From an uncultured bacterium (GTDB lineage Bacteria; Oederibacteriota; Muellerivitia; Muellerivitales; Muellerivitaceae), in NCBI GenBank assembly GCA_964525605.1, contig CAZGKT010000012.1:7771-71770 (forward strand): a stretch of 64,000 nucleotides of DNA, written 5' to 3'. Of this stretch, positions 1 through 64,000 are shown one piece after another. A program made the translations under genes and the position numbers. The number at the start of each line of letters is the position of its first letter. Positions within the stretch are counted from its first letter, which is position 1. The notes under the pieces were generated by a model that did no database searches, was not told the origin of the DNA, and saw nothing but the letters and a program-made list of their open reading frames with translations.

Positions 1-1149
1 CGACTTTAACATTTCTCCCAGTTTTCCGATCATCACCACAGAATTCTCATCAAGCGAAACAAGGAATCTGGCATATTCGGAAGCCTTGGTGAAATCACCC
101 TTGGCCTCGGCCCGATCCAGGAGCGATTTATAAGCCTGTGTAGCCTCCGCTTTTGCGCCCCGCTTCATGGCCAGTTCCGCCTGGACCTCCAGAACCATTG
201 GGTTGTCCTTCTCAACCTTCAAGGCCCGTTGGACAACCTCATTGGCCTTATCCAATTGGTTTTGCTCCATGAGAACACGGGCCAAGTGCGCCAAAGCCCC
301 GACATGATTCACCTTGAAACGAAGCAGGTTGTCCAGTTCGGTCTTGGCTTCCGAAAATTGCTGTTTTTTGAACAGGACCACGCCCTGGATGTAATGAGCT
401 TCAATACTTTTTAGTTCAATGGCTTTCGATGCGTTTTGCTGGGCCCTTTCCAAATCCCCCACGTTCAAGGCCAGTTCGGCAAGAACTAGAAATTCTTTTT
501 TCGCTTCGCCTTCCGAACCTTGTTTAAGGAAAATTTGGGCCAGGTTGGATCTGGCGTCGAGATGGTTGGGTTCTAGATTGACGACCTTCTGGTAAATCTC
601 TTGAGCCTTTTTTAAAACCCTCGATTTTAAAAAGCTGTCGCCCACATGCATATAAGCCTCAACCGCTTCCTTGGCGAGGCCTTTCTTTTCGTATAGTTCA
701 CCCAGTTTGGAATAAGCCGCGAGGTTGTCCTTATCCAGCTTCGACACTTCTCTTAAAGCTTCGATGGCTCCGTCCACATCGCCGCTCTCCATCGCGCTTT
801 CGGCCCGAATCGTTTCTCGAATCAGGTTTTGTTGCTGAATCCCTTCCGAGGTGAGCTTGGAAGAATCAAGGTTCGCGATCTTCTTATTGACGATAACGGC
901 CTTGTCGGCTTGTCCCCGGGTTGAAAAGTCGGAAGAAACCTTGATGTACTCGTCAAAGGCTTCCCGAACCGCGCCTTTTTTGACGTAAACATCTCCCAAC
1001 ATATTGTGGGTGTTGACGTCATCCGGATCGAGAGCGATGAGTTTTTTATATTCTTCAATGGCTTTATCCCAGCGGCCTTCCTGGAAATAAATGTAAGCCA
1101 TTTTGACGATGTTTTTTTTGTCGCCACCGGCGGCGGCTGGGACGGTCAT
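1..1149 (-). CDS. TPR-repeat protein (partial; C-terminus lies beyond window start)
   Basis: Minus-strand frame opens at ATG ~1149 (MTVPAAAGGDKKNIVKMAYIYFQEGRWDKAIEEYKKLIALDPDD...) and stays open to nt 1. It is a succession of 34-aa TPR-like units. It is missing from the ORF track only because there is no in-window stop; the listed 229..414 and 822..1127 ORFs are other frames of the same region. Confidence 0.75.
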   Translation of the reverse strand, partial: MTVPAAAGGDKKNIVKMAYIYFQEGRWDKAIEEYKKLIALDPDDVNTHNMLGDVYVKKGAVREAFDEYIKVSSDFSTRGQADKAVIVNKKIANLDSSKLTSEGIQQQNLIRETIRAESAMESGDVDGAIEALREVSKLDKDNLAAYSKLGELYEKKGLAKEAVEAYMHVGDSFLKSRVLKKAQEIYQKVVNLEPNHLDARSNLAQIFLKQGSEGEAKKEFLVLAELALNVGDLERAQQNASKAIELKSIEAHYIQGVVLFKKQQFSEAKTELDNLLRFKVNHVGALAHLARVLMEQNQLDKANEVVQRALKVEKDNPMVLEVQAELAMKRGAKAEATQAYKSLLDRAEAKGDFTKASEYARFLVSLDENSVVMIGKLGEMLKS

Positions 1150-1813
1150 AACCCCTCGTAATTCCGTTCAAGATGATCGGGAAAAAGGAAAAGACAGAGG
1201 AAAAAAAGAAGCAAATCCCCTTGAATGCCTGAAAAACACTATAACATCCGAGATTTTAGTTCGCAAGGAATTGGCGGGGGTTTCACGAGAAATTGCGTCC
1301 ACTTTCACCCGTCTAAACTCATGAAATGCAAAGATCAACGAGGAAGTTAAAGATTCAACCTTGCGGGCGGGTTCTTTTCGCTTGATCGGTTTCGAGGCCA
1401 AGGGAAAAATCGGCTCTTCTTGTTCCGAACCGACCCAATGCCATGGTCTATTCGAGTTTCCCGAATTTTTTCACCGCAAAACAATGATTTTCAATGCTTG
1501 CCGTTGCATCACTCCCCGCCCCATTGGCCGCAGTGACCACCACCCGGCGGATCCCGCTGGTTGGTCCACTTGTGTTTCCAACAGCACTTTCAGCACTGAC
1601 TAGCCCTCAACAGTTTGGAGCCATTCACCGGCACGTGGTAAACGCGAAACATAGTTTTTATGATCCCGTTCCCCGTTGGACTGGAATCTTGAAGAACCAA
1701 CCTTACCCACAGTGGGTCCCTGTCAAAGTCTTTTACCCATTTTCCGCAGTCTAGCCTCCTCCCTTCATTCCAAAACCCCAAATATATGTTGTTTTATTCA
1801 ACCCGTTTTTGGC

Positions 1814-2269
1814 ATGTCGTTTGCTTTATTTGAGGGTGCGGTCGTTCAAATAAAACGCGGTGCTTTTGAACTGGCAAATGCCGTTTTAATAATCTTTCCC
1901 AAGGAACCAAAGGTGCCCGTCTCAGAAAACAAAGAAGAAAGACGTAAATATCCCCGAATCAAATTTGTGGATCGGGTGGAAATCTTTCCAGTCATTGAAT
2001 CCAAGTCCAGAAATATTTTCGAGGTGCAAAATACCCCTATCACCGTTAAAGCCGTCGATTTAAGCGAAAACGGAATCCGTCTGGAACTTGGAACTTCCAA
2101 GCCCCCAGCCCGCATCCTCAAACTTAATTTTCAGATCAACAAAGATAAATCCATCAACGTCTACGGCAAAATGGCTTGGGTTTCCGGTAAATTTCTAGGA
2201 TGTACGTTTGTCGCCATGGATAAGGAAAGCCGACAGCTGATCCGGGATTTTGTTGAAAAGTTGATTTAA
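1814..2269 (+). CDS. PilZ-domain protein (predicted c-di-GMP receptor)
   Basis: RRKYPRIKF (RxxxR) followed by DLSENGIRL (DxSxxG) gives the PilZ signature. Track ORF is 1676..2269; start moved to first ATG (MSFALFEG...) at 1814. Confidence 0.7.
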   Translation: MSFALFEGAVVQIKRGAFELANAVLIIFPKEPKVPVSENKEERRKYPRIKFVDRVEIFPVIESKSRNIFEVQNTPITVKAVDLSENGIRLELGTSKPPARILKLNFQINKDKSINVYGKMAWVSGKFLGCTFVAMDKESRQLIRDFVEKLI

Positions 2270-2364
2270 ACCCATAAACCTTCCCTCCCGAATAATCCGA
2301 CACCATACCCAAAAGTCATCGCAAGAGGTGTTGCATCCCCATTTCCTAAATCCGCCCGGGGCAA

Positions 2365-3606
2365 TCAAGGATACCTTGGAGAAACGGGCCCCGTGGGTAT
2401 GACATTTGAAGTCACGGGAGGGGTGGGGGTTAAAGCGGGCGAACTCGCCGAAGTTGCACCAGTTGCAAAGCCAATTTGTCCCGGCACGCAGGTCGGAACA
2501 GGAACTGCTAACCAAATCGAGACCGCAGATCCCCAGGACGATTTTTCCCAATTCCAATCAGTCAGCATATTGGGACAAAACTGAACGGTCATGGACCAAG
2601 CCGTGGCCCCCACAACCCCTGGCGTGCTCTTGAGCCAGGCAAAAAGATTGGTATCAAAAGTAGTGTCATCCTGGTTGCAGGCGAAGACGCTGGGTCCCAT
2701 TTCCCCCACCAGAACGGGGTGGGAGGCCAATAGGGTTCCGGGAACCTGGCCGTTCCAGGCACGGTCGGTTATGCCGTGGTCCGCGTAAAAATGGGCCGAA
2801 TAGACAATACCGTTTCCTACGTTGGTGAGTGGATAATTGGCCGCGTGACTCAAGTCCGCGCACCAGGCCAACCCCCCTGCCAGGCAAATATTTTTAGCAC
2901 CCGTAGACCTCACGGCGTTTAAGAGTCCCTGCATGCCCGGGGTCGAAAACCCGGCCCCATCACCCATCCCGCCCTTTTGCCAGAGGGTCCAGGCCGCGTC
3001 GTCATCCATTTTGTTGCTGCTGTAAGGTTCGTTATAAAGGTCGAATAGAACCGCGGGATTATTAGCGTAAAGCCCCGCCAAAGAGCTCCAAAAGGTGACC
3101 GCGTTTTGATCCGCCATGTACTGTTGCTTGGTCCTAGCGTCGGTGCCCCAGGCTCCCCCGCAGGGGGGACTGGCCGTATCCGCTTCCCCCGACCAATGCA
3201 AATCGAGAATGACGTAGGCATTGTGCTTGGAACAAAAATCAACGATATCGGAAATGAACCCTCGGTAAGTGACCAGATCGGCTCCGCCACAGCCGAACCA
3301 AAAATCCTGGTTCATCGGCAGTCGAATAATGTTGGAATGCCAGGCCGTGACGGCCTCTTGGACCGTATCCAGGGGTCTTCCCCACTCGCCGCCGGGGGGG
3401 CCATAGCCGTTACTGCAATATTCCAACCCGGCCACGTTGACCCCCTTCAGTGTGATGGGGCAACCGCTACCAGTGATAACCTGATTGCCTGAAACTAAAA
3501 GCGTGGGAGGAGCCGCGCAGGCTTGAAAGCAAAGGAAGATAATGACCGCCCCCGTCCAAAACGCTCGGGAACAACTCGGCCCTATCCCCCCAAAAATCAT
3601 TGCCAT
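2365..3606 (-). CDS. Secreted glycoside hydrolase family 5 (endo-beta-1,4-glucanase/mannanase type)
   Basis: Signal peptide MAMIFGG...FQACAAP. GH-A clan blocks present: LDLHWSGE, acid/base LYNEPY, nucleophile VLVGEMG. Confidence 0.85.
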   Translation of the reverse strand: MAMIFGGIGPSCSRAFWTGAVIIFLCFQACAAPPTLLVSGNQVITGSGCPITLKGVNVAGLEYCSNGYGPPGGEWGRPLDTVQEAVTAWHSNIIRLPMNQDFWFGCGGADLVTYRGFISDIVDFCSKHNAYVILDLHWSGEADTASPPCGGAWGTDARTKQQYMADQNAVTFWSSLAGLYANNPAVLFDLYNEPYSSNKMDDDAAWTLWQKGGMGDGAGFSTPGMQGLLNAVRSTGAKNICLAGGLAWCADLSHAANYPLTNVGNGIVYSAHFYADHGITDRAWNGQVPGTLLASHPVLVGEMGPSVFACNQDDTTFDTNLFAWLKSTPGVVGATAWSMTVQFCPNMLTDWNWEKSSWGSAVSIWLAVPVPTCVPGQIGFATGATSASSPALTPTPPVTSNVIPTGPVSPRYP

Positions 3607-3663
3607 GGTTATCCCCCGAGGAAAAACAAAGTCAAACCTGACCGTGTCTAGTTTAACAAAACG

Positions 3664-5550
3664 TCAGGGTTTCACCTCAGCCCGAAACGGCGCGGCAGGG
3701 AGGCCGGCACCATTGTAAAGGTTGCATCCAGGATCATCCGCCCAGGCATAACGCGTTCCCTTGGGATGGAACACCCGATCACTCCAAACCACGACTTCCT
3801 TACCCGATATCTTGGCTTGGGCGGGAACATACAGGTTATCTTCTCCCACAATCTCAAATCCAACTAACCGGTCACCCTTTACTTTCAATCCCTTGTCCGC
3901 ATGTTTGAAGGTTACGATCAACTTTTTCCCACTTATTTTCAGCGAGTCGAATAAGGGACCGGAGTAGGGCCCCTTTTTCCCATAGGCTTCATGAAGTGCC
4001 GCGAGGCCTAGGCGATAACCCACATCGATCTTGTCTTTGGGATGTATGGCTTTCGATTCCCCGACATCAATGAGTACCGCCAAACCCGTATGGGGGACGT
4101 CCAGAGCCGCCGCTTGAGCTTCCCGTAATTCGGGCCAGCCGTTTCCCGGCGTGGCATTCGGGTCGTGCCAATTGGGCAATTGGGCGATGATGAAAGGAAA
4201 ATCACCTTCACCCCAGGCCTTTCGCCATCCCTGAATCATGGCGGGGAGAAGTTTTTTGTAATTTTCAGCCTGGCCCACGTTGGTTTCCCCCTGGTACCAG
4301 ATCACGCCGCGCATGCCGTAAGGAATCAAGGGGGCTACCATACCGTTGAACAAGCCGACTGGCCGCATCCCCATGGGTTTCACGCAGGCGTTCAAGCAAA
4401 AACCATTCACCGCTGATAATTGGAGGGGCATGGGTTTTCCCCACCCGCTTTGTTGGAGACTATAAAAAGGAATTTGATAGGATTTCCAATCGGCGGCCGC
4501 CTCGAAAGGTTCCGAGCCATAATTGTCCCAATCCGTGACGATGGGTTGTTCTAACAGGACGTTAAATTTACCCGTGCCCTTCGCCTCAAACTCGATGAAA
4601 TCATAGGCGCTCAAGTCCACGGAGGTGTCATCCGGCGCCAGGGACGTGGTACAGTTCCCCCAACCTCCGGTCTGCACATCCGCCTTCACTTGGCCTACCC
4701 CGGAGTCCACCTGAAATGAAAAAGCGGACCCAGGTTGGGCGTTTGAGGACCAGGCACCAGTGGGAGAGGGGAGCAAGGTGATGGGTTGGTGGGCCGGATT
4801 ATTGGAAGTCAGGCGTAATCCCTTAATCTCCAGTTCCATCCTTTGAAGGCCACTGCGGGCTTTCTGTTCCGAAAGCGATAGCGAATTCCATCCAACCAAA
4901 AGGGGTTTAATGGACGGATTGGTTTCAAAGGCTTCCTCGGGCATCCAGGATTCGATCCAGGTTCCGCCCCAATAGGTTCCTATCATTCCAACAGGAACTT
5001 TCAAATCCTTATGTATTTTCTTAGCGAAATAATAGGCCGCGGCGGAAAAATTCTTGGCTGTGCCCGGATCGCAAACTTTCCAATCCCCGATGGGTTCTTC
5101 CTCGGGTTCGTTTGAAAGACGGCGACCCTGGACAAACCATCGGATGAGAGGGTTATTGGCTTTGGGCACCTCATTCGCCGAATCGCTCGTGTTATTCAGC
5201 GGCAATTCCATATTGGATTGTCCCGCAGCCACCCAGACCTCCCCTACCAGAACATCCCGGATCGTCACGGAACCGGAACCAGAAACCACCAATTCAAAGG
5301 GACCTCCAGCCTTCAGCGAAGGCAAGATGGCCTTCCATTTGCCATCCGATCCGGCCTGGGCCGTGGCCGTTTTGCCATCCATCGTAACCGTGACCGGCTG
5401 GTTGGGATTGTCCTGTCCCCAGACGGGGAGGGGCATCCCACGCTGGAGAACCATGTGGTCCCCGAACAGGGAAGGAAGTTTGATTTGGGCCATGGCCGAA
5501 CCTGACATCAGAAAAATCCAACCGCACAATAGGGTAAAAGGACGGCGCAT
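3664..5550 (-). CDS. SASA/DUF303-family SGNH carbohydrate O-acetylesterase (probable acetyl-mannan/xylan esterase)
   Basis: PSLFGDHMVLQR, VAAGQSNME (GQSN Ser block) and GVIWYQGETN blocks with an inserted beta-sandwich. Signal peptide from M19 (MRRPFTLLCGWIFLMSGSAMA). Track ORF extends to 5604. Confidence 0.8.
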   Translation of the reverse strand: MRRPFTLLCGWIFLMSGSAMAQIKLPSLFGDHMVLQRGMPLPVWGQDNPNQPVTVTMDGKTATAQAGSDGKWKAILPSLKAGGPFELVVSGSGSVTIRDVLVGEVWVAAGQSNMELPLNNTSDSANEVPKANNPLIRWFVQGRRLSNEPEEEPIGDWKVCDPGTAKNFSAAAYYFAKKIHKDLKVPVGMIGTYWGGTWIESWMPEEAFETNPSIKPLLVGWNSLSLSEQKARSGLQRMELEIKGLRLTSNNPAHQPITLLPSPTGAWSSNAQPGSAFSFQVDSGVGQVKADVQTGGWGNCTTSLAPDDTSVDLSAYDFIEFEAKGTGKFNVLLEQPIVTDWDNYGSEPFEAAADWKSYQIPFYSLQQSGWGKPMPLQLSAVNGFCLNACVKPMGMRPVGLFNGMVAPLIPYGMRGVIWYQGETNVGQAENYKKLLPAMIQGWRKAWGEGDFPFIIAQLPNWHDPNATPGNGWPELREAQAAALDVPHTGLAVLIDVGESKAIHPKDKIDVGYRLGLAALHEAYGKKGPYSGPLFDSLKISGKKLIVTFKHADKGLKVKGDRLVGFEIVGEDNLYVPAQAKISGKEVVVWSDRVFHPKGTRYAWADDPGCNLYNGAGLPAAPFRAEVKP

Positions 5551-5664
5551 GGCCAAACCTCCCGGGAAGGATATAAAAGGAAAATGTTTTGGAAGAAAAC
5601 CCATGCGTGCATTTTACTTTTTTTTGTGGGTTTTTGAAAAAGTGTTGGGTGGTAGAACTTCAGC

Positions 5665-6339
5665 TTAGGGTGTCTTTTCCCAGCCAAAGCTATCGGCGTC
5701 CACCACCCCCGGCGAGGTAAACAACGAAGAACCATTCCCGGCGAGCTGAAGGCCCACCTGGTAGACGTTGGAAACATTGGGTGCGGGGGAGGCCTGGTAA
5801 TTCGGTGCGTTCACGTTATACGTCACCTGCATCCATTGGCCGGGAACCAGCTTGACGAAGGTCCCGTTGGCGTATTGATAGGCGCTGTCCTTAAGGAATA
5901 TTTGGGCACCTATCTGGTTGGGAGCGGTCACGACGCCCGACACCAGTTTCACCCACATGGAAAGGGTCATATTGAATAAATTGAGGCCCTGGCCGGAGGA
6001 AGTGATCTGGTAATGGACCGAATATCCGGAAAGGGAAATATAGGTGGTGACACCCGCGTTGACCGAATAAGCCAGGTCAGGAACGGGAATTTCCAAAGCA
6101 TAGGGGCCCTGAAAAGCCTGGGATGTCACGGTCAGGGGCCAAGTTGAGGACAAATTCACCGGACTGGAAGAATCGTAAACCCAACTATCGGTCGTTCCGT
6201 CGTCGAAGGAACCAAAGGAAGCGATGGATGGATTGATCAAGGGGCTGATGGGGCCTGTGACTTTGCCACAGCCTGGCAAGAATAGGCCCAAGCCGATCAA
6301 TGAAAGAAAGGCCCATACGCTCATTGGAGTTTTCATCAT
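5665..6339 (-). CDS. Lipoprotein with beta-rich (CBM-like?) C-terminal domain
   Basis: Lipobox LFLPGC after MMKTPMSVWAFLSLIGLG. ATGA overlap with upstream GH5x2 gene. C-terminal domain compositionally resembles that of lipoprotein 13030..13767. Confidence 0.65.
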   Translation of the reverse strand: MMKTPMSVWAFLSLIGLGLFLPGCGKVTGPISPLINPSIASFGSFDDGTTDSWVYDSSSPVNLSSTWPLTVTSQAFQGPYALEIPVPDLAYSVNAGVTTYISLSGYSVHYQITSSGQGLNLFNMTLSMWVKLVSGVVTAPNQIGAQIFLKDSAYQYANGTFVKLVPGQWMQVTYNVNAPNYQASPAPNVSNVYQVGLQLAGNGSSLFTSPGVVDADSFGWEKTP

Positions 6340-8708
6340 CGGCCTCCCTCCAACTTTTCAGCCTGTAAGACGAACAGGTTCGCGATATTGACATCATCCG
6401 GGTTAAAACTGTTGGCGTCGCTCGAGTCGTGGGGCGCACCCAGCATCCAATAATTAGTGCCATCCCCTCCGGCTGCGTAGAACACCCTCATCATCTCATA
6501 AATCCACTGGGCTTGGTCATAGCCCGGCTTTCCCTTTTCAATGCCGAATTCCTCCATGACCACGGGTTTTTTCAATATTTCATGGGCATCCCGGACATAG
6601 GCGGTCAGGATGGCCGCGAGGGTTTTCGCGTTCCAGCCTGCGCCGTTCTGGGTCGGGTAAACGTGGAAAACGGCGTAATCGATGGAAGGGGACTGGTGGT
6701 CCCGGATAAAGTCCGTGCCCGAATAGTGGGTCCCGTTATTGGCCCTCAAGCCCTCTTCTCCGGTCGTCACCAACTGCTGGACACCCGTTTTTTTCAAGAA
6801 GCCCGCCATCTGGTCGATCCATACCGCCAGAAAATTCCCTGAGGTGTCCTTCTCATCCCGGGGCTCGTTCATCAAATCCCAGGCCATGATCGTCGGGTCG
6901 TTCTTGTAGGCGACCCCGGTGACGGTGTTGACGCGGTTGACCAGCATGGCCATCCAGTCCTGGAACCCCTTCTCAATGGCAGGGTTATCGAAAAAATCGT
7001 TCTTGACGGAGGATCCGTACCACTTGGCCCATTGGGGAGCCCCGCCAAAATCGTTCCAGTTTCCTGACAGGGCCAGGACCAAACGGATATGGTGCTTCCC
7101 GGCCGAGGCGATAACATGGTCCAGAAGCTGCAAGTTCGATTCCACGTATTGGCCGGGGGCTGTCTGGAAGTAGCGGAGTTTTTCCCAATCATCGGGAACG
7201 GGCTTGGACGATTCCCCGAAGGCCCAAGTGCGCATCACGGTAAATCCCATTTTCTCGGCTTCGCTGAAGATGTATTCCACTGAGTCGGGCATGTAATGAA
7301 TGTAATAATTATTGGTGCCCACGAAGCGGAACGGCTTATCCCCGTCGTAAAAGCCGGTTCCCTTGACCGTGATGAAATTTTTCGACCAGGGCTGGGAAGG
7401 CGCGATTAATCGCTTCAGGGGGGGCACCTCAAAGGAAAGAATATTGGAATACTGGTATCCTGAACCGGAGGCGGCCTTGACCTGAAAGTCGTAATGTTTC
7501 CCCGTCGAGAGGTTTTTCAAAAGAATCTGTTGGCTCAAGGCGGGCTGGGAAAGACCCGTTTCATGGTTCAAGAGTCCGTTTTCCCCATACCGGACGGAGA
7601 CTTGCGCCGATGTTGAGAGGACAACCGAAACCGCTTCACTAGCACCCCAATCCACGACAGGTTCCCCCTGGGGTGAGGCGGATACGCCGGTGAAGAGCCC
7701 GCTACCAACCAGAACAGCTGACTTGGATATGGCGGTCAGGGATGTTTGCAGGTCGGTCCAATGGACCGTTTGGGTAGGATCAATGGAGACCATGTAACCA
7801 GCCCCCGAATAAGCTTCTGGGGCCTGGGAATTGGCGGCGATGGGCACGACAGGCTTGCCCATTTGCTGGGCCCAGGTACCCGGGTTCGGCGCGTTGGGAG
7901 TCATCTCTTCCAATATAAAATCAACACCCGGTTGGTCCGCCAATTCCACAGCGGAAAGGCCGGGAGCGCCGGAATCCAAGGAAAGTACCACCTTCGCATT
8001 CGTTCCAAGGCTTTTTACGAAGGAAGCCATGGAAGTCGCCCATTGATCCGCGATGGCCGGATCGCCGAGTTCATAGCGGGGCGCATCGATAAGGTTGAAA
8101 GCCCAGATATTGGGATCCTTCGCGTAAGAAATGCCGGTCACCTTGTTCACCCGGCCCAGGAGCATTTGGACGTATTGCCGATACCAGGCCTTACACTGGA
8201 AATCGAGATAGAAAACCCCCGGATTGTGACTCCCAGCCCAAGCGGCGTAATATCCCTTTCCCCCTTCGGGGCCCGAATCGGCACACAAATCGAGGACCAG
8301 CTTCAACCCGGCTTTTCCGGCCGCGGCTGTCATCTGGTCCAGCTTGGCCAGGGCGGCCTCGTCCCAGGTTCCGGGACCGGTTTGAAGGGGCATAGGCGCT
8401 TTACCCAGGGAAAATGCGTTGGTTTTTACCACCCACACCCCGGCAGCCTTGGCCTGGGAGAAAAAGGCGGTGAGCTGGTCGGGGGACATGCGGTATAGCC
8501 CAGGGGCTTCCAATCCAGTCAGGTAAACCGGTTTGCCATCGGTCTGAAGGGAAAGACCGTCCACCTGCAAACCTCGGGCGGAAGTCGCGACAGCGGCGGT
8601 AAGGGAAGCTTTTCCTTTTTTCTTCTTGGCCGCCGCCTGTGCCCGCGGAACCGCCAGCGCCAAGACCAGGAAGACCACCATCAGCGGGATTAATGCTTTT
8701 GTTTTCAT
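6336..8708 (-). CDS. Secreted tandem GH5-like protein (two TIM-barrel domains separated by an FN3-like segment)
   Basis: Signal peptide MKTKALIPLMVVFLVLALAVPRAQA. ATG at 8708 preferred (AGGA 8 nt upstream); track ORF starts at GTG 8747. Domain 2 has TWAF / WDLMNEPR / VMEEFG. Domain 1 is paralogous but reads FNLIDAPR. Confidence 0.85.
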   Translation of the reverse strand: MKTKALIPLMVVFLVLALAVPRAQAAAKKKKGKASLTAAVATSARGLQVDGLSLQTDGKPVYLTGLEAPGLYRMSPDQLTAFFSQAKAAGVWVVKTNAFSLGKAPMPLQTGPGTWDEAALAKLDQMTAAAGKAGLKLVLDLCADSGPEGGKGYYAAWAGSHNPGVFYLDFQCKAWYRQYVQMLLGRVNKVTGISYAKDPNIWAFNLIDAPRYELGDPAIADQWATSMASFVKSLGTNAKVVLSLDSGAPGLSAVELADQPGVDFILEEMTPNAPNPGTWAQQMGKPVVPIAANSQAPEAYSGAGYMVSIDPTQTVHWTDLQTSLTAISKSAVLVGSGLFTGVSASPQGEPVVDWGASEAVSVVLSTSAQVSVRYGENGLLNHETGLSQPALSQQILLKNLSTGKHYDFQVKAASGSGYQYSNILSFEVPPLKRLIAPSQPWSKNFITVKGTGFYDGDKPFRFVGTNNYYIHYMPDSVEYIFSEAEKMGFTVMRTWAFGESSKPVPDDWEKLRYFQTAPGQYVESNLQLLDHVIASAGKHHIRLVLALSGNWNDFGGAPQWAKWYGSSVKNDFFDNPAIEKGFQDWMAMLVNRVNTVTGVAYKNDPTIMAWDLMNEPRDEKDTSGNFLAVWIDQMAGFLKKTGVQQLVTTGEEGLRANNGTHYSGTDFIRDHQSPSIDYAVFHVYPTQNGAGWNAKTLAAILTAYVRDAHEILKKPVVMEEFGIEKGKPGYDQAQWIYEMMRVFYAAGGDGTNYWMLGAPHDSSDANSFNPDDVNIANLFVLQAEKLEGGR

Positions 8709-8716
8709 GATCATTC

Positions 8717-11700
8717 CTAAAACTTCCCGGTCAGCGAGAATTGCCACATGTTGAGTGTTTGAAGGCTATTGTCGTCCTCCCAATAGTCGAGGAAACTTGG
8801 AAGGCCGTAGGTCAGGGAGGCCAAAACGGTGTTGTTCATAAAATATTTGCTGAAGCTGGCGTAAATATTGGTGTACTGGCCGAAGCGGTATCCGGTCTGG
8901 TCCACGTATTTCACATCCCCCTTGAGCCAGGTGTTGCCCCAGAACTTGTACTTCAACCCCGCGTCGTAGGTGAAGACTTCCCACCATTCGGTAACCGCAT
9001 CCCGGAATATGCCGGTAGCGAGGAACTGGGGCGTGATCTTGTAGTGAAGCTCATAGTTGGAAGTGATTTGAAGGGCCCGGGTGGGAATTTCCGGATTGGC
9101 CAAGGTGGGGTCACCCACGTTGTAACCGTCGTCGTAAAAGTACCACCAAAAATTCATGTAGAGGGGCGACTTGTCGGTGTTGTTGGTCAGGATGGTTCGG
9201 ATCCCGTAGTTACTATTGGTATTCGTCATGGAGGCGTAGTCGTAATACTGGATGTTTAAGTTGAGGCCCGTCAAAAAATCATTCCAAAAAGGGCTCCAAG
9301 TTTCCATGTCTTTGATGAGTTGGAGGGTATCGGTGGCCCAAACGATCTGGAAGTTATTCTGGATGGCTCCCGAGGAGGCCCCGGCAACCTCGTAAGGCAT
9401 GAAAAAGTAAATCGGGTTGACCGTGCGCCCCGCCGTCAATTTAAACGCGCCGAGTTGGTAATTGAGGCCTACGTCATAAGCCTGGTTATTGATGGAGGGA
9501 AGATCGTAAACGCTTCCCTGGTATGCCGTGTTCACGCTTTCGGCAAATTCCCCGAAAACCTGCAGATGAATGTCCCTCAAATAGCCGTTGAGGTCGGCCT
9601 CGTAGGTCTTGATGTCCGCTTCCACGTTGGACGTCAGGGGATTGCTTCCCGGCACGTTGCCATAGCGTCCGTCCAACAGGCCCGCGCCCAGCCACCAGTC
9701 CTCCACAGCGACGGATTTGAAACGCAAGAGATAACCCGCTGAATTTCCCAGGGAGAGGGGAGTGGTGCCATATTGGGCAAAACCCGAGGCCTGAAGCATC
9801 CCCACATTGCCAATGGAATAATGGTCCTCCGCCCCGTAAATCTGGCTGCCCAGGGAAGGACCGCTCAGCAATTGCATGGGATCATCCGAACCGCTCAATT
9901 GGTCGCCCGTGAAAAGGGCCAATTCATTGCCCCCGGCACGGACATCCAGCCGGATTTTTTCCAAATTAAACTGGGCCTGACTGTTTTGCGTTCCCATCAC
10001 CGAACCCTGCACCACCAGTTGTAAATGATCGGAAGGGTTGATTTTGAAGGATATATCCTCCCCGACGACCCCCTCCACCCGTTGGGAACCCGTCCCCAAC
10101 CAGCGAATGTTGTCCAGGTAAAAGGTGCCCCGTCCCGGAAGTCCCGCGACACCCGAAACTTTGAAGGCGATCACGTGAACCTGATTCGCGTTACGCAAGG
10201 TATCCCAAAATCTCCAGGCCGTTCGGGCGCTTTTGAAGTTGTTGCCTTGCAAGGGAATATCCAAATTATGGTTCCACCCGCAATTGAGAGTGACCGAGAG
10301 GGACTCGATGTCTTCCCCGTTGCTGTTTCCGTTGTAGGTCCCACCCGTGTAAAACTGCAGGTTAATGGCCAGGGGCTGTCCGGGGTTGAAGGCGTCGAAG
10401 TCGATATGGGTATAGGGGGAAACATCGATGGAACTGCCGGGGGGCCCGGGGGGGGTGTATTGGAAGATAGGGTTGTTGACGGCGGCGCCTGCGGCGAAGT
10501 TGCAGAGGTAATCCACTTCCAGGGAATGGCTTCCATCGGTCGCGTAAGCATTGCTTCGGGTCAAAATAACTCCCGTGTTGGCCTCCCAGGAAGTGATACT
10601 TCCCTCAAAGCTCTCAAAAGGAGTGTACTGCAGGGACCGGACGGTTAATTGGGTTTCAGACGAGACGCCAATCACCTGTCCCACATCCCGGGAACCTGCG
10701 GCGGGCCCGATCAAATCCCGTTCGATCGTCCGGAGGTTGGACATGAAAACATGCCCGTCGCCCAGGTGGTGGGGATGGATGTTGACGATGACCGTACGGA
10801 TGTCTTCCCGGGTTCTCAGGTAATCGGTCGAGGACCAGTTGGTTTCCAGCGATTTGAAAATGGCTTCGGAAATGTTCACCTTCACATTGCGGTTCCAGCC
10901 AGGCTTCAACGAGTAATCGATGCTTTCCTGCCATTCCGTATTGGGTCCGGTTTGAACGGCCAAGGTGAAAACAACCGAGTAGGATTGGGGATTATAAAAG
11001 TCGAACTCAACGGCAAGGACATTGCTCCAATCCACGAATTTATTTTTCACGAATTGGCAGGCCTGGTCATCGGCGAAGGTGCGGTACCGCAAGTCCACCG
11101 CATATACCCCCTGGGGGTTGTCCCGGGTTTTGAGCGTCGTGTAACCCGCCAAAACCGCGAAAGAATTGCTTCCCGCGCTGGTGGAAGCTTCCCAGCCATC
11201 CGCGGAAGCGTTATAGAGCGGGTCCCATAAAACCGTTCGTCCCTGAATTTCCCCCTTGGGGGCGGCGGACTTGCCCATCGCCACATTGTCCGTTCCGGTG
11301 ACGCGGACATTGTCAAAGTAGGCCGAGCCCGTCAAAGACCCATTATGGTAAAACCCGATGAAAAGGCTTTTAACCTGGTCCAGTTCCTCGGCATAGGCTG
11401 TGTTTTTCCACTGGCTGTCTGCGGTTTTGAAGTTCTTGGTCTTTAAGTAAAAGGTCACGTTTCGGTTCCATCCCGGCTTGACGGAAACGGGATTGGCTTC
11501 CTGCCATAAGAAGGTATCCCCTGTTTTCAGGACCATCCCGGCCTGGAGGGTTTCCTTCAGGGGGTTATAAATGTCCACCTTGACCGCGTCGGAATTTTTA
11601 AGGTTCAGGCTTTCATTTTGTTCGAAGCCATACCAGGCCTGCTGACCGTCGCCGTCGAAATCGAAGGACACCTTCAGCATATGGGTGCCTTCGGTGGCGT

Positions 11701-13012
11701 TCTTGGACTGGACGATGGTCGCCCCGGTTGATTTGTAAGTCCCCCCCATGGCGGCCCAGGGAGTGGTTCCCTTCTCGAAACCCTCCAGGAGGTGGTCGGT
11801 GCCCTCGACTGCCGGAAGGAAGGGCACGGCGGCACGAACGATTTTTTCCAACTCAGGCGCTTGGTCTGTAAGCAACCGCACGTTATCCACGACCACGAAG
11901 CCCTTGCCAATCTGGTGGGAAGCGAAGGAAAGCCCGAATTTCCGTACCGCGCCTAGTCCCACGAGGGGGGCCGTATTGATGTAGTTGCTGGCGGCGCACT
12001 TGTAGATCTTGGATTTCAGGGAGATGGCCACGTTCCGGTTCCAACCGGGCTTCAGGGTTTGGGAAGCGGATTCGTAATAATCCCACTTGGCGCCTGTATT
12101 CAACACGATAGTGGTATCCATCGGGTCTTTCCCCGGCACGAAAACGTCATACATCACGCCATTGGCCGCCGAAAGATCCATGTCGGCCTCCAGGACGAAA
12201 GTGCCCCGGTCATCCGGCTGTTTGTTTTCAAAATTCAAAAAGGCCGCATGGGTTCCTTCCGTGGTCTGGACCGTTTTCACATCCGTATCGGTGGCCGAAG
12301 AATAGTCCTTATCGGGCGCGAAGGGGCAACTCCCGTCCTCAAAACCCGTTACCAGGACCGGGCTTCCCGTAACCAAGTCGGCGGCGGTGAATTTCAGGAC
12401 TTTGCTTTCATCCGCCCCGGTCAAGCGAAGGTCATCCATGTAGAGGTAGCCTTCCCCCTCCTGCTGGGTCTCAAACACAAGGGCCGCTTGCTTCAAGTCG
12501 GACTTGGGATTCAAGGAGGTTATGTCGAAGACAACATTCCGGTTCCACCCCGGAACCAGGGTCGTTTCGGGCGACTTGAGCCAATTCCAGGAGGGGCCCT
12601 GTTTGAGAATGACGGAGCCGGTGAACGTCAAGGGAGAGGAATTGTAAAAATCCACCGTCAGGGAGGTGGCGCCGGTCAGGTCCCCCACCTGGGAAGTGGA
12701 AAAGGCAACCCTTCCACCCCCCTTGGACAGGATGAAATGGCCTCGGTAACCGTAACGGCCGCTGGTAGGAAAATCGGGGGAGATGATTCCGCCATCCATG
12801 ACGCTGGCCTCGAACTGGGTGCCCCAATAGGTGTTACCCAGTTCGAAATCTTCCCAGATGAATGGTTGAGCCGGGGCCGATAAAGGCGATGGAGGCGGCG
12901 GTTCCTGTGCGTAAGAGACGTGGGGCGGTAGACTGCAAGCCAACACAAAAAAGGCGAAGCTCCGAAAAGCCGCGCCAATTTTAAAAGGATATGAATTCAA
13001 TCTGTGACTCAC
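8717..13012 (-). CDS. Giant outer-membrane protein: signal peptide + five tandem PGWNRNV-modules + C-terminal beta-barrel
   Basis: 1431 aa. Signal peptide KIGAAFRSFAFFVLACSLPPHVSYA-QE. Motif PGWNRNV at aa 154, 322, 513, 704 (degenerate CGWNHNL at 911). Last ~450 aa have alternating amphipathic beta pattern ending ...SLTGKF (terminal Phe). Confidence 0.8.
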   Translation of the reverse strand: MSHRLNSYPFKIGAAFRSFAFFVLACSLPPHVSYAQEPPPPSPLSAPAQPFIWEDFELGNTYWGTQFEASVMDGGIISPDFPTSGRYGYRGHFILSKGGGRVAFSTSQVGDLTGATSLTVDFYNSSPLTFTGSVILKQGPSWNWLKSPETTLVPGWNRNVVFDITSLNPKSDLKQAALVFETQQEGEGYLYMDDLRLTGADESKVLKFTAADLVTGSPVLVTGFEDGSCPFAPDKDYSSATDTDVKTVQTTEGTHAAFLNFENKQPDDRGTFVLEADMDLSAANGVMYDVFVPGKDPMDTTIVLNTGAKWDYYESASQTLKPGWNRNVAISLKSKIYKCAASNYINTAPLVGLGAVRKFGLSFASHQIGKGFVVVDNVRLLTDQAPELEKIVRAAVPFLPAVEGTDHLLEGFEKGTTPWAAMGGTYKSTGATIVQSKNATEGTHMLKVSFDFDGDGQQAWYGFEQNESLNLKNSDAVKVDIYNPLKETLQAGMVLKTGDTFLWQEANPVSVKPGWNRNVTFYLKTKNFKTADSQWKNTAYAEELDQVKSLFIGFYHNGSLTGSAYFDNVRVTGTDNVAMGKSAAPKGEIQGRTVLWDPLYNASADGWEASTSAGSNSFAVLAGYTTLKTRDNPQGVYAVDLRYRTFADDQACQFVKNKFVDWSNVLAVEFDFYNPQSYSVVFTLAVQTGPNTEWQESIDYSLKPGWNRNVKVNISEAIFKSLETNWSSTDYLRTREDIRTVIVNIHPHHLGDGHVFMSNLRTIERDLIGPAAGSRDVGQVIGVSSETQLTVRSLQYTPFESFEGSITSWEANTGVILTRSNAYATDGSHSLEVDYLCNFAAGAAVNNPIFQYTPPGPPGSSIDVSPYTHIDFDAFNPGQPLAINLQFYTGGTYNGNSNGEDIESLSVTLNCGWNHNLDIPLQGNNFKSARTAWRFWDTLRNANQVHVIAFKVSGVAGLPGRGTFYLDNIRWLGTGSQRVEGVVGEDISFKINPSDHLQLVVQGSVMGTQNSQAQFNLEKIRLDVRAGGNELALFTGDQLSGSDDPMQLLSGPSLGSQIYGAEDHYSIGNVGMLQASGFAQYGTTPLSLGNSAGYLLRFKSVAVEDWWLGAGLLDGRYGNVPGSNPLTSNVEADIKTYEADLNGYLRDIHLQVFGEFAESVNTAYQGSVYDLPSINNQAYDVGLNYQLGAFKLTAGRTVNPIYFFMPYEVAGASSGAIQNNFQIVWATDTLQLIKDMETWSPFWNDFLTGLNLNIQYYDYASMTNTNSNYGIRTILTNNTDKSPLYMNFWWYFYDDGYNVGDPTLANPEIPTRALQITSNYELHYKITPQFLATGIFRDAVTEWWEVFTYDAGLKYKFWGNTWLKGDVKYVDQTGYRFGQYTNIYASFSKYFMNNTVLASLTYGLPSFLDYWEDDNSLQTLNMWQFSLTGKF

Positions 13013-13029
13013 TTGCTTAAATTAATAAC

Positions 13030-13767
13030 TCAGTAATTCCAATTGAAAATATCGACGATCGCCTGAGAAGCCGTGCCCGAGCCATTGGTGTTGATTTGAA
13101 CCCCGATCAAGACGACCTGCGTGGGATCAAAGCTTCCCACCACGGCACCGGGTACGGAATAAGTCAAGGCCACGCATCCCGGTCCCGCGTTGATCCAGTT
13201 GCTGTAGGAAGAGGCCCAACTTTGGCCGGCACCGTCCTGGACGAAAACATACCCCCCTTGGGGGTAGGTGGCGTTGAACCCCGAAGCAAAGGAAATGACC
13301 GAGCTGATGTTTTTGCCGGCCAAGTTGGTAGCAGTCCCGAGGTTGTATTGGATGTTGGCCTGTTGACTGGTTGCCGTAAAACCGATCGTCACTTCCAACG
13401 CCCCCATATTCGGGGAACAGGAAGCGCTTGGATTGAATCCTGTGGTTACCGACACGCCCGCCGTGGATCCGCTCGCGTTGTAGTTCCATCCGGTGATGGA
13501 GGCCGCCGAACTAAAATAGTAGCCGGGCATCGGGGTCGCGGTCGGCATACCGGTAGGTGTGATCGTGGGAGACATCGTGACCGTGGGGGTGTTGGTCGGT
13601 GGAGGAACGGTCGGCGTTGGATAACCCCAATTGGGCTCGTTGGGATTGTTAACGCCGCATCCGGTGTAAAACAATGGAACGAGGGAAACCACCGCGATAA
13701 ACGCCAAAAACATGAGGACGGCCGAACGTTTCAAGGGAGTCTCCGTGAACCCGGGGCAAATTTTCAA
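13030..13767 (-). CDS. Lipoprotein with Pro/Thr-rich linker and beta-rich C-terminal domain
   Basis: Lipobox LFYTGCG. Linker PTPTVPPPTNTPTVTMSPTITPTGMPTATPMP. 17 nt upstream of OMP gene. Start uncertain (TTG 13767 or ATG 13713). Confidence 0.6.
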   Translation of the reverse strand: MKICPGFTETPLKRSAVLMFLAFIAVVSLVPLFYTGCGVNNPNEPNWGYPTPTVPPPTNTPTVTMSPTITPTGMPTATPMPGYYFSSAASITGWNYNASGSTAGVSVTTGFNPSASCSPNMGALEVTIGFTATSQQANIQYNLGTATNLAGKNISSVISFASGFNATYPQGGYVFVQDGAGQSWASSYSNWINAGPGCVALTYSVPGAVVGSFDPTQVVLIGVQINTNGSGTASQAIVDIFNWNY

Positions 13768-13850
13768 CGGTTTCAGTAAAGCGTTTTAATGAGGCTATCA
13801 CCCACGCCAAGAAACTGTCAAGAAAGTATTGCTTTTCATTGAAGCGCCCG

Positions 13851-14891
13851 TTAACCCCTCGCTCTCGAGGGGGCCTTGGCCGTGGATTCACGGACCACCA
13901 GCTCAACCGGGACCTCCAGCCGGACGGCCTTTTGGTTCCCGTTTTCAATCATCTGCAATACCCGGTTGACGCCCATCTTGCCCATGTACTCCTTTGCCAC
14001 GCTGATGGTCGTCAGGGGCGGATTCGTGTAATTGCTCATCGTGATATTGTCGAAGCCGACCACGCTCAAGTCTTGGGGCACCTTTCGGCCCGTCTCGTGG
14101 GCCGCCCTTAAAACCCCGGCGGACATCTCGTCGTTGACGCAAAAGAGGGCGGTCAAGTCCTTCCGTTTGACAAGAATTTCTTTCGCCCTTGCGTAGCCTT
14201 CCCAAAAATTCAAGTTGTCGGCCTTGAAGATCAGGCCATCGGAGGGCTCAATGCCGTTTTTCACCAGCGCCGATTTCCAACCCGCCAACCTTTCCTGGAT
14301 GCTGGGACGATCCCAAGCCGCGGCCAGGATACCGATTTGCTTGTGCCCAAGCCGGACGAGGTGTTCGACCGCCAGCACCCCGCCCTTGCGGTTGTCGATC
14401 TGAATCGTGTCGATTCCTTTCAAATGGGGAAAGTTGTCGATGGCCGCAATGGGGATTTTCCGCTTTTTCATGTCGGCCGCCATCTTGGGATCGCACCGGC
14501 CTATCACCAGGATTCCATCCACGTTTTTCTCTCGGACGATCTTGGGAAGGCTGGGATAGCCCTGGTAAACCGATTCAATATAGGAAAAGTATAGGTTGAA
14601 ACCCTGGGCCAGGGTTTCCTTCACCACGCCTTCGATCACGAAGGAATAGAAATGGTTCGAGATGGGCTGGTCCTCGAGGTAAAAAATCACCCCCAGATTG
14701 CGCGTTCTTTTCCCCGCCAAGCCCGCCGCGAGGGCGCTCGGGTGGTAGTCCAGCTTTTCCGCCGCCGCCATCACTTTGCGCTGGACCGCCTGGCTGATGA
14801 CCATGTCGGCCCGGCGGTTGAGAACGAAGGATACGGTGGTGATGGACACCCCCGCCGCCTTGGCCACGTCCTTGATTGTCACATGCTTCAT
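13851..14891 (-). CDS. LacI-family transcriptional regulator
   Basis: N-terminal HTH MKHVTIKDVAKAAGVSITTVSFVLN followed by periplasmic-binding-protein-like sugar-binding fold. Confidence 0.9.
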   Translation of the reverse strand: MKHVTIKDVAKAAGVSITTVSFVLNRRADMVISQAVQRKVMAAAEKLDYHPSALAAGLAGKRTRNLGVIFYLEDQPISNHFYSFVIEGVVKETLAQGFNLYFSYIESVYQGYPSLPKIVREKNVDGILVIGRCDPKMAADMKKRKIPIAAIDNFPHLKGIDTIQIDNRKGGVLAVEHLVRLGHKQIGILAAAWDRPSIQERLAGWKSALVKNGIEPSDGLIFKADNLNFWEGYARAKEILVKRKDLTALFCVNDEMSAGVLRAAHETGRKVPQDLSVVGFDNITMSNYTNPPLTTISVAKEYMGKMGVNRVLQMIENGNQKAVRLEVPVELVVRESTAKAPSRARG

Positions 14892-15116
14892 ATGAACTCC
14901 TCGCCTTTTTCAACGAACCTTTCAAGTCATTCGACAGGGCAATTATTCACCCGGGGAGATGCAAAATCAAAAAAGAAACCATCTTCTTTTACGAAGAAAG
15001 CTTCAACCGAATGCCCCCCCGAAAGGAAAGTGAGGGCGGAGGCTCGAAAGGAACCTAAAGCCCAAATAAACCAACCTTGCGATATTACTTTATATTTGGC
15101 GGATTAAAGCTAGAAT

Positions 15117-15132
15117 ACTAAAACCTTTTAGT
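15117..15132. promoter_or_regulatory. 16-bp palindrome ACTAAAACCTTTTAGT, candidate LacI-family operator
   Basis: Inverted repeat (7/8 per half) 56 nt upstream of the GH130 start, in the LacI/GH130 divergent intergenic region next to a TATATT -10-like element. Half-site ACTAAAAC recurs at ~17669 upstream of GH36. Confidence 0.3.
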
Positions 15133-15187
15133 TAATCTTAGAGTCGAAAGCCTTTTAAGGCCCGACCATCCAACCCGGAGGATTTCC

Positions 15188-16114
15188 TTGGCTAATGAGA
15201 CCGTGTTTAAGCGTTATTCCCAGAATCCCATCATCACCTCGGCGGCCGTGCCTGACGCGCACGTCATCATGAACAGCGCCGTGATCCGGTTCAAAGGGGC
15301 TTACGCCGGGGTCTTCCGGGTGGACACCCAGGAAATGGTCATGGAACTGCATGTGGGTTTCAGCCAGGACGCCCTCCATTGGGACATCCAGCCCCAGCGC
15401 CTGAAGCTTTACGGCAAGGTCCCAAAGGCCATTCCCTGCGGGATGGGTTACGACCCCCGCATCACCCAGATCGGGAATACCTATTACATCACCTGGTGCT
15501 ATTACCCCACCCCCGGACCCTCCATCGGATTGGCCTCGACCCAGGATTTCAAGAAGTTCACCCAACTTTCGACCATTCTCCTGCCCTACAACCGAAACGC
15601 GGTGCTCTTCCCCCGCAAGATCAACGGAAAGTTCGCCTTGCTTCACCGGCCTTCCGATAACGGCCACACGCCTTTCGGCGATATCTTCTACGCCACGAGC
15701 CCCGACATGATCCATTGGGGAAACCATGAGTTCGTTTTTGGAAGAACCAGCGGCTGGCAAATGACGAAGGTCGGGGCCGGCCCCACGCCCATCGAGACCA
15801 AAGAGGGGTGGGTCATCCTCTATCACGGCGTCCATACCACCTGTAACGGGTTTGTTTATTCCATGGGCGGCGCGATCCTCGATTTGGACCAGCCTTGGAA
15901 AGTGAAGTATCGGACGAAGCGATATCTGATGGCGCCCACCGAGCTCTACGAACGGGTGGGTTTCGTGCCCAATGTGGTCTTCCCCACCGCGGCGATCCTG
16001 GATGAAAAGACCAACCAGATCGATGTCTATTACGGCGCGGCCGACACCTGCGTTTGCCTGGCCTCGGCCGACTTCGGCGAGGTCGTGAAGTTTATCAAGA
16101 AGAACAGCTATTAA
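15188..16114 (+). CDS. Glycoside hydrolase family 130 (beta-mannoside phosphorylase/hydrolase)
   Basis: MANETVFKRYSQNPIIT...LHWD...YDPRI...LLHRPSD...YYGAADTCVCLA; typical GH130 (DUF377) five-bladed propeller blocks. Confidence 0.8.
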   Translation: MANETVFKRYSQNPIITSAAVPDAHVIMNSAVIRFKGAYAGVFRVDTQEMVMELHVGFSQDALHWDIQPQRLKLYGKVPKAIPCGMGYDPRITQIGNTYYITWCYYPTPGPSIGLASTQDFKKFTQLSTILLPYNRNAVLFPRKINGKFALLHRPSDNGHTPFGDIFYATSPDMIHWGNHEFVFGRTSGWQMTKVGAGPTPIETKEGWVILYHGVHTTCNGFVYSMGGAILDLDQPWKVKYRTKRYLMAPTELYERVGFVPNVVFPTAAILDEKTNQIDVYYGAADTCVCLASADFGEVVKFIKKNSY

Positions 16115-16316
16115 AAAATTCGATTGATTTACCGCAGAGACGCGGAGAACAACGTTTCACCGACTTATGGGCCCCTCTCTAAAAATTGCCTTTTTGGTTT
16201 TGTCGGCTCCAATAAACAAGGTTTTCTTTGTGTCTTGATGCCTTGGGGTAACCCATTATTAGGTTTCCTTATTTCTTTCGATTTTCTCCGCGTCTCCGCG
16301 GTTAAATTTTCTTCGT

Positions 16317-17612
16317 CTATTTTTTGAAAAAGTTCTTATTCACGTCCGCTGTCGCCTTTTTCAACGCCACCGCCGCCGTCTCGTCCCCGTTCCAGACCCG
16401 TTCCAGTGCCGAATCGATATGGCTCTTCCATTCCGCGATATTGGGGTCCAGCGGCTGCCAATGTCCGTCTTTTACCGCGTCCACCAGGAAAGCCTTGGAC
16501 TTGGGCTGTTGGTTGTCCAGGAAAACCGGCGACTGGGCCAGGGCCTTGATCGCCGGCTGGGTCAAACCGGTGGCGGCCATGTATTTCTCTCCCACCTCGC
16601 CCGCGAGAAACTTCACCAGCTCAAAGGCCAAGTCCGGGTGTTGGGAAGTCCGGATGATGCCGTAACCCGTCGCGCTCATGGGGAAACCCCGATGTCCCTT
16701 CGGCCCCAAGGGGAATTCCACCACATCCCAATCGAATGATTTGATCTCACGGAAACGGGGGGTCATCCAGATCCCGCTGTAGAACATGGCCCCCTGACCG
16801 TTGATGAAGTAATCCGAATTGCCCAACCCGCCCATGGCCGTGGAAGCGCTGGGGCTGGGGGTACAGCCGTACTTGAAGATGAGGTCGGCCCGGAACTGGG
16901 CTCCCGCGATGGCCTCGGGGGTATCCAACATGCATCGCGTGTCGTGGTTTATGTCATCCACCAGGGTTCCCCCGAAGGCGTAAACCCAGGCGTCCCAGGT
17001 CGGGTAATCATCCACGAATCCCCATTGGTCCGTCTTTCCCCCGGCGGCCTTCTTGGTCAGTTTTTGAGCGGTCGCCACGAACTCCTCGTAGGTCCAGTCG
17101 TTCTTCGGGTAAGGCAGGCCCGCTTCGTCGAATTTCTTCTTGTTGTAATAGATCACCGCGATCGGGGCGATATCCCGGGGGATGGCCGTGAGCATGCCGT
17201 TCACCGTGTAATGGTCGATCGCCTCGGGATAAAAATCCGTCAGTTTGATGGAAGGGTCCTTGTCCACATAGGGTTTCAGGTCCACAAATAAACCCCGGGT
17301 GGTAAAGGAAGACATCTGTTCCGCGTTGATGGCCATCACGTCCGGGGCCTGGTTGGCCGAGAAATCGGTCAGGATCTTGGTGATATATTCGCCATAGGGC
17401 GCCCGTTGAAGAACCACCTCCACATCCGGGTGGGCCTTCTTGAAGTCGTCGATCGCGAATTGGACGATCTTGTTCTCCTCCACCCCGCCCCAGCCGATGC
17501 ACGAGAGCGTGACTTTCCCGTTGTTCTTCGAACAGCCGAGGGGGCCTAAAAGAAGAGGCCCAAAGAACGATACAAAAATGGAAAGAGTCAAAGGAACCAT
17601 AAGATTTTTCAT
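16317..17612 (-). CDS. ABC transporter solute-binding lipoprotein (family 1, sugar-binding)
   Basis: Lipobox LLGPLGCS. SBP_bac_1-like sequence throughout. No permease or ATPase genes in the window. Confidence 0.8.
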   Translation of the reverse strand: MKNLMVPLTLSIFVSFFGPLLLGPLGCSKNNGKVTLSCIGWGGVEENKIVQFAIDDFKKAHPDVEVVLQRAPYGEYITKILTDFSANQAPDVMAINAEQMSSFTTRGLFVDLKPYVDKDPSIKLTDFYPEAIDHYTVNGMLTAIPRDIAPIAVIYYNKKKFDEAGLPYPKNDWTYEEFVATAQKLTKKAAGGKTDQWGFVDDYPTWDAWVYAFGGTLVDDINHDTRCMLDTPEAIAGAQFRADLIFKYGCTPSPSASTAMGGLGNSDYFINGQGAMFYSGIWMTPRFREIKSFDWDVVEFPLGPKGHRGFPMSATGYGIIRTSQHPDLAFELVKFLAGEVGEKYMAATGLTQPAIKALAQSPVFLDNQQPKSKAFLVDAVKDGHWQPLDPNIAEWKSHIDSALERVWNGDETAAVALKKATADVNKNFFKK

Positions 17613-17734
17613 GAATAACCTCCGTTGATGGCCGATTATATCAAAGGGATATTTATTACCAATAAAAGACTAAAACGATTTAATCTTTTCAGGTTATTCT
17701 ACGGTTCGATTACCTCTATCCTATCGGGATAACC

Positions 17735-19924
17735 ATGATCCATTTCGACCCAGACCAAAAGATCTTCCGATTGATCTCCGACCGATCGGTTTCGATGATG
17801 GCCGTCCACCCGGCCGGGGGGCTGGGCTTCCTCTATTGGGGGAAGACCCCCGCGCCCGAGGTCGAACAGGGCTTTACCCAGGAATGGGAGGAGAAGACCC
17901 GGGACATCACCCCCAACACCGACCTGAACATGGTCCGGCGGGATTTCGCCGACTTCGGCCACAATGACCTGCGCACCCCGGCTTATCTCGTCGAACTGAA
18001 AGACGGGTCCCGGATCACCGAATTCCATTACCTTTCCCATGAGATCCTCCCAGGAAAACCTGACTTCCCAGGTCTTCCCTCTTCCCAGGTTTTGTCCGAA
18101 GACCAGGTTCAAACGCTCCGTTTAACCCTTATTGACCAGCCCACCGGCCTGGAGATCGACCTCTTCTATACCCTCTATCCCCATCGGGATATGTTGGTTC
18201 GTCGAAGCCGGATTCGAAACAAGGGAACCCAGGCGGTCAAGGTTTTGAAATTCGCGACTTTGGGCCTCGACCTGCCCCCAGAGGACTACCACCTCGTGAG
18301 TTTCGGCGGGGCCTGGGCCCGGGAGCGAATGTTCCAGGAACGCCCCCTGCTCCAGGGGACCGTTCGATTGGAAAGCCGCCGGGGCATCTCGTCCCACGAG
18401 ATGAACCCCTTCGCGATGGTCACGAAGGGCCGTGCGAGCGAGGATCAAGGCGAGGTTTTCGGCTTCGCCCTGGCCTACAGCGGGAACTGGCTCCTGGAGG
18501 CCGAGGTCCATCAAACGGGGTGGCTCCGCCTCAACATGGGCTTGAGCGACTTCGGCTTTCAATGGTTCCTGGCGCCTGGCGAAACCTTCACCGCCCCCGA
18601 ATGCCTGATGGCCTACTCGCCCTCGGGTTTTGACGCCATCAGCCAAACCTATCATTCGTTCGTCCGCGACCGGGTCTGCCGGGGGAAATGGGCCCAAAAA
18701 CCCCGGCCCATCCTCATCAACAATTGGGAAGCCACCTATTTCGATTTCAAACACGAGGATATCCTCCGCATCGCCAAAACCGCCGCGCAAACGGGCGTCG
18801 AAATGATGGTTTTGGACGACGGCTGGTTCGGCAAGCGGGATAAGGACGACAGTTCCCTGGGCGATTGGTTCGTCGATCTTCGAAAGCTCCCCAAAGGGCT
18901 TCCCGCCCTCTCGAAAGAGATCCACGACCTCGGCCTGAAATTCGGTCTTTGGTTCGAACCCGAGATGATTTCGCCCCGGAGCCGGCTCTACGAAAAACAC
19001 CCCGACTGGTGCCTGCATGTGAACGACCGCGAACGAAAGACCGCGCGCAATCAACTAGTGCTGGATATGACCCGCCCAGAAGTACGGGATTACCTTTTCG
19101 ACACGATCGGGCGGGTGTTGGAAGAGACCCAGGTCGATTATGTGAAGTGGGACATGAACCGCTCCCTCACCGAGGTCGGGAGCCCCTCCCTGCCCCCCGA
19201 ACGCCAGGGCGAGGTCACCCATCGGTACTGCCTGGGGGTCTATGAACTCATGGAACGATTAAACAAAAGATTCCCAAATGTTCTCTTCGAAGGCTGCGCG
19301 GGCGGCGGCGGGCGTTTCGACCTGGGGATCTTAAGTTACCAACCCCAGATATGGTCCTCGGACAATATGGATGGTTGGGACCGGCTCCTCATTCAATACG
19401 GAACCAGTTTTTGTTACCCGGCCCTCACCCAGGGCTCCCATATCGGTTCCTCCCCCAATCAAATCACACGGCGGGAATCCCCCTTGAAATGGCGGGCGCT
19501 CCTGGCCATGTCAGCGAACCTGGGGGTGGAAGCGGATATTTCCAAATGGAGTGAGGGGGATAGAAAGGAACTGGCCGGTTATATCTCTCTATATAAGGAG
19601 ATCCGGCCCCTGGTCCAATTCGGGGATTTTCACCGTTTGGAAGCCCCCTATGATTTCGCCCGGACGGCCTGGATGTTTACGAGCCGGGATCAAAAAGAAG
19701 CCCTGCTCTTTATTTTCCAGTCCACCCCGCCACAAGGCCCGGGGGTGAAGCCCGTTTGCCTCAGGGGTTTAGACCCCGCCCTCCTTTACCAAATCAAGGG
19801 TGAGGGAGCGGCGTTCACCGGCGAACACCTGATGTCGGATGGATGGCTGCCGAAGGAATTCCAGACCGGCCGCGTTCCCACGCTTTTCCATGCCGCCCTT
19901 TACCGCCTCCAGGCCGGGAACTAG
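17735..19924 (+). CDS. Alpha-galactosidase, glycoside hydrolase family 36
   Basis: MVLDDGWFGKRDKDDSSLGDW, KFGLWFEPEM, KWDMNR catalytic blocks. 729 aa. Confidence 0.9.
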   Translation: MIHFDPDQKIFRLISDRSVSMMAVHPAGGLGFLYWGKTPAPEVEQGFTQEWEEKTRDITPNTDLNMVRRDFADFGHNDLRTPAYLVELKDGSRITEFHYLSHEILPGKPDFPGLPSSQVLSEDQVQTLRLTLIDQPTGLEIDLFYTLYPHRDMLVRRSRIRNKGTQAVKVLKFATLGLDLPPEDYHLVSFGGAWARERMFQERPLLQGTVRLESRRGISSHEMNPFAMVTKGRASEDQGEVFGFALAYSGNWLLEAEVHQTGWLRLNMGLSDFGFQWFLAPGETFTAPECLMAYSPSGFDAISQTYHSFVRDRVCRGKWAQKPRPILINNWEATYFDFKHEDILRIAKTAAQTGVEMMVLDDGWFGKRDKDDSSLGDWFVDLRKLPKGLPALSKEIHDLGLKFGLWFEPEMISPRSRLYEKHPDWCLHVNDRERKTARNQLVLDMTRPEVRDYLFDTIGRVLEETQVDYVKWDMNRSLTEVGSPSLPPERQGEVTHRYCLGVYELMERLNKRFPNVLFEGCAGGGGRFDLGILSYQPQIWSSDNMDGWDRLLIQYGTSFCYPALTQGSHIGSSPNQITRRESPLKWRALLAMSANLGVEADISKWSEGDRKELAGYISLYKEIRPLVQFGDFHRLEAPYDFARTAWMFTSRDQKEALLFIFQSTPPQGPGVKPVCLRGLDPALLYQIKGEGAAFTGEHLMSDGWLPKEFQTGRVPTLFHAALYRLQAGN

Positions 19925-19950
19925 CTTCCCCTCAATCCGGAGGACGCGGC

Positions 19951-20253
19951 TTAGGCCGTTACGGCCTGGGTCACTTCGGTAGGGGCCTTGGGAAGGGTGA
20001 CCATGGAAGACTCGTCCCACATTTCCGTGACGTTGTTTTCCAACAAGACCAGATAGCCCTTAAATTCCCCCCCGGCCCCTTTGAACGCCGCCGAGGCGAT
20101 GCTCCCCACTTTGTTCGTTCGATAATTACCCACCCGATGATTCAATTCAAAGTGCGTCATGTAGCCTTCGTTGTAAGACATAAGCCCTCCCGTTTTGATC
20201 GTTTTTATCTCAAAAAAATCCGCCGCGATCCGGGAAGAAAATAAGGTTGTCAT
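19951..20253 (-). CDS. Hypothetical small protein (lower-GC gene)
   Basis: 101-aa frame from MTTLFSSRIAADFFEIKTIKTGG...; AT-rich codons unlike its neighbours. The track ORF (to 20619) overlaps the hlyIII start and is trimmed. No recognisable motif. Confidence 0.3.
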   Translation of the reverse strand: MTTLFSSRIAADFFEIKTIKTGGLMSYNEGYMTHFELNHRVGNYRTNKVGSIASAAFKGAGGEFKGYLVLLENNVTEMWDESSMVTLPKAPTEVTQAVTA

Positions 20254-20410
20254 CTGTTTTCTTGAGTGGACCCATCCATCGAGTACGTTGAATTCAGGAT
20301 AGGGTGACCCAGGGGCCGCTTCAAGCGAACATCCAACTATATTGTCGTAAATTTCAGGTGCTAAGATGTTGGAGAAACCCGATGCCCCTTTAACCCGAAA
20401 GAAGCCTTTC

Positions 20411-21079
20411 ATGAACCCGGTCTCCACCCGCCCCGCCCCTGCGGGGTATACCCCCGGCGAGGAACTCGCCAACGGCATCACCCACGGCGTCGCCGCCCTC
20501 TTGACCTGCGCCGGGGCGGCGGTTTTGATCACCCTGGCCGCCCTCACGGGAAACGCCTGGCATATTGTCAGTTTCAGCGTCTTTTCGGGCGCCTTGATTT
20601 TGCTTTTCGTCTTTTCCACGCTCTACCACAGTTTCCAATCGCCGCGGGTCAAATACGTTTTCGAGGTTTTGGACCATTCGGCCATCTTTCTCGTCATCGC
20701 GGGAACCTATACGCCCCTGACCCTTGTCACCCTGCACGGGGTCCTGGGTTGGACCTTATTCGGCGTGGTTTGGGGTTTGGCGGCGGCGGGGATCGTGATG
20801 AAGGCCTTTTTCACCGGGCGCTTCCGCCTGGTTTCCACCCTGCTCTACCTGGGGATGGGCTGGATGATCCTGGCGGCGGGAAAACCACTCGTCGCTTCCC
20901 TGCCGTCCGGGGGACTGACGCTTTTAATCGCGGGAGGGGTTTTCTACAGCCTGGGAACCATCTTCTACCTTTGGAAAAAACTGCCCTACCATCACGCCGT
21001 CTGGCATCTTTTCGTTTTCGCGGGCGCCCTTTGCCACTACTTCACCCTTTTGTTTTACGTTTTGCCTCAAAAGGTCTGA
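20411..21079 (+). CDS. Hemolysin-III / PAQR family membrane protein
   Basis: GEELANGITHGVAALL N-terminal block. Seven hydrophobic spans. ...HAVWHLFVFAGALCHY C-terminal His motif. Alternative start at 20366. Confidence 0.8.
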   Translation: MNPVSTRPAPAGYTPGEELANGITHGVAALLTCAGAAVLITLAALTGNAWHIVSFSVFSGALILLFVFSTLYHSFQSPRVKYVFEVLDHSAIFLVIAGTYTPLTLVTLHGVLGWTLFGVVWGLAAAGIVMKAFFTGRFRLVSTLLYLGMGWMILAAGKPLVASLPSGGLTLLIAGGVFYSLGTIFYLWKKLPYHHAVWHLFVFAGALCHYFTLLFYVLPQKV

Positions 21080-21125
21080 GCGCGGGAAAAATTTCCACGT
21101 CGTTTCGTGGGTCCGCCCGGCCGAT

Positions 21126-23090
21126 TTATTTCAGCGATTTGGGAACCGTTCCCTGCGGAGGCAGAACCTGCAAGCCGTTGGAGACCATCAGGCTCTCCAG
21201 GTCCGATTTTTTCCAGTAGGAAATTCCGTTGGTTTTTTTAGCTTCCGAATCCATGACCTGGTAATACGGGGTTCCGTCCTTGCCGGTAAAGGCTTTCGAC
21301 ACCGCGATCCAGTGGGACCAGCTGGCCTGGGGATTGGCCACCTGATTGGAAATGCGAACCACGACCGGTCTTGGGTTTTGGGCTAAGGCCGCCGGGATAT
21401 CCTTGACCGGCACCGCGTTAATATCGCCCAGGGCGCGGGCGGATTGGAGCATGTCAAACCCGGTGAGTCCCCCCAGTTTCGTCACTTCAAGATCGGGGCT
21501 TTTGAGCACGCTCACCGGCAGGGAATAATCGGTCCGAACCTTGCCCAGGGCGACGGCGGCGGCGACTCCGTAAGGGGTTTCGGCGGCGTTGGCGAGGGCG
21601 AAAATGCCGCAGTCCAGGTTGTTTTGCAGGCCGGCCGCCACCTGGTTGGAGCCCTTCCCTTTTTTGGCCGCCTTCGCCAGGGCCGCGTACTCGGCTTCAC
21701 TCCGGTCGAGCGTTTTGTCGTTGTACAGCTTCGTCGCGGCGTCGCCGGTGACGGGAGTCACGGCGGACGGGTTGTCAAAGATCGGCGCCGTTTCGTAGAT
21801 GGTGACCGCCTTGCTCATATAACGGTTGATCTCATCCTGGCTGGCCCCCGCCGCCTTCAACCGCGCGGCGCCCAGGTCGTTGTAAAACTGTTTTTCCTTC
21901 TTCTGATTCGCGTTGTACCTTTGAATCAGGTCCTTTTTCTTGGCTTCGGGCAAACTTTGGAAATTCGCCGCGTCCTGGATGATGCGGGCCTTCTCGGCGG
22001 TGATATCCTTCTGGGTGTTGATGAATGGTTCCGCCTGGCCGGGACTCAGGTCGGGCTGCAAGGCGGCGCCCGAGAGGGGGAAATTTTCATCGGCCGGGCT
22101 GTTCGCTCCGCCCGTCCCTCCCTCGCCGGTTTCAGGGCCGGTTCCGGTCGCGGTCTCCCCTCCCGGCAGGCTTAAATTCGGCACCACTCCGTTGGGCGTG
22201 TCAAACCCCAGGTTGCTTTCGGCCTTCATATCCTCCAGCGAGGGTTGGTTCAGGGCATCGGGTCCGGTGACGGCGTTTTGCTGGAGTTGATACATGCCTT
22301 TCCCCCCCGGCATGTCATACCCGTCCCCGTTCGTCCCGCCGGCCGTGAAAAAGGGATTGCGCCCCTCGCCGGGTGAGCCCAGGTTCGATTTGGATTTTCC
22401 CAGTTTTTTGTCCATCTCCTCGGCGAGATAGCCCCTGTAGGCGATCGCGACATACTTAAAAACCGTGGGGTTGAGGTTATGGATCAGGTTGTAGCCGGCC
22501 CCCAGGACGAACACCGAGGCCATGACCAGTTTACGAAGGGCTTCCCGGGCCTTCCCCGAGAGCGGGTCGCCCAATTCATAATCCAGGCTTTCGGCGATCG
22601 GCCTTCCCTTCACCGCGCCCAACCTGATTTCGCATTCACACTCGATGTTTTTTTTCGGGCCCAGCGCCCTCAATAACCGTTTCTGGTCCTTGTCCCGCAG
22701 TCTCAGGGAGCCGTTGGTGGGAAGCAGACGCTTATCCCTGCTTTCTTGACCGCCCTGAATCAGGGTGTGAAACCGGCCGTTGGCGTCGGCCAGGGCCGCG
22801 TCGCCGGCGATCGGCTGTAAAACCAGGACATCGTGCGGGCCGAAATGTTTTCGAGGCAGGGCGGTTCCAAAACCGGAGGGAAGCAATCCCAGGACACGGT
22901 AGAGTCCCAGGGGAGTATCTCCAAAGGGAAGAAGCGGATTACGGGTGGGGTTTCCATGGCGAAGGGCGGCGGAAGAATCGGCCCGTCCGCAAATGGGAAA
23001 GGGGCCCGCCAAGCGGCGGCCGTCTTCTTCCAGGTGAACGGTCCCCTCCACATCGCGTTGGGGGGGCAAGGTCACGATCAGTTTGCGCAT
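21126..23090 (-). CDS. Two-domain protein: YkuD (L,D-transpeptidase)-like domain with Ser in place of catalytic Cys + TM + low-complexity spacer + C-terminal papain/transglutaminase-like Cys-His domain
   Basis: TPLGLYRV ... RFHTLIQGG ... NGSLRLRDKDQKRLL lines up with the YkuD TPxGxF ... HGT ... SHGCIRMxNxD core. C-terminus has QNNLDCGIFALA ... SHWIAV. Start chosen at ATG 23090 (GGAGAGGGT immediately upstream); track ORF starts at TTG 23168. Confidence 0.65.
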   Translation of the reverse strand: MRKLIVTLPPQRDVEGTVHLEEDGRRLAGPFPICGRADSSAALRHGNPTRNPLLPFGDTPLGLYRVLGLLPSGFGTALPRKHFGPHDVLVLQPIAGDAALADANGRFHTLIQGGQESRDKRLLPTNGSLRLRDKDQKRLLRALGPKKNIECECEIRLGAVKGRPIAESLDYELGDPLSGKAREALRKLVMASVFVLGAGYNLIHNLNPTVFKYVAIAYRGYLAEEMDKKLGKSKSNLGSPGEGRNPFFTAGGTNGDGYDMPGGKGMYQLQQNAVTGPDALNQPSLEDMKAESNLGFDTPNGVVPNLSLPGGETATGTGPETGEGGTGGANSPADENFPLSGAALQPDLSPGQAEPFINTQKDITAEKARIIQDAANFQSLPEAKKKDLIQRYNANQKKEKQFYNDLGAARLKAAGASQDEINRYMSKAVTIYETAPIFDNPSAVTPVTGDAATKLYNDKTLDRSEAEYAALAKAAKKGKGSNQVAAGLQNNLDCGIFALANAAETPYGVAAAVALGKVRTDYSLPVSVLKSPDLEVTKLGGLTGFDMLQSARALGDINAVPVKDIPAALAQNPRPVVVRISNQVANPQASWSHWIAVSKAFTGKDGTPYYQVMDSEAKKTNGISYWKKSDLESLMVSNGLQVLPPQGTVPKSLK

Positions 23091-23124
23091 ACCCTCTCCC
23101 CAGGCCGTTAAATGGATGTATTTG

Positions 23125-26100
23125 TCACAATTGTATGTTTTTTCGTCCGCCCTTTCCATTTTTTTCAAGCCCTAAAATCTCCGCATAGCGCCGGACCATC
23201 AAATCCATCGTAAATTTTTCGTTAACGATCCTTCGGCTGGCCTTGCCAAAGAGTTCTCGTTTCGCCCGATTCGTGAGCAATAGGCGGACCTGGTGGGCCA
23301 TTTCCCGGGGATCGGTATCGGAAACCAAATAGCCGTTCACGCCCGTCTGAACCTGTTCTGCCGTTCCGCCGTGTTTCGTGGCGACAATGGGCAGGCCCAG
23401 GCTCATGGCTTCCAGCGAGGCGTTGGGCGACCCATGATCCGTGCCGAGCAGGAGAAAAACCTGGAACTCCCGCAGGTAGGGCGCCACGTTGCCCTGGTGC
23501 CCCGCGAATTCCATGTTGGCGACGCCCATTTCTCCCGCCCGCCGGTGGATGAATTTCCAGTATTCCTCGTACTTGGGGTTTCCCGCTCCCACCAGTTTCA
23601 ACCTCACGCCGGGCAGGCGCCGGTTGAGCGCGGCGAGCATATCGACTAGAAACTCGATGCGTTTACTGGGCAAAATTCGACAGCAGGTTCCGATGATCCA
23701 ATCCCGCCCCGCCTTCCCTTCCGCTTCTCCCCCGGGTCCGCCTGCCGTTGCGCCCGAGAGATCCGGCACCCCGTTGGGAATGACCGAAAGCTTTCGGCCC
23801 GGCATCCGGATGCCGGGGGGATACCCGCCCTCGTATTTGGAGATGAAATGGTCGAGGCGGTGGAAATAATCTTTCCCGTCCAGGGCGATACGCTGTTGGA
23901 AGTCGGCCGCGTTCTGGATATCCGCGAAGAGCCAGGGGCCCGGGCTGACGTCGATCAGGCGCACCCGGCCTGGAGGGAGGATCTTGGCGAGCAGTAATTT
24001 CACCTTCGCCTCCACGTTCCAAAAAACCAGCGTTCCGATTCCCAAATGCCGGACCATGGAAAGGATCTGTTCGACCCGGTTCAGGTAGGTTCGGGCCGAG
24101 CGCATGGAAAACACGGGCACGCCCGCCGATTCCAGTTCTTCAAGGAAAGGCTGGTGGTTGATCGATTGGATCACCCCCAGCCAGGTGCGCCCCTCCCGGG
24201 GCAGGCGGCAGAGGAGATTCACCAGCGATCTCGGCGATCCCCCCAGGTTCAGGTTGTCGGTTAAAAAAAGAATCCCGGGTTTGTCCGGGGTTTCCGGGTA
24301 TAGGGCCGGCATGCCGTATTGCCCCAGGTAACTCCACAGCCGGGGAACCAGGTCCGCGTCCGGCGGCCGGACCGGGACCAGCCTTTGTCCCCTCGACAGA
24401 ACCTGGACGATCCCCTTGACGTAAGCTCCGATGTCCGCCGTATCCTTCACAATGACCGCCTCGGGAGGCAGGCATTCCCGGTTCCCCCCCGCGTCGGCGG
24501 AAACGATGGGGCAACCGGCGTGAACCGCCTCCAGCGTGGCAACGCTCAAGCCCTCATATAGACTCGTATTCAAGAAGACATCAAAGGCCGCGTAATAGGG
24601 CCCCACATCCTTGACCGGTCCGGGCGTGAGCAGGTCCGGCATCACTCCCAGGTCCAGCGCCTGCTTGCAGGTCGCCTCATAGGTCACCCGGCCGTTTCCC
24701 CATTGATGGTCCCACCCGCCCAGGATCATGAGTTTGGCGTTCTGGTGCCGGCGGATTTCGGCCAACACCCTCACGGCGCGGGTGTAGGCTTTCTGGGTCT
24801 TGAATTCCCCCACCATGCCGATGAGCAGGGTGTTCTCGGGGATCGAATGGAGATCCCGGATTTTCTGGCGCTGGGCCAGCAGATCCTCGGGGGTGAACCA
24901 TCTTTGCAATTCATGGCGCACCGCCACGACCGGTTTGGGGCATTTTGCCGCGCGCAGCTGCTCGGCCACGTCCTGTGAAACGGCCGCCACGTAAGGCACA
25001 TGGGGATCATCAAATTCGGCCGGGGCGTTTTGCCAGGAAGGCTTGGAATTCTGAATGACCGGTATGGTGATGACGCCGTAGCGCCACAGGGCCTTCAAGT
25101 AGGGCATGTGGATCATGTGGGTAAAGACCACCGGGGTGGGCGAGGCCAGGATCTCAAAGGCCGCCATCCGCATCTTGGATTCCAGGTCGAGGGAGTGGAG
25201 CCGGTAAACCCGCCTCTGGGGATCGCCTTTATAATCGTAAGAAGGTTTCACGTCCGCCAGGATGAAAAGCTTGGACGTGACCGGGTTTTTCCCCAGGCCC
25301 TGCAGGGTTTCAATCACGCTCCGTTCGGCCCCTCCCCGCGCCAGACTCGGAAGCATCAGGTTGATATGGTGGGAGTGGGATATTTCGGGAGTGACCGGCT
25401 GGCGCACCTCGGAGGTTGAAATCTGCACGGGCATGGGAGGAATTTCCGGCGAGGGGGCGGGGGTTTGGTTTTCCTCCTGCGCCGGTGGAGCCGAATCCAC
25501 CAACCCATATTGTTCATAAAGATGTCCAAGGGTCGATTCGGCCGGGACCGAGTCCTTGTTGGGCGCCTCCTCCACGCATTTCACACCCCGGTATTTGCCT
25601 TCGTCCATCGCCAGGGTGCGCCACATTTCGTTGATCCAGTGGATGGCGTGCCATTCTTCCGGGATGGGTTCTTCCCGCTCGATGAAGGGCAGAATGATCT
25701 TTTCCCACTTGTCCTCGTTGCAGATCCCCGGAAGGATGAACCGGTCCAACTTCAACTTGCGCACGTTGCGGGAAAGCACGCGGTTGGGCATCAGCCAGGC
25801 GCTTTTCTCGTCGGCGTCCCGCCATACCTGCTCGTAGGTCATCTTCATCAACCGGCTCTTGGGGGGGCATTTCATGATGTTTCCCACTACCCCTACCCGG
25901 TGCGGGCGGAAGACGTACTTCCCGGGAAAATTCAGGGGTTTCAGGCAGGTCACGTCCATATCCACCCAATACCCGCCCTTCTCATATAGAAGCTTGAAGC
26001 GAAACAGGTCCGAAAAGGGCGCGCCTACGCTCCCCCGGCCCACGCCGGTCTCCGGATCGATCTCCTTCTTATAGAAGATCTTGTCCTTGGGGATGATTTC

Positions 26101-27276
26101 GGACGCGTCCTCCAAGATGACTTCCGGCGGCAGGGGCGTCTCCAAATCGTCGTAAAGCCAAAGGTGAAACTCGTGTCCGTGTTTGAGGAAGGAACGAATC
26201 GTCAGCTCTTCAAGCTTGGAAAGCCGGTTGCCGATCCAAAGCCCATGCACCACCCGGTTGGCGGGGGTCAAACGACCCAGGACCATTCGGCCAGGGGCCG
26301 TTCGGCCCTTTGGTTTCACCTTCGCTCCGGTTTTCCTTTTCATCGGAGCCCCCGCCCGCAACAGAGCTTCCGCGTCGTCCCAATTTTTCCAACCCCTGCG
26401 CCGGACCCCCCCATTGATGAAATGGATCAATTTCGGGGTGGGCTTGGTTTTATGGGGACGAAGGCTGTAGGTGTCCTGGAAGGGAATTTGTTTTCCCGGA
26501 AGGGATTGCCGGTTTTTCAGGGGCGTCCCCTCGTGGCAATCCAGGATGAAGTTGTACTCGCGCGGCAGGGTCGGCGTCTTTTGAAGACCCAGTTTCCAGG
26601 CCGCCGCCACCAGGGTGCCCTGGTCACGGGTTTTCCAGTAGGGATCGTTGAAAATCTCGCGGGTATACCGGTTCCAAAGGTCCAACAGGGGTTTAGATTC
26701 CCGCTTAAAGACGAACAATCCCCCGTTCCAGTGAGCCCAGGACGGGTCCTTGACGGAGACATTGAATTTCTTTTGAATCGCTTGGACCAGGTGATCGCAT
26801 TGGGACTCCTCGCAACCGCAGTTGACCGCGTACCGGCTGAAGGTCGGCAGGGGGTAGTGGTCCGGGGCGAAGGCGACGCATCCCTTCACGCGGGTGAAGA
26901 TCGAATCCACATCCTTGTTCACCGCGATCACGTCATTGTCCAGGTAACAGCCCACCAGGCCCGGATCCTTCAGGTAACCTTGAATTCCGGTCTTGATCAT
27001 GATGGCCATCTGGTGGTCGTCGAACCCCTCGATGCGGGGAATGTCGATCAATTGGTCGTGGTTGATGGGCGCGCTGATCCCGCATCCGAGGATCACGATG
27101 TCTTTTCGGGAGTACTTTTTCAGGAATTGCAGGGAGATGTTGACTCGTTCGGCGTGCTCATTTCCGCAGACCACATAGACGTAAGTGTGGCGGGAAGGTT
27201 GAAGGCTTTTACGATGGGAAGAGGCGGATTTTTTGGTTGGTTTGACCGATTTTGCCATGCCCGCCCCGTTTTTCAT
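23125..27276 (-). CDS. 1383-aa multi-module glycosyltransferase (GT-A DxD module + GT32-like Gly_transf_sug/Gb3_synth module + two GT4 GT-B modules)
   Basis: Module 1 has DNDVIAV (DxD). Module 2 has LWIGNRLSKLEELTIRSFLKHGHEFHLWLYDD and GYWVDMDV. Module 3 has a GT4 N-half (PSLARGGAERSVIETLQGL) and C-half (LIGMVGEFKTQKAYTRAV...). Module 4 has LGGSPRSLVNLL... and ...SPNASLEAMSLGLPIVATKHGGTAEQV. Confidence 0.85.
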   Translation of the reverse strand: MKNGAGMAKSVKPTKKSASSHRKSLQPSRHTYVYVVCGNEHAERVNISLQFLKKYSRKDIVILGCGISAPINHDQLIDIPRIEGFDDHQMAIMIKTGIQGYLKDPGLVGCYLDNDVIAVNKDVDSIFTRVKGCVAFAPDHYPLPTFSRYAVNCGCEESQCDHLVQAIQKKFNVSVKDPSWAHWNGGLFVFKRESKPLLDLWNRYTREIFNDPYWKTRDQGTLVAAAWKLGLQKTPTLPREYNFILDCHEGTPLKNRQSLPGKQIPFQDTYSLRPHKTKPTPKLIHFINGGVRRRGWKNWDDAEALLRAGAPMKRKTGAKVKPKGRTAPGRMVLGRLTPANRVVHGLWIGNRLSKLEELTIRSFLKHGHEFHLWLYDDLETPLPPEVILEDASEIIPKDKIFYKKEIDPETGVGRGSVGAPFSDLFRFKLLYEKGGYWVDMDVTCLKPLNFPGKYVFRPHRVGVVGNIMKCPPKSRLMKMTYEQVWRDADEKSAWLMPNRVLSRNVRKLKLDRFILPGICNEDKWEKIILPFIEREEPIPEEWHAIHWINEMWRTLAMDEGKYRGVKCVEEAPNKDSVPAESTLGHLYEQYGLVDSAPPAQEENQTPAPSPEIPPMPVQISTSEVRQPVTPEISHSHHINLMLPSLARGGAERSVIETLQGLGKNPVTSKLFILADVKPSYDYKGDPQRRVYRLHSLDLESKMRMAAFEILASPTPVVFTHMIHMPYLKALWRYGVITIPVIQNSKPSWQNAPAEFDDPHVPYVAAVSQDVAEQLRAAKCPKPVVAVRHELQRWFTPEDLLAQRQKIRDLHSIPENTLLIGMVGEFKTQKAYTRAVRVLAEIRRHQNAKLMILGGWDHQWGNGRVTYEATCKQALDLGVMPDLLTPGPVKDVGPYYAAFDVFLNTSLYEGLSVATLEAVHAGCPIVSADAGGNRECLPPEAVIVKDTADIGAYVKGIVQVLSRGQRLVPVRPPDADLVPRLWSYLGQYGMPALYPETPDKPGILFLTDNLNLGGSPRSLVNLLCRLPREGRTWLGVIQSINHQPFLEELESAGVPVFSMRSARTYLNRVEQILSMVRHLGIGTLVFWNVEAKVKLLLAKILPPGRVRLIDVSPGPWLFADIQNAADFQQRIALDGKDYFHRLDHFISKYEGGYPPGIRMPGRKLSVIPNGVPDLSGATAGGPGGEAEGKAGRDWIIGTCCRILPSKRIEFLVDMLAALNRRLPGVRLKLVGAGNPKYEEYWKFIHRRAGEMGVANMEFAGHQGNVAPYLREFQVFLLLGTDHGSPNASLEAMSLGLPIVATKHGGTAEQVQTGVNGYLVSDTDPREMAHQVRLLLTNRAKRELFGKASRRIVNEKFTMDLMVRRYAEILGLEKNGKGGRKNIQL

Positions 27277-27480
27277 CGAATGGCTCCCGACGCAAGAGAG
27301 GCCAGTATAGGTGAGTGGTTATTGGCGAAAGAAGGGTAAATTGAAACACCCATTCATTTGATTTAAAAAGACCCGGCCTTTTTTATAATCTCCAGGTCCG
27401 GGTCTTGCAAAAACCCCCGCATCAATTCAAAGATTTAACTCCGTGTTTTCGGAGCGAATGTCTTTAAAGGAAATTACCGC

Positions 27481-29637
27481 TTGTCCCTCTCCATCTTCAG
27501 CTACAAGCCGCCCCACGACGGCACCTTAGCCCATATTGAAAACGGGGTCCTGAAGTTTTCCATCGAGGGCGAAAAGGATTCCCATCCCCGCTTTTCGGGT
27601 TTTAATTCCTTTTACCGCGCCATGAAGGTGGCCGGCGCCTTCGATGTCCGGCCCGACGTGATCGCCTGGGGCGGGGGGAGTTCCCCCCGGGACCCCATGG
27701 ATCTCTACGACGGCATCGCGCCCGAACTCATTCTGGCCGAAGACCTTCAATTATTCGGCAAGAAAACCCTCCTCTTTCGATCGAGCCACGAACGGGCCCA
27801 TATCTTTTCTTCCTATGGCCTTTCCCCCTTTCCCCAGGGCCAGCCCGTCTATGCCCTCGTCTGGGAAGGAGGGATCGGAGCCTTCTACGAGATCGACGAA
27901 AAGCTGAACATCCACCCCTTCGGGACGGTTTTAAGAAACCCCGGCCACCGCTACAGCATTCCCTACTCGGTTGCCAACCCCCAGAACGCCAAGTCCAAGG
28001 CCGACTGGTTTTTGCACGGCTATTACGCGGGTAAAACCATGGCGCTGGCCGCCTACGGCGAAATCATGGGCCGGGACCAAAGGAAGGATTGGTCGGCGGA
28101 AATCGACGCCTTCTTGAAAATGAAAATGGTCTTTGAAATGCCGGGAAACCGCCCGCAGGACCAAAAGGCCGCGGAATCCTACGTCGCCGAGCTGAAAAAA
28201 AGCCGGCTCTTCGACATCGGGGTCGAATCGGAAGACTTCAAGGATTTCACCTACGCCCTCAGCGCGAAAATTTACGGCCTCTTCCACCATTTCGCGAAAC
28301 AAAACCTGAAAAAGGGTTATCCCCTCCTTATCAGCGGCGGGTGCGGTTTGAACTGCGATTGGAACACCCAATGGAAGGAAAGCGGATTATTTTCGGACCT
28401 GTTCGTCCCGCCCTGCACCAACGACAGCGGCATCGCCATTGGCATGGCGGTGGACGCCCAGAGGCACGTCTCCGGAAACGCCAAACTCGACTGGTCCGTC
28501 TATTGCGGGGAGTCTTTCGTGGAAGACGCGGTCGATTTAACCGGCTTCCGGATTTCGCCCTTGAATTTGGACGAAGTGGCCGCCCTGCTGGAAAAGGGAA
28601 AGGTCCTGGCCTGGGTCGAGGGCCGTTACGAGATGGGCCCCCGAGCCCTCTGCCACCGTTCGCTCATTGCCGCGCCCTTCAAGAAGGAAATGACCGACCG
28701 CCTGAACAAGATCAAGAACCGGGAGCCCTTCCGGCCCATCGCGCCCATTTGCCTGGAGGAAGAGGTTTCCGAATACTTCGATTGGCGGGGCCCCAGCCCC
28801 TTCATGCTGTATTTTCAAAGGGTCCGATCGCCCCAACTCCAGGCCGTCACCCACGTCAACCGGACCGCGCGGGTCCAGACCGTCAACGACCGGACCAACC
28901 CCCGAATGGCGTCCCTTTTGCGGGTCTTCAAGAAGAAAACGGGGTTCGGGGTTTTGTGCAACACCAGCCTGAACTTCGCCGGCATGGGTTTCATCAACCG
29001 CCTGTCCGACCTGGTGCGCTACACCCTCAAGACAGGGTTGGACGGCTTCGTGGTGGAAGACCGGCTTTACTTGAAGCGGGCCTTCGACTACCGCCGCCCC
29101 GATTCGGCAGCTTCCCTCGCCCCTTCCCGCCCCTATCTTTCGCTTTCCGAGCCGGTCGTCACCTATCCCTTGACGAACAAGACCGAGACTGAAATCACGC
29201 CCCAAGCCATCCGCTTAAAATTCGAAACCCCTTCCGACATCTGCGTCTTGAGCTTTTCTTCCAACGTGGGCCCTTTCGCCGCCCCCGGCGTGGTGGATGT
29301 GAAGGGTTACGGCTTTTTCCAATTCCAGGCCCAGGCGCCGAAGGGGTTGAAGTTTTTCGTGACCATGACCGAATCCGGGGCCAACGCCCCCGATGCCGGG
29401 TCCTTTTCCGGCGTGAACGGGGCGGACGGGGAACGTTATTTCTTCCCGACCCAGCTGGGAACCGGGGATTGGGCCACCTACCGGTTGGACTTGGCTGCCC
29501 TGAACCTGTGGCGGTACTGGGGAAATCAAAAGGGAAATAATATCTTGGATCTACAGGGTTTGAGATCGATCGAGTTTTTCGTTCTGGGAAACCAGAAAGG
29601 CGAGATTCAGTTGAGGCATTTGGAGTTCACGGTTTAA
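27481..29637 (+). CDS. NodU/CmcH-family carbamoyltransferase with extra C-terminal beta-sandwich (CBM-like) domain
   Basis: TTG start. LSIFSYKPPHDGTLAHIENGVLKFSIEGEKD (ASKHA N-domain) and LLISGGCGLNCDWN...NDSGIAIGMA (GGxxLN block). Residues ~545-718 form an additional domain (...WATYRLDLAALNLWRYWG...IEFFVLG...). Confidence 0.75.
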   Translation: MSLSIFSYKPPHDGTLAHIENGVLKFSIEGEKDSHPRFSGFNSFYRAMKVAGAFDVRPDVIAWGGGSSPRDPMDLYDGIAPELILAEDLQLFGKKTLLFRSSHERAHIFSSYGLSPFPQGQPVYALVWEGGIGAFYEIDEKLNIHPFGTVLRNPGHRYSIPYSVANPQNAKSKADWFLHGYYAGKTMALAAYGEIMGRDQRKDWSAEIDAFLKMKMVFEMPGNRPQDQKAAESYVAELKKSRLFDIGVESEDFKDFTYALSAKIYGLFHHFAKQNLKKGYPLLISGGCGLNCDWNTQWKESGLFSDLFVPPCTNDSGIAIGMAVDAQRHVSGNAKLDWSVYCGESFVEDAVDLTGFRISPLNLDEVAALLEKGKVLAWVEGRYEMGPRALCHRSLIAAPFKKEMTDRLNKIKNREPFRPIAPICLEEEVSEYFDWRGPSPFMLYFQRVRSPQLQAVTHVNRTARVQTVNDRTNPRMASLLRVFKKKTGFGVLCNTSLNFAGMGFINRLSDLVRYTLKTGLDGFVVEDRLYLKRAFDYRRPDSAASLAPSRPYLSLSEPVVTYPLTNKTETEITPQAIRLKFETPSDICVLSFSSNVGPFAAPGVVDVKGYGFFQFQAQAPKGLKFFVTMTESGANAPDAGSFSGVNGADGERYFFPTQLGTGDWATYRLDLAALNLWRYWGNQKGNNILDLQGLRSIEFFVLGNQKGEIQLRHLEFTV

Positions 29638-29638
29638 T

Positions 29639-29659
29639 CCGGCGGTCTCTTCGCGCCGG
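29639..29659. terminator. Possible bidirectional terminator hairpin between convergent genes
   Basis: CCGGCG-gtctcttcg-CGCCGG, 6-bp GC stem between stop of carbamoyltransferase (29637) and stop of 29668..30171. No clean U-tract. Confidence 0.2.
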
Positions 29660-29667
29660 GTCCGGCC

Positions 29668-30171
29668 TTAATCCGGAAACCGGGAGAGAATATCCGTATC
29701 CAGGTTGTAGCCCATCCGGGCAAAGGGCGGAAAGACCACCCAGATAATCGTATGGTTGATATAGTTGAACTCGTTCCAATAATTAAAAACATATTTCACT
29801 TTCGGAATTTTCGGGATGAATTCCGGGGCCAGGTCCTGCAGTTTGTCCGGGAAGCGCTTGTATTTGACCCGGTATTGGTTGCAGGCGTCCGTGATTTGGC
29901 GCAGGTGGGCGTTCCCGACCTTATAGTTGAAGGACCGGGCGCCAAACACCGCGGCGATCATCAGCGCGAAGATTCCCGCCTTGAACAGGCGGGGTTTAAC
30001 CAATCGTTTATGACGAACCGAAGCGATCCCGGCCCCGATCAATAGAACGAGGATGCCTCCCAAACCCACCACCAGGGTCAGGATGCCCTGATCCAAGAAG
30101 AAGACGTCCAGGATAAAAATGAACCCGGCGGTCATCCAGGTCCTTCGGAGGCTTAAGGGTTTTTCGTCCAA
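29668..30171 (-). CDS. Hypothetical membrane protein
   Basis: Two strong hydrophobic spans (AGFIFILDVFFLDQGILTLVVGLGGILVLLIGAGIA; IFALMIAAVFGA). 167 aa. No recognised domain. Confidence 0.5.
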   Translation of the reverse strand: MDEKPLSLRRTWMTAGFIFILDVFFLDQGILTLVVGLGGILVLLIGAGIASVRHKRLVKPRLFKAGIFALMIAAVFGARSFNYKVGNAHLRQITDACNQYRVKYKRFPDKLQDLAPEFIPKIPKVKYVFNYWNEFNYINHTIIWVVFPPFARMGYNLDTDILSRFPD

Positions 30172-30956
30172 GTCATTCTCCCAGGGAGGCGGTTCGAGCA
30201 GGCCCCGCGTTCCCGCGATCCATCGTACATACTAATCCTAACCAGGTAAAACCCCCGGGTTTAATGATTTTCACCCCCGAGTAGCGGTTTCCTGAATTCC
30301 CTTTGGATATATGAAAATGATAAGGGAGGACGTCCATTATTCGGGTTCAAGCTCGAAGTGATGTTTGGATTGAAGGATGATCAGAGGAGCCAATTCGCGT
30401 AGGTGCTAAAGTTTCTGGGTAGCGGATCTCCCGTTTCGGGAGCCCCCCCACTCAGCAAGTGGATCCATCCCCACAACCATTGTTCCCCATGGCATCCGCA
30501 AGATCGCGATGATTGACAGCCGTCTCCCTGCCTTTGCGGTATCGCCACGTTCACGTCGGATCGGGGAGATGCGCTCCGGGGCCATGAGGGTGGCCGAACG
30601 GGTCACCTGCCAAAAGATGTTGGAGGCTTGGGCCCCGTTGATCAAGGTCACTCGGCCATGAGGGGTTTCGAAATACCTTCCAAAACGATAAAAAAACCAC
30701 CATCGACAAGTTTGTTTGGCAAAAAAAATCAAAATGATCCTTCGAACTCTCAATTTGATTTTAAGGAGTGTTTTGAAAAACAAGCCTCTACGAGTTTCGG
30801 TCAAGCGTCGGGAACCCCAGGCTCAGAAAAGACCCCATCCCTCCTTGGGACGGGTTTGATTTTTCACACGCCTGCTTCACGAAATTCTCCGCGACGTCGC
30901 GTCTTGGCATTGAATCCTTCCGTTAGGTTTTTCGTATCCCATCCATTCTTTTCCCC

Positions 30957-33900
30957 ATGAAACACGGCTTATTTCTTGCTCTCGTTCATAGGGTGAAACC
31001 TCCCCAGATCATCCGGAAACTCGCCAACCTTCGCCGCCACTTCCCCTTCCGCTTTCCCGCCTCCTTCCTCGTTTCCCGGCCCACGGAGGCTCCCATCCGC
31101 TCCGAGCTTTTCAGCACCGAACGGTTCGACCAGCACGCCCGCTCGCTGGCGGCGGCGCAAACCCTCACCGACGACCCCAAAGCCGGAGCCCAGCTCTTTC
31201 CCCGGCTCCGCGAAAACGAAAATATCCTCGGGGAGGCCTTCCGCTACCTCACCGGCGAGGTCCAGAAAAAGAAACCCATCAACCCCGCCGGCGAGTGGCT
31301 TTTGGATTCCTACTACGTGGTGGAGGAACAGCTCCGCGACATCAAGCGGTTTCTGCCCCACGACTTCTACAACGAGCTCCCGAAACTTTCCGATGGTTTC
31401 TTGAAGGGCTACCCCCGTGTCTACGGCCTGGCCTGGGCTTACGTGGCCCATACGGACAGCCGATTCGACCCCGAATCCCTCATTCATTTCGTGCGTTCTT
31501 ACCAGCAGGTGGAGCCCCTGACCATCGGGGAACTCTGGGCCCTGGCCATCACGCTTCGGGTCGTGATGGTCGACAACCTGCGCCGCATCGCCGTATACCT
31601 CGTCACCTCCCAGGAGGCGCGCCAGGACGCGGACGCCTTCGTGGACGAGCTGTTAGGGCTCATCGAGGAATCCTCGCTTTCCAGCCGCCCCACGGCCGCC
31701 AAACTCCAGCGCCAATCCGTCCATCCGGCCTACCTGGTCCAGCTCATCCAGCGCCTGCGCTACCAGGACCCCCGGGGAACGCCCGCGGTGGACTGGCTGA
31801 ACGAAAAACTTGCCTTCGAAAAAACCACCGCCGAGGAAATGGTCACCTCCGTCCACAGCCTCCAGGCCGCCAACAACTCCACGGTGCGAAACATCATCAC
31901 CAGCTTCCGCAACATGACGACCTTCGACTGGCAGGATTTTTTCGAGTCCGTCAGCCTGGTCCAGGAGATCCTTGCCCGGCACCCCCTTTATTCCCAAATG
32001 GATTTCAAGACCCGCAACTCCTACCGCACCGCCGTTGAGGAACTGGCCAAGGGATCGGGTAAAAGCGAATTAGAAATCGCGCAGCTAGCCCTCCAAAGGG
32101 CGGCCGAAGGCGCGGACCACCAGGGTTTTTCAGCCCGGATGGGCGATCCCGGCTATTCCCTCTTCGACGAGGGCCGCCGGGCCTTTGAGAAGAAAATCGG
32201 ATTCCAGGTCCCGTTGAAAAAACGTCTCCGCCGTTTTTGCACCGACTACCCGGCCCTCACCTACATCGGCAACATTCTCTTCATGGCCACGGTCATCCTC
32301 TGGATCGCGGCGCTGATGAACCCCCACCTGCCCCAGGCCGAAAGGTTTCTTCTCTTGTTTTTGGGCCTCTTCCCCGCCGGGGACCTGGCCGTCGGCTGGG
32401 TCAACCATTTCGTCACCGGCATGGTGCCGCCCCGCCATCTCGCGCGCCTGGAGTTCTTGGCGGGCCCCACCCCGGAGTTCCGGACCTTCGTGGTGGTTCC
32501 CACCCTGCTGGAAAAGGAATCGAACATTCCCGAACAGTTGGAAAAACTGGAAGTCCATTACCTTTCCAACGCCGACGGGGAAGTCTATTACGCCCTGCTG
32601 ACGGACTTTCCCGATTCTTCCGTGGAAATTTCGCCGGAGGATGAAAAAAAACTCAACCTCGCCGTCCAGCTAACCGCCGAGCTGAACCAACGCCACGGAC
32701 CCGCAGCCGGTGGAGCTTCCCGTTTTTTCCTCTGCCACCGCAAAAGGCTTTGGAACCCGCTGGAAGGAAAGTGGATGGGCTGGGAACGAAAGAGGGGGAA
32801 GCTTCACGAATTCAATAGGCTTTTGCGGGGAGCCCAGGATACGAGCTTCCTGCGTCCCGATGGCTCCGTTCTCACTGTCCCTTCCGGGGTCCGTTACGTC
32901 ATCACCCTGGATGCCGACACCAAGCTTTCCCCCGGCGTGGTCAACCACCTGGTGGGCATCCTGGCCCATCCGCTCAACCAGGCAAGGCTGGACCCCGTCC
33001 GCCAAAAGGTCGTGGAAGGCTACGGCATCCTCCAGCCCCGGGTCACGGCTTTCCTTCCAGCCCAGGACGAAAAATCCATCTTCCAAAAACTCTTTTCAGG
33101 CGATTGCTGCATCGACCCCTACGCCTCGGCCGTTTCGGATGTGTACCAGGACCTCTTCGGCGAGGGCAGTTTCACCGGCAAGGGCATCTACGACGTGGAC
33201 GCGGTGGAACAATCCCTGAAAGGGCGGATCAGCGAAAACCGCCTCCTGAGCCACGACCTCTTCGAGGGCTGTTTCGCCCGTTGTGGCTACGCCAGCGACC
33301 TGGAATTCTTCGAGGAATTCCCCTCCCACGCCGAAACCTCCACCCTGCGCAACCACCGCTGGATCAGGGGCGATTGGCAGCTCTTGCCCTGGATCTTCGG
33401 CCGGGAAGGCAACTCGCTCTCCACCCTTTCCCGTTGGAAAATGGCCGACAACCTGCGCCGAAGCCTCTCCCCCATCGGCACCGTCTGCCTTCTCATCGGG
33501 GCCTTCTGCCTGCCTCAGGTCTACCAGCCCGGCTGGGTAGGCTTGGCCTTGTTAGGGATAGCCCTTCCTTCTTATATACCCTTCTTCAAGGACCTGGTCC
33601 TGTGGCGCCGCCCCCTCCATTGGAGGGACCATTTGGGCGAAATTACACGGGATTTCGTCCTCGGGAGCGGTCAGTTCCTCGTCAATCTGGTTCTGGTGGC
33701 CCACCGTGCCTGGATGCACCTTGACGCCATCCTCCGCACCCTCTGGCGTCTGTTCGTTAGCCACCGCAACCTCCTTGAATGGGTCACCGCCGCCCAGGCC
33801 AACTCTAACTCTGCCCTTAGCCTCTCTCATTTCCTTCGAAGGATGAAGGGTTCGATCTTCATCGCGTGTTTCGCGGCGGCCTTAACGGCCCTGTTCAACC

Positions 33901-36900
33901 CGGCCTCCCTGCCCCTCTGCCTTCCTTTCGTCCTTCTCTGGCTTTGCGCGCCCTGGTTCGCCCAGGCCATCAGTACCCCCGAACCCAAGCGGGAAAGCCT
34001 ACCCTTGACCGCCGATGAAACCAGTGAACTGCGGCTCCATGCCCGGCGCGTCTGGGCTTTCTTCAGCCACTTCGCCGTGAAGGAGGATCATTTCCTCCCG
34101 CCCGATAATTTCCAGGAAGACCCCCTCCCCGTCGTGGCGCACCGGGGTTCCCCGACCAATTTCGGCCTCTACCTTCTCTCCGTCGTCACCGCCCATGATT
34201 TCGGCTGGATCGGCCTCACCGAAATGACCCGAAAACTGGAAGCGGCCCTGAAAAGCCTCAAAGACATGCAGCGATTCCGGGGCCATTTTTATAACTGGAT
34301 CGACACCCAAACCCTTCTGCCCCTGGAACCCCGTTACATCTCATCGGTGGACAGCGGAAACCTGGCCGGCCATCTCTTGACCCTTTCCCAATCCTGCAGG
34401 GATCTGGCCCACCAGCCGCTCTTTCCCGATTCCATCATTGAGGGAATCCAGGACACGGTGTCCCTCCTTAAAAAATCGGCGCAGGCCCTTCCCCTTCACG
34501 CTTTCTCCTCCGCCACCCCCTTGAGCCAGCTTCAAAAGGAAATCGCCAACTTCGACAGCCAGCTTATTCGGGAGGAACATTCCCGCACCCATTCCGAATG
34601 GGCCTCCTACTGGACCCAGCTTTCCCTCCAGGCCGAAACCCTCAAGGATGCCGCCCATGCCTTCTCCGCCGGCCAGCGCGGGGAGGAAATATTCGAAATG
34701 ACGGCTTGGGCAGACCGCGTCGCCGACGATGTCCAAAGCCATACCCAGGATTTCCAACACTTCTTCCCCTGGGCCCTGGGCCGTTCGGCCCTGGATCATT
34801 CAAACCTTCCTACACTAGAAGCCGATTCTCCGGTGATCCGCGAATTCCAATCATCGCTCGGTAAACTTCTCTCCTCCGGCATGACCCCCGCCGAAGTACC
34901 AGGCCTTTGCGAACAGGCACTCGCTTCCATTGAGGCGAAACGCCAGGTCCGCGACAGCCCTCCCCTTTCCGAGTCCGAGGAACTTTATTTCGACCAGGTG
35001 GGCGCGGCATTAACCCTCGCCGCCCAAAATGGCCGGGAGATTTTGCGAAGGTTGGAGGAGGTAGCTACCGATTCCCGGACGATCTTCAATGAGATGGATT
35101 TCAGCTTTTTGCTGAATCCCCAGAAGAAGCTTTTCTCCATCGGCTATCGGATTGCCGATAGCCGTTCGGCTGACGGCCATTCGACCGATGGACAGTTGGA
35201 AGAGGGCTGTTACGACCTTTTGGCCTCCGAAGCCCGCCTCACCAGCTATGTGGCCATCATCAAAAAAGACGTTCCCGTTTCCCATTGGTTCAGGTTGGGC
35301 CGGGGGCTGGTGGCGGATGAGGGCAAGGCGATGCTGATGAGCTGGGCCGGGTCTATGTTCGAGTACCTCATGCCTTCCCTCGTCATGACCACGCCCGGCG
35401 GAAGCCTTTTGGACCAGACCTGTCGGCGGGTGGTGGAACGGCAGATGGATTACGGGAATTTACGGGGTTCGCCCTGGGGCGTATCGGAAGCGGGATATAA
35501 CGCCCGGGACCTGGACCTGAATTACCAGTATTCCACCTTCGGTGTGCCCGGCCTGGGGTTGAAGCGGGGTTTGGCTAAGGACCTCGTCATCGCGCCCTAT
35601 GCCACGGCTCTCGCCGCCATGTTGGAACCCCGAAAGGCCCTTTTTAATTTCCAGAAATTGGAACAACTGGGCGCCCGGGGCTTGTACGGGTTTTACGAAT
35701 CGCTGGATTACACCCCGACGAGGCTTCGGGAAAACGAGAAATTCGCCCTAGTGAAGTCCTATATGGCCCACCACCAGGGCATGTCGCTCATTGCCTTTTC
35801 CAACGTGGTTAATTCCGGCCTCATGCGCCGCCGCTTCCACATGGACCCCTTGGTCCAGGCGGGCGAGCTTTTGTTGCAAGAAAAGACCCCCAGGAATCTG
35901 GGGGCGGCGCGCGACCAGAAGGAAGAGGTGGAAATCCAGGTCATCCAGGTGCCGATCCCCTCCATCCTTCGCGATATCCGCTCGCTCCACCACGCCGTCC
36001 CTAGTTCCCACCTGCTCTCCAACGGCCGTTACGCCGTCATGATCACGGCCGCCGGATCGGGCTATAGCCGCTGGAAAAACCGCGCCGTCACCCGCTGGCG
36101 GGAAGACGTCACCCGCGACCCCTACGGCAGTTTCCTTTACCTGAGGGATCTCAAGTCGGGTGGGGTCTGGTCGGCGGCCTACCAGCCGGTCTTGACCGAA
36201 CCCCTGCAGTACCACGTGCTGTTTTCGGAAGACCGGGCCAAGATCTCGCGCGTGGACCATGGGATCTCCACCGACCTGGAAATTCTCGTTTCGGCGGAAG
36301 ACGACGCCGAGCTCCGCCGCCTCACCCTCACCAACCCCGGGGGCGTCGAAAGGGAAATCGAGGTCACTTCTTATTCGGAAGTGGTGCTGACCGACCCCGC
36401 CGCCGATTTGGCCCATCCGGCCTTTTCCAACCTCTTCATTGAGACCCGTTTCATCCCGGGTCTCGCCGCCCTCACGGCCAGGCGGCGCCCCCGCTCTTCC
36501 GGCGAGGAACCGGTCTTCATGGCCCAGGTGCTTTCCGTGGGAAGCGAAACCTTCGGGGAAATCGAGTACGAAACCGACCGGGCGAAATTCATCGGCCGGG
36601 GCCGCACACCCCGCACCGCCTCCTCGGTCTTGGACGGCCTGCCCCTTTCCCTTTCCACCGGCGCGGTGCTGGACCCCATCCTGTCTTTAAGGGTCAAGGT
36701 GCGCTTAGCTCCCGGCACCTCCGCCCAGGTTTGTTTCACCACCCTGGTGACGGGCTCCGAAACCGAAATGCTTTCAATGGCCGAAAAATACCATAATTCC
36801 TCCGCCTTCGAGCGTTCCTCCGCCCTCGTCTGGACCCAATCCACCGCCAAGCTTCATCACTTGGGGATCGAACTGGAAGAAGCCCAGCTTTTCCAGAAAC

Positions 36901-39863
36901 TCGCAAACCGAATCCTTTTTTCCGACCCCCTCATGCGCCCCACGAGCGAGATCTTGAAAAAGAACCGCATGAACGTGACGGGCCTCTGGTCCCGCGGCAT
37001 CTCGGGCGACCTGCCCATTCTTTTGGTCCGGGTGGACGACCTGGAAGACCAGGCCCTGATCCGCCAGCTTTTGCGCGCCCACGAATACTGGCGCATGAAA
37101 CGGCTATCGATGGATATCGTGCTGCTGAACGAGAAGGGGCCTTCTTACGTGCAAGATTTACAGACAGCCCTGGAAGGCATGGTGCGGGGCAGTGAAGCGA
37201 CATCCCTCGGCAACCCCGACCTGCCTCCCGGGCGCATTTTCGTCTTGCGCGACGACCTGCTGGACGTGCGGGAAAAGAACCTTTTGCTGGCCGTAGCCCG
37301 GGCCATCCTCAACAGCCGCCAGGGCACCCTCGCCGAGCAGGTGATGCGGGTACGAAAATTCGACAGTTTCAAGTACGTTCCCGCGAAGAAAATGGAAGAG
37401 ACGGAAAAATTCCGCCTCGCGGAAAGGGTCGAGCCCCCGGTTTCGCTTTTTCCCCTGGACTTCTTCAACGGCATCGGCGGCTTCACCCCCGATGGGCGGG
37501 AATACGCCATCGTGCTGGAAAAGGGCCAACGCACCCCCGCCCCCTGGATCAACGTGATCTCCAATGGCGAATTCGGGTTTCAGGTTTCCGAATCGGGCGC
37601 GGGCTACACCTGGGCCTTGAACAGCCGGGAAAACCAGATTTCCCCCTGGTCCAACGACCCCGTGATAGACCCTCCCGGCGAGGCCTTTTATATCCAAGAC
37701 TCGGAGGATCTCTGGTCCCCCACCGCCTCCCCCATCAGGCTGGAAGATGCCACCTATACCGCCCGGCACGGAGCGGGTTACAGCGTTTTTGGCAACGAAT
37801 CCAACGGTATCCGAAGCACCCTCACCCAGTTCGTGGACGCCAAAGAACCGGTCAAGATTTCCCGGTTAGTCCTGCAAAACCGATCCCACCGCTCGAGGGA
37901 GCTTTCCATCACCGGTTACGTGGAATGGGTGCTCGGTTTTAACCGCACCCAAACCTCGCATTCTCTCGTGACCGAAATGGACGCCGAAACCGGCGCGCTT
38001 TTCGCCATGAACCCGCTCAACCCAGTTTACGGAAGCCGGGTTTCATTTTTCGACCTCAAGGGCACCCAGACCGCCTTCACCTCTGACCGGTCCGAATTTA
38101 TCGGAAGAAACGGAACACTGGAACGCCCCGCCGGGCTTTTGCGGAAGGAACCCTTAAGCGGCACCACCGGAGCCGGGTTTGATCCCTGCGGGGTTTTGCA
38201 GGCCCCCCTCACCCTGGCTCCGGGCGAGAAAAAGGAACTGGTGTTTCTTTTAGGGCAGGCCGAAAGCCAGGACCAGGCCCGCCGCTTGGTAAAAACCTTC
38301 AGGCAGAGGGGCGTGGAGGAGAGCCTACAGGCCGTTAACCAATTCTGGGATAACTTTTTGGGCAAGATCCAGGTGCAAACCCCCGACCCCGCGATGGACC
38401 TCATGCTCAACCGCTGGCTTCAAACCCAAACCCTGGCCTGCCGGTTTTGGGCCCGCTCGGCCTTTTACCAGGCCGGAGGCGCCTATGGCTTTAGGGACCA
38501 ACTTCAGGATGTGATGGCCATCGTGACGACCGACCCCACCCTGGCCCGGTCGCATATCCTGGTGGCCGCCGGCCGGCAGTTCCCCGAAGGCGATGTCCAG
38601 CATTGGTGGCACCCCTTGTCCGGGCGGGGGGTGAGGTCCCGCGTTTCGGATGACCGCCTCTGGCTTCCCTATGTGGTGCTCCATTACCTGAAGGTGACGG
38701 AGGATCAGGCCCTGCTGGAAGAACTGGTTCCCTTCCTTCAAGCCCCGCTTCTTCGCCCCGACCAGGAAGATTCCTATTTCGAACCCACGGTTTCCCGCGA
38801 ACCTGCCCTGGACCTTTACGAACATTGCGCGAGAGCGGTCGATATCAGCCTTCAAACCGGTGTCCACGGCCTGCCCCTGATGGGAAGTGGGGATTGGAAT
38901 GACGGCATGAACCGAGTCGGCCATGAGGGAAAGGGTGAAAGTGTTTGGCTGGCCTGGTTTCTCCATGAAATCCTGACAGAAATGGCCCCAGTCGCCCAGT
39001 CGAAGGGCGATGAAAAGCGGGCGAAAACTTGGGCCGAACACGCTGACAAGCTCAAACAGGCCCTGGAAACGAACGCCTGGGACGGGACCTGGTACCGCCG
39101 GGCCTTTTTCGACGACGGTTCCCCCCTGGGGTCCAGGGAAAACACCGAATGCCAGATCGATTCCATCGCCCAGAGCTGGGCGGTATTATCCGGCGCCGCG
39201 GACCCGGCCCGAGCGCTCCAGGCCATGAAATCCGTGGAAGAGCGCCTCATCCTCAAGGACGATGACCTGGTTTTGATCTTCACCCCGCCCTTCGACCAAA
39301 CACCGAAAGACCCCGGCTATATCAAGGGTTATCTGCCCGGCGTGAGAGAAAATGGGGGCCAATACACCCACGCCGCCGTCTGGTGTCTCTTGGCCTACGC
39401 GAAGATGGGAATGGGCAAGCAGGCCTTCGAGTTGTTTTCGATGTTGAACCCTATCAACCACGCCCTGACCCGAACCCATGTGGCGACCTACAAAACCGAA
39501 CCCTATGTGATGGTGGCGGATATTTACGGCAAAGCCCCCCACGTGGGCCGGGGCGGCTGGACCTGGTACACCGGTTCGGCCGGGTGGATGTATAGGGCCG
39601 GAGTCGAATTTATCTTGGGAATACAGCAGAGAGGCAAAAAACTACATTTCGATCCATGCATACCGAAGGAATGGTCTGGATTTAAGGTTACTTATCAGAA
39701 TCTAAGTAGTGTTTATGACATTCAATTCGAAAACCCTAATCATGTTTCCAAAGGGGTTCAACGTATTGAATGTGATGGAGTTGTTGTTCAGACGAAGGAT
39801 GCGGCGATCGACTTGAAGGATGATCGGAAGACCCATTTCGTGAAAGTTATTTTAGGCCCGTAA
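30957..39863 (+). CDS. ndvB: Cyclic beta-1,2-glucan synthase (GT84 glycosyltransferase + GH94 phosphorylase-like domain), 2968 aa
   Basis: Multi-TM N-region. GT84 core with YVITLDADTKL (DxD). NHRWIRGDWQLLPWI. C-terminal GH94 blocks GFRDQLQD, WTWYTGSAGWMYRAG. Overall size and order as NdvB/ChvB/Cgs. Last ~85 codons (from ~39605) are visibly AT-richer than the rest. Confidence 0.9.
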   Translation: MKHGLFLALVHRVKPPQIIRKLANLRRHFPFRFPASFLVSRPTEAPIRSELFSTERFDQHARSLAAAQTLTDDPKAGAQLFPRLRENENILGEAFRYLTGEVQKKKPINPAGEWLLDSYYVVEEQLRDIKRFLPHDFYNELPKLSDGFLKGYPRVYGLAWAYVAHTDSRFDPESLIHFVRSYQQVEPLTIGELWALAITLRVVMVDNLRRIAVYLVTSQEARQDADAFVDELLGLIEESSLSSRPTAAKLQRQSVHPAYLVQLIQRLRYQDPRGTPAVDWLNEKLAFEKTTAEEMVTSVHSLQAANNSTVRNIITSFRNMTTFDWQDFFESVSLVQEILARHPLYSQMDFKTRNSYRTAVEELAKGSGKSELEIAQLALQRAAEGADHQGFSARMGDPGYSLFDEGRRAFEKKIGFQVPLKKRLRRFCTDYPALTYIGNILFMATVILWIAALMNPHLPQAERFLLLFLGLFPAGDLAVGWVNHFVTGMVPPRHLARLEFLAGPTPEFRTFVVVPTLLEKESNIPEQLEKLEVHYLSNADGEVYYALLTDFPDSSVEISPEDEKKLNLAVQLTAELNQRHGPAAGGASRFFLCHRKRLWNPLEGKWMGWERKRGKLHEFNRLLRGAQDTSFLRPDGSVLTVPSGVRYVITLDADTKLSPGVVNHLVGILAHPLNQARLDPVRQKVVEGYGILQPRVTAFLPAQDEKSIFQKLFSGDCCIDPYASAVSDVYQDLFGEGSFTGKGIYDVDAVEQSLKGRISENRLLSHDLFEGCFARCGYASDLEFFEEFPSHAETSTLRNHRWIRGDWQLLPWIFGREGNSLSTLSRWKMADNLRRSLSPIGTVCLLIGAFCLPQVYQPGWVGLALLGIALPSYIPFFKDLVLWRRPLHWRDHLGEITRDFVLGSGQFLVNLVLVAHRAWMHLDAILRTLWRLFVSHRNLLEWVTAAQANSNSALSLSHFLRRMKGSIFIACFAAALTALFNPASLPLCLPFVLLWLCAPWFAQAISTPEPKRESLPLTADETSELRLHARRVWAFFSHFAVKEDHFLPPDNFQEDPLPVVAHRGSPTNFGLYLLSVVTAHDFGWIGLTEMTRKLEAALKSLKDMQRFRGHFYNWIDTQTLLPLEPRYISSVDSGNLAGHLLTLSQSCRDLAHQPLFPDSIIEGIQDTVSLLKKSAQALPLHAFSSATPLSQLQKEIANFDSQLIREEHSRTHSEWASYWTQLSLQAETLKDAAHAFSAGQRGEEIFEMTAWADRVADDVQSHTQDFQHFFPWALGRSALDHSNLPTLEADSPVIREFQSSLGKLLSSGMTPAEVPGLCEQALASIEAKRQVRDSPPLSESEELYFDQVGAALTLAAQNGREILRRLEEVATDSRTIFNEMDFSFLLNPQKKLFSIGYRIADSRSADGHSTDGQLEEGCYDLLASEARLTSYVAIIKKDVPVSHWFRLGRGLVADEGKAMLMSWAGSMFEYLMPSLVMTTPGGSLLDQTCRRVVERQMDYGNLRGSPWGVSEAGYNARDLDLNYQYSTFGVPGLGLKRGLAKDLVIAPYATALAAMLEPRKALFNFQKLEQLGARGLYGFYESLDYTPTRLRENEKFALVKSYMAHHQGMSLIAFSNVVNSGLMRRRFHMDPLVQAGELLLQEKTPRNLGAARDQKEEVEIQVIQVPIPSILRDIRSLHHAVPSSHLLSNGRYAVMITAAGSGYSRWKNRAVTRWREDVTRDPYGSFLYLRDLKSGGVWSAAYQPVLTEPLQYHVLFSEDRAKISRVDHGISTDLEILVSAEDDAELRRLTLTNPGGVEREIEVTSYSEVVLTDPAADLAHPAFSNLFIETRFIPGLAALTARRRPRSSGEEPVFMAQVLSVGSETFGEIEYETDRAKFIGRGRTPRTASSVLDGLPLSLSTGAVLDPILSLRVKVRLAPGTSAQVCFTTLVTGSETEMLSMAEKYHNSSAFERSSALVWTQSTAKLHHLGIELEEAQLFQKLANRILFSDPLMRPTSEILKKNRMNVTGLWSRGISGDLPILLVRVDDLEDQALIRQLLRAHEYWRMKRLSMDIVLLNEKGPSYVQDLQTALEGMVRGSEATSLGNPDLPPGRIFVLRDDLLDVREKNLLLAVARAILNSRQGTLAEQVMRVRKFDSFKYVPAKKMEETEKFRLAERVEPPVSLFPLDFFNGIGGFTPDGREYAIVLEKGQRTPAPWINVISNGEFGFQVSESGAGYTWALNSRENQISPWSNDPVIDPPGEAFYIQDSEDLWSPTASPIRLEDATYTARHGAGYSVFGNESNGIRSTLTQFVDAKEPVKISRLVLQNRSHRSRELSITGYVEWVLGFNRTQTSHSLVTEMDAETGALFAMNPLNPVYGSRVSFFDLKGTQTAFTSDRSEFIGRNGTLERPAGLLRKEPLSGTTGAGFDPCGVLQAPLTLAPGEKKELVFLLGQAESQDQARRLVKTFRQRGVEESLQAVNQFWDNFLGKIQVQTPDPAMDLMLNRWLQTQTLACRFWARSAFYQAGGAYGFRDQLQDVMAIVTTDPTLARSHILVAAGRQFPEGDVQHWWHPLSGRGVRSRVSDDRLWLPYVVLHYLKVTEDQALLEELVPFLQAPLLRPDQEDSYFEPTVSREPALDLYEHCARAVDISLQTGVHGLPLMGSGDWNDGMNRVGHEGKGESVWLAWFLHEILTEMAPVAQSKGDEKRAKTWAEHADKLKQALETNAWDGTWYRRAFFDDGSPLGSRENTECQIDSIAQSWAVLSGAADPARALQAMKSVEERLILKDDDLVLIFTPPFDQTPKDPGYIKGYLPGVRENGGQYTHAAVWCLLAYAKMGMGKQAFELFSMLNPINHALTRTHVATYKTEPYVMVADIYGKAPHVGRGGWTWYTGSAGWMYRAGVEFILGIQQRGKKLHFDPCIPKEWSGFKVTYQNLSSVYDIQFENPNHVSKGVQRIECDGVVVQTKDAAIDLKDDRKTHFVKVILGP

Positions 39864-39890
39864 AACCAATGTTTTACAAAGTGGATCGAA
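39790..39890. repeat. ~100-bp segment (cgs 3' end + 25 nt downstream) duplicated at ~60985..61085
   Basis: ...acgaaggatgcggcgatcgacttgaaggatgatcggaagacccatttcgtgaaagttattttaggcccgtaa...tttacaaagtggat vs ...atgaaggatgcgacgattgaattgaagaatgaccagaagaccaaattcttgaaagtcatcttaggcttataa...ttcacaaagtggat (~75% identity). Confidence 0.7.
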
Positions 39891-40084
39891 TCAGCCAAAA
39901 TTCTAAAATTAACCCCGAATCGCTAGCGAAGATCCCTGAAAAACATATCCAACGGCCATGGACTCTCCATCAAAAACGGGGTTATCTTTGGAACATCGGC
40001 CCCAAAAACCTGACTGCAAGCTAGCTATCCACGGCGCATAGCCCAGTTCAAATATACACAAACCAAGCTTATACTCATCCCGGC

Positions 40085-40678
40085 ATGACCGGGACTGGCA
40101 TAAGGAGCCGTGGTTTGTTCACTAAATACAAAGCCATTCAAAAACCCTGGATGGATGAAAAAGAAATTGCTCTCATTCGGAAGTACCTGCAACCCGGGCA
40201 CATCATGTTGGAATGGGGAAGCGGGGGAAGCACCTTCTATTTCTCCCAATTCGTCCAAAAATATTACAGTATCGAATCCGATCAAAAATGGGGAAAAATC
40301 ATCAGGCGCCGGGTTTTGTGGAGTGAGTTTTGGGTGAAAGTCCTCCGGGGACGGAAAGAACCCAAGATTATCTATCACCCGGTCAAGATGCCTGTCCGGC
40401 CCAGGACGATTCCCACCAGATATGAAGACTATCGGGATTTTATTGAGCGGGTCGATCACTTGGGGGTGAAACGGTTCGATGTGGTTTTAATCGACGGGCG
40501 GGGACGGGACCATTGCGCGAAAAAAATTCTCGACTACATCGATGAAAAATCCGTCGTTTTTATCCACGATTACTTCATGCCGGGCCGGGAATATTATTCG
40601 GAGGTTCTGCAGTGGTATGACATCTTGGAAGCCGTTACGGATACTCCCCAGACTTTGGTGGCCTTGCGCAAAAAATAA
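40085..40678 (+). CDS. Small Rossmann-fold SAM-dependent methyltransferase-like protein
   Basis: HIMLEWGSGGSTFYF (motif I-like E-x-G-x-G-G-S-T), acidic SIESD (motif II-like), VVLIDGRG. Sits in the lower-GC stretch directly after cgs. Alternative start at 40151. Confidence 0.5.
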   Translation: MTGTGIRSRGLFTKYKAIQKPWMDEKEIALIRKYLQPGHIMLEWGSGGSTFYFSQFVQKYYSIESDQKWGKIIRRRVLWSEFWVKVLRGRKEPKIIYHPVKMPVRPRTIPTRYEDYRDFIERVDHLGVKRFDVVLIDGRGRDHCAKKILDYIDEKSVVFIHDYFMPGREYYSEVLQWYDILEAVTDTPQTLVALRKK

Positions 40679-40786
40679 ACTTGGGAAGGATGCGGCTCCC
40701 AAACCGGATCGGGGCGTGGTGTCTGATCCCCTTTTCCGCGCCTTTTCCCCTTTGAGGCCCGTTCCCGGCTCTTATACTGTCCCTCT

Positions 40787-41716
40787 ATGAAAAAGCTCTC
40801 CTGGCTCATCCTGGTTGTCGTTGCGGCCGTTCCCTGCGCCTTATACGCCCAAACCGAACCAACTCCATCTTCTTCGGACTTGGCTCTCCCCGCCATGCCC
40901 CATCCCATCACACCCGTGCCCGAGATCGGCCGAATCTGGGCCCCTAGCCCGCCCCCTCAAGCAGAGGGCTTTGGTTTGGGTGCCCCCATTACGGAAAAAG
41001 GGTTGGAGGTCCCTAGCCCAACCCCACAGGTGGAGGTACCGGTTTTGTCCACGACATCCCCGAGCACTGTTTCATCAGCCCCGGACGTTTCCCCCACGGT
41101 CGCACCCACATTCGCGGGCGTGGTCCTGGCGATGGGAAAAACCACTCCCCGCCCGAAGGTGGAATTGGACACCACCCTGGGGGGCTTGGAGGGTTTTAAC
41201 GGTGAAAAAGGTCTGGGGTGGGGTGGCTCCATTGCCTGTTACGATCCGGTGTCACCCGACTTAGGGCTAGGGGGTTCCCTGGGCTTCTACGTCATGAACT
41301 CCCAGGTCGTTTCAGACAACACCTATACCACAGTTCCGCCCAGTGCCCCCTCGACCTCCCCGGGCCAGGAGGTCTTGGCCCAGACCAACACCCGATTCCA
41401 GATTTTGGGTTCGGCGAAAGTCACGATGAGCGGTTCGAACCTGCGGCCCTATCTATTGGCGGGGTTGGGGGTTGCCTTTATTTCCGATACAGGAAATGTC
41501 AGTGAGATCGTCTCGGGCAATACCGTCGCGTACCACACCCTCGCCGACAACACTCAAACCTGCGCGGTAGGCGAGGCCGGGGTGGGTTTGAAGATCCCTC
41601 TCGTTCAGGCGCTCGATCTAGCCTTGGAGGGAAAAGTCGACTTGCTCTATGACCCGAAGGGCGGAACGACTACCACCTATCTCCCCTTCCAGGCCGGGCT
41701 GGATTTCGGTTTATAA
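40787..41716 (+). CDS. Outer-membrane beta-barrel protein with Pro/Ser/Thr-rich N-terminal region
   Basis: Signal peptide MKKLSWLILVVVAAVPCALYA. Alternating amphipathic strands in C-terminal 180 aa ending ...LPFQAGLDFGL. Confidence 0.65.
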   Translation: MKKLSWLILVVVAAVPCALYAQTEPTPSSSDLALPAMPHPITPVPEIGRIWAPSPPPQAEGFGLGAPITEKGLEVPSPTPQVEVPVLSTTSPSTVSSAPDVSPTVAPTFAGVVLAMGKTTPRPKVELDTTLGGLEGFNGEKGLGWGGSIACYDPVSPDLGLGGSLGFYVMNSQVVSDNTYTTVPPSAPSTSPGQEVLAQTNTRFQILGSAKVTMSGSNLRPYLLAGLGVAFISDTGNVSEIVSGNTVAYHTLADNTQTCAVGEAGVGLKIPLVQALDLALEGKVDLLYDPKGGTTTTYLPFQAGLDFGL

Positions 41717-41984
41717 GGGAGTAGGGTTGATACCCGATGACCAACAGGTTCGACTAAATCGAACATAGGTCGATGTCAGCCAGTTTTATCGTTGAACTTG
41801 GGCAGATTTCCCCTTGAAAAATGAATTTATATAACCGCATGGGTAAACCTGTCGTAGTGTCCGGGGAACCGAGGCATGACCTGGAGCCCGGCCTCTTTTT
41901 GAAACCAGTGGTATTATTACAGTAATTCCCAATTACGCCGTTAGGTGAATGGGTTCGATCCTATATATGACTGGAGAATATGAC

Positions 41985-43304
41985 ATGAAAAAATCTTTCA
42001 GCTTCTTGGGCCTGGCTTTAGGAGCCCTAACCCTATCCCTGGTCTGCGGATGCAGTAACCACCTGACCACCGCAACCGTCACCAACCCATCCATTGCTCC
42101 CGTCAACATCGCCCCCAACGCCACACTTTATACGGCCGAAGAAGCGACGAACCAGACAGGGGCATCCCTCTATGGTTCCTGCGAAAGCCTCACTAGTTCG
42201 GGCAATATCTTCTTCTCTCCCTTCAGTATCACGACCTGCTTGGCCATGGCTCAGGAAGGCGCGGTCGGCAACACCCAGATTCAGATGCAAAATTTCTTGG
42301 GGCTCAACCCCACGACCTCAACCCGGCTCTCGAGTATGCAAACCCTGATCAATCAGATTAATGCCCCCGGCAAGTCCTACACCCTCGACACAGCCAATAA
42401 TATGTGGCTTCAGGTTGGTTTTCCCTTCCTTCCGGCTTATCTCAACACGGTTCAAACCTACTATGACGCGGGCGTCACGAACGTGGATTTCGTCAACCAG
42501 CCCGCCCAGGCCTTGCAGACGATCAACGGCGCGGTCTCGCAGGAAACCGACGGGTACATCCCGACCCTGTTTTCCGGCCTTCCCCCCAAAACCAAACTGG
42601 TTCTGACCAACGCCATTTATTTTAAGGGCGACTGGCAATTCCAGTTCCCCGTGTCGAATACGGCTCCCCAGACCTTCAATCTCACGACTACCACTTCCGA
42701 ACCGGTCAGCATGATGCACATGACCTTCAACGCCAACCTTGGCACCTTCAACGGGGCGGCCACCGTTTTGTCCATCCCCTACAGCAATTACCAGGCTTCG
42801 ATGTACGTTTTCCTGCCGCCACTCGGCAGCATGGCGGCCCTGGAAAGCCAAATGACCGGAGCTAACATCAACACCTGGCTGACGGCTAACGCTTCGACGA
42901 TGAACTCAACCACCGCCTATGGCCAGGTAATGCTGACCCTGCCCAGGTTCAGCTTCAAAACCAATTACGACCTGACCAGCGCTTTGACTGCCGACATGCC
43001 CCTGGCCTTTACCATCCCCGGGCCCACCACGCTGATAGGGGCCGATTTCTGGAATATCGACGGAACGAACAACTTGTACATCACCGAGGTGGTCCATCAA
43101 GCCTATGTGGACGTTTCGGAAACGGGCACGACCGCCGCCGCCGCGACCGGGGTCGCTTTGGGGTGCCCCAATTGCATGGTCGTATCGATGCCGATGATCA
43201 ATTCCTTCACCGCGGACCATCCCTTCATTTTCATGATCGTGGACAACGCCTCCAATACGGTGTTGTTCATGGGCCGAGTGAACGATCCGCTTTCCAGTAA
43301 TTAA
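41985..43304 (+). CDS. Serpin (serine protease inhibitor) lipoprotein
   Basis: Lipobox LSLVCGC. Serpin N-block NIFFSPFSITTCLAM. Hinge ETGTTAAAATG. C-terminal FTADHPFIFMIVDNASNTVLFMGRVNDP. GGAG RBS 10 nt upstream of ATG 41985. Confidence 0.85.
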   Translation: MKKSFSFLGLALGALTLSLVCGCSNHLTTATVTNPSIAPVNIAPNATLYTAEEATNQTGASLYGSCESLTSSGNIFFSPFSITTCLAMAQEGAVGNTQIQMQNFLGLNPTTSTRLSSMQTLINQINAPGKSYTLDTANNMWLQVGFPFLPAYLNTVQTYYDAGVTNVDFVNQPAQALQTINGAVSQETDGYIPTLFSGLPPKTKLVLTNAIYFKGDWQFQFPVSNTAPQTFNLTTTTSEPVSMMHMTFNANLGTFNGAATVLSIPYSNYQASMYVFLPPLGSMAALESQMTGANINTWLTANASTMNSTTAYGQVMLTLPRFSFKTNYDLTSALTADMPLAFTIPGPTTLIGADFWNIDGTNNLYITEVVHQAYVDVSETGTTAAAATGVALGCPNCMVVSMPMINSFTADHPFIFMIVDNASNTVLFMGRVNDPLSSN

Positions 43305-43344
43305 CGGTTGTAGGAAGTTATAAAAGAATAGGTTCAGGTGGGAT

Positions 43345-43362
43345 GGGGTCAGGGTTGACCCC
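43345..43362 (+). terminator. Possible terminator hairpin after serpin
   Basis: GGGGTCA-gggt-TGACCCC 7-bp stem 40 nt after the serpin stop; followed by AT-rich but not a clean T-run. Confidence 0.2.
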
Positions 43363-44064
43363 GTTCAAGGGCATTATTTCGGTTACTCGGCAAACCAACC
43401 CGACTTCATTTAACACAATCCCAAATTATTCTTCTGAATGATTTAGAAGACTAGGCGCGATCGAAATCAAATCTAAATAACACAAGGCCAAAACAACTCC
43501 CGATATGTTCTTTAATACGGGATTAGGATTTCACCACAAATACCTTGATCGGCCTCGATCGCGCAGGAGTCCTATTACCCTAATCCACAATGAATAATGA
43601 TTTGGAGGAGTCTTTTATTCCAAAAAAAATGGACCATCCAAATAAATAAACCGGCTGACAGTTTCCCCTTGATCGGATTGGGGAATCGGGAAGGTTCCGG
43701 CGGGGGCATAGGCTTGGCGAGAGGCGGGTGTCCCTTTTTAAGAAGTCTTAACGGTTAGAGCCGTAAGAGGAACGAGTGCAAGGTCAGACCTCACCCCACA
43801 CAAAGGCCCGGAAAATTTCGGAAGTAACCCCGCGATATATCAGCGCAATATTAGCATTTTCGAAACCTGCCGACCTTGCGGCGATTCCATGACCAGGTAA
43901 TAGAGCCCGTCCGCTTTTTCGACTAGCCTCGGACAAGCCATGGCTAACAGGACTAAAATCAGCTTCTCCACCCCGCCCGTTGATACCCTTTCCCGATTAA
44001 AAAAAATATAATTGATGGATCTACCGCGCAAGAAATTAAAACCTGATATCGCCAGGAGTAACTT

Positions 44065-44601
44065 ATGCCGAAAAAAATTATCTGTTCCAAATGCGGGGCT
44101 GTACTGCCCCCCTTCGCCACGACGGAAAACCCTAAACGCATCTATAAAATATGTGCCGAGTGCGAGGCCGATTTAACCCGTCAAATCAAGGGTCCGGCAG
44201 TGGAAAAATACCTCGATACGCTGGGTACCCCGGCCCTCGTAGTCAACCGGGATCTGCGCGTGATCGCCTTCAATCAAAATTGTTTACGAGATTTATGCGG
44301 CAATGAACCCAAACCCACCGGCCTGCTCGCCGGGGAATTTTTGGAATGCCATAACGCTTCCCTGCCCGAACGATGCGGGGCCACCCCGGCTTGCCTGGAC
44401 TGCGCCATCCGCCGTACCGCGATCGACACCCTGAGGACGAAGGAATCCCAAAAATACGTCCCCGCCCTCATCCCCGGGAAGGACGGAAACCGAATGGTCC
44501 GAAGGGAATTTTTAATTTCCACGGATAAACTGGGAGACATGGTTCAGATCACCATCGAAAAATTGGTTACTGTTCTGTTGCCCCCCGCCTCGGAAAACTG
44601 A
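44065..44601 (+). CDS. Cys-rich small protein: N-terminal zinc-ribbon (CxxC...CxxC) + PAS-like region with second Cys cluster
   Basis: CSKCG...CAEC, then NRDLRVIAFNQNCLRDL (PAS-like), then ECHNASLPERCGATPACLDC. AGGAG 9 nt upstream. Confidence 0.55.
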   Translation: MPKKIICSKCGAVLPPFATTENPKRIYKICAECEADLTRQIKGPAVEKYLDTLGTPALVVNRDLRVIAFNQNCLRDLCGNEPKPTGLLAGEFLECHNASLPERCGATPACLDCAIRRTAIDTLRTKESQKYVPALIPGKDGNRMVRREFLISTDKLGDMVQITIEKLVTVLLPPASEN

Positions 44602-44655
44602 ATCAAAAGTCAAAAGAGCGTCACCCCCTTTTAATTTGCTGATCAAAAAAAAGAA

Positions 44656-47600
44656 CTATTTGCGCTTATGGCCCTTTGGCTTTCGGACCTTATGGGTATG
44701 GACCTTGGGTTTCTTGCCCTGGTGAGGCGGGCGGTCGGATTTCTCCCAGGCGGTGACCACATCCTCGATGCGGACGGTCCGGGCCCATTGTTGAGCCCCT
44801 TCCAATTGCTCGCTCGGGAATCGGCTCCGTAAATCCCGCGCAAAAGTATCCGCTTGATCCTTTGTTTGCCGGTGACAGATGGGTTGGGTCAGGGCGAGCG
44901 TGATGAAACTCAAGGCTTGGCCTTCCTCCCCCTCGGCCTTCAAGAGTCGGGAGATCCCTACCGCCAGGTCGATCAATTGGGGCTTGAGCTTGGCTTCCGT
45001 CGCCATCCGTGCCGCCCTTTTGAAATATTTTTTAGTTTCCGGGTAGGCTTCCAACCGGCACGCGATATCCCCCAAATGGATGCAAGTGGCCGACATCCCC
45101 AGCACATCCCCCGTTTCCTCGAAGAAACCCAGGCTTTTCAGGAAAAAATTTTCGGCTTCCTTCCATCGCTTTGCGAAACCCGATAGGGCACCCAGGTGGT
45201 AAAAATGCCAAGCCTCGCTGGTGGGATTCGATCCCTCCTTCGTCAACAAGTCATGGGACTGCTGGAAAAGGCCCGCCGCTTCCTGATCTTTTCCCTGGGC
45301 GAACCTCAAATTGCCTAAAAGGTCCATGGACCAGGCGATCCCCCGGGAGTCGCCGATATCCTGGTAAATTTTCAATCCATCCTGAAAAAACTGATCGGCC
45401 TCCTCGTACTCCCCCAGGGACCAGCTGACGTATCCCAAGTGATCGCTCGTTGCCGCGACCGCCCGGCGGTCCCCCAGGTCCTGCGAAATGGATTTACTCT
45501 CCAGGTACATTTGGCGGGCGCCGGCGTAATCCCCTACCAAAACGGCCACCCGTCCCAGGTTTCTCATGGCCCAGGCGGTTCCCCGGCGGTCGCCGCTCCG
45601 GGAATAGGCCTCTAAGCTCTTCATGTGATAAGCCCGGGCCTCCGCGAATTGACCCAGGTCGAACAGCGCCTCTCCGGTCAGGATATAGGAGTAGGCCATC
45701 TCCCGCTCGTCCCTGTCCTTTTCGGAATAGACGAGGCTTTTGCGGATAAAGGTAAGGCCCTTCCGCAGATTTCCCATCAAGAGGGTGATGTGGCCCAGGT
45801 GGTTGAGGGTGAGGGTGATGCCGGACCGCTGGCCGTTACGGTAATAAACCTTGAAGCTTTTTTCGTAATAATCCTTGGCCTTTTTAAACTCACCCTGGGT
45901 CTCAGCCACCAGGCCCAAACCGGCCAGGGCGAAACCCGATTGTTTCAGCGCGGAGGCGCCCTGGAACAGTTCCAGGCTTTTCTCAAACAGTTTTCGGGCC
46001 ACCTGGACACGGCCCAAATCGATTTCAAAATCACCCCGGCGGGAAAGCAGCTTGCCCAAAAGAACCGCCTTGGAATCGGTCATGTCGCCGGGGTCCTGGT
46101 ATCTTTCCTGGAGAATGTCCGCAGCCCGCTGAAAGGCCTCCTGGCCTTCCTGGAGCCACCCTTTCGTCTCGTAGAGGGTGAACAGGCTGTCCAGGTAATC
46201 CCCCATGACTTTTTCCTGCCCCCCATCGACCGCCCGGACCCACCCTTCCCGGATGTTTTCCATTTCCTGGAGAAGCCCCTCGAAAACGATCCGCTGGTTG
46301 GGCCCATACAAGTCCCGCTCCCTTTTCTTCAGCAGGTTTCCGAAATAGGCACTATGGTCGGCCATGGCCTGGGTCTTCCGGGCCGGATCGTCGAATAGTT
46401 TTTCCTTGGCGAAATGCTTCAGGAGCTCGTGGATCTCGTAGCGGCCGTCGGGCCGAAGACGAACCAAGGACTTCCCTTCGAGCGCGTTCAGGATGGGCTC
46501 GGTGGCCCCGGCCACGGCGCGAGCGGCCAAGCGGGTAAACCCACCCCGGAAGGTTGAAATGGCCATCAGGGATTTTTTCTGGGTTTCGGAAAGGAGGATC
46601 CAGGAATACTCGAACACCGCCCTCAAACTGCGGTGCCGGGGCGGTAGGTGGGGCATGGCGGTCGCCAAGAAATCTCGGCTACTCTCGATTTTATCCGCGA
46701 TCGGGGCGAGGCCCAGCGAAGAAACCCACGTCGCCGAAAGTTCCAGCCCCAGGGGCATTCCCTCCAAAAGCCGGCAGACGCGAATCAGGGACGGTCCCTC
46801 CTCCGCCTCCAAAGCAAAATCCGGACGCACCCGCCGGGCGCTTTTGAGGAACAATTGGACGGCGGCAAAGGCTTCCAGGGGGCCCTCCTGTCCCTCCTCG
46901 GGGTAGCGGAGACCCCGGACCTCGAATATTTTTTCGATTCCGATACCCAATTTTTCGCGGGACGTCACGATAATTTTCACGCCGGGCGCGGCCCTCAGGA
47001 GGTCTTGGATCAGATCCGCCCCCTCGACGAGGTGCTCGAAGTTGTCCAAAACGATCAAGCATTCTTTCGGCTTCAAATGGTTCAACAGCTGGGTTTTCGG
47101 ATCTTCCGGGCCGAAAAAGAAAAATTTCATGGCGGTGGCGATGGTACTGACGATCAACTGGTCCGATAGAAGCGGCGCCAGGGCCACCCAATAGACCCCA
47201 TCCTTGAACCGTTCCACCAACTCCGCCGCGGTCTGAAAAGCCAGCCGGGTCTTCCCGAAACCGCCCGGCCCCGCCAGGGTCACCTGCCGGACGGGGGAAC
47301 GGGCGAGCATTTCAGTCAATTCGCCGATTTCCTCCCGCCTTCCAAAAAAGGGAGAGATCTGAGGAAAAAAATTCTGGGTATAGTTCTTCAACGATCGAAG
47401 GGGCGGAAATTCCCCATGGGGTAAATCCGGATGCTGGAGGGAAAAGACATTTTCGGGTTCGCTCAGGTCTTTAAGGAAATGGGTTCCCAGATCCTGGAGC
47501 CGGGCGTCGGGAGGCAGAGGGATAAAATGTACCGCGGGAACCGTCAGGAGGATCTGGCCCCCCCAGGCCGTTTCCAGTAGTTTGAGGGCGTGGTTAAAGT

Positions 47601-47949
47601 CCGGGCCCACATAGGTCTGGGCGTACTGGTCGGCCTCTCCCGAATGCAGAACGACGCGGACCTTCCCCTGGCCGAAGGCGTCCCAGGACCGGGCGGGAAA
47701 TTGTTTTTGAATGTCCAGGGCGGCTTGAGCGGCCTCCCCGGGCTCTAAAATGGATAAAACCCCGGCGAGAGTGCGCTGCATCCAATGGGCGCCGTGAGCT
47801 TGGAGCAATTCTTCCAAAAAGAAAAACTGCCCGCCCAAAACATGGTCCGCTTCGGGCGTGCCCCGGCCCTGGAAAACAGCCGGATGGTCGATTTCAATAA
47901 AAAGGAAAATCAATGCGTCGTCGCCTTTGCGTGGCCAATGGCAAAGCAC
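44656..47949 (-). CDS. STAND signalling ATPase: N-terminal class-III cyclase-homology domain (degenerate) + NB-ARC + TPR array
   Basis: VLHSGEA...GPDFNHALKLLETAWGGQILLT (cyclase fold). Walker A GPGGFGKTRLA. Walker B CLIVLDNFEH. More than 10 TPRs in C-terminal 500 aa. Basic tail KKPKVHTHKVRKPKGHKRK. GTG start. Confidence 0.85.
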   Translation of the reverse strand: MLCHWPRKGDDALIFLFIEIDHPAVFQGRGTPEADHVLGGQFFFLEELLQAHGAHWMQRTLAGVLSILEPGEAAQAALDIQKQFPARSWDAFGQGKVRVVLHSGEADQYAQTYVGPDFNHALKLLETAWGGQILLTVPAVHFIPLPPDARLQDLGTHFLKDLSEPENVFSLQHPDLPHGEFPPLRSLKNYTQNFFPQISPFFGRREEIGELTEMLARSPVRQVTLAGPGGFGKTRLAFQTAAELVERFKDGVYWVALAPLLSDQLIVSTIATAMKFFFFGPEDPKTQLLNHLKPKECLIVLDNFEHLVEGADLIQDLLRAAPGVKIIVTSREKLGIGIEKIFEVRGLRYPEEGQEGPLEAFAAVQLFLKSARRVRPDFALEAEEGPSLIRVCRLLEGMPLGLELSATWVSSLGLAPIADKIESSRDFLATAMPHLPPRHRSLRAVFEYSWILLSETQKKSLMAISTFRGGFTRLAARAVAGATEPILNALEGKSLVRLRPDGRYEIHELLKHFAKEKLFDDPARKTQAMADHSAYFGNLLKKRERDLYGPNQRIVFEGLLQEMENIREGWVRAVDGGQEKVMGDYLDSLFTLYETKGWLQEGQEAFQRAADILQERYQDPGDMTDSKAVLLGKLLSRRGDFEIDLGRVQVARKLFEKSLELFQGASALKQSGFALAGLGLVAETQGEFKKAKDYYEKSFKVYYRNGQRSGITLTLNHLGHITLLMGNLRKGLTFIRKSLVYSEKDRDEREMAYSYILTGEALFDLGQFAEARAYHMKSLEAYSRSGDRRGTAWAMRNLGRVAVLVGDYAGARQMYLESKSISQDLGDRRAVAATSDHLGYVSWSLGEYEEADQFFQDGLKIYQDIGDSRGIAWSMDLLGNLRFAQGKDQEAAGLFQQSHDLLTKEGSNPTSEAWHFYHLGALSGFAKRWKEAENFFLKSLGFFEETGDVLGMSATCIHLGDIACRLEAYPETKKYFKRAARMATEAKLKPQLIDLAVGISRLLKAEGEEGQALSFITLALTQPICHRQTKDQADTFARDLRSRFPSEQLEGAQQWARTVRIEDVVTAWEKSDRPPHQGKKPKVHTHKVRKPKGHKRK

Positions 47950-48440
47950 TGGAATTCATTGGGGTTTATCGTCAAAGCTTGCTTGAAAGATTATATCGGA
48001 TAAGGGCCATGAAAGCCTCACCTGCCCAGGATTAGCAGACTTTATGGCATCTCTTAAAAAAAATGCCTTTGGCTTTGTTCCAAATATTAATTCACTCTTT
48101 GTGTCTTGGTGTCTTTGTGTTGGATTCTCAGAATTCCCTTAATCGCTTAATTTTCCAATGGTTTTACCCCTAATAACCAATGGTAATCCCACTTTTTGCC
48201 TCAAGATTCCCGCTCCCAGGCCGTTAGGTTTTACATGGAACCTATTACCAGTCTTCCCCCACAATCCACACCCAATCCTTATGCGACCATCGGAGCCAGT
48301 GCCTTGGCGGCTTTCGAAGAAGAGAGTGCCAAGCTCCTTGCGATGACCAAGGATTCGGTCCCCAACCCGGCCTACCTTGGCAGTCAGGTTGACGTCAAAG
48401 CCTGATCGTTTGCCTGTTCGCCCGGTTCAAACCTTTCCCC

Positions 48441-49064
48441 ATGGGAGTCCCCGTGAGAACTAAAAAACTCGCCCGTTGGATGGTCATCGTTTTGTGGGCG
48501 GCGCCTTTAGGGGTGATCGCCGATGATTGGCAGACTTTCACTTCCGAGGATTCCGCTTTCACCGCACAAATGCCCGGCACGCCCGATAACGTGGGGGGAG
48601 TCTATATCTGGGCCAAGCCCAACGCCCAGGGGACCGGCAACGACATCCGTTACAAGATCTACTATCACGAACCCTCCGCCGATGCCCTCAAGCCAACGGA
48701 TAGGTCGGGCCAGGCGTTACTCGCCGCCATCGTTTTGGACGACGACCCCACGGATTACTACAATTTATCGGTGACGAAAACACCCTTTAAATTCAAGGGA
48801 CGTCCGGCCCTCTTGATCGATAAACCCCTGAACCCGGATGGCGTGCCCGGACGATCCGATACGCTCTACATCCTTGCCGGCCAGGGAGTTTTCATCATGA
48901 GTTATTTCGCCACGGAGGCGAATTTTCGCCGGGACTACGCGAATAAATTTTTCGAATCCATTAAGATCCATAATCCCTATTCGGACCCGGATGCCCCAAC
49001 AGCCTCCCCCGCCCTCCCGGGCACGATCGGAACGCCGGTGGCCGTTCCCACGACGCCCGAATAA
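48441..49064 (+). CDS. Hypothetical secreted protein
   Basis: Signal peptide RTKKLARWMVIVLWAAPLGVIA-DD. 207 aa. Pro-rich C-terminus. No recognised domain. Confidence 0.5.
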   Translation: MGVPVRTKKLARWMVIVLWAAPLGVIADDWQTFTSEDSAFTAQMPGTPDNVGGVYIWAKPNAQGTGNDIRYKIYYHEPSADALKPTDRSGQALLAAIVLDDDPTDYYNLSVTKTPFKFKGRPALLIDKPLNPDGVPGRSDTLYILAGQGVFIMSYFATEANFRRDYANKFFESIKIHNPYSDPDAPTASPALPGTIGTPVAVPTTPE

Positions 49065-49144
49065 ACCCCGGGGAAAATGATCAGGTCAACATCGTCCATT
49101 CTTAAACCGGATCAGGATGACCTAACATTATTTCTATCTAACGA

Positions 49145-49402
49145 CTAAACAGGGCTTCCAACCGCCAATTCCAGCAGGGCTTCCACCGCCTTGTCCGCGT
49201 CCTCGCCCTCCGCGGTTATTTCCAACCGGTTTCCCTTAGCGTGAAGCAGACCGACCATCTCGACTAAACTTTTTGGGTCCACCTCGATTTTTCCCTTTCG
49301 AAGGGTAAGCTTGGATTTGAATTGATGGGCCGCCAGGGTGATTTCCATCAAGGTGCGGGGATTTAAGTCAGTCGCCTGAGGATGGGTGTAAGTGAATATC
49401 AT
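49145..49402 (-). CDS. HPr-family phosphocarrier-like protein with Asn at the His15 position (Crh-like)
   Basis: 85 aa. ITAEGEDADKAVEALLEL matches HPr C-terminus (ISAEGEDEQKAVEHLV). Ser46 context KGKIEVDPKSLVEMVGL is conserved. Active-site block reads DLNPRTL where HPr has GLHTRPA. Confidence 0.7.
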   Translation of the reverse strand: MIFTYTHPQATDLNPRTLMEITLAAHQFKSKLTLRKGKIEVDPKSLVEMVGLLHAKGNRLEITAEGEDADKAVEALLELAVGSPV

Positions 49403-49487
49403 TTGAAAACCTCCGTGTGAAAAAGTGATTGGGTGAAATGTCTATCCGGGAAAGGTTAAAGGAAAAGGCGGAAACGGCTCAAAAGGC

Positions 49488-49844
49488 TTAAATTCTCAAG
49501 AACAGGAGGCAAGGGATTGGATTCCATTTCGTAGCCGGGAAAACCAACCCCGCTTCCAACCCAGCCGGCATCCACAAAGGTTGGGTTTCCTGGCCGGATT
49601 TCGAAAGGGATTCCGAAGGTTTCTGAATTTTTGAATCAATTTCACGGGTCTGAGAATTCAATTGGTTCATTAAACCGCCGACAGGGTGGCGGGTGGGACA
49701 AGATTGGATGGATGCCTTCTCGAGAACGATCTGGCGCTGGCAGACGCCCAGGCTAAGAAAAGGGCGAAAGACAAAAGGGGTCAGGACGGCCGCCACCAGA
49801 CCGATCAATGAAATTTTTTTCAACCACCCCAAGAGTCTCAGCAT
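49488..49844 (-). CDS. Hypothetical small membrane protein
   Basis: MLRLLGWLKKISLIGLVAAVLTPFVF hydrophobic N-terminus. Track ORF starts at GTG 49853. No motif. Confidence 0.35.
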   Translation of the reverse strand: MLRLLGWLKKISLIGLVAAVLTPFVFRPFLSLGVCQRQIVLEKASIQSCPTRHPVGGLMNQLNSQTREIDSKIQKPSESLSKSGQETQPLWMPAGLEAGLVFPATKWNPIPCLLFLRI

Positions 49845-50098
49845 GGGAACCACCCGTCTTGAAAAGGAGAGCGGAAAAAGATTTCTTCGGCCCCGCAGGC
49901 CGATTTTCGTGCCTAATTCCCTCTCGAAAGTTCAGACGCATGGCGATCCGAAAAGATTCGGCGAAGGGTGTCAGGCTTGAAAATTAATGGTTGATAGGAA
50001 CATGTCAACGAATTCAATCGGGATCCTGAGGGGTGAGACCTGAAGCACCGAAGAGGACCGAAAAAAAGGATTCATTGTCCCTTTTATCTTCCGAAAAT

Positions 50099-50575
50099 TT
50101 ATTGGCTCTTTCGGTTTTGAATATCCTTGAGCCTCTGATCGACCGTGTAAGGCTGATCCGTCATGGGCACGGGTGTGGTGTTAAGAATATCGTAGGCGTC
50201 ATAAACGTTCTGGGTGTCCGGCATCGTTTTAAAAAGCTGAATCTTGTAGCTGACCCGGCGTTGATCCAAAACGCGGTGTCCTTCCGCGTGCGATTCGGCG
50301 TCCAGGTCGGGCTGGCCGCCGTCCTCCGTCGCCAAAAGGACGTAATAGCGGCATCCCTGCTCAAAAGTAAATTCCGCGCACCGATAGCCCGCGCATTCCT
50401 CGGCGAATCCGGGTTGACCGCCACTGCAAACAATTTCCCAAACGCCGTCTTCGCGGGGAATATTGTCGTACCCCGCCGAAAGGAGGCCGACCTTTTGGTA
50501 ACGCGCGGCACCCGCGCATCCACCGATCAGCGGTATCAATACCGCCAGCAAGAGAAAGCCACTGGTTTTTCCCAC
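50099..50575 (-). CDS. Cys-rich lipoprotein
   Basis: Lipobox LIPLIGGCAG. GTG start at 50575 with AAAGGAAA 8 nt upstream (track ORF to 50644). Seven further Cys in mature part. Confidence 0.5.
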   Translation of the reverse strand: MGKTSGFLLLAVLIPLIGGCAGAARYQKVGLLSAGYDNIPREDGVWEIVCSGGQPGFAEECAGYRCAEFTFEQGCRYYVLLATEDGGQPDLDAESHAEGHRVLDQRRVSYKIQLFKTMPDTQNVYDAYDILNTTPVPMTDQPYTVDQRLKDIQNRKSQ

Positions 50576-50694
50576 GATGAAATTTCCTTTCTGAGTTCGA
50601 ATCAAAGAGTATAAAAAAATTACCCTCAATCCGCACCGACCCACTCATAGACGTTCATCACGAAAGAGGCTTTATGGGACCCATTCAAATCGGA

Positions 50695-52077
50695 TCAAGG
50701 CGGGGTGGTCGCGGGCATTAAGCCATCCAGGGCCGCCTTGACCGGGGGGTTGTTCGGGTTCAATTTAAGACATTTTTCATAAGCCTGGCGTGCCCCATCC
50801 CGATTCCCTACTTTGAGCAGAGCGCTTCCCAGGCCCTGAAAGGCCTGCCAGGAGGCTGGGTTTTCCTGAACGACCTTCTGGAAAGCCGTTACCGCCGGGG
50901 CATATTGGCCCTGCTGGTAATCGTTGAGGGCGGAGCGGTACTCCTCAGCCGTCGGGTCTTTCACAGCCTCCGAAGCCGGGCCGTTTCGCATGGCTTCATT
51001 CAAGAGGATCTGCAGGGTGGGATAGACCGCGTCCGGCTTGTCCGCCAGGGTCCCCACGAGCGCCTTCAGCTCCGGCTGAAAATACTGGGCCAACTCCATG
51101 CATCGCAATGCCCCCTTGGGTTTGAAGGCGCTTCCGGAAATAAAGGATGCCTCTCCATTGGCTCCGCGCTGAGAGTCAAAGACCACGCTGGAATTGACAA
51201 ACTCGGCGTGCGTTTTCTCTCCCCGGGCGTATGGCAAACCCCAAGCCACGCATTGGCTCACCGAGGCGCCATTTCCCGTCTTGTAGTTGTAGAGGTCTAA
51301 ATTCTGAGCTCGGAGATAAAGGATGGCGGTTCGGATAAAGGGCTCCAGATCGTAAAAATGGTAATGCAGCGCATCCCGTTGCAGGAAGTCCAGGGTCGTC
51401 CCATCAGGGTTTAAGTTTCTCCCCATCAGGGTTTTCAGAGATTCCAAAACTTTATTTTCCAGATCCGGTTCGTTCAAGGTGAAGGCCACCAAGGCGATGG
51501 TCTTCAATCGATGGGTCTGGTGGTTGTTCCAATGGCTTCCTTTTTTGGGGTTATCGGCGTCCAGGAGCGTTTGGGCCACCGACCTTACCCAGGAATCCAA
51601 AACTTGCTGATCCGCCCGGGATGTCTTGGGGCGAATGAGATCGTAGGTTTCCAGGAGCGGTTCCAACTGGGTGGCGTCAATGGGGTCTTCCGGGGGCTGA
51701 CAGGTCTTGGCCCAGGCCGTCAGGTAAGCCGCCGCCTTATTGAGATATGCCGCGTCACCCGTTAAGGCATAGGCCAGCCCCAGGGACTGTAGCCGGGGCA
51801 TGTCTTTTAAAGCTTCCTGGGTTTGGGTTTTTTCGGCGCTTCCCCTCAGCTTCCCCGCCGTCTGGATTTCGTCAATGGGATGGGGAGTCAAGCCGAGAGC
51901 CTCTTGGGCCTGATGGAGGATGGACTTTGCGCAACGGCCGGCATCCGGGGAGGCCGGCACCAGGGCCCGAAGACGCAAGACTTCTGCGTCCGTCAGGGAG
52001 ACGACCCCGGCATGGAGGGTGGGAACCCATCCAAGGAAAAAACAACCGATAAGAGTAAAAAAACATTTGAGACCCAT
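50695..52077 (-). CDS. Secreted alginate-lyase-like (alpha/alpha-toroid polysaccharide-lyase fold) protein with C-terminal TPR
   Basis: Signal peptide MGLKCFFTLIGCFFLGWVPTLHA. SHWNNHQTHRLKTIALVAF resembles the PF05426 alginate-lyase/heparinase N-domain. C-terminal YQQGQYAPAVTAFQKVV...GNRDGARQAYEKCLKLNP TPRs. Confidence 0.55.
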   Translation of the reverse strand: MGLKCFFTLIGCFFLGWVPTLHAGVVSLTDAEVLRLRALVPASPDAGRCAKSILHQAQEALGLTPHPIDEIQTAGKLRGSAEKTQTQEALKDMPRLQSLGLAYALTGDAAYLNKAAAYLTAWAKTCQPPEDPIDATQLEPLLETYDLIRPKTSRADQQVLDSWVRSVAQTLLDADNPKKGSHWNNHQTHRLKTIALVAFTLNEPDLENKVLESLKTLMGRNLNPDGTTLDFLQRDALHYHFYDLEPFIRTAILYLRAQNLDLYNYKTGNGASVSQCVAWGLPYARGEKTHAEFVNSSVVFDSQRGANGEASFISGSAFKPKGALRCMELAQYFQPELKALVGTLADKPDAVYPTLQILLNEAMRNGPASEAVKDPTAEEYRSALNDYQQGQYAPAVTAFQKVVQENPASWQAFQGLGSALLKVGNRDGARQAYEKCLKLNPNNPPVKAALDGLMPATTPP

Positions 52078-52131
52078 AGCGGCTCCTATCGAGAAAAAAA
52101 GCAGTCAACAAACCGCGGGTTAAAAACCCTT

Positions 52132-52425
52132 TCAAGCCAGATTTTTTCCTGCTCCGCGCATAAAGGTCACGGACCATATAAGAAGCACCGCGAGGAATGA
52201 TGAAATACAGAAAATCCAAAGGAGCGAAAATTCATTCGTAAAACTCTCGAACGTAAGGACCGCCAACAATAGAAGCTCCAGGGTACCCACCCCAAGGTTC
52301 CAAAGAAGATTCCCTCGATTCTTTTCGATCTTTTTTCCTTTGGGCCAGAACAAATCACGGCACGAATAAAACACATGGGGAAAGACGATGATAAACCCTA
52401 CAAAAATAACCCCAAAAGAACTCAT
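52132..52425 (-). CDS. Hypothetical small membrane protein (AT-rich gene)
   Basis: 97 aa with three hydrophobic spans (VIFVGFIIVF; LELLLLAVLTF; LLWIFCISSFLAVLLIW). ATG start. Lower GC than surroundings. Confidence 0.4.
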   Translation of the reverse strand: MSSFGVIFVGFIIVFPHVFYSCRDLFWPKGKKIEKNRGNLLWNLGVGTLELLLLAVLTFESFTNEFSLLWIFCISSFLAVLLIWSVTFMRGAGKNLA

Positions 52426-52761
52426 GGTGTTTCATCCCTAACGCAGATTTTTTCCAACCCCTCATTTCAGCCAAACATCCTTATAGTGATCAGGCCAACA
52501 AGGGCCATTTTAAATTGAATTACGTTGAAGCCGGGCTTTATTTAAAAGACCCGATCGCATGATGCGTGAAAACTGTAACGTAAAAAAACCCCTCCGTCCT
52601 CAGGCCAGGCGGGCTTGCTTTCCAAATACCCCCGCCTTAATAATGAGCCTCTTTTTAAGGGGTCCATCCAGATCCTTCAGAAAACTTGTAAATATCGGGT
52701 TAAACAGAATCTTTACCATTAACTATAAAAAGACATTTCCTAAAATGATCCCAGGTACCGC

Positions 52762-53910
52762 ATGAACCGCGAAATCGAAACCCCCAAACAAACTCCGTTG
52801 AGTCTTGATTCCCTCGAATGGGTGATTCCCCTTGAGGAAATTCTCCAAGAAATACCCTATTACGGCATTTATATTTGCGACCTCTCCGGAAAGGCGATTT
52901 TTTGGAATCAGGGCGCTGAAATGCTGACCGGTTATAAGCCCCCGGAGATCATTGGTCGGTCCTCCATTAGCGAACTTCTCCAATTCACCGACACGAAAGG
53001 CAAGGCCCTCCACGGAAAAAGCGACCTGATGCATAAATGCCTGAAGCAGGGGGTGAAACATCAGCAAAAAATCCAGCTGAAAACCAAGCCCGGCCATCCC
53101 TTGTCGGCCCTCATCCACTTCCTTCCCATAAAGGACCGCCATGGAGAGATTCCCTCCGGCATCGTCTTCTTCCACGACATCAGCAAGGACGAAGACACGA
53201 TATTGACCCAAAAGATAGTGAACAGCTCCCTCAAGCAGTATGTTTCCAACGCCACCTACCGCGAGGCCCTGATCAAGGCCGTCTCCAACAAGAAGACCGA
53301 ACCGGAAGTCATTGACCGTACCATCCTCTTCATGGACATGGTCGGATTCACCACCTACGCGGAAAAAACCACACCCACCCAGGTCATCCGGACCCTCAAC
53401 GACCTCCTGAGTCTGGCGGGAGAAGCGGTTCGGGAATGTAAGGGCGACATCGATAAGTTTATCGGCGATTCCCTCGTTGCCGTTTTCAAGGACCCCAACA
53501 AAGCGGTTCAGGCGGCCCTGCAAATCCGGTTGGGCCTTTTTGAACTAAATGACCATCGGGAAGAGAAGGGCAAAATGCCCATTGAGGTTCGAATGGGGAT
53601 CAACACCGGCCGGTTGATCCGGGGCGAAATCGGCTCCCTCCACCGCAAGGAGCTCACGGTCATCGGGGACGTGGTCAATACGGCCTCCCGGGTCCAAACC
53701 AAGGCAAACCGCGGGGAAATCCTGATCACCCAAGCCACTTACGATCTTCTCGAAAACCAAAGGGATTGCTTCCCCGTGGGAAAAGTGGCCCTCAAGGGAA
53801 AAAGGCAATTGGTCACCATGTATCGGATTGGCGGATTGGCGAAGGTGGATCTGCCCTGGATTCCCAAATTCTTAAATGTGCTGTTGAACCGCGACGAAAA
53901 AGAGGCTTAA
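52762..53910 (+). CDS. PAS-domain class-III adenylate/guanylate cyclase
   Basis: PAS (IYICDLSGKAIFWNQGAEMLTGY). Cyclase blocks ILFMDMVGFT, KFIGDSLVAVF, RMGINTGRLIRGEIG, TVIGDVVNTASRVQ; both metal Asp present. Confidence 0.85.
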   Translation: MNREIETPKQTPLSLDSLEWVIPLEEILQEIPYYGIYICDLSGKAIFWNQGAEMLTGYKPPEIIGRSSISELLQFTDTKGKALHGKSDLMHKCLKQGVKHQQKIQLKTKPGHPLSALIHFLPIKDRHGEIPSGIVFFHDISKDEDTILTQKIVNSSLKQYVSNATYREALIKAVSNKKTEPEVIDRTILFMDMVGFTTYAEKTTPTQVIRTLNDLLSLAGEAVRECKGDIDKFIGDSLVAVFKDPNKAVQAALQIRLGLFELNDHREEKGKMPIEVRMGINTGRLIRGEIGSLHRKELTVIGDVVNTASRVQTKANRGEILITQATYDLLENQRDCFPVGKVALKGKRQLVTMYRIGGLAKVDLPWIPKFLNVLLNRDEKEA

Positions 53911-53967
53911 CCGAAAACAACGGGGTTCGGGCTTTACTCTTTTGGGAGCGATGCCCTAGCCCCTTTT

Positions 53968-54372
53968 TTATGCCCGGCGGGATTTTTTAGAGTGTTTCTT
54001 AAAGAATGCCGCAATCTGCGGTTTGTCCACCTTGCCCTGCGCGACATCGAGGGTGATCTTTTCAAACTCCGCCTCGCTGGAAGGCGGAAGAGTAATCCCG
54101 TTTAATTCCAAAAACACATCCGCCGCCATCGCCCCGACTCGTTTGTTACCATCCACGAAAGGATGATTCAAGGCGATGTGGAAAAGATAAGCCGCCGCCA
54201 TGAGATATCGATCCGCATGAAGAAATTGGCCCCCAAACTCAGCCGGGGGCATCGCCAGGGCCGATTGCAAAAGGCCCATGTCGCGCAAGCCTTCGCTCCC
54301 TCCCAATTGGCGGATCTGTTCTTTATGGATATATAAAACCTGGTCGAGGGTCAAAAATACAGGCGTCTTCAT
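53968..54372 (-). CDS. doc: Doc (death-on-curing) Fic-fold toxin
   Basis: HPFVDGNKRVG Fic/Doc motif. 134 aa. 5 nt after antitoxin gene. Confidence 0.85.
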   Translation of the reverse strand: MKTPVFLTLDQVLYIHKEQIRQLGGSEGLRDMGLLQSALAMPPAEFGGQFLHADRYLMAAAYLFHIALNHPFVDGNKRVGAMAADVFLELNGITLPPSSEAEFEKITLDVAQGKVDKPQIAAFFKKHSKKSRRA

Positions 54373-54377
54373 CGGCC

Positions 54378-54605
54378 CTAACCCGCCAAGGTCTTGTACA
54401 TTTTCGGAAATTTCTTGAAGGACTTCGCCACAGCCGATTCAAACCTCGTTTGTTTATTCTTGTCCCCGGCGGGCGAGATGATCAGGTTCTTGCCGTCCGT
54501 GGTGACGTAAAGGGCGGATTTTTCGGTGATCTGAAGCAGATCCATGATGGGCCGTTCGATGACCAGCGCGTAGCTGTTGCCGTGTTTGGTGAGTTTCTTG
54601 ATCAT
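54378..54605 (-). CDS. AbrB/MazE-fold (SpoVT-AbrB) antitoxin
   Basis: MIKKLTKHGNSYALVIERPIMDLL (swapped-hairpin KxGNSxAVxIP-type block). 75 aa. Immediately upstream of doc. Confidence 0.7.
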   Translation of the reverse strand: MIKKLTKHGNSYALVIERPIMDLLQITEKSALYVTTDGKNLIISPAGDKNKQTRFESAVAKSFKKFPKMYKTLAG

Positions 54606-54825
54606 GTTTTTTCTCCGTTATAACTTTATATATACAATGTTATAACCCGCCTCGCGATTCGTCAAGGAATCCCGGGCATCCCCCAAAACGGGTCATTCCC
54701 GGTTGTGGACAAGTATTAAATCTCAAAAGGACCCTACGATTGTTCAAGGGGTTCTTCGGAAATGAGAGGGAGGGAAAGGACCGCCTGAAGCGATGCCGCA
54801 AAAGGCGGTCCTTTTTTTCAAACGA

Positions 54826-55965
54826 TCAATAAAAACGCAAAGTGCCGTTCAAACGCAATCCGGAAAAATCGATATAAGCCGTGGAACTGTCGTTGTTTTT
54901 GAAGGTCCCGTTAACGGATGCGCCATTGAAGGTTCCGGTGTAGGTGAGCGGCGTCATCTGCAGATAACGGTAACCGATCCCGATATCCAGCGCCCAACTC
55001 TTGTTCGCGCCCTGGAGGAACTCTCCCTCCACCGCGAACATGCCGCCAAAATTCGAGGCATCGATATCTAAGTTCCCCTCATTGAAGCCGCTGATCGCAT
55101 AGGTGGAACCCACGAGTGTGTAATAACCCCCTTCAACATGGAAGATGAGGTTCCATTTATCCTGGATCGGGATCAGGTACTTGGCGACCACGGCACCCCC
55201 GACTGCGTAGGAAGTCCAAACATAACTGTCACCTATATCATCCGTGACGGTTTCGGGGCTCTTGGCCATGCCCTGCGCCTGCAGACCCAACTGGAACGAC
55301 CGGGCCAGGGTGTAGTCGGCTCCCAGGTCCAGTTCATACCCATAGGTTGTTTGGGAACTCGTCAGGGCGGGTCCATAAAAGTCCTGGAGGTCCTGAGAGC
55401 CCCCCAGCCAACCGGCTAGGCCCAGGTTCCAGGCGATGCTTCCCTCTTTAGGCAAAGGGCTGTTATCCGTCGATACGGCGACAACAGACGTGGTGGCAGG
55501 GGTGGGAAGAGCGGGTGGGGCCGCTGACGTGTCCGCAGGCGCCGCAGCCTGCGCGGTGACACCGGCCGCGGGGGTCGTGACGGCGGCATCCGGCGGAATG
55601 GCTGGTTGGGTTGACGGTTGCGCGGGCGGAGGCGGGGCGGTTGGCGCGGTGCCCAATTCAGCTTGCAGTTTTTGCACTTCAGCGGCCACTACGGCGTTAT
55701 CCGGTTTCAAGGAGAGGCTTGTTTGATAGGCGGCCAAGGCGGCGGCTTTGTTCCCCAAAATCAATTGGCAGTTTCCAACACCTTGGAACGCTACGCCGTA
55801 ATTGGCGTTCGCGGCTGCGGCCGCCTGATAGTTCACCAGAGCGTTCTGATAATCCTTCGCCGCGTAATCCTTATTGCCTTCCAGCAGATCCTGATAGGCG
55901 GTCATCTGGGCATAAGCTCCGGAAACCGCGAAAAGGCAAAGTATCAAAAAGAGCCAACGTTTCAT
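54826..55965 (-). CDS. TPR + Ala/Pro-rich linker + beta-barrel outer-membrane protein
   Basis: Signal peptide MKRWLFLILCLFAVSGAYA (GGGAGG RBS). TPR. PTAPPPPAQPSTQPAIPP linker. Barrel ending ...LRLNGTLRFY. Confidence 0.65.
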   Translation of the reverse strand: MKRWLFLILCLFAVSGAYAQMTAYQDLLEGNKDYAAKDYQNALVNYQAAAAANANYGVAFQGVGNCQLILGNKAAALAAYQTSLSLKPDNAVVAAEVQKLQAELGTAPTAPPPPAQPSTQPAIPPDAAVTTPAAGVTAQAAAPADTSAAPPALPTPATTSVVAVSTDNSPLPKEGSIAWNLGLAGWLGGSQDLQDFYGPALTSSQTTYGYELDLGADYTLARSFQLGLQAQGMAKSPETVTDDIGDSYVWTSYAVGGAVVAKYLIPIQDKWNLIFHVEGGYYTLVGSTYAISGFNEGNLDIDASNFGGMFAVEGEFLQGANKSWALDIGIGYRYLQMTPLTYTGTFNGASVNGTFKNNDSSTAYIDFSGLRLNGTLRFY

Positions 55966-56262
55966 AAATAGCCTCCCAAGAGATATTGAATGCCCTAAAC
56001 TCTGAAACCAATTTGTCCGGATCACTTCCACTTGTCGCGCCAGACCCCATTACCCGTACCCACAACTTCCTCAAATTATATCGCTCGCTCGGCTTTTGTG
56101 ACCTTGAAGTTCATTCGGTTCTAAAAATATTCAGCCGACGATCTCTTGATACCCATACTTTTTTTGATTCCGCAGGATAGACCAGAAAGAACCGGGCGAG
56201 AAAAAATTGCCTGACAACCGGAATGAACTTAAGGTAATAACCATTACATGAGGGGGCACCCC

Positions 56263-57510
56263 ATGCGTTTTCATTGGGTCAATTTTCTTTTCCTTTTCGC
56301 GCTGTCCCTCTTGCGAGGCCCCGCCGCATTCGCCCAGCCAGCCGAACCTTCCCCTCAGGATCTTTATTATCGAGCGGTGACCTTTTTCAACTCCCAGGAT
56401 TACAACTCCGCCCTGCCTCTGTTCAATCTGGTCATCCAATCCGACCCGTCGAACTATTTGGCCTACTATTACCTTGGCACCTGCCAGGGCAAGACCGGGG
56501 ATGTGAAAGACCAGGTTTTAAACTATGACCTATCGGACCACCTGCATCCCTATCCCGCGCTCAAGGCCTACGCGGATAAGTTGAAAAACAACCTGCCGAT
56601 CGAAGATCAGGAATGGGTGGAATCCCATTTAGCCCAAACTCCCGCCACCCCCACACCCGAACCGTTACAACCCTTGGGCCCCGCGAAGGATACGGGTTTC
56701 GGGGTCCGCTTTTCCACCAGCCTGTCTCTCTACAACCTGGCGGATTTAAATACCGAGATTGGTTTTGTTCAGCAGGAAGTTCAAGGCTGGGAGGCGGCCA
56801 ACCCCGGCGATGGTTATCAAACACAAACCTCCCTCAGCACGACGGATATTGGTTTTGAAATCAATCCGTTTTTGCCCATCGGGTCCCAGATGGAGGCAGG
56901 GTTTTCATTCACCGCTTGGCCTGCCGCCGCCGGCGCTTCCTACGAAATCACCGCCGGAAACGCCCCAAGCTATTTTGTCCGCAGCCAGTGGTCCCTCAAC
57001 ACCTTCAGTCTCGATTTGAAGGGCCGGGCCTACATCGGCGAACCCGCGGTAAGAGGGATTCGATTTTTTGTGGAACCATCCTTAGGGATTCAGCCCATCA
57101 ATGTCCAATTATTCAAAACCTATCAGGACACCACCGACACCCCCTCCTCCAACCAGGTCGGATATAACGTATCGGCGGTCGGCGCCAACGCCGCCCTGAA
57201 ACTGGGGGCGGTGTTTATGCCCGCTCCCCATGCCCAGGTTTCCATGAGCGCGGGCTGGCAATATGCCGCCGCCGCAGGCTTCAACGGCACCTATTCGGAT
57301 TCGGGCGTGCCCGCCATGAACGGCGCGGCAGGGTCAGTGCAGATGTACACCAACCCCGCCACCCATCAGCAATACCTTTTCTTCATGCCCAGCGACACCG
57401 CTCAATACACCAACTTCGGGGTCAACAGCCAGACCCAGAATTATTCACGGGCTTTGAATATTGATTTTGGGGGCTTAATCTTGAGCCTCGACGCCAGCTA
57501 CAGTTTTTAA
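56263..57510 (+). CDS. TPR + linker + beta-barrel outer-membrane protein (paralog-like partner of 54826..55965)
   Basis: Signal peptide MRFHWVNFLFLFALSLLRGPAAFA (GAGGGGG RBS; track ORF from 56248). TPR. PATPTPEPLQP linker. Barrel ending ...LSLDASYSF. Confidence 0.65.
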   Translation: MRFHWVNFLFLFALSLLRGPAAFAQPAEPSPQDLYYRAVTFFNSQDYNSALPLFNLVIQSDPSNYLAYYYLGTCQGKTGDVKDQVLNYDLSDHLHPYPALKAYADKLKNNLPIEDQEWVESHLAQTPATPTPEPLQPLGPAKDTGFGVRFSTSLSLYNLADLNTEIGFVQQEVQGWEAANPGDGYQTQTSLSTTDIGFEINPFLPIGSQMEAGFSFTAWPAAAGASYEITAGNAPSYFVRSQWSLNTFSLDLKGRAYIGEPAVRGIRFFVEPSLGIQPINVQLFKTYQDTTDTPSSNQVGYNVSAVGANAALKLGAVFMPAPHAQVSMSAGWQYAAAAGFNGTYSDSGVPAMNGAAGSVQMYTNPATHQQYLFFMPSDTAQYTNFGVNSQTQNYSRALNIDFGGLILSLDASYSF

Positions 57511-57563
57511 GAAGGTTGGTCGATTCGCATCATCAAGCGGGCAAGCGAAACCCAACGTCGCCC

Positions 57564-58049
57564 TTAGTGGGCAACGGCCCGCAGGTCGGGGGTTTGGGTT
57601 CCGTATTGGGAAGTTCTTAAATCCACGTCTTCCGTCGGGCTTTGCTTGAAAAGCCGGTAGGCGGTGGCATGGCTGGTGTAGTAGAGGAAGCCGTAATCCA
57701 TCTTGTTGATCCCCACCGATTCAAAGACCACCGCGTTGGCCCCGTTCTCAGCGGCCTTCTCCTGAAATTGCGAGCAAAGCTTTTCGGCGGACCATTGGGA
57801 ATCCTGGGGGGTCATAAGGGTACAGACGGGGACCGCTTGAAGATCGGGGGGAAAGGCTTCTTTGGATCGGAAAAAATAGACTTCCTGGGCTTTGAGCGCG
57901 GGATAGTCGCCCTGGCCATCCAGCTTTTGAACGACGGCCGGGTATTGATAAAGGGAAACCACGCAACCGCCCCCTCCCAACATCGAGAGGGTCAACAAAA
58001 GAAAAGCGAAAAAATTGAGAGGCCCGGCGGTTCGAACCCCTCGGTTCAT
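57564..58049 (-). CDS. Hypothetical lipoprotein
   Basis: Lipobox MLGGGGC after FFAFLLLTLS. 161 aa. Confidence 0.5.
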   Translation of the reverse strand: MNRGVRTAGPLNFFAFLLLTLSMLGGGGCVVSLYQYPAVVQKLDGQGDYPALKAQEVYFFRSKEAFPPDLQAVPVCTLMTPQDSQWSAEKLCSQFQEKAAENGANAVVFESVGINKMDYGFLYYTSHATAYRLFKQSPTEDVDLRTSQYGTQTPDLRAVAH

Positions 58050-58053
58050 TGGT

Positions 58054-58650
58054 TTAAAAAAGTTTTCGGTTCCAGAAACGCGGTTTTTTAGCTTTTCTCA
58101 AATGTTTCTGGCCCGTGAACCCGCTCACGGGGGAAAGCCCACCCACCGGGGGTTGAGGTTGGTGGGAGTCTTCTTTTATTTCCAGATACCGGAAATAACC
58201 CCACACACCCGCCACGATCAGAATAATCAGGATGAGAATCCAAAGCAGCCAATTGGTTCCCCGTTTGGGTTTGGGAGCTACGGTGGCATCCACGGGGGGC
58301 ATCGGTTGAGAAACGATGGGCGTCGGAACGACCGTGGGGGTCGCCTGAACTTGGGCCGCAACGACCGTCGGCGTGGGCGTGACCTCAACGGGTAGGGCTT
58401 TGGCCACATGGTGATGGTGGATACGGACAGGCTGTTCCGCCTGTGGGGTGACGGCCGCTATTGCCTCAGGGGTGGGTTGGTCCGTCGGGGTGGCATCCGG
58501 GTTTAAAACGGTTTCCGGGGCCTTTTGGTTTCTGACTTCACTATTCCCACAAGCGGTCACGAATAAGCCGCAAAGAACCAGCAGAAAACCAAAGGCGATG
58601 GTTGTACCGTAGCGTTTCAAAGTTGCCTCCCAAGGATTGACCCTAAGCAT
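58054..58650 (-). CDS. Pro/Thr-rich lipoprotein with C-terminal TM anchor and His4 run
   Basis: Lipobox LFVTACG. PTDQPTPEAIAAVTPQAEQPVRIHHHH. C-terminal WLLWILILIILIVAGVWGYF TM helix. Confidence 0.5.
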   Translation of the reverse strand: MLRVNPWEATLKRYGTTIAFGFLLVLCGLFVTACGNSEVRNQKAPETVLNPDATPTDQPTPEAIAAVTPQAEQPVRIHHHHVAKALPVEVTPTPTVVAAQVQATPTVVPTPIVSQPMPPVDATVAPKPKRGTNWLLWILILIILIVAGVWGYFRYLEIKEDSHQPQPPVGGLSPVSGFTGQKHLRKAKKPRFWNRKLF

Positions 58651-59006
58651 TATATAGGATTTGTTGAGGATTATTCAAAAAGCAAGGTACATGCCAAACC
58701 CAAAACACCTTAAATCCTTTAATGGAGGTAAAAGCCAATCCGCAATCGATCAAATGGAGAAGGAGGGTCTAAATCCGGAATTAGTTGATGTAACCCTATT
58801 TTTTGTCGGTTCAACGATAAATGGGGTCAATGGATGGGGAGTGGGGTGAATAATTTCTTTTCAAATTTGACCCTGCTTGCGCGGTCCTATTTCACAAGTT
58901 TATTTCCCTTAAACGACGCCGGGTTCGATGGGGAGAGTGCATGGTTCGGAATTTCTTTTCCACCTGGGTCAAAGCAACCGGCCTCGAGAGTCTGGTTTTT
59001 CGCCCC

Positions 59007-60065
59007 TTAAGGCGTTTCCCAGACGTCGTTGAAGTTGGTTGGGTCCCAGCCGCCCAGGATCATCAACTCATTGTTGAACACCACCGAGGAAAGGTTGTTG
59101 CGGGCCGTGAAAGCCGCGCGGGAGGCGGCTTGGGTCCAATGGGCCCCATCCGAGGAGTACCAGGCGTCGTTGAGGTCTCCCCCCGTGCCGATACCCCCGA
59201 CCACCCACATCAGGTTGTCGTAAACCGCGCTGGCGAAATAAGCGCGGGGGCTGAACTGGGACACGGACCCGGAGGCGGAATAGGTCAAAACCTTGGACCA
59301 GGTCGCCCCGTCGGGCGAAGACCACACATCGTTGGAATAGCCGGGGCCGCTCGCGGTTCCGCCGATCACCCATATCAAGTTGTTGTAAACCAGCCCTCCC
59401 TGCCCCTCCCTGGCTCCGAAGGCCGCGCTGGTCGTGGCCGCGGTCCAGGTTACCCCGTTGGAAGAATACCAGGCGTCGGCATTGTAGGTACCGGCAATCA
59501 CCCACATGAGATTTTTGAAAACCACGGCGGAGGCGTAGTCCCTTTGGGAGAACTGCGTGGTGCCGCCGGAAGCGTTGTTGGTGACGGCCATGGTCCAGGT
59601 GGCCCCATCCGGCGAGGACCAGACGTCGTTGAGCCAACTGCCGTTGTAACCCCCGAAAACCCACATCAGGTTGTCGTAAACCACCGAGGCGTGGCCTTGG
59701 CGTTGACCGAACTGGGTGGTGGCGGGAGAGGAGTTGTTGGCCAACTGCTGGGTCCAAACCGAACCGTTGGTGGAATACCACACGTCGTTGAGGTCGCCGC
59801 TGTTGCCGCTCCCGCCGATCACCCAGGCCCGGTTGTCGAACACCAGGGACGTTTGCGCATCGCGGACCGTGAAGCTGTTGGCGGCCCCGTTATCGATCTC
59901 AAACCACGCGGCGCCCGTGCTAGGGTTCATGGTCGCCGTGGGCGTAGCTTGGCCCGCGGGGGCGGTGGGCGATGCGGCCGGATTGTTCCCACAGGAAGCG
60001 CAGAAGAAACCCAGCCCTAACGCGAAAAATAAACCCGCCCAATATTTCTCGAATCCCCGGATCAT
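59007..60065 (-). CDS. Kelch-repeat beta-propeller lipoprotein
   Basis: Lipobox FFCASCG. Six repeats of the form (N)LMWV(I/F)GG...LNDVWSS(P/N)DG(A/V)TW. Confidence 0.75.
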   Translation of the reverse strand: MIRGFEKYWAGLFFALGLGFFCASCGNNPAASPTAPAGQATPTATMNPSTGAAWFEIDNGAANSFTVRDAQTSLVFDNRAWVIGGSGNSGDLNDVWYSTNGSVWTQQLANNSSPATTQFGQRQGHASVVYDNLMWVFGGYNGSWLNDVWSSPDGATWTMAVTNNASGGTTQFSQRDYASAVVFKNLMWVIAGTYNADAWYSSNGVTWTAATTSAAFGAREGQGGLVYNNLIWVIGGTASGPGYSNDVWSSPDGATWSKVLTYSASGSVSQFSPRAYFASAVYDNLMWVVGGIGTGGDLNDAWYSSDGAHWTQAASRAAFTARNNLSSVVFNNELMILGGWDPTNFNDVWETP

Positions 60066-60306
60066 AAAACACGCTCCCCGTGCCTATTTCCAACGTGGGC
60101 GTATTGTGAAGGAAGTTCCGGGAACTTTGAAAGGGCCGGGGGTGTTAAAAAAAGGTTAAGGCTTAACCCTACAAAAGCCAGGATCGATTGAGGTGAAGGA
60201 TGACCATAAAACCCCGGCAAGGGGCTAGGTTTTCGTACTCTTCTTCCCCAAAATAAACCCTTCAACCACCGCGCTTTTGATCGAAAGTACACCAAGGAGA
60301 GACCCC

Positions 60307-60975
60307 ATGGATGTGACCCAAGCTTTGAAAAGCCGATATACCTGCCGAGGCTTTAAACCAAACCCGGTGCCGAAAGAAACGCTGACTGAAATACTTGAGG
60401 CCGCCAACCGCGCGCCCTCCTGGGCCGATACCCAGCCTTGGGAAGTCTATGTCGCATCAGGCGATGCCTTGGAAAGGCTCCGCAAGGCCCATCTGGATAT
60501 TTTCGCCACGGGAGCCGCCCCCCACCCGGATCTTCCCGCCCCCGCCCAATGGCCCCCGGCCCTGAAAAAGCGCATGGATGACCTGTTGGCCCTTCATAAG
60601 AAGGAAGCCCAAGACCATCCCGAGCACAAGAACAACCCCGAAGCTTATCTGGTGCGCCAGATGAATTTCTTCAAAGCGCCCGTGGTGATTTACCTTTGCC
60701 TGGACCGCACGCTAAGCCCCTGGTCCATTTTCGATATGGGTTTTTATGCCCAAAGCCTGCTTCTCGCCGCCAAGGAAAGGGGTTTAGACACCGCCGGTTC
60801 CTACCGCTTGGTTTCGTATCCTGAACTGATCCGCAGTGAAATGGGGATTCCAGAGAACCTTTCGATCCTCTTCGGGATCGCCTTGGGCTACGCCACCGAA
60901 CATTCCCAAACCACAAGGTTCGAAAGCCCCCGAAGGCCCATCAAAGAGGTTGTGAAGTGGAAGGGGTTTGAGTGA
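60307..60975 (+). CDS. Nitroreductase-family FMN oxidoreductase
   Basis: MDVTQALKSRYTCRGFKPNPVPKETLTEILEAANRAPSWADTQPW (nitroreductase N-block). Track ORF from TTG 60277. Confidence 0.85.
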   Translation: MDVTQALKSRYTCRGFKPNPVPKETLTEILEAANRAPSWADTQPWEVYVASGDALERLRKAHLDIFATGAAPHPDLPAPAQWPPALKKRMDDLLALHKKEAQDHPEHKNNPEAYLVRQMNFFKAPVVIYLCLDRTLSPWSIFDMGFYAQSLLLAAKERGLDTAGSYRLVSYPELIRSEMGIPENLSILFGIALGYATEHSQTTRFESPRRPIKEVVKWKGFE

Positions 60976-60990
60976 AGGGCGGTCGTTCAA

Positions 60991-61062
60991 ATGAAGGATG
61001 CGACGATTGAATTGAAGAATGACCAGAAGACCAAATTCTTGAAAGTCATCTTAGGCTTATAA
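60991..61062 (+). pseudogene. Remnant duplicate of the last 23 codons of the cyclic-glucan synthase gene
   Basis: MKDATIELKNDQKTKFLKVILGL* vs cgs C-terminus TKDAAIDLKDDRKTHFVKVILGP*. Similarity continues past the stop (acaaagtggat). Starts the AT-rich islet. Confidence 0.6.
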
Positions 61063-61755
61063 ATCTACCGCTTCACAAAGTGGATAATGGTGGCCAGGCA
61101 CCTTTTTGCTCGGTTCTATTTTATGGCCAGGAGTTAAATAAATATTATTTCCTGGCGTAGAGATAAATTGAACAGGTTTATCTTTCATAGTTTTTTTATG
61201 GGGAATTACAGAACCAATTGATTTTTGACTTTCATCACCAGAAGCGCCTACTGATACAACCCCAAAATAATATTTTTTACCATTCTGCAAAACGCCAATG
61301 GTGATTTTACTTTTTTTAAATGGTTTTCTTATTCGTCTAGTAAAATTAATTCCATTGGTAGAGAAATACAGAACATATCCAATCGCATTTGGCATTGAAT
61401 CCCACGTTAAATTTGCAGATCCATTTTCTGCTTCAATATTGAAATGTGTTGGTGGTATTGGTTTTTTTTCTCGATTATGTGGTTTCGCGACCCCGTGGAC
61501 ACTTGGTGTACTTTCTATAGCTTCGTCTAATTCAATGTGCCGTCCACCCGGGACTGCTTTTTTAAAATATTCTTCTTGGGACCATGTTGGTGTTGGAGTA
61601 AGTTCATCAGAGAAAGCTGATTTTGGTAAAATTCCAAAATATTCAATAAGCAAAAAAATAAAAGCCAGAAATGATAAAAACCAGTTTTTGCAAAAAAGGG
61701 ATAGTGCCGAAAACGGGAAATATGCTTCTTTGCGATGAATGAATTTTTTTTTCAT
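61057..61755 (-). CDS. Membrane-anchored FN3-like-domain protein (AT-rich islet paralog A)
   Basis: N-terminal hydrophobic anchor FLSFLAFIFLLIEYFGIL. FN3-like PTHFNIEAENGSANLTWDSMPNAIGYVLYFSTNG...YYFGVVSVGASG. Confidence 0.6.
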   Translation of the reverse strand: MKKKFIHRKEAYFPFSALSLFCKNWFLSFLAFIFLLIEYFGILPKSAFSDELTPTPTWSQEEYFKKAVPGGRHIELDEAIESTPSVHGVAKPHNREKKPIPPTHFNIEAENGSANLTWDSMPNAIGYVLYFSTNGINFTRRIRKPFKKSKITIGVLQNGKKYYFGVVSVGASGDESQKSIGSVIPHKKTMKDKPVQFISTPGNNIYLTPGHKIEPSKKVPGHHYPLCEAVDL

Positions 61756-61787
61756 AAAAACCTCTGAAATCCCGTACTAAAGATATT

Positions 61788-61825
61788 GTTGCATACCATC
61801 CTTTTTAAAACACCCATGTGCAGGA
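61788..61825. repeat. 38-bp perfect direct repeat, copy 1 (gttgcataccatcctttttaaaacacccatgtgcagga)
   Basis: Identical 38-mer at ~62533..62570. Flanking 20 nt also similar (tttttcaacgt / tttttcaatgt). Confidence 0.8.
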
Positions 61826-62011
61826 ATATTGTGTAAATTTTTCAACGTAATGCTAAACCATGATATTGGTCATAGGGGGAGCTGGGGTTGAAAGGGGTAT
61901 TGTGTGCCAATATTTAGACGCAATTGGTTCCCCGTAAAGGGGGGGCTTATTCACCCCAAACCCAAATTTTTTTCCGCTAATAAGTTTAAATTCTGTTAAG
62001 GGGTGTTATAG

Positions 62012-62524
62012 ATGAAAAATCAAAAATTCGTAGTTGTGTTCAAATTTTTATTTTTTTTTCCTATTTTTGTCTGGTTCACTTTTATAAATGTAAGCCATGC
62101 CCAATTGATTGAGTCAACACCATCAGTGGACAACCCTCCTGAAAGTCAACACGATTACGGCCAATGGTTAGATAAACAAGCAAAAAACCAAAAAGAAATC
62201 GGAACACCTGCAGCCCTCTACAAACTTTCGCCAATGCCAGATTCTCCAACGAATTTAAAAATTGAGGCTGGCAATGGTTTAGCACTTTTAAAATGGGACA
62301 AGATGCCTAATGCGATCGCTTATCTTATTTATATTTCTAATGATGGGAAAACTTTTAAAAAGCGATTTAAAAAACCAGTTAAAACAACCAAAATTGAAAT
62401 TGGATTATTGGAAAACGATCAAACTTATTACTTCGGGATTACATCAATCGCGCATTATGGGAAAGAAAGCAAAATGGCTGTCCAAACTGTCACGCCCAGA
62501 AAAGGTTTAAGGTTTAAAGAGTAA
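62012..62524 (+). CDS. Secreted FN3-like-domain protein (AT-rich islet paralog B)
   Basis: Signal peptide FLFFFPIFVWFTFINVSHA. Shares IESTPSV and FN3-like block PTNLKIEAGNGLALLKWDKMPNAIAYLIYISNDG...YYFGITSIAHYG with 61057..61755. Confidence 0.6.
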   Translation: MKNQKFVVVFKFLFFFPIFVWFTFINVSHAQLIESTPSVDNPPESQHDYGQWLDKQAKNQKEIGTPAALYKLSPMPDSPTNLKIEAGNGLALLKWDKMPNAIAYLIYISNDGKTFKKRFKKPVKTTKIEIGLLENDQTYYFGITSIAHYGKESKMAVQTVTPRKGLRFKE

Positions 62525-62532
62525 GATTTTCC

Positions 62533-62570
62533 GTTGCATACCATCCTTTTTAAAACACCCATGTGCAGGA
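62533..62570. repeat. 38-bp perfect direct repeat, copy 2
   Basis: Same 38-mer as 61788..61825, 8 nt after stop of 62012..62524. Confidence 0.8.
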
Positions 62571-62647
62571 GCCCGTATTTATTAGTATTTTTCAATGTTC
62601 CGCCGAATTCGTCTGGATTTGAATAAGCTCAAATGCAGTGTGATCGG

Positions 62648-62722
62648 GGTCGGTCATCAATTATTAATATACTAAAATTCGTTCATCCTTCGTGAATGGA
62701 GTCGGTCATTATTTATTAATAT
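62648..62722. repeat. Two 23-nt direct repeats GGTCGGTCAT(C/T)A(A/T)TTATTAATAT separated by ~30 nt
   Basis: Copies at ~62648..62670 and ~62700..62722 (20/23 identical), each containing palindromic TATTAATA. In the convergent gap between FN3 gene B and the TM-cyclase gene. Confidence 0.6.
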
Positions 62723-62781
62723 TTCCCAAATCCAAATCCGCCCTTATTCGCCGAAACTTCAAGCAAAATCCCACTGTTCCT

Positions 62782-63822
62782 TTAAGCCAATCCAGCCTGA
62801 ATCTTCTTTCCCAAGACCACATAGGGGATGTGCAGTCCGGTTTTGCCCTTGATCGTGACGGCAGGCAGTTCCTCCAGGCGAAAGTCGTCGGCGGCCGAAT
62901 GGGCCATGTCCCGGTTGATGAGGATTTGGCCGTCTTTCGCCAGGGCGCAAAGGCGGGCGGCGAAATTGACCGTGTCCCCGATGACCGTGAATTCCATGCG
63001 CCGGGCCGAGCCCAGGTTTCCCATGATGACGTTGCCCGCCGCCAGCCCGATCCCCAGGCCCGTTTCAACATCCTTACTGTAGTTGCCCTTGAAGGCGCCC
63101 AAAATCTGGTGGAATCCATCCTGCATTTGCAGGGCCGAAAGCAGGGCCTTTTGGATCGACTCGGCTTCCTTATCCGGGGGAAAGGGGTAAAAAGCGAGGA
63201 TGGAGTCACCCATGAACTTGTTAATCTCCCCGCCTGAGAAGGTGATGATTTCTTCCAACTCGGTGAACATCCGGTTGAGGTAGCGCACTGTTTCCTGGGG
63301 CCTGAGCTTCTCGGTCATGGCGGTAAAACCCCGCACATCCGAAACCAAAACGATACAGCTGGTCACTTCCCCTTCCCATACGGCCTTGTTGCCCTTGGCC
63401 GTGGCGAATTGGGAAGCCCGGGTGCCCACGAATTTGTCCAGAATATGCAGGCTCTCGACCAGTTTTTTCTCGGTCCCGCTGAAATGAGCGTAGGCCAGGT
63501 CCATAATTTCTTTTTTCGTGGCCCCGATGGCCAAGGGGGTGGACTTGCGGACGATCTTGTAATCTTGGGGCAATACCCGGCACCGAAGAAGGAAGGACTG
63601 GAGTTCAACGAGGAGGGCTTCTTGGGCCCTCCACCAGAAGGCCCGGGCGACCAAGACCAACAGCGCGGCCGAGGCGACCCCGCAGGCAAAGGCAGCCTCC
63701 AAGGATTGGGTGTAAAACCAACTGACGGCCCCGATGATGATCACAGTGCCGAGAACCCAGATCGCGGGCAGGGCCTTGCCCGGTTGGTCTTCTTCTTTTT
63801 TAACCTCGGGTCCGTTCGCCAT
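62782..63822 (-). CDS. Membrane-anchored class-III adenylate/guanylate cyclase
   Basis: Two N-terminal TM helices (AIWVLGTVIIIGAVSWFY; AFACGVASAALLVLVARAFWW). Cyclase blocks CIVLVSDVRGFT, KFMGDSILAFY, GIGLAAGNVIMGNLG, FTVIGDTVNFAARL. Confidence 0.85.
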   Translation of the reverse strand: MANGPEVKKEEDQPGKALPAIWVLGTVIIIGAVSWFYTQSLEAAFACGVASAALLVLVARAFWWRAQEALLVELQSFLLRCRVLPQDYKIVRKSTPLAIGATKKEIMDLAYAHFSGTEKKLVESLHILDKFVGTRASQFATAKGNKAVWEGEVTSCIVLVSDVRGFTAMTEKLRPQETVRYLNRMFTELEEIITFSGGEINKFMGDSILAFYPFPPDKEAESIQKALLSALQMQDGFHQILGAFKGNYSKDVETGLGIGLAAGNVIMGNLGSARRMEFTVIGDTVNFAARLCALAKDGQILINRDMAHSAADDFRLEELPAVTIKGKTGLHIPYVVLGKKIQAGLA

Positions 63823-64000
63823 GGTGCCGCTATTTTATCAGGGTGGAGACCCCCATATTCGTTTCGTTTTCTGCACAAAAGAGTTTTGACTGCCCCGTTG
63901 CTGCAGGCCCAATCCCTTTGTGGGTTCCAAATGAATTAAGGATTTAATAGGTCCAAACTTGGTCCAGCGACATTTGATTGGGCATATTTTTGCTTCCCTC

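What the first reader, a model, noticed from the sequence alone, without database searches (positions are those of the whole stretch)
2365..14891. LacI-linked seven-gene beta-mannan/glucomannan operon built around a non-Sus outer-membrane capture apparatus
Seen in sequence:
- The minus-strand genes are separated by -4 to +60 nt: lipoprotein (13767) -> giant OMP -> tandem GH5 -> lipoprotein -> SASA-type acetylesterase -> GH5 (2365).
- A LacI regulator lies 83 nt upstream on the same strand.
- GH130, an orphan solute-binding protein and GH36 alpha-galactosidase follow on the other side.

The enzyme set (endo-GH5, acetylesterase, GH130 mannoside phosphorylase, GH36) is the established toolkit for acetylated galactoglucomannan. 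The two lipoproteins share Pro/Thr linkers and similar beta-rich C-terminal domains.

Inference: the two-lipoprotein + OMP arrangement is an analogue of Bacteroidota SusD/SusC logic implemented with entirely different proteins.
Basis: partly seen in the sequence, partly recalled or inferred. Interest (0 to 1): 0.55.

Follow-up and report, generated by a model that had tools for sequence, protein, structure and literature searches.

The report
Mannan-use locus with novel outer-membrane protein
An uncultured soil bacterium of candidate phylum FCPU426 has a LacI-controlled gene cluster for digesting plant beta-mannan, built around a previously undescribed outer-membrane protein that fuses five sugar-binding modules to a very large beta-barrel and is always encoded next to a half-dead tandem mannanase and a sugar-binding-type lipoprotein.

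Summary
The genes, order, spacing (-4 to +60 nt), the LacI gene 83 nt upstream and the GH130/SBP/GH36 flank are all as described. The layout recurs in about 10 independent FCPU426-type metagenomic loci at 26-75% identity.

The mannan assignment is supported:
- a GH5_7 endo-mannanase
- a GH130_2 manno-oligosaccharide phosphorylase
- an AgaA-type GH36
- a CE20-like esterase

The "giant OMP" (1431 aa) has a signal peptide, five homologous PF21253/CBM27-like repeats, and a 460-aa C-terminal beta-barrel of about 23 predicted strands ending in Phe. The barrel has no Pfam family. Only 17 clusters match it among 1.84 billion representatives.

- The "tandem GH5" is a catalytically dead GH5_7 copy plus a live one.
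- The third GH5 is glucanase-like and accessory.
- The lipoproteins are homologous CBM-fold beta-sandwiches, SusE/F-like rather than SusD-like.
- There is no plug or TonB-receptor domain, so this is not SusC-like.
- The conserved core is barrel protein, tandem GH5 and lipoB, not seven genes.

Conserved 16-bp palindromes mark three LacI-controlled promoter regions. Which side of the membrane the repeats face, and whether the barrel conducts sugars, remain unresolved.

The parts
13851..14891 (-). LacI/GalR-family repressor (346 aa)
   Evidence: Pfam LacI HTH plus Peripla_BP_3/1. NCBIfam matches to LacI-family models are all below the equivalog cut-offs. Conserved beside the cluster in L003, L005, L006, L009 and L010.
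13775..13790 (.). Operator-like 16-bp palindrome AGTAAAGCGTTTTAAT between LacI and lipoA
   Evidence: The same motif sits at the orthologous LacI-lipoA gap in L003, L005, L006 and L010. About 0.03 chance matches are expected per 64 kb.
15117..15132 (.). Operator-like palindrome ACTAAAACCTTTTAGT in the divergent LacI/GH130 region
   Evidence: Orthologous sites lie upstream of GH130/LacI in L003, L006, L009 and L010.
17669..17684 (.). Operator-like palindrome ACTAAAACGATTTAAT in the divergent SBP/GH36 region
   Evidence: An orthologous site lies between GH36 and SBP in L003.
13030..13767 (-). lipoA: lipoprotein with a Pro/Thr linker and a beta-rich C-terminal domain homologous to lipoB
   Evidence: Invariant lipobox Cys, and a linker of variable length, up to about 100 aa in L005/L009. 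hhalign to lipoB 97.7%. No Pfam hit even at E<=10.
8717..13012 (-). Giant outer-membrane protein (1431 aa): signal peptide, five CBM27-like repeats, C-terminal beta-barrel
   Evidence: Only 13 homologues were found among 5.8 billion sequences. The C-terminal Phe is invariant.
10088..12871 (-). Five homologous repeats D1-D5 (about 170-185 aa each, PGWN(R/H)N motif), PF21253 Mann_GBD_bact
   Evidence: Pfam 54.8 bits against a cut-off of 27. Pairwise hhalign 99.4-100%. Alignment A4. Weak similarity to the CBM27 structures 1pmh and 1of3.
8717..10105 (-). C-terminal beta-barrel domain (residues 970-1431, plus stop codon)
6336..8714 (-). Secreted tandem GH5 protein (792 aa from ATG 8714): dead GH5_7-like domain, Fn3-like domain, active GH5_7 endo-mannanase
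7758..8585 (-). N-terminal GH5_7 paralogue lacking both catalytic Glu residues (pseudo-enzyme)
   Evidence: 32% identical to the C-terminal domain, E 6e-31. The NEP motif is replaced by DAP, DTP, DSP, DDP or NGT, and the nucleophile position is not conserved, in all orthologues. In the most distant relative (L021) the motif reads CER and the nucleophile is also lost.
6411..7382 (-). C-terminal GH5_7 endo-beta-1,4-mannanase domain with both catalytic motifs intact
   Evidence: E 1e-47 to 1e-55 to the solved GH5 mannanases 8gf3, 3pz9 and 1rh9. The NEP and EEFG motifs align and are invariant in orthologues.
5665..6339 (-). lipoB: lipoprotein with a CBM-fold beta-sandwich; its start overlaps the GH5GH5 stop by 4 nt
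3664..5604 (-). Secreted CE20-like SGNH acetylesterase with an inserted CIA30/CBM-like domain
   Evidence: Pfam SASA plus CIA30. E 1e-97 to 1e-111 to 9ega, 9h4u and 7kmm. The family acts on several different substrates (PMC13450560).
2365..3606 (-). Secreted GH5 of the glucanase type (accessory)
   Evidence: Pfam Cellulase. The nearest solved relatives are 5a8m and cellulases, E about 1e-10, with no mannanases among them. Present only in the window, L001/L004, L011 and L016-L018.
15188..16114 (+). Cytoplasmic GH130_2-type beta-1,4-manno-oligosaccharide phosphorylase
   Evidence: E 2e-110 to TM1225, and about 1e-105 to Uhgb_MP and the beta-1,4-mannooligosaccharide phosphorylase 5ayd. No signal peptide.
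16317..17612 (-). Lipoprotein solute-binding protein of an oligosaccharide ABC importer, with no permease genes nearby
   Evidence: Pfam SBP_bac_1/8. Conserved lipobox. The nearest solved relative is an arabino-oligosaccharide binder, E 1e-39.
17735..19924 (+). Cytoplasmic GH36 alpha-galactosidase (AgaA/AgaB type)
   Evidence: E 6e-221 to 4fnq/4fnr. Pfam Melibiase plus the GH36 N- and C-terminal domains.

Best explanation
This is a LacI-repressed utilisation locus for beta-mannan or acetylated galactoglucomannan, from a diderm bacterium of candidate phylum FCPU426.

Its conserved heart is an envelope module of tightly coupled genes:
- lipoA, a CBM-fold lipoprotein on a long Pro/Thr tether
- the giant protein, with five CBM27-like repeats fused through about 12 residues to a large (22-24-strand class) outer-membrane beta-barrel
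- a secreted protein with a dead GH5_7 domain (probably kept as a mannan-binding or docking module) and a live GH5_7 endo-mannanase
- lipoB, a second CBM-fold lipoprotein

Proposed mechanism (inferred, not shown):
1. The repeat array and the lipoproteins hold mannan chains at the outer membrane through multivalent binding.
2. The associated GH5_7 domain cuts the chains.
3. The barrel, the only outer-membrane component in the regulon, lets the oligosaccharides into the periplasm without TonB energy.
4. The CE20-like esterase, and the glucanase-type GH5 where present, trim acetyl groups and glucose-containing stretches.
5. The lipoprotein SBP hands galactosyl-manno-oligosaccharides to an ABC importer encoded elsewhere.
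6. In the cytoplasm, GH36 removes galactose and GH130_2 phosphorolyses the mannan backbone.
7. LacI binds 16-bp palindromes at three promoter regions and is presumably released by a manno-oligosaccharide.

I favour the repeat array facing outward (about 55%) over a periplasmic array (about 35%).
For: Shown by tools:
- Family assignments.
- Five homologous repeats in the giant protein.
- Barrel fold, with an invariant C-terminal Phe.
- Sec signal peptides on lipoA, the giant protein, GH5GH5, lipoB, the esterase, the accessory GH5 and the SBP, but none on GH130, GH36 or LacI.
- The N-terminal GH5 domain is dead in every orthologue, while the C-terminal one is intact.
- LipoB has a CBM fold whose best match is a mannanase CBM, and lipoA is homologous to it.
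- Giant-GH5GH5-lipoB stay adjacent, with gaps of -11 to +14 nt, down to 26-27% identity.
- Every one of the 17 barrel-family clusters that is full length carries the barrel at the C-terminus, and nearly all have PF21253 repeats in front of it.
- Operator-like palindromes sit at three intergenic regions and at the orthologous positions of five other loci. They are absent from loci that lack LacI.
- No plug, TonB-receptor, porin or other outer-membrane family is found in the locus.

For outward orientation: in the model, the short connections (2-5 aa) and long connections (5-22 aa) alternate so that strand 1 starts on the long-loop side when the C-terminal strand ends in the periplasm.
Against: - No experiment exists: nothing on binding, activity, localisation or transcription.
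- The repeats are only weakly similar to solved mannan-binding CBM27s (E 7e-4 to 0.025). Remote PF21253-like relatives sit next to unrelated enzymes. Mannan specificity of the array is therefore inferred from context.
- Every well-studied outer-membrane protein I know of that has a large N-terminal domain joined directly to a C-terminal barrel (LptD, BamA, PgaA, BcsC, ushers) keeps that domain in the periplasm. This rests on my own knowledge.
- The linker here is only about 12 residues.
- No secretion signal beyond Sec is visible on GH5GH5.
- A 23-strand barrel would be without bacterial precedent, and the N-terminal third of the model has lower confidence (pLDDT 59-84).
- The alignment used for modelling held only 13 sequences.
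- The diderm status of FCPU426 is inferred only from this barrel.
Confidence: 0.55

Rival explanations
1. Periplasmic-ratchet ("selfish") import. The barrel is a wide pore through which a single mannan chain threads. The five CBM repeats hang in the periplasm and stop the chain sliding back out. The tandem GH5, the esterase and both lipoproteins (anchored in the inner leaflet of the outer membrane) all act in the periplasm.
For: - It needs no protein-sorting route beyond Sec, Lol and BAM.
- GH5GH5, the esterase and the accessory GH5 carry only Sec signal peptides.
- The linker between repeat D5 and the barrel is short.
- From my own knowledge, N-terminal domains of LptD, PgaA, BcsC, BamA and ushers are periplasmic.
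- The barrel falls in the 22-24-strand size class of ushers, wide enough for a polymer.
Against: - The alternation of loop lengths in the model places the start of strand 1 on the long-loop side.
- Long Pro/Thr linkers, and a C-terminal sorting-like domain on orthologues of the accessory GH5, point to extracellular life.
- As far as I know, no system is known to import an uncut polysaccharide through a passive pore.
Confidence: 0.3
2. Display scaffold or translocon only. The barrel exports and anchors its own CBM array, in the manner of an autotransporter or usher, and perhaps also the partner lipoproteins and mannanase. It is not the route of sugar entry. Oligosaccharides would enter through unrelated porins or TonB-dependent transporters encoded elsewhere.
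For: - The passenger-then-barrel order matches type Va autotransporters.
- The best structural match is the FimD usher barrel, which passes folded Ig-like domains similar in size to a CBM.
- Strand 1 could be a segment that crosses the lumen.
Against: - There is no autotransporter or usher sequence family, and no alpha-helical linker.
- The regulon contains no other outer-membrane candidate for uptake.
- A barrel of about 460 aa is far larger than an anchor needs to be.
Confidence: 0.2
3. Exopolysaccharide export. The giant protein is a PgaA/BcsC-like secretion porin for a self-made beta-mannan-type polymer, and the GH5 acts as a trimming hydrolase in the way BcsZ does.
For: From my own knowledge, the architecture (a periplasmic polysaccharide-binding domain plus a C-terminal barrel, with a hydrolase next door) resembles known polysaccharide export systems. 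Large glycosyltransferase genes lie elsewhere in the window.
Against: - No synthase or glycosyltransferase lies in or beside the conserved module in any locus.
- The module shares LacI operators with the catabolic genes GH130, GH36 and SBP.
- There is no TPR domain.
Confidence: 0.03

Closest known systems
Bacteroidota Sus-like polysaccharide utilisation loci (SusC/SusD with SusE/F-type SGBPs and a surface endo-enzyme), including the mannan PULs
   Same: One regulated locus combines an outer-membrane barrel, lipid-anchored glycan binders, an endo-acting backbone enzyme, debranching and deacetylating enzymes, and a regulator. The downstream enzyme set GH36 plus GH130 is as in the Bacteroides ovatus galactomannan PUL (cited in PMC13450560).
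   Different: - There is no plug or TonB-dependent receptor domain, no SusD fold and no hybrid two-component or ECF regulator.
- The binding modules are fused to the barrel itself.
- The endo-enzyme is not a lipoprotein and carries a dead twin domain.
- Inner-membrane uptake is by an SBP-dependent ABC system, as in Gram-positive loci.
Gram-positive-type mannan utilisation loci (LacI regulator, lipoprotein SBP with ABC importer, GH130, GH36, acetyl esterases), for example in Roseburia intestinalis (from my own knowledge; the esterase pair is described in bioRxiv 10.1101/788067, listed)
   Same: LacI control, a lipoprotein SBP, cytoplasmic GH130 and GH36, deacetylation before import, and a secreted modular endo-mannanase.
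   Different: Those organisms have no outer membrane, so they have nothing equivalent to the barrel-plus-CBM protein or its lipoproteins.
Specific sugar porins (LamB maltoporin, ScrY, ChiP chitoporin, CymA)
   Same: Passive outer-membrane barrels co-regulated with an SBP-dependent ABC importer for oligosaccharides. All appear among the structural matches.
   Different: - Those porins have 14-18 strands and form trimers or monomers, with no large fused binding array.
- There is no sequence relationship.
- The barrel here falls in the 22-24-strand class.
Large barrels that work with a partner protein inside or through them (LptD/LptE; FimD/PapC ushers)
   Different: - There is no sequence family match.
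- No usher plug or chaperone is present.
- The cargo and function are unrelated.
- Whether a lipoprotein plugs this barrel is unknown.
CBM27 mannan-binding modules of Caldicellulosiruptor ManA and Thermotoga Man5 (1pmh, 1of3)
   Same: A beta-sandwich of about 170-180 aa with weak but repeated sequence similarity. They also match the lipoB model structurally.
   Different: Similarity is marginal. In the known cases the module is appended to a soluble enzyme, not to a membrane barrel, and not in five copies.

Membership tests
SusC-like TonB-dependent transporter | N-terminal plug domain (PF07715) inside a 22-strand TonB-dependent receptor barrel (PF00593), with a TonB box | tested here: not met
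   Pfam finds only PF21253 in the whole protein at E<=0.01, and nothing in the barrel at E<=10. TBDT barrels match only as generic barrels, at 9-12% identity.
SusD/RagB | Lipoprotein of about 60 kDa with an alpha-helical TPR-like SusD fold | tested here: not met
   LipoA and lipoB are 22-26 kDa lipoproteins. The lipoB model is an all-beta sandwich that matches CBMs. No SusD Pfam hit.
Surface glycan-binding proteins of the SusE/F type (a functional class) | Lipid-anchored, built of CBM-like beta-sandwich domains, and encoded beside the outer-membrane transporter | tested here: met
Surface glycan-binding proteins of the SusE/F type (a functional class) | Exposed on the cell surface and binds the target glycan | not testable with these tools
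   Needs binding assays and localisation experiments.
Classical autotransporter (type Va) | C-terminal 12-strand barrel (PF03797) with an alpha-helical linker running through its lumen | tested here: not met
   No Pfam hit. The domain has about 460 aa and about 23 strands, and no helix precedes strand 1.
Chaperone-usher pathway usher | Usher family sequence (PF00577) with a plug and N- and C-terminal domains, and an adjacent chaperone gene | tested here: not met
GH5 subfamily 7 endo-beta-1,4-mannanase (C-terminal domain of the tandem protein) | Close similarity to characterised GH5_7 enzymes, with an intact NEP acid/base motif and an intact nucleophile Glu | tested here: met
   E 1e-47 to 1e-55 to 8gf3, 3pz9 and 1rh9, with NEP and EEFG aligned. 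Both motifs are invariant in orthologues. The CAZy subfamily label for those structures comes from my own knowledge. dbCAN was not available.
GH5 subfamily 7 (N-terminal domain of the tandem protein) | Both catalytic Glu residues present | tested here: not met
   It is a paralogue of the C-terminal domain. The NEP motif is replaced by DAP, DTP, DSP, DDP or NGT, and the nucleophile is not conserved, in all orthologues.
GH130_2 beta-1,4-manno-oligosaccharide phosphorylase | Closest relatives are TM1225, RaMP2 and Uhgb_MP, rather than the GH130_1 mannosylglucose phosphorylases or the beta-1,2 enzymes | tested here: met
   E 2e-110 to 2e-104, against 1e-20 to 1e-44 for the other groups. NCBIfam scores fall below the equivalog cut-offs.
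CE20 carbohydrate esterase | A split SGNH (SASA) domain with an inserted beta-sandwich, and similarity to XacXaeA (7kmm) | tested here: met
   E 8e-97 to 2e-111 across two matched stretches. Pfam SASA plus CIA30. Acetyl-mannan as the substrate is inferred only, because the family acts on several substrates.
LacI/GalR repressor | N-terminal HTH_LacI domain plus a periplasmic-binding-protein-like effector domain, binding palindromic operators | tested here: met
   Domains present. Conserved 16-bp palindromes lie at regulated promoter regions in six loci. Actual binding and the effector are untested.
PF21253 Mann_GBD_bact / CBM27 | Sequence membership above the curated threshold | tested here: inconclusive
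   PF21253 is met (54.8 bits against a cut-off of 27). The link to solved CBM27 structures is only marginal (E 7e-4 and 0.025). Ligand specificity is untested.

The most novel reading that the evidence does not exclude
The giant protein founds a new class of outer-membrane glycan importer: a self-displaying "CBM-porin".

Its five mannan-binding modules would face outward, joined directly to a barrel of unusual topology. That topology is either odd-numbered (23 strands) or 22 strands with the first strand running through the lumen.

Together with a dead-plus-live mannanase and CBM lipoproteins, it would form a TonB-independent capture, cleavage and import machine. This would be an outer-membrane solution to polysaccharide foraging evolved independently of the Sus-type (SusC/D) systems and of TonB-dependent transporters generally.
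Probability: 0.3. Interest if true: 0.8.

Novelty: new variant of a known kind. Interest (0 to 1): 0.6.

Why it matters
How diderm bacteria outside the Bacteroidota capture polysaccharides and move them across the outer membrane is poorly known. A 2026 review of glycoside transporters treats only TonB-dependent transporters as an outer-membrane transporter class, and mentions a porin only as the maltoporin step of maltose uptake (PMC13543919).

This locus offers a concrete, compact and testable alternative from a nearly unstudied candidate phylum. It consists of a barrel with its own CBM array, a pseudo-enzyme domain that has apparently been kept as a binding or docking module, and CBM lipoproteins.

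If confirmed, it would:
- add a new outer-membrane protein family
- provide a new marker for mannan degraders in soils and wetlands
- supply possible parts (the repeat array, the dead GH5 domain) for glycan-binding or surface-display engineering

Tried and rejected
- **RNA genes.** Rfam (gathering thresholds) and tRNA scans of the window found nothing.
- **Promoters and terminators.** Consensus scans gave no more hits than shuffled sequence, so they say nothing about operon boundaries.
- **Look-up of P0001.** An exact look-up of the NCBI-called version of the giant protein found no record.
- **AlphaFold database.** The afdb50 fold library was unavailable, so the barrel could only be compared with solved structures.
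- **Repeat profile search.** Searching the 5.8-billion-protein set with the repeat profile returned only six short fragments and no informative architectures.
- **Remote repeat relatives.** Relatives found in Paenibacillus, Bacillota and Planctomycetota (L012-L015) sit next to unrelated genes (a GH123-like enzyme, an SBP, a GTPase). They do not help assign ligand specificity.
- **T9SS sorting domain.** I tested whether orthologues of the accessory GH5 end in a T9SS sorting domain. Only a sub-threshold hit appeared (E 0.056).
- **Frameshifted domain.** I looked for a frameshifted C-terminal domain downstream of the window's GH5 and found none.
- **ABC permease genes.** None were found downstream in orthologous loci.
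- **Hidden 24th strand.** An alternating-hydrophobicity profile on the alignment showed none.
- **Literature.** Searches for a CBM-barrel fusion, and for FCPU426 or Goldbacteria envelope biology, found nothing relevant.
- **Rejected families.** SusC, SusD, autotransporter, usher and LptD membership were all rejected on the tests listed under membership.

Full report
**Observation**

- GH5, 2365-3606
- SASA-type esterase, 3664-5604
- small lipoprotein, 5665-6339
- tandem GH5, 6336-8747
- a 1431-aa protein, 8717-13012
- second small lipoprotein, 13030-13767
- LacI, 13851-14891

On the other side lie GH130 (15188-16114, +), a solute-binding protein with no permease genes nearby (16317-17612, -) and GH36 (17735-19924, +).

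The gaps are 83, 17, about 2, -4, 60 and 57 nt. The 2-nt value assumes the ATG at 8714, which is the start that gene callers chose in a 100%-identical contig.

Pfam confirms every family call. No RNA genes are present.

**Origin and conservation**

The giant protein has only 13 homologues among 5.8 billion clustered proteins. A scan of one genome per species placed them in MAGs labelled candidate division FCPU426. Most of these carry MFD-prefixed isolate names. A few are unclassified bins.

FCPU426 is a rare-biosphere candidate phylum that 16S data link to Goldbacteria (PMC7031533; PMC10434106).

- In L003, L005, L009 and L010 (55-75% identity), the order LacI-lipoA-giant-GH5GH5-lipoB is kept together with the divergent GH130/SBP/GH36 genes. 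The esterase follows lipoB in L003, L005 and L009.
- L001/L004, L006, L007 and L008 keep the core.
- The most distant relatives (L011, L020, L021/L022; 26-27% identity) still have giant-GH5GH5 followed by a 245-aa lipoprotein, with 1-2 nt gaps. That lipoprotein is weakly similar to lipoB.

The evolutionarily fixed unit is therefore giant + tandem GH5 + lipoB, usually preceded by lipoA. The esterase and the third GH5 are accessories.

**The giant protein**

The ORF from the GTG start has a Sec signal peptide, as does every orthologue when its ORF is extended. The database version, which starts at Met72, loses it.

Residues 48-975 form five mutually homologous repeats of about 170-185 aa, each with an invariant PGWN(R/H)N motif (hhalign 99.4-100%; alignment). 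They match PF21253, "Mannanase, galactose-binding domain-like", above threshold. They match the mannan-specific CBM27 structures 1pmh and 1of3 only marginally.

Residues 970-1431 have no Pfam match even at E<=10. AlphaFold2, run on a 13-sequence alignment, gives an all-antiparallel meander of 23 strands (pLDDT 79.5, pTM 0.68).
- Foldseek likewise returns only generic 22-24-strand barrels.
- The chain ends in an invariant Phe, the usual signature of BAM substrates (my own knowledge).

A profile of the barrel alone, searched against 1.84 billion cluster representatives, found only 17 proteins. Every full-length one carries the barrel at the C-terminus of a protein of about 1220-1390 aa. All but one of the seven full-length proteins scanned (P0037) show PF21253 repeats; in P0036 the match is below threshold.

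This is a rare protein family with a fixed architecture and no description in the literature I could search.

**The tandem GH5**

The C-terminal domain is a typical GH5 endo-beta-1,4-mannanase. It matches 8gf3, 3pz9 and 1rh9 at E 1e-47 to 1e-55, with the NEP and EEFG catalytic motifs aligned. That these structures belong to subfamily 7 is from my own knowledge.

The N-terminal domain is its paralogue (32% identity, E 6e-31). In every orthologue, however, the acid/base NEP motif is replaced by DAP, DTP, DSP, DDP or NGT, and the nucleophile position is not conserved.

A catalytically dead GH5_7 copy conserved over such distances is most simply explained as a retained binding or docking module. 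That is an inference.

An Fn3-like domain separates the two halves. FCPU426 orthologues carry a poly-Lys tract just after the signal-peptide cleavage site. I have no explanation for it.

**The lipoproteins**

Both have an invariant lipobox Cys.
- LipoA has a Pro/Thr linker whose length varies from about 20 to about 100 residues.
- LipoB has a conserved CGKV(T/S)GPISPLxNP segment after the Cys.

They therefore resemble SusE/F-type glycan binders, not SusD. The lipoB family has 12 members in the whole database.

**The other enzymes**

- GH130 groups with the beta-1,4-manno-oligosaccharide phosphorylases TM1225, Uhgb_MP and 5ayd (E about 1e-105 to 1e-110). It does not group with the mannosylglucose or beta-1,2 enzymes.
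- GH36 is of the AgaA/AgaB type (E 6e-221).
- The esterase is CE20-like, with an inserted CIA30/CBM-like domain. CE20 acts on several substrates, so acetyl-mannan as its substrate is inferred from context.
- The third GH5 is nearest to 5a8m and to cellulases (E about 1e-10), with no mannanase among its relatives. It plausibly serves the glucose-containing stretches of glucomannan, but its substrate remains open.
- The SBP is a lipoprotein of the oligosaccharide-binding type.
- GH130, GH36 and LacI lack signal peptides. All other products have one.

**Regulation**

Three 16-bp palindromes of the form A(C/G)TAAA(A/G)(C/G)(C/G)NTTTA(A/G)T lie in exactly three places:
- the LacI-lipoA gap (13775)
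- the LacI/GH130 divergent region (15117)
- the SBP/GH36 divergent region (17669)

The same pattern occurs at the orthologous intergenic positions in L003, L005, L006, L009 and L010. It does not occur in the loci that lack LacI. About 0.03 matches per 64 kb are expected by chance.

This supports a LacI regulon of three transcription units. It also suggests that the lipoA-to-GH5 unit has its own promoter, so LacI need not be part of the operon. Consensus promoter and terminator scans were uninformative.

**Mechanism**

Shown:
- the architecture
- the restricted, tightly coupled gene module
- the compartment signals
- the enzyme families

Inferred:
1. The module binds mannan through multivalent contacts.
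2. The live GH5_7 domain cuts it.
3. The barrel passes the products. It is the only outer-membrane component in the regulon.
4. The products are then deacetylated, imported by the SBP-dependent ABC system, stripped of galactose and phosphorolysed.

The main open point is topology. In the model, short connections (2-5 aa) and long connections (5-22 aa) alternate. If the C-terminal strand ends in the periplasm, strand 1 then begins on the long-loop side. This would put the repeats outside, only about 12 residues from the barrel.

That implies either an odd-numbered barrel or a first strand that runs through the lumen of a 22-strand barrel. Both would be unusual. Against this, the known outer-membrane proteins with an N-terminal domain fused directly to a barrel keep that domain in the periplasm (my own knowledge), and the N-terminal third of the model is less confident. 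An alternating-hydrophobicity profile found no hidden 24th strand.

My estimates are outward-facing about 55%, periplasmic "ratchet" about 35%, and other about 10%. Whether the barrel is a conduit, a translocon and anchor, or both cannot be decided here.

**Comparison and novelty**

In function the locus is a polysaccharide utilisation locus. It combines a Gram-positive-style inner half (LacI, lipoprotein SBP, GH130, GH36) with an outer-membrane half that is not Sus, not a TonB-dependent transporter, not a classical porin, not an autotransporter and not an usher.

I class it as a new variant of a known kind, containing a new outer-membrane protein family. The Sus-analogue interpretation is only partly supported.

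Noticed in passing
window 30957-39863 (+): A 2968-aa ORF with GH94 supersandwich and catalytic domains plus a glucoamylase-like domain. It looks like a cyclic beta-1,2-glucan synthase-type giant enzyme.
   Followed up: no
window 23125-27276 (-) and 27481-29637 (+): A 1383-aa fusion of three glycosyltransferase modules (a DXD sugar-binding region plus two GT4). It lies next to a NodU/CmcH-type carbamoyltransferase that has an unassigned, beta-rich C-terminal extension of about 170 aa.
   Followed up: no
window 41949-43304 (+) and 44656-47949 (-): A bacterial serpin, and a 1097-aa STAND (NB-ARC) NTPase with TPR repeats.
   Followed up: no
window 50695-52077 (-); 52762-53910 (+); 62782-63822 (-); 1676-2269 (+): An alginate-lyase-family protein with TPR repeats, two adenylate/guanylate cyclase genes (one with a PAS domain), and a PilZ-domain protein just downstream of the cluster.
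   Followed up: no
window about 8600-8650 (residues about 33-49 of ORF 6336-8747) and orthologues in L001, L003, L005, L006, L009: A poly-Lys tract (for example AAAKKKKGK) follows directly after the predicted signal-peptide cleavage site of the tandem GH5 in FCPU426 members. It is absent from the most distant relative, L021. Its function is unknown; a charge-based retention or sorting signal is one possibility.
   Followed up: partly
window 2365-2420; L001 17140-18906; L011 8088-9737: The window's accessory GH5 stops right after its Pro/Thr linker (...GPVSPRYP*). Orthologues continue into a C-terminal beta domain of about 90 aa that weakly resembles a T9SS sorting tail (E 0.056). No frameshifted remnant was found downstream.
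   Followed up: partly
window 12799-13012: The database version of the giant protein (1360 aa) starts at internal Met72 and so lacks the signal peptide. The GTG-start ORF, and all extended orthologues, have one. This mis-annotation would hide the protein from secretome and outer-membrane predictions.
   Followed up: yes
L005 19540-22096; L021 1104-3916: A DUF4912 gene plus a GH57 branching-enzyme gene lie near the module, both in an FCPU426 locus and in the most distant relative. This hints that the unclassified bins carrying the 26-27% identical modules belong to a related lineage.
   Followed up: no
L004 (CAVYRH010000004.1): A MAG labelled "uncultured proteobacterium" carries the module at 56% identity, with FCPU426-type synteny. 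The taxonomic label is probably wrong.
   Followed up: no

What the first reader, a model, noticed from the sequence alone, without database searches (positions are those of the whole stretch)
8717..13012. 1431-aa outer-membrane protein made of five tandem PGWNRNV-modules fused to a porin-like barrel
Read directly from the translation:
- Residues ~45-975 are five consecutive ~170-190-aa modules with the same internal order.
- Each opens with an F-E / W motif: FIWEDFELGNTYWG, GFEDGSCPFAP, LEGFEKGTTPWAAMGG, DGWEASTSAGS, FESFEGSITSWEANTG.
- Each has a central (D/E)FDxYNP block: VDFYNSSP, VDIYNPL, EFDFYNPQ, DFDAFNPG.
- Each has an invariant (K/V)PGWNRNV heptad at aa 154, 322, 513 and 704 (nt ~12551, 12047, 11474, 10901). 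The fifth is degenerate, CGWNHNL, at aa 911.
- Each closes with G-x-G-x-(F/Y)-x-D-(D/N)-(L/V)-R: GEGYLYMDDLRL, GKGFVVVDNVRL, GSAYFDNVRV, GDGHVFMSNLRT, GRGTFYLDNIRW.
- The last ~450 aa (nt ~8720-10075) have the alternating-hydrophobic pattern of a beta-barrel and end in ...SLTGKF with a terminal Phe, the Bam-recognition signature.
- The gene is cleanly secreted (signal peptide) and sits mid-operon between two lipoproteins and the GH5 genes.

Inference: the modules are beta-sandwich carbohydrate-binding units. That would make this a single-polypeptide glycan-capture device, functionally parallel to but unrelated to SusC/SusD. I cannot place the PGWNRNV module in any named family.
Basis: partly seen in the sequence, partly recalled or inferred. 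Interest (0 to 1): 0.75.

Follow-up and report, generated by a model that had tools for sequence, protein, structure and literature searches.

The report
Mannan-binding module array fused to outer-membrane barrel
An uncultured soil bacterium encodes a rare outer-membrane protein in which five mannanase-type sugar-binding modules are fused to a very large membrane barrel, inside a mannan-degrading gene cluster, which suggests a way of capturing plant polysaccharide that differs from the known Sus and TonB systems.

Summary
ORF 8717-13012 (-) encodes 1431 aa: a signal peptide, five homologous modules of about 170 aa (aa 47-201, 215-384, 403-575, 590-766, 790-975) and a 450-aa C-terminal beta-barrel ending in Phe.

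The barrel matches no Pfam or PDB sequence family. Its model (pLDDT 79) has 23 strands and resembles 24-strand usher and 22-strand TonB-dependent barrels more than porins.

The family is very rare: 18 clusters among 1.84 billion representatives, mostly from candidate division FCPU426. Module order is conserved, and an m5-type module always abuts the barrel.

The gene order lipoprotein, this gene, GH5 mannanase, lipoprotein is conserved. GH130, GH36, an acetylesterase, an ABC binding protein and LacI complete a mannan-utilisation locus.

Best reading: the outer-membrane capture and uptake component of a non-Sus, TonB-independent mannan system. Binding, transport and the side of the membrane the modules face are all untested.

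The parts
8717..13012 (-). Whole ORF, 1431 aa plus stop (TAG at 8717-8719)
12908..13012 (-). Signal-peptide-like N-terminus, aa 1-35. The cleavage after SYA is inferred.
   Evidence: Read from the sequence. Orthologues have N-terminal signal peptides. No signal-peptide predictor was available.
12410..12874 (-). Module 1 (aa 47-201), CBM59-like, with VPGWNRNV
   Evidence: PF21253 at 31.7 bits for this module alone.
11861..12370 (-). Module 2 (aa 215-384)
11288..11806 (-). Module 3 (aa 403-575), the module that was modelled
10715..11245 (-). Module 4 (aa 590-766)
10088..10645 (-). Module 5 (aa 790-975). It is the most divergent (CGWNHNL) and is joined to the barrel by about 6 residues. An m5-type module is barrel-proximal in every family member examined.
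8720..10069 (-). C-terminal beta-barrel (aa 982-1431), 23 predicted strands, terminal Phe
9842..9907 (-). Conserved, low-confidence loop in the barrel (aa 1036-1057, ...SGSDDPMQLL...), with invariant D-P. Its role is unknown, and it could hide a 24th strand.
13030..13767 (-). Upstream lipoprotein (245 aa): lipobox, a Pro/Thr linker of about 40 aa, then a domain homologous to the 224-aa lipoprotein (fold not tested directly)
6336..8714 (-). Downstream secreted GH5 protein. It has an N-terminal GH5-mannanase-like domain whose acid/base Glu is replaced (NLIDAPR), an FN3-like domain, and an active-type GH5 mannanase domain. Its ATG lies 2-8 nt after the target's stop codon.
5665..6339 (-). Downstream lipoprotein (224 aa), a single CBM-like beta-sandwich
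   Evidence: HHalign against the module profile gives 82.6%, E 1e-5. Against the 245-aa lipoprotein it gives 98.4%. Weak CBM_4_9 hit.
3664..5604 (-). SASA-type carbohydrate esterase with a CIA30-like beta-sandwich
2365..3606 (-). Second GH5 enzyme (413 aa), of glucanase type
13851..14891 (-). LacI-family regulator
15188..16114 (+). GH130 beta-1,4-mannooligosaccharide phosphorylase
16317..17612 (-). ABC sugar-binding lipoprotein
17735..19924 (+). GH36 alpha-galactosidase

Best explanation
The gene encodes the outer-membrane component of a (galacto)glucomannan utilisation locus in a bacterium of candidate division FCPU426.

**Proposed mechanism**
1. The protein is exported by Sec.
2. Its C-terminal 450 aa are inserted into the outer membrane as a very large barrel of 22-24 strands.
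3. Five positionally differentiated CBM59-like beta-sandwich modules hang from the barrel.
4. Modules m1-m4 bind mannan chains. I favour a cell-surface location for them only slightly.
5. The co-translated GH5 mannanase and the two lipoproteins (one CBM-like by profile, the other its paralogue) assemble around the barrel and cut the bound polymer.
6. The fragments pass through the barrel without TonB energy.
7. The barrel-proximal module m5 probably sits at or in the barrel mouth as a gate.
8. In the periplasm and cytoplasm, the ABC binding protein, GH130, GH36 and the esterase finish the job.

**Shown:** the domain anatomy, the fold classes, the rarity, the conserved module order, the conserved gene order and the mannan-specific enzyme context.

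**Inferred:** glycan binding, channel function, complex formation, m5 as a gate, and topology.
For: **Modules**
- Five significant repeats.
- PF21253 above its cut-off.
- The module profile hits the CBM59-bearing mannanase 1WKY at E 7e-6, and also CBM11 and CBM27.

**Barrel**
- AF2 gives an all-beta model with 23 strands, pLDDT 79.
- Every full-length family sequence inspected ends in Phe.

**Not a TonB-dependent transporter, autotransporter or usher by sequence**
- No Pfam hit for the barrel at E<=10, and no plug domain.
- No PDB sequence hit.

**Context**
- The order lipoprotein, target, GH5, lipoprotein is conserved in seven related loci, down to 39% identity. A target-GH pair also occurs at 26% identity.
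- The mannanase start codon is 2-8 nt from the target's stop codon.
- The GH5 partner is a true mannanase (8GF3, E 2.5e-55).
- GH130, GH36, a SASA esterase, an ABC binding protein and LacI are adjacent.
- The 224-aa lipoprotein is CBM-like by profile comparison, and the 245-aa one is its paralogue.

**Module order**
- The order m1, m2/3, m4, m5 is conserved across the family. An m5-type module is always next to the barrel, even in a two-module, 850-aa member.
Against: - There are no binding, localisation or transport data.
- A CBM-like fold does not prove glycan binding. The invariant GWN segment lies in a stretch that did not align with 1WKY.
- The barrel model rests on an alignment of only 11 sequences (pLDDT 79, pTM 0.67). 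Several strands are only weakly amphipathic.
- Topology is unresolved. 23 DSSP strands would put the N-terminus outside. However, all turns among strands 1-4 are 2 residues long, and the low-confidence loop at aa 1036-1057 could hide a 24th strand. That would put the modules in the periplasm, which is the default for N-terminal domains of C-terminal barrels.
- The partner enzymes carry ordinary signal peptides with no recognisable surface-export signal.
- Whether FCPU426 has a BAM-type outer membrane was not verified here.
Confidence: 0.5

Rival explanations
1. Periplasmic-ratchet importer. The barrel has an even strand number (24), and all five modules hang into the periplasm. Long mannan chains enter through the usher-sized pore. 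The periplasmic CBM array traps them so that diffusion becomes one-way. Periplasmic GH5 enzymes and the esterase then degrade them ('selfish' uptake without TonB).
For: - The best structural match is to 24-strand ushers.
- By established knowledge, known bacterial outer-membrane barrels have even strand numbers, and their N-terminal domains are periplasmic.
- Both GH5 enzymes and the esterase have plain signal peptides, which is consistent with a periplasmic location.
- The link between m5 and the barrel is too short (about 6 aa) to thread through a pore.
Against: - DSSP counts 23 strands, not 24.
- The pattern of long loops places the N-terminus on the long-loop side unless a strand is hidden.
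- The Pro/Thr linker of the 245-aa lipoprotein is typical of extracellular glycan-binding or glycan-degrading proteins.
- No precedent is known to me for a periplasmic array of CBMs.
Confidence: 0.25
2. Surface-display anchor only. The barrel merely anchors the CBM array, and perhaps exports it in the manner of an autotransporter. This tethers the cell or its enzymes to mannan-rich plant debris, and oligosaccharides enter by other routes.
For: - The architecture of N-terminal passenger-like beta-sandwich domains plus a C-terminal barrel is formally that of type V secretion. By established knowledge, inverse autotransporters export beta-sandwich arrays.
- The module count varies from 2 to 5 while the barrel stays constant.
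Against: - A 22-24 strand barrel is far larger than an anchor needs. There is no match to the 12-strand autotransporter barrel family and no helical linker.
- The barrel is as conserved as the modules. It also has conserved loops, which suggests a function of its own.
Confidence: 0.13
3. Secretion pore. The barrel translocates the adjacent mannanase and/or the two lipoproteins to the cell surface, in the manner of an usher or Slam. The beta-sandwich modules act as periplasmic docking domains rather than glycan binders.
For: - The closest fold is the usher translocation pore.
- There is tight translational coupling with the mannanase.
- Two conserved flanking lipoproteins carry a conserved post-Cys motif, CGKVTGPISPL.
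Against: - The modules are closest to a mannan-associated CBM family, in both sequence and fold.
- There is no usher Pfam match, no inserted plug domain and no chaperone gene.
Confidence: 0.09
4. The C-terminal domain is not membrane-embedded, and the protein is a soluble secreted multi-CBM protein. The barrel model would then be an artefact of a shallow alignment.
For: Moderate pLDDT (79), only 11 sequences in the alignment, and weak amphipathicity in some strands.
Against: - Two independent structure searches return only outer-membrane barrels.
- The terminal Phe is conserved, with an alternating pattern in the last strands.
- The predicted loops alternate between long and short.
Confidence: 0.03

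Closest known systems
CBM59 of GH5_8 and GH26 mannanases (Pfam PF21253; structure 1WKY, Bacillus sp. JAMB-602)
   Different: - Here there are five copies in tandem, attached to a membrane barrel rather than to a catalytic domain.
- The modules carry an invariant GWN motif and a loop of about 25 residues (FK..W) that did not align with 1WKY.
- Modules 2, 4 and 5 do not reach the Pfam threshold on their own.
SusC/SusD-type utilisomes of Bacteroidota
   Same: The logic is the same: an outer-membrane barrel, glycan-binding surface proteins and an endo-acting enzyme, encoded together with downstream catabolic genes and a regulator.
   Different: - There is no TonB box, no plug domain, no TonB-dependent barrel sequence family and no SusD-like protein.
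- The binding domains are covalently fused to the barrel.
- The enzymes are not lipoproteins.
- Inner-membrane uptake is through an ABC system.
Chaperone-usher translocation pores (FimD, PapC)
   Different: Identity is 9% and there is no PF00577 match. There is no plug domain inserted in the barrel, no C-terminal domains, and no chaperone or pilin genes.
Sugar-specific channels (LamB, ScrY, ChiP, CymA)
   Same: These are TonB-independent outer-membrane passages for oligosaccharides that are encoded in catabolic regulons. From my own knowledge, ScrY also has an N-terminal periplasmic extension with weak sugar affinity.
Type V secretion (autotransporters, intimin/invasin)
   Same: A single polypeptide combines a barrel with an array of beta-rich domains.
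   Different: The type V barrel has 12 strands and a lumen-spanning linker. Neither feature is seen here.
CBM9-like domain plus DUF5916 barrel proteins (recalled from memory, not tested)
   Same: This would be another uncharacterised fusion of a CBM-like domain to a large predicted barrel.
   Different: It has one CBM9-like domain rather than five CBM59-like ones. No Pfam DUF5916 hit was found here, and no literature on it was found.

Membership tests
CBM59 / Pfam PF21253 (Mann_GBD_bact) | Match to the family HMM above the curated threshold | tested here: met
   The whole protein scores 54.8 bits against a cut-off of 27. Module 1 scores 31.7 and module 3 scores 36.4 on their own. Modules 2, 4 and 5 give no hit on their own, but they are homologous to modules 1 and 3.
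CBM59 / Pfam PF21253 (Mann_GBD_bact) | Beta-sandwich fold superposable on the solved CBM59 (1WKY) | tested here: met
CBM59 / Pfam PF21253 (Mann_GBD_bact) | Demonstrated binding to mannan, xylan or cellulose | not testable with these tools
   This needs recombinant modules tested by affinity gels or ITC.
CBM59 / Pfam PF21253 (Mann_GBD_bact) | Appended to a carbohydrate-active catalytic module (the usual CAZy definition of a CBM) | tested here: not met
   The only other domain in the polypeptide is the barrel. The mannanase is a separate, adjacent gene.
TonB-dependent transporter / SusC | N-terminal plug domain (PF07715) with a TonB box, and a barrel of family PF00593 | tested here: not met
   No such Pfam hits for the whole protein at E<=0.01, or for the barrel at E<=10. 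There is only size-level fold similarity (Foldseek TM 0.40-0.47).
TonB-dependent transporter / SusC | Adjacent SusD-like lipoprotein | tested here: not met
   The flanking lipoproteins have no SusD Pfam match. The 224-aa one is CBM-like by profile comparison and the 245-aa one is its paralogue.
Classical autotransporter (type Va) | 12-strand C-terminal barrel (PF03797) preceded by a helical linker | tested here: not met
   No Pfam hit. There are 23 strands, and no helix lies between m5 and strand 1.
Chaperone-usher usher | PF00577 match, a plug domain inserted in the barrel, and neighbouring chaperone and pilin genes | tested here: not met
   No Pfam hit. There is no insertion of about 80 aa in the barrel. 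The neighbours are glycan-utilisation genes.
Chaperone-usher usher | 24-strand barrel | tested here: inconclusive
Sugar porins (LamB/ScrY, OprB, ChiP) | 16-18 strand barrel belonging to the corresponding Pfam families | tested here: not met
   No Pfam hit. The barrel is larger, and maltoporin aligns over only 267 of 460 residues.
BAM-inserted outer-membrane barrel (generic) | Signal peptide, closed antiparallel barrel, and a C-terminal strand ending in an aromatic residue | tested here: met

The most novel reading that the evidence does not exclude
This is a TonB-independent, self-contained polysaccharide importer. An usher-sized pore would be gated by its own barrel-proximal CBM-like module. 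An array of positionally specialised CBMs would capture mannan chains and feed or ratchet them across the outer membrane. That would give an uncultured phylum a 'selfish' glycan-uptake machine that evolved independently of SusCD.
Probability: 0.2. Interest if true: 0.85.

Novelty: new variant of a known kind. Interest (0 to 1): 0.62.

Why it matters
Outer-membrane glycan acquisition is understood mainly through two solutions: TonB-dependent SusCD-type transporters and small sugar-specific porins. A 2026 review of bacterial glycoside transporters mentions no barrel with fused CBMs in the passages I retrieved.

This family combines a barrel that belongs to no described sequence family with a conserved, ordered array of mannanase-type binding modules. 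It is locked into an operon with a mannanase and two lipoproteins, at least one of them CBM-like.

If it transports sugar, it would show that energy-independent capture and uptake of hemicellulose can be built from CBMs and a large barrel. It would also explain how a rare-biosphere soil and wetland phylum competes for plant polysaccharide. Finally, it would give five new CBM59-like modules and a new barrel scaffold for study or engineering.

Tried and rejected
- **Whole-protein self-BLAST** reported no off-diagonal hits for the real sequence or the shuffles, so it was uninformative. I replaced it with module-by-module comparisons.
- **Word-indexed homologue searches** with the barrel alone and with the module profile returned only fragments of the same family.
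- **The look-up of encoding contigs** for the identical public protein found nothing.
- **The afdb50 fold library** was unavailable.
- **The metagenome scan** added only four loci of the same kind.
- **The barrel profile against PDB sequences** gave only chance-level hits.
- **HHalign of the 245-aa lipoprotein against the module profile** was not significant (0.6%). Its link to the modules is only indirect, through the 224-aa lipoprotein.
- **Literature searches** for CBM-barrel fusions and for DUF5916 found no description.
- **Inferring topology from strand parity and loop lengths**: I judged this undecidable.
- **An exopolysaccharide-export role** (as for AlgE or BcsC) was rejected because the locus is catabolic (LacI, GH130, GH36, an ABC binding protein).
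- **The minus-strand ORF 15155-15835** was first treated as a conserved gene. It is the shadow of the GH130 gene on the plus strand.

Full report

Yes. The window holds a 1431-codon ORF at 8717..13012 on the minus strand.

GWNRN occurs at aa 155, 323, 514 and 705, and CGWNHN starts at 911.

I cut the protein into five pieces and compared them with each other. Identities were 24-32%, with E-values from 2e-9 to 8e-25. The exception was m1 against m5, at E 0.004. Smith-Waterman scores were 12-34 standard deviations above 200 shuffles for nine of ten pairs. For m1-m5, z was 3.1. No module scored above shuffle level against the C-terminal region.

An HMM built from the five pieces places the modules at aa 47-201, 215-384, 403-575, 590-766 and 790-975. 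In an alignment of 49 modules from the family, four columns are invariant: the Asp of the DxYN block and the G, W and N of GWN.

The N-terminus has a signal-peptide-like sequence only if the GTG or TTG start is used. The public gene call (P0001, 1360 aa) starts at Met72 and loses it. Orthologues begin with clear signal peptides just upstream of the conserved WEDFE motif, so the long ORF is the better call.

**2. What are the modules?**

The protein matches Pfam PF21253 ('Mannanase, galactose-binding domain-like') at 54.8 bits against a cut-off of 27. Modules 1 and 3 pass the threshold on their own.

A profile of the 49 modules finds these PDB sequences:
- the GH5 mannanase of Bacillus sp. JAMB-602, 1WKY, at E 7e-6
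- CtCBM11 at E 2e-3
- CsCBM27 at E 0.03

They are also a distinct subtype. The stretch that carries GWN and the following FK..W loop of about 25 residues did not align with 1WKY.

Whether the modules bind mannan was not, and could not be, tested here.

**3. What is the C-terminal domain?**

It has no Pfam match even at E 10. Neither the single sequence nor the profile finds a PDB sequence relative.

An AlphaFold2 model built from 11 family sequences has pLDDT 79.1 and pTM 0.67. It has 23 DSSP strands, with long loops and short turns alternating.

| Search | Match | Strands | Score | Residues aligned |
|---|---|---|---|---|

Foldseek ranks BtuB, FimD and PapC first. Every full-length family sequence I inspected ends in Phe.

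I conclude that this is an outer-membrane-type barrel of 22-24 strands. That is much larger than a porin, and it belongs to no described sequence family.

A pore that wide normally needs a plug, as in TonB-dependent transporters, ushers and LptD-LptE (established knowledge). No plug domain is inserted in the barrel sequence.

**4. How common is the family, and how conserved?**

It is very rare. The word-indexed search of 5.8 billion proteins found 13 relatives. An exhaustive profile search of 1.84 billion cluster representatives with the barrel found 18 proteins. A metagenome scan added 4 loci. Genome hits are mostly MAGs labelled candidate division FCPU426. This is a rare-biosphere lineage that one study links to the cellulolytic Goldbacteria (PMC7031533; PMC10434106).

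Every full-length member inspected has the same plan: a signal peptide, 2-5 modules and the barrel.

HMMs built for each module position show that the order is conserved: m1, then m2/3, then m4, then m5. Four-module proteins lack one member of the m2/m3 pair. The module next to the barrel is m5-type in every member, including an 850-aa two-module protein.

All modules and the barrel are similarly conserved between orthologues. The m4-m5 linker is conserved while the other linkers are not. The repeats are therefore old and functionally differentiated, and m5 is coupled to the barrel. Only about six residues separate m5 from the first strand.

**5. Genomic context**

On the minus strand the order is: LacI, a 245-aa lipoprotein, the target, an 803-aa GH5 protein, a 224-aa lipoprotein, a SASA-type esterase, and a 413-aa GH5. 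Three further genes lie next to these:
- a lipoprotein ABC sugar-binding protein
- a GH130 beta-1,4-mannooligosaccharide phosphorylase
- a GH36 alpha-galactosidase

The 803-aa protein has three parts:
- an N-terminal GH5-mannanase-like domain (E 2.9e-24 to 9M20), in which the acid/base NEP motif reads IDAP
- an FN3-like domain
- a C-terminal GH5 mannanase (8GF3 at E 2.5e-55) with NEPR and EEFG

Its ATG lies 2-8 nt after the target's TAG.

The two lipoproteins are paralogues (HHalign 98.4%). The 224-aa one is a single beta-sandwich distantly related to the modules (82.6%, E 1e-5). The 245-aa one carries a Pro/Thr linker of about 40 residues.

The core order lipoprotein, target, GH5, lipoprotein recurs in seven related loci, down to 39% identity. 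A homologue at 26% identity, probably in another lineage, sits between GH8/GH5 genes and a clan-A glycosidase plus a lipoprotein.

The locus is thus a (galacto)glucomannan utilisation locus, and the target is its conserved membrane component.

**6. How it most likely works**

*Shown:* the anatomy, the folds, the conserved order and the conserved operon.

*Inferred:* the protein is the outer-membrane capture and uptake unit of the locus. Modules m1-m4 bind mannan. The co-translated mannanase and the lipoproteins assemble on it. Fragments cross through the barrel without TonB, since there is no plug and no TonB box. m5 sits at or in the barrel mouth.

I could not settle which side of the membrane the modules face.
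- A 23-strand count, with all six long loops on one side, would put the N-terminus outside.
- However, the first four turns are all two residues long. The conserved, low-confidence loop at aa 1036-1057 (SGSDDPMQLL) could hide a 24th strand.
- An even barrel would leave the modules in the periplasm. That is the default for such architectures, and it would fit the plain signal peptides of the enzymes.

I therefore keep a periplasmic-ratchet importer as the main rival (0.25). After it come a pure surface anchor (0.13), a secretion pore for the partners (0.09) and a modelling artefact (0.03).

**7. Comparison with known systems**

In logic it resembles a Sus-like utilisome, but it fails every SusC/SusD membership feature I tested. 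It also fails those of autotransporters, ushers and sugar porins (see the membership table).

The modules pass the sequence and fold tests for PF21253/CBM59. They are not attached to an enzyme.

I found no description of a fusion between a CBM array and a barrel in the literature I could search. From memory, CBM9-like plus DUF5916 proteins may be a loosely similar, uncharacterised case.

**8. Verdict**

This is a new, very rare outer-membrane protein family built from known kinds of parts in a new arrangement, sitting in a coherent mannan locus. Its function is plausible but unproven.

Interest is 0.62. The most novel reading not excluded is a self-gated, TonB-independent polysaccharide importer (p about 0.2).

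Noticed in passing
window 15188-16114 (+) and 15155-15835 (-): The plus-strand ORF is a GH130 beta-1,4-mannooligosaccharide phosphorylase (E 1.4e-61). The 226-aa minus-strand ORF looked conserved in related loci, but it is the GH130 gene's antisense shadow.
   Followed up: yes
window 6336-8714 (-): The 803-aa GH5 protein is a tandem. Its N-terminal mannanase-like domain has the catalytic acid/base motif NEP replaced by IDAP, so it is probably inactive and may act as a binding domain. An FN3-like domain and an intact GH5 mannanase follow.
   Followed up: partly
window 5665-6339 (-) and 13030-13767 (-): The two flanking lipoproteins are paralogues. The 224-aa one and its orthologues share a conserved motif, CGKVTGPISPL, right after the lipidated Cys; this may be a sorting or docking signal. 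The 245-aa one has a Pro/Thr linker of about 40 residues.
   Followed up: partly
window 12800-13012 (-): The public gene call for this protein (P0001, 1360 aa) starts at Met72 and omits the signal peptide and the first conserved motif. The start codon is probably GTG at 13012 or TTG at 13000, and neither has an obvious Shine-Dalgarno sequence.
   Followed up: partly
window 16317-17612 (-): The ABC sugar-binding protein is itself a lipoprotein (LGPLGCSK) and has no permease genes next to it. In related locus L001, about 4 kb of extra sequence lies between the GH130 and LacI genes.
   Followed up: no
window 30957-39863 (+): A 2968-aa protein carries two GH94 supersandwich stretches, a GH94 catalytic domain and a glucoamylase-like domain. 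It resembles cyclic beta-1,2-glucan synthases.
   Followed up: no
window 23125-27276 (-) and 27481-29637 (+): A 1383-aa protein has several glycosyltransferase domains (GT4-type and a DXD-type). It lies next to a carbamoyltransferase.
   Followed up: no
window 41949-43304 (+), 44656-47949 (-), 50695-52077 (-): Three further genes: a bacterial serpin (E 4e-98), a 1097-aa STAND NTPase with TPR repeats, and an alginate-lyase-family protein fused to TPR repeats.
   Followed up: no
L010 10010-10603; L011 8515-9369: Single GWN-type modules also occur free-standing. One is a 197-aa secreted protein between a glycosidase and an ABC binding protein, in a MAG labelled Bacillota. The other is a 284-aa lipoprotein in a Planctomycetota MAG.
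   Followed up: partly
L009 6289-9737: In the most distant locus, the GH8 and GH5 enzymes upstream of the homologue share an almost identical C-terminal tail (...QISQTDAFILLR and ...QISQTDVFVLLR). This may be a shared sorting or anchoring domain. Pfam did not identify it.
   Followed up: no
window 9842-9907 (-), aa 1036-1057: The most conserved stretch of the barrel (TGDQLSGSDDPMQLL, with invariant D-P) is also its least confidently modelled loop. It could be a gate, a partner-binding site or a hidden strand.
   Followed up: partly

Follow-up and report, generated by a model that had tools for sequence, protein, structure and literature searches.

The window analyzed here, a 64,000-nucleotide stretch of DNA from an uncultured bacterium, carries on its reverse strand the gene for a multi-part protein that directly follows the gene for a giant glycosyltransferase (GT) (Table 1). 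The initial annotation described an open reading frame of 680 aa beginning at a TTG codon (21126..23168, reverse strand). This frame exists, but translation is better assigned to the ATG at 23090, giving 654 aa: every homologue opens with M[RHY]K[LI]IV, a Shine-Dalgarno sequence (GGAGAGG) is located close upstream, and gene callers predict the same 654 aa on near-identical contigs. The spacing to the GT gene had been given correctly for both starts, as a 34-nt gap from the ATG and a 44-nt overlap from the TTG. A terminator scan of this spacer returned no candidates, and a hairpin 16 nt past the ORF stop, identified by consensus match only, likely ends the GT-ORF transcription unit. A convergent HlyIII gene lies downstream of the ORF, and many glycan-metabolism genes are distributed across the window. 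All sequence strings and coordinates cited in the initial annotation were found in the DNA, and only its label of a "conserved His" proved to be wrong.

Table 1. Coordinates of genes, domains and key codons in the window (residue numbers count from the ATG at 23090).
Feature	Position	Strand	Remarks
Terminator-like hairpin	21095..21110	-	Past the ORF stop
654-aa ORF	21126..23090	-	From ATG; stop codon 21126-21128 included
C39-like papain-fold cysteine peptidase domain	21129..21650	-	aa ~481-654; AF2 and Foldseek
Asp614 codon	21249-21251	-	Invariant in alignment A2
His593 codon	21312-21314	-	His619 of the 680-aa frame; invariant in alignment A2
Cys494 codon	21609-21611	-	Cys520 of the 680-aa frame; invariant in alignment A2
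Gln489 codon	21624-21626	-	Invariant in alignment A2
Helical charged segment	21651..21995	-	aa 366-480, linker to peptidase; AF2 helices at start of C-terminal fragment, low confidence
G/A/P/N/T-rich linker	21996..22430	-	aa 221-365; from composition; probably extracytoplasmic
GFDT motif in linker	22194-22208	-	Recurrent
Signal-anchor segment	22473..22553	-	aa 180-206: KAREALRK, then LVMASVFVLGAGYNLIHNL
YkuD-fold domain, catalytically degenerate	22587..23090	-	aa 1-168; AF2 pLDDT 92.8
Arg130 codon	22701..22703	-	Arg of YkuD C-x-R motif; opposite R of GCIRM
Ser128 codon	22707..22709	-	Ser154 of the 680-aa frame; YkuD catalytic Cys column
Gln112 codon	22755..22757	-	YkuD catalytic His column
AALADANGR family signature	22773..22799	-	aa 98-106; invariant in 23-sequence alignment A1
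Intergenic spacer, GT gene to ORF	23091..23124	-	34 nt; GGAGAGG ribosome-binding site before ATG
Giant soluble multi-domain GT	23125..27276	-	1383 aa; Pfam; conserved partner gene
NodU-like carbamoyltransferase, divergent	27481..29637	+	Pfam Carbam_trans_C 2.6e-55; recurring accessory gene of cassette

The N-terminal domain of the 654-aa protein has the beta-sandwich fold of YkuD. In a MAFFT alignment with Bacillus subtilis YkuD, whose reference sequence was checked against PDB 2mtz/1y7m, TPLGLYRV is opposite TPTGEFYI and NGSLRLRDKDQKRL is opposite KGCIRMHNKDVIEL, which bears out both the L,D-transpeptidase strand and the catalytic-block resemblance that had been proposed. The catalytic columns were set by this alignment together with two relatives (L022 and L023) that keep IHGG...HGCLRL and match Pfam YkuD at E 1.3e-4; the L022 protein, at 23.0 bits, falls just short of the 23.4 cutoff. 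Ser128 indeed occupies the nucleophile column, at the codon originally named. However, the His of RFHTLIQGG, taken at first for the conserved one, is His108, a position that varies among relatives (H47, G31, R25, E19; n=165). The true His column holds Gln112, and the H-x15-C spacing of YkuD is preserved. Directly ahead of this "His" strand is the AALADANGR signature, which is an insertion relative to the B. subtilis protein (a gap in the MAFFT alignment).

A His/Cys motif has been described as invariant in the YkuD superfamily (PMC4398505). We counted residue columns, signal motifs and tails over 165 family sequences, only 13 of which retain both residues. The His column is occupied by Q in 80 sequences, H in 51, I in 9, E in 6 and S in 5, and the Cys column by S in 76, A in 34, C in 19, G in 15, H in 13 and N in 7. 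N47, D58, R106 and R130 are each kept in at least 161 of the 165 (R130 in 164, R106 in 163), and N104 is kept in 143. Because the catalytic columns vary freely, the domain is best regarded as a pseudoenzyme, and from its sequence we consider the N-terminal YkuD domain to be catalytically dead. The query lacks a match to PF03734 even at E <= 10, and five of 23 relatives match this profile weakly (best E 0.011).

There is no N-terminal signal peptide in the 654-aa protein, as initially reported, and the first strand of the fold already starts at residue 2. An N-terminal signal or lipobox is present only in rare His/Cys-retaining relatives (P0151, P0172). The hydrophobic helix that had been noticed after the YkuD-like domain corresponds to a membrane segment at aa 188-206 of moderate hydrophobicity (Kyte-Doolittle 19-mer maximum 1.45). 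This segment is homologous to an internal twin-arginine signal of relatives, in which SRRSWLRTML is followed by an h-region and AxA, with the RR pair changed to AR in KAREALRK. At the homologous internal position, an RR motif with a hydrophobic stretch occurs in 42 of 165 relatives. In many family members the motif takes the Tat-type form S/T-R-R-x-[FW]-L-R plus h-region far from the N-terminus, and at one locus (L029/L030) tatA is adjacent. The query does not have the N-terminal RR motif, h-region and AxA of a standard Tat signal, since its segment is internal and reads AR. Given the missing RR pair and the only moderate hydrophobicity, its topology rests partly on homology. Nevertheless, a domain without a signal peptide that precedes a signal anchor, which is a true Tat signal in at least one quarter of relatives, should reside on the cytoplasmic side of the membrane, and the anchor would place the downstream part of the protein outside it. 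The low-complexity spacer that follows was estimated at about 150 aa and measures 151 aa. GFDT-type motifs recur in the linkers of several relatives, and G[FWY]D[TKNR] is found in 19 of 165 tails, which are enriched in P/S/T/Q.

The C-terminal domain was originally thought to be papain-like with a conserved Cys-His pair, and the structural data agree. Its top Foldseek matches are C39 domains (E 3e-5, probability 1.0), and Gln489, Cys494, His593 and Asp614 are invariant in alignment A2, which comprises nine sequences of 25-81% identity. The AF2 model, which places C494 at the start of a helix and H593 in a strand, is of moderate confidence (mean pLDDT 62.7, core 70-87). The C-terminal cysteine peptidase appears to be intact, with a complete Gln-Cys-His-Asp set. 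No Pfam family, PF03412 included, was matched at E <= 10, and a profile search of the PDB found no solved C39 chain. Because the query has no direct profile match to PF03734, PF03412, PF01841 or NlpC/P60, our domain assignments rest on structure and transitive homology. A papain-like fold is common to this domain, the C39 peptidase domains of PCAT1, ComA and LahT, PeiR (C71) and the staphopains (C47). As in C39 and clan CA generally, the Cys is at the N-terminus of a helix, the His is on a beta-strand, and a Gln and an Asp lie upstream and downstream, respectively. Canonical C39 domains are fused N-terminally to bacteriocin ABC exporters and cleave after a double-glycine motif, whereas this one either ends a bitopic protein, with no ABC transporter adjacent, or occurs alone, and it carries a conserved C-terminal tail, GTVPKLLR (GTVPK). 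The stand-alone homologues bear Sec signal peptides, which is consistent with extracytoplasmic action of the peptidase domain.

A combination of two thiol-peptidase folds was at first suspected to be a one-off fusion. Instead, the protein is one cargo variant of an undescribed modular family, comprising 1000 or more clusters, in which a degenerate YkuD module is the constant part. A profile search with the N-terminal domain retrieved 1015 clusters at E <= 1e-3, and neither Pfam nor NCBIfam captures any of the family's clusters. The domain begins within residues 1-12 in 155 of 165 sequences analyzed, and the C-termini include muramidase, NlpC/P60, CHAP, Tae4, FecR, C39-like peptidase and low-complexity tails. 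Warhead-type C-termini are few (Pesticin in six, NlpC/P60 in three, CHAP and Tae4 in one each), and about 85 of 103 members end in a low-complexity or coiled-coil tail only. Directly abutting tandem paralogues with differing C-termini occur at two loci (L001 and L005). In one sub-class (P0005, P0006 and P0010), the domain is joined to a muramidase by a poly-Gly linker, with no hydrophobic segment. The family shares with established YkuD L,D-transpeptidases and carboxypeptidases (PF03734; Csd6, Pgp2, Ldtfm, B. subtilis YkuD) the TPxG strand, the succession of strand, 15-residue loop, strand and helix, and the Arg of the C-x-R motif. It differs from these enzymes by His-to-Gln and Cys-to-Ser replacements, the AALADANGR insertion, scores below the Pfam threshold, and the lack of a signal peptide or lipobox that accords with a probable cytoplasmic location. 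Moreover, the domain without exception comes first in a multi-part protein, and it is linked to a giant GT.

This GT consists of an N-terminal module of about 300 aa, which is optional or encoded separately among orthologues, a DXD-containing GT32-like domain, and two GT4 domains. The Pfam matches are Glyco_trans_1_4 (4e-45) and Glycos_transf_1 (8.5e-42), in two stretches each, and Gly_transf_sug (1.7e-6). The protein has no transmembrane segment (Kyte-Doolittle maximum 1.26). A profile of its DXD domain matches SetA and Och1 weakly, and its GT4 similarity to EPS-type stp2, EpsE and PelF falls below cutoffs in every case. A functional link to the upstream GT had been suggested from adjacency, and the synteny argues for it more strongly than was claimed. 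An orthologous GT (42-77% identity) is encoded directly upstream of the family gene in 23 of 25 loci, which represent six or more phyla (FCPU426, Acidobacteriota, Verrucomicrobiota, Gamma- and Alphaproteobacteria, Eremiobacterota), and several of the orthologous loci show an 8-13 nt overlap between the two genes. When the search was started from the GT, a family gene was present no more than 950 nt downstream in 33 of 40 loci. Across the 25 loci the GT is the sole conserved neighbor. Six loci have radical SAM/SPASM genes, four have UDP-glucose dehydrogenase, and four, counting that of the window, have carbamoyltransferase (adjacent also in L006, L016 and L029).

The explanation we favor, tentatively and at somewhat less than even chance, is that the 654-aa ORF encodes a bitopic inner-membrane protein whose dead YkuD domain docks a GT that modifies the protein before export. 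The YkuD domain (aa 1 to ~180), having no export signal, would stay in the cytoplasm, and the signal anchor (aa ~180-206) would send the linker, the helical segment and the C39-like peptidase across the membrane. The GT, which is encoded immediately upstream as the only constant genetic partner and is presumably co-translated with the family gene, would bind the YkuD domain, which would itself have no catalytic role and would serve for docking or recognition (as a "leader" domain). The GT would probably glycosylate the linker before export or in the course of it. Once outside, the peptidase may act on the cell wall or in the periplasm, filling the slot held in relatives by muramidase, NlpC/P60, CHAP or Tae4. 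Hints of protein or glycan modification come from the radical SAM/SPASM, UDP-glucose dehydrogenase and carbamoyltransferase genes at some loci, from the P/S/T/Q-rich tails and from the weak resemblance of the DXD domain to the protein glucosyltransferase SetA.

Several observations count against this proposal. GT4 and GT32-type enzymes more often make polysaccharides than glycoproteins, and the anchor has AR in place of RR and is only moderately hydrophobic. The C-terminal domain is modeled with moderate confidence and escapes profile recognition in Pfam and the PDB. In addition, the sub-class that lacks a hydrophobic segment leaves its route of export unexplained, and its short linkers offer few Ser/Thr acceptor sites.

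Cytoplasmic protein-glycosylation systems such as GtfA/GtfB and SdgA/SdgB pair a soluble GT4-type enzyme with a low-complexity substrate rich in S/T/P that is encoded beside it. The likeness of our cassette to GtfA/GtfB with serine-rich-repeat adhesins, to SdgA/SdgB and to RiPP leaders is by analogy only, in that a putative N-terminal recognition element precedes the exported part, and radical SAM/SPASM genes, as in RiPP-type systems, are present at some loci. Unlike the short leader of those systems, the putative recognition element is a folded 170-aa dead-enzyme domain, and the proposed export signal is a Tat-type or signal-anchor segment, where those systems use SecA2/Y2 or a C39-ABC transporter. 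An internal twin-arginine signal is known from the Streptomyces Rieske protein (PMC3471235), where the motif is likewise far from the N-terminus. In the present family, it is a soluble folded domain and not Sec-inserted helices that comes ahead of the signal, and the window copy reads AR rather than RR. It is conceivable, though we consider it rather doubtful, that the cassette as a whole constitutes an unrecognized route to envelope glycoproteins. The dead cytoplasmic YkuD domain would serve as a leader in cis, recruiting the GT and, in some genomes, radical-SAM and carbamoyl-transfer enzymes. The cargo (cell-wall hydrolases, a C39-like peptidase or mucin-like tails) would be decorated and would then leave by way of a Tat-type signal or signal anchor located internally, the leader staying behind in the cytoplasm. 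If the coupling is indeed glycosylation before export, it would represent a new logic for envelope glycoproteins and would put internal Tat signals to a new use.

Alternatively, the family could comprise polymorphic antibacterial toxins or bacteriocins, an effector role that was also raised initially and that we judge unlikely. The N-domain would then be a module for delivery, receptor binding or translocation, as in pesticin or colicins, or a T6SS-type scaffold like Tlde1. The variable C-termini would serve as warheads that degrade the cell wall (a cysteine peptidase in the present protein), and the role of the GT would be to mature or decorate the toxin or to protect the producing cell. A constant N-terminus with swappable C-terminal enzymes is typical of pesticin, colicin M-like proteins and Rhs/CDI systems, with which the family shares the pesticin-type muramidase, Tae4 and NlpC/P60 amidases and tandem paralogues. 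The absence of a signal peptide also fits. Against this, the loci examined show no conserved immunity-like gene behind the family genes (a 412-aa ORF recurs in four only), the tandem paralogues abut directly, and the constant partner is a GT. T6SS, T5SS, T7SS and lysis genes were absent both from the 25 loci and from the surroundings of His/Cys-retaining relatives. The prevalence of tails that are not warheads is also unfavorable, and an internal Tat signal or signal anchor between the constant module and its cargo would leave the domain in the cytoplasm of the producer. Tlde1 is a signal-less and structurally altered LD-transpeptidase fold, likewise small, but it retains His and Cys and has an immunity gene alongside it in T6SS clusters (PDB 7uma; PMC9638812), whereas the 654-aa ORF has lost the catalytic pair, and neither T6SS nor immunity genes are nearby.

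It is similarly improbable that the protein is a tether or regulator for a polysaccharide synthase, whose soluble GT would be bound by the dead YkuD domain and held or regulated at the membrane. The product of such a GT would be an envelope glycan that is carbamoylated in certain genomes, and polymer synthesis would be coupled to the state of the envelope through sensing or remodeling of the wall by the periplasmic part (FecR-like, hydrolase or peptidase). The generic EPS-type GT4 similarity of this soluble multi-domain enzyme, the nearby carbamoyltransferase and UDP-glucose dehydrogenase genes, and the abundance of glycan-metabolism genes in the window fit this scheme, as does the anti-sigma-like arrangement of some members (cytoplasmic domain, transmembrane segment, periplasmic FecR). 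However, flippase, polymerase or exporter genes (Wzx, Wzy, ABC, OPX) are not conserved in the cassette, the sub-class with a poly-Gly linker to muramidase has no membrane segment by which to tether anything, and AxA-type sites after the h-region in many relatives suggest that the exported part is released.

Less probable still is a wall-binding module for an autolysin. The protein would be exported whole by a non-classical route, and its dead YkuD domain, still able to bind the stem peptides of peptidoglycan, would bring the C-terminal hydrolase or peptidase to the wall. The retention of the substrate-binding Arg and of near-invariant Asn and Asp residues despite loss of the catalytic ones would be explained in this way, and the cargo domains are peptidoglycan hydrolases. 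However, the domain is not preceded by a signal peptide in 155 of 165 members, any export signal comes after it, and the strict linkage to a cytoplasmic GT would be left unaccounted for. Should the family nonetheless be one of toxins or autolysins, it would provide a new delivery or maturation module. The peptidoglycan or polymer-anchoring transpeptidase first envisioned, acting through Ser128 alongside the second thiol peptidase, is very improbable even though Ser sits exactly at the Cys column of a YkuD fold and is its commonest residue, since the general-base His is replaced by Gln, 49 of 165 relatives have Ala or Gly in the Cys column of an otherwise conserved domain, and peptidoglycan would be out of reach of a domain that has no export signal and probably faces the cytoplasm.

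To our knowledge, the YkuD fold has been known only as a periplasmic cysteine enzyme that acts on peptidoglycan. Its occurrence as a probably cytoplasmic, dead module tightly coupled to a giant GT, across 1000 or more protein clusters of the abundant soil phyla Acidobacteriota, Verrucomicrobiota, FCPU426, Eremiobacterota and Proteobacteria, is a blind spot of annotation, and the pairing points to an unrecognized system for the maturation of envelope proteins. Members of the family can now be recognized by the AALADANGR signature and the diagnostic two-gene synteny.

The gene begins at the ATG at window position 23090, just 3' of a GGAGAGG ribosome-binding site, and encodes 654 aa. Every homologue opens with M[RHY]K[LI]IV.LP.NRD, matching this start, and independent gene calls on contigs that carry P0001, a protein 98% identical to this one, likewise give 654 aa; a start at the TTG at 23168 was rejected. 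Residue numbers used here are consequently those of the initial annotation, which counted from the TTG, minus 26, and its nucleotide coordinates for Ser154, Cys520 and His619 were all correct. Only 34 nt, holding no terminator, separate the end of the gene for a 1383-aa glycosyltransferase (GT) from the ATG, and a terminator-like hairpin lies 3' of the stop codon.

An AlphaFold model of the N-terminal domain (aa 1-168; N-domain), built from 23 homologous N-termini, has a pLDDT of 92.8 and a pTM of 0.88, and its fold matches include Csd6 (13.1), Pgp2 (12.7), Ldtfm (11.5), Bd1075 (11.3), Tlde1a (10.5) and B. subtilis YkuD (10.4). The whole protein had no match in NCBIfam or, by phmmer, in PDB, and its sole Pfam result, EIN3 (E 0.17), is spurious. 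PDZ domains (E 0.07-0.65), obtained with the N-domain profile against PDB sequences through a common string 'iGGa...rLr..d.lRl', were likewise rejected because the fold search says YkuD. Weak but consistent support comes from PF03734, which is touched by five of 23 relatives (best E 0.011), has a precomputed match on one representative, and reaches E 1.3e-4 and 2.5e-3 in distant relatives from loci L022 and L023. The family alignment scored insignificantly against a single YkuD sequence in hhalign (probability 0.5%), but TNGSLRL was nonetheless set against SKGCIRM. No model in Pfam, NCBIfam or PADLOC covers the families of the N-domain or of the C-terminal domain (C-domain), and PADLOC defence models match neither this protein nor the GT.

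The catalytic columns were set by aligning the family with B. subtilis YkuD, whose sequence was verified against PDB 2mtz/1y7m. In this alignment TPTGEFYI, GIHG and KGCIRMHNKDVIEL of YkuD correspond to TPLGLYRV, LIQG and NGSLRLRDKDQKRL. The column spacing is equal (H-x15-C in YkuD, Q-x15-S here), and IHGG...HGCLRL and IHSG...NGCIRV of the L022 and L023 relatives fill exactly the same columns, so that Ser128 indeed replaces the nucleophilic Cys, as the initial annotation had proposed. The His that it took to be conserved, His108, is not; it lies four residues upstream of the true His column, which is occupied by Gln112. Among 165 family sequences aligned with hmmalign, the His column holds Q in 80, H in 51, I in 9, E in 6 and S in 5, and the Cys column S in 76, A in 34, C in 19, G in 15, H in 13 and N in 7; both His and Cys are kept in only 13. 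Four other positions are nearly invariant: N47 is kept in 164, D58 in 161, R106 in 163 and R130, the Arg of C-x-R, in 164. Because Ala or Gly is tolerated in the nucleophile column by 30% of otherwise well-conserved members, this column is not under catalytic selection, which argues that the N-domain is a pseudoenzyme in which part of the ligand-binding machinery survives. Conservation is highest in AALADANGR (aa 98-106), a stretch inserted relative to B. subtilis YkuD that lies beside the former active site. Cys34 was rejected as an alternative nucleophile (its column holds C in 72 and A in 66), as was an N-x-S sequon at N126-G-S128, where Asn126 is Asp in many relatives.

The N-domain fold begins at residue 2, and there is therefore no signal peptide. 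A conserved [DE]xDP(P) motif follows the domain, and then KAREALRK-LVMASVFVLGAGYNLIHNL, with a Kyte-Doolittle maximum of 1.45 at aa 188-206 and positive charges N-terminal to the hydrophobic stretch. Many relatives have a textbook twin-arginine signal as the homologous segment, about 200 residues into the protein (for example, ...ETSRRSWLRTMLIAAGAFASVPSLLLFSPPKAYGE...), and under strict criteria an RR motif with a hydrophobic stretch is present in 42 of 165 sequences. The copy in the window has AR, not RR, and is therefore probably a plain signal anchor. The Streptomyces Rieske protein is an earlier example of an internal Tat signal (PMC3471235), and a tatA gene is present in one family locus. 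We infer that the N-domain is cytoplasmic and that the whole protein beyond about aa 206 lies outside the cytoplasm. Two rare members that retain His and Cys, P0151 and P0172, have a signal or lipobox at the N-terminus instead, and in this they resemble real L,D-transpeptidases. Other members, among them P0005, P0006 and P0010, have no hydrophobic segment after the N-domain; in its place come, in this order, R-[RH]-F-x-P-P-x-F-x-L, a poly-Gly/Ala stretch and G-Y-[DN], a series that resembles a degenerate form of the Tat-signal/AY segment of other members.

A profile search of 1.84 billion representatives with the N-domain returned 1015 clusters at E <= 1e-3, 731 at <= 1e-10 and 238 at <= 1e-30. 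The full-length architecture is common only to P0001 (98% identity) and P0002 (75%); P0003 matches the N-terminal ~40% of the query, and all other homologues have only the N-domain in common (23-49% of the query) and differ in their C-termini. Pfam applied to 103 full-length members identified C-terminal pesticin-type muramidase (six), NlpC/P60 (three), FecR (two), and CHAP, Tae4, Phage_lysozyme and DUF3471 (one each). The rest have no known C-terminal domain, three of these matching YkuD weakly in the N-domain. Tails devoid of Pfam domains combine P/S/T/Q-rich low complexity with coiled coil. P0011 and P0013 have in common a C-terminal domain that, to judge by its sequence, seems beta-rich. 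Its last residues are ...FGVKF or ...AKFQF, and outer-membrane beta-barrel signals typically finish on an aromatic residue.

In the window, the cargo comprises the last ~170 residues, which have eight homologues, seven of them proteins of ~320-370 aa; a Sec signal peptide is visible at the N-terminus of several. The C-domain matched nothing in Pfam at E <= 10, and its profile found nothing relevant in PDB. Gln489, Cys494, His593 and Asp614 are invariant in an alignment of nine sequences (25-81% identity to the query). The AF2 model is moderate (mean pLDDT 62.7, core 70-87) and puts Cys494 at the N-terminal end of a helix and His593 in a strand; independently, C39 domains rank first in Foldseek (E 3e-5 to 5e-4, probability 1.0, target TM-score 0.55-0.63). 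As modelled, the C-domain is a divergent C39-like clan-CA cysteine peptidase whose active site is apparently competent. Its best structural match is PeiR and relatives carry wall hydrolases at the same position, an analogy that makes cell-wall or envelope peptides its probable substrates. The closest C-domain homologue, P0030 (51% identity), looks frameshifted or scrambled near the catalytic Cys, probably through an assembly or gene-call artefact, and was left out of the alignment. The C39-like family (P0031-P0037) ends in a conserved P-x-x-G-T-V-P-K-L-L-R tail (PPQGTVPKSLK in the query), which could be a sorting signal, propeptide or auto-substrate. The stand-alone C-domain homologue of L025/L026 has only TPR and unknown genes around it.

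The one companion that recurs throughout is the GT. In all contexts opened first, the family gene lies directly behind a GT orthologue, often overlapping it by 8-13 nt. An orthologue (42-77% identity over about 1000-1370 aa) occurs in 23 of 25 non-redundant loci, including MAGs labelled FCPU426, Acidobacteriota, Verrucomicrobiota, Gammaproteobacteria, Rhizomicrobium and Eremiobacterota. L022 and L023, the two loci without one, encode stand-alone proteins of ~190 aa in which His and Cys are still present, surrounded only by transposases and unknown genes, with no T6SS or immunity genes. P0067 keeps His and Cys and yet is GT-linked, and thus loss of the catalytic pair is no strict condition for linkage. 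In a reciprocal test, metagenomes were scanned with the DXD domain of the GT; 457 relatives were found and 80 kept, and the test used 40 loci that contained the whole GT 3' end plus 600 nt or more of downstream sequence. The family gene lies on the same strand at most 950 nt downstream in 33 of these (within 260 nt in 31), elsewhere in the locus in three, and is absent from four. In a minority of all loci (L086, L104, L024) it is upstream, divergent and on the opposite strand.

The GT has no transmembrane segment, shows only generic GT4 similarity in NCBIfam and PDB, below all curated cutoffs, and has a DXD domain with weak resemblance to SetA and Och1. Other neighbours are not universal: radical SAM/SPASM proteins occur in six loci, UDP-glucose dehydrogenase in four and a NodU-like carbamoyltransferase in four, including the window. 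No immunity-like, secretion-system or polysaccharide-export gene is recurrent among the loci compared. In L013, L014, L015, L016, L018 (two copies) and L024, radical SAM proteins adjoining the GT and YkuD-like pair have SPASM N-terminal to the core, the reverse of the usual order. P0067 (1128 aa, in L029) has an RR signal and TIG domains, and the GT is split into two genes in its locus; a tatA/B/E gene follows it, as do a carbamoyltransferase, an epimerase and a weakly O-FucT-like gene. A 64-aa fragment just downstream of the family gene in L002/L007 is 62% identical to the GT C-terminus (aa 1305-1368) and is probably the remnant of a duplicated or rearranged cassette. In four loci a member of an unannotated ~400-aa family with no Pfam or PADLOC match directly follows the family gene, whose stop codon it overlaps in L016.

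Positions of features in the window and in compared loci
Feature	Sequence	Position	Strand
ORF track numbered from TTG 23168 (680 aa)	window	21126-23168	-
YkuD-like/C39-like protein gene (654 aa)	window	21126-23090	-
PPQGTVPKSLK tail	window	21129-21160	
GT gene	window	23125-27276	-
NodU-like carbamoyltransferase	window	27481-29637	
2968-aa ORF	window	30957-39863	+
Serpin	window	41949-43304	+
STAND/NB-ARC NTPase	window	44656-47949	-
Mannan/galactomannan-type cluster	window	2365-19924	
tatA/B/E gene	L029	14904-15179	
tatA/B/E gene	L030	11676-11951	
GT C-terminal fragment	L002/L007	11349-11540	
P0011, P0013	L004; L001	10001-11344; 8642-9964	
~400-aa family	L011	4021-5205	
~400-aa family	L015	6121-7308	
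~400-aa family	L016	11959-13197	
~400-aa family	L019	6423-7346	

The pattern is that of a constant module with a constant partner, in which a soluble cytoplasmic GT is the sole invariant companion of a non-catalytic cytoplasmic domain, itself followed by an export signal and by exported cargo that can be exchanged. Beyond folds, residues and synteny, the functional steps are what we infer from them. The dead YkuD domain would be the element by which the GT recognises family proteins, which it would most likely glycosylate before export; the N-domain might then be left in the cytoplasm, or clipped off at the AxA/AY site behind the hydrophobic segment, and in the window the cargo following the export signal would be the C39-like peptidase. 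This combination is the most economical reading, and we propose it tentatively, at somewhat less than even chances. A polymorphic toxin or bacteriocin family is a distinctly less likely explanation, given that immunity and secretion genes are missing and most members have no warheads. Alternatively, and with about the same low likelihood, the protein might tether a polysaccharide-making GT to the membrane or regulate it, but some members have no membrane segment and exporter genes are absent. That the N-domain is a wall-binding module of autolysins is improbable, as this would put it on the wrong side of the membrane and leave the GT linkage unexplained. An active Ser-nucleophile transpeptidase, as initially annotated, is very improbable and is contradicted by the family-wide variation and the missing His.

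Literature searches turned up no description of a YkuD domain that is dead or cytoplasmic, or of its pairing with this GT. The folds themselves are known, and the novelty may lie at the level of the system. An older link of the YkuD fold to glycosylation, the 'flagellin deglycosylase' idea for Csd6/HP0518, is not relied on here because it was not supported for the homologue AHA0618 (Aeromonas caviae) or for HP0518 in A. caviae (PMC4398505).

Several other genes in the window merit mention. About 3.7 kb from the GT gene, the 2968-aa ORF combines GH94 supersandwich and catalytic domains with a glucoamylase-like domain, a combination that suggests a cyclic beta-1,2-glucan synthase. A bacterial serpin (Pfam E 3.7e-98) lies near a 1097-aa STAND/NB-ARC NTPase with TPR repeats. 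The mannan/galactomannan-type utilisation cluster includes two GH5 genes, a SASA esterase, a LacI regulator, a solute-binding protein, a GH36 alpha-galactosidase and a 1431-aa protein with mannanase galactose-binding-like domains.
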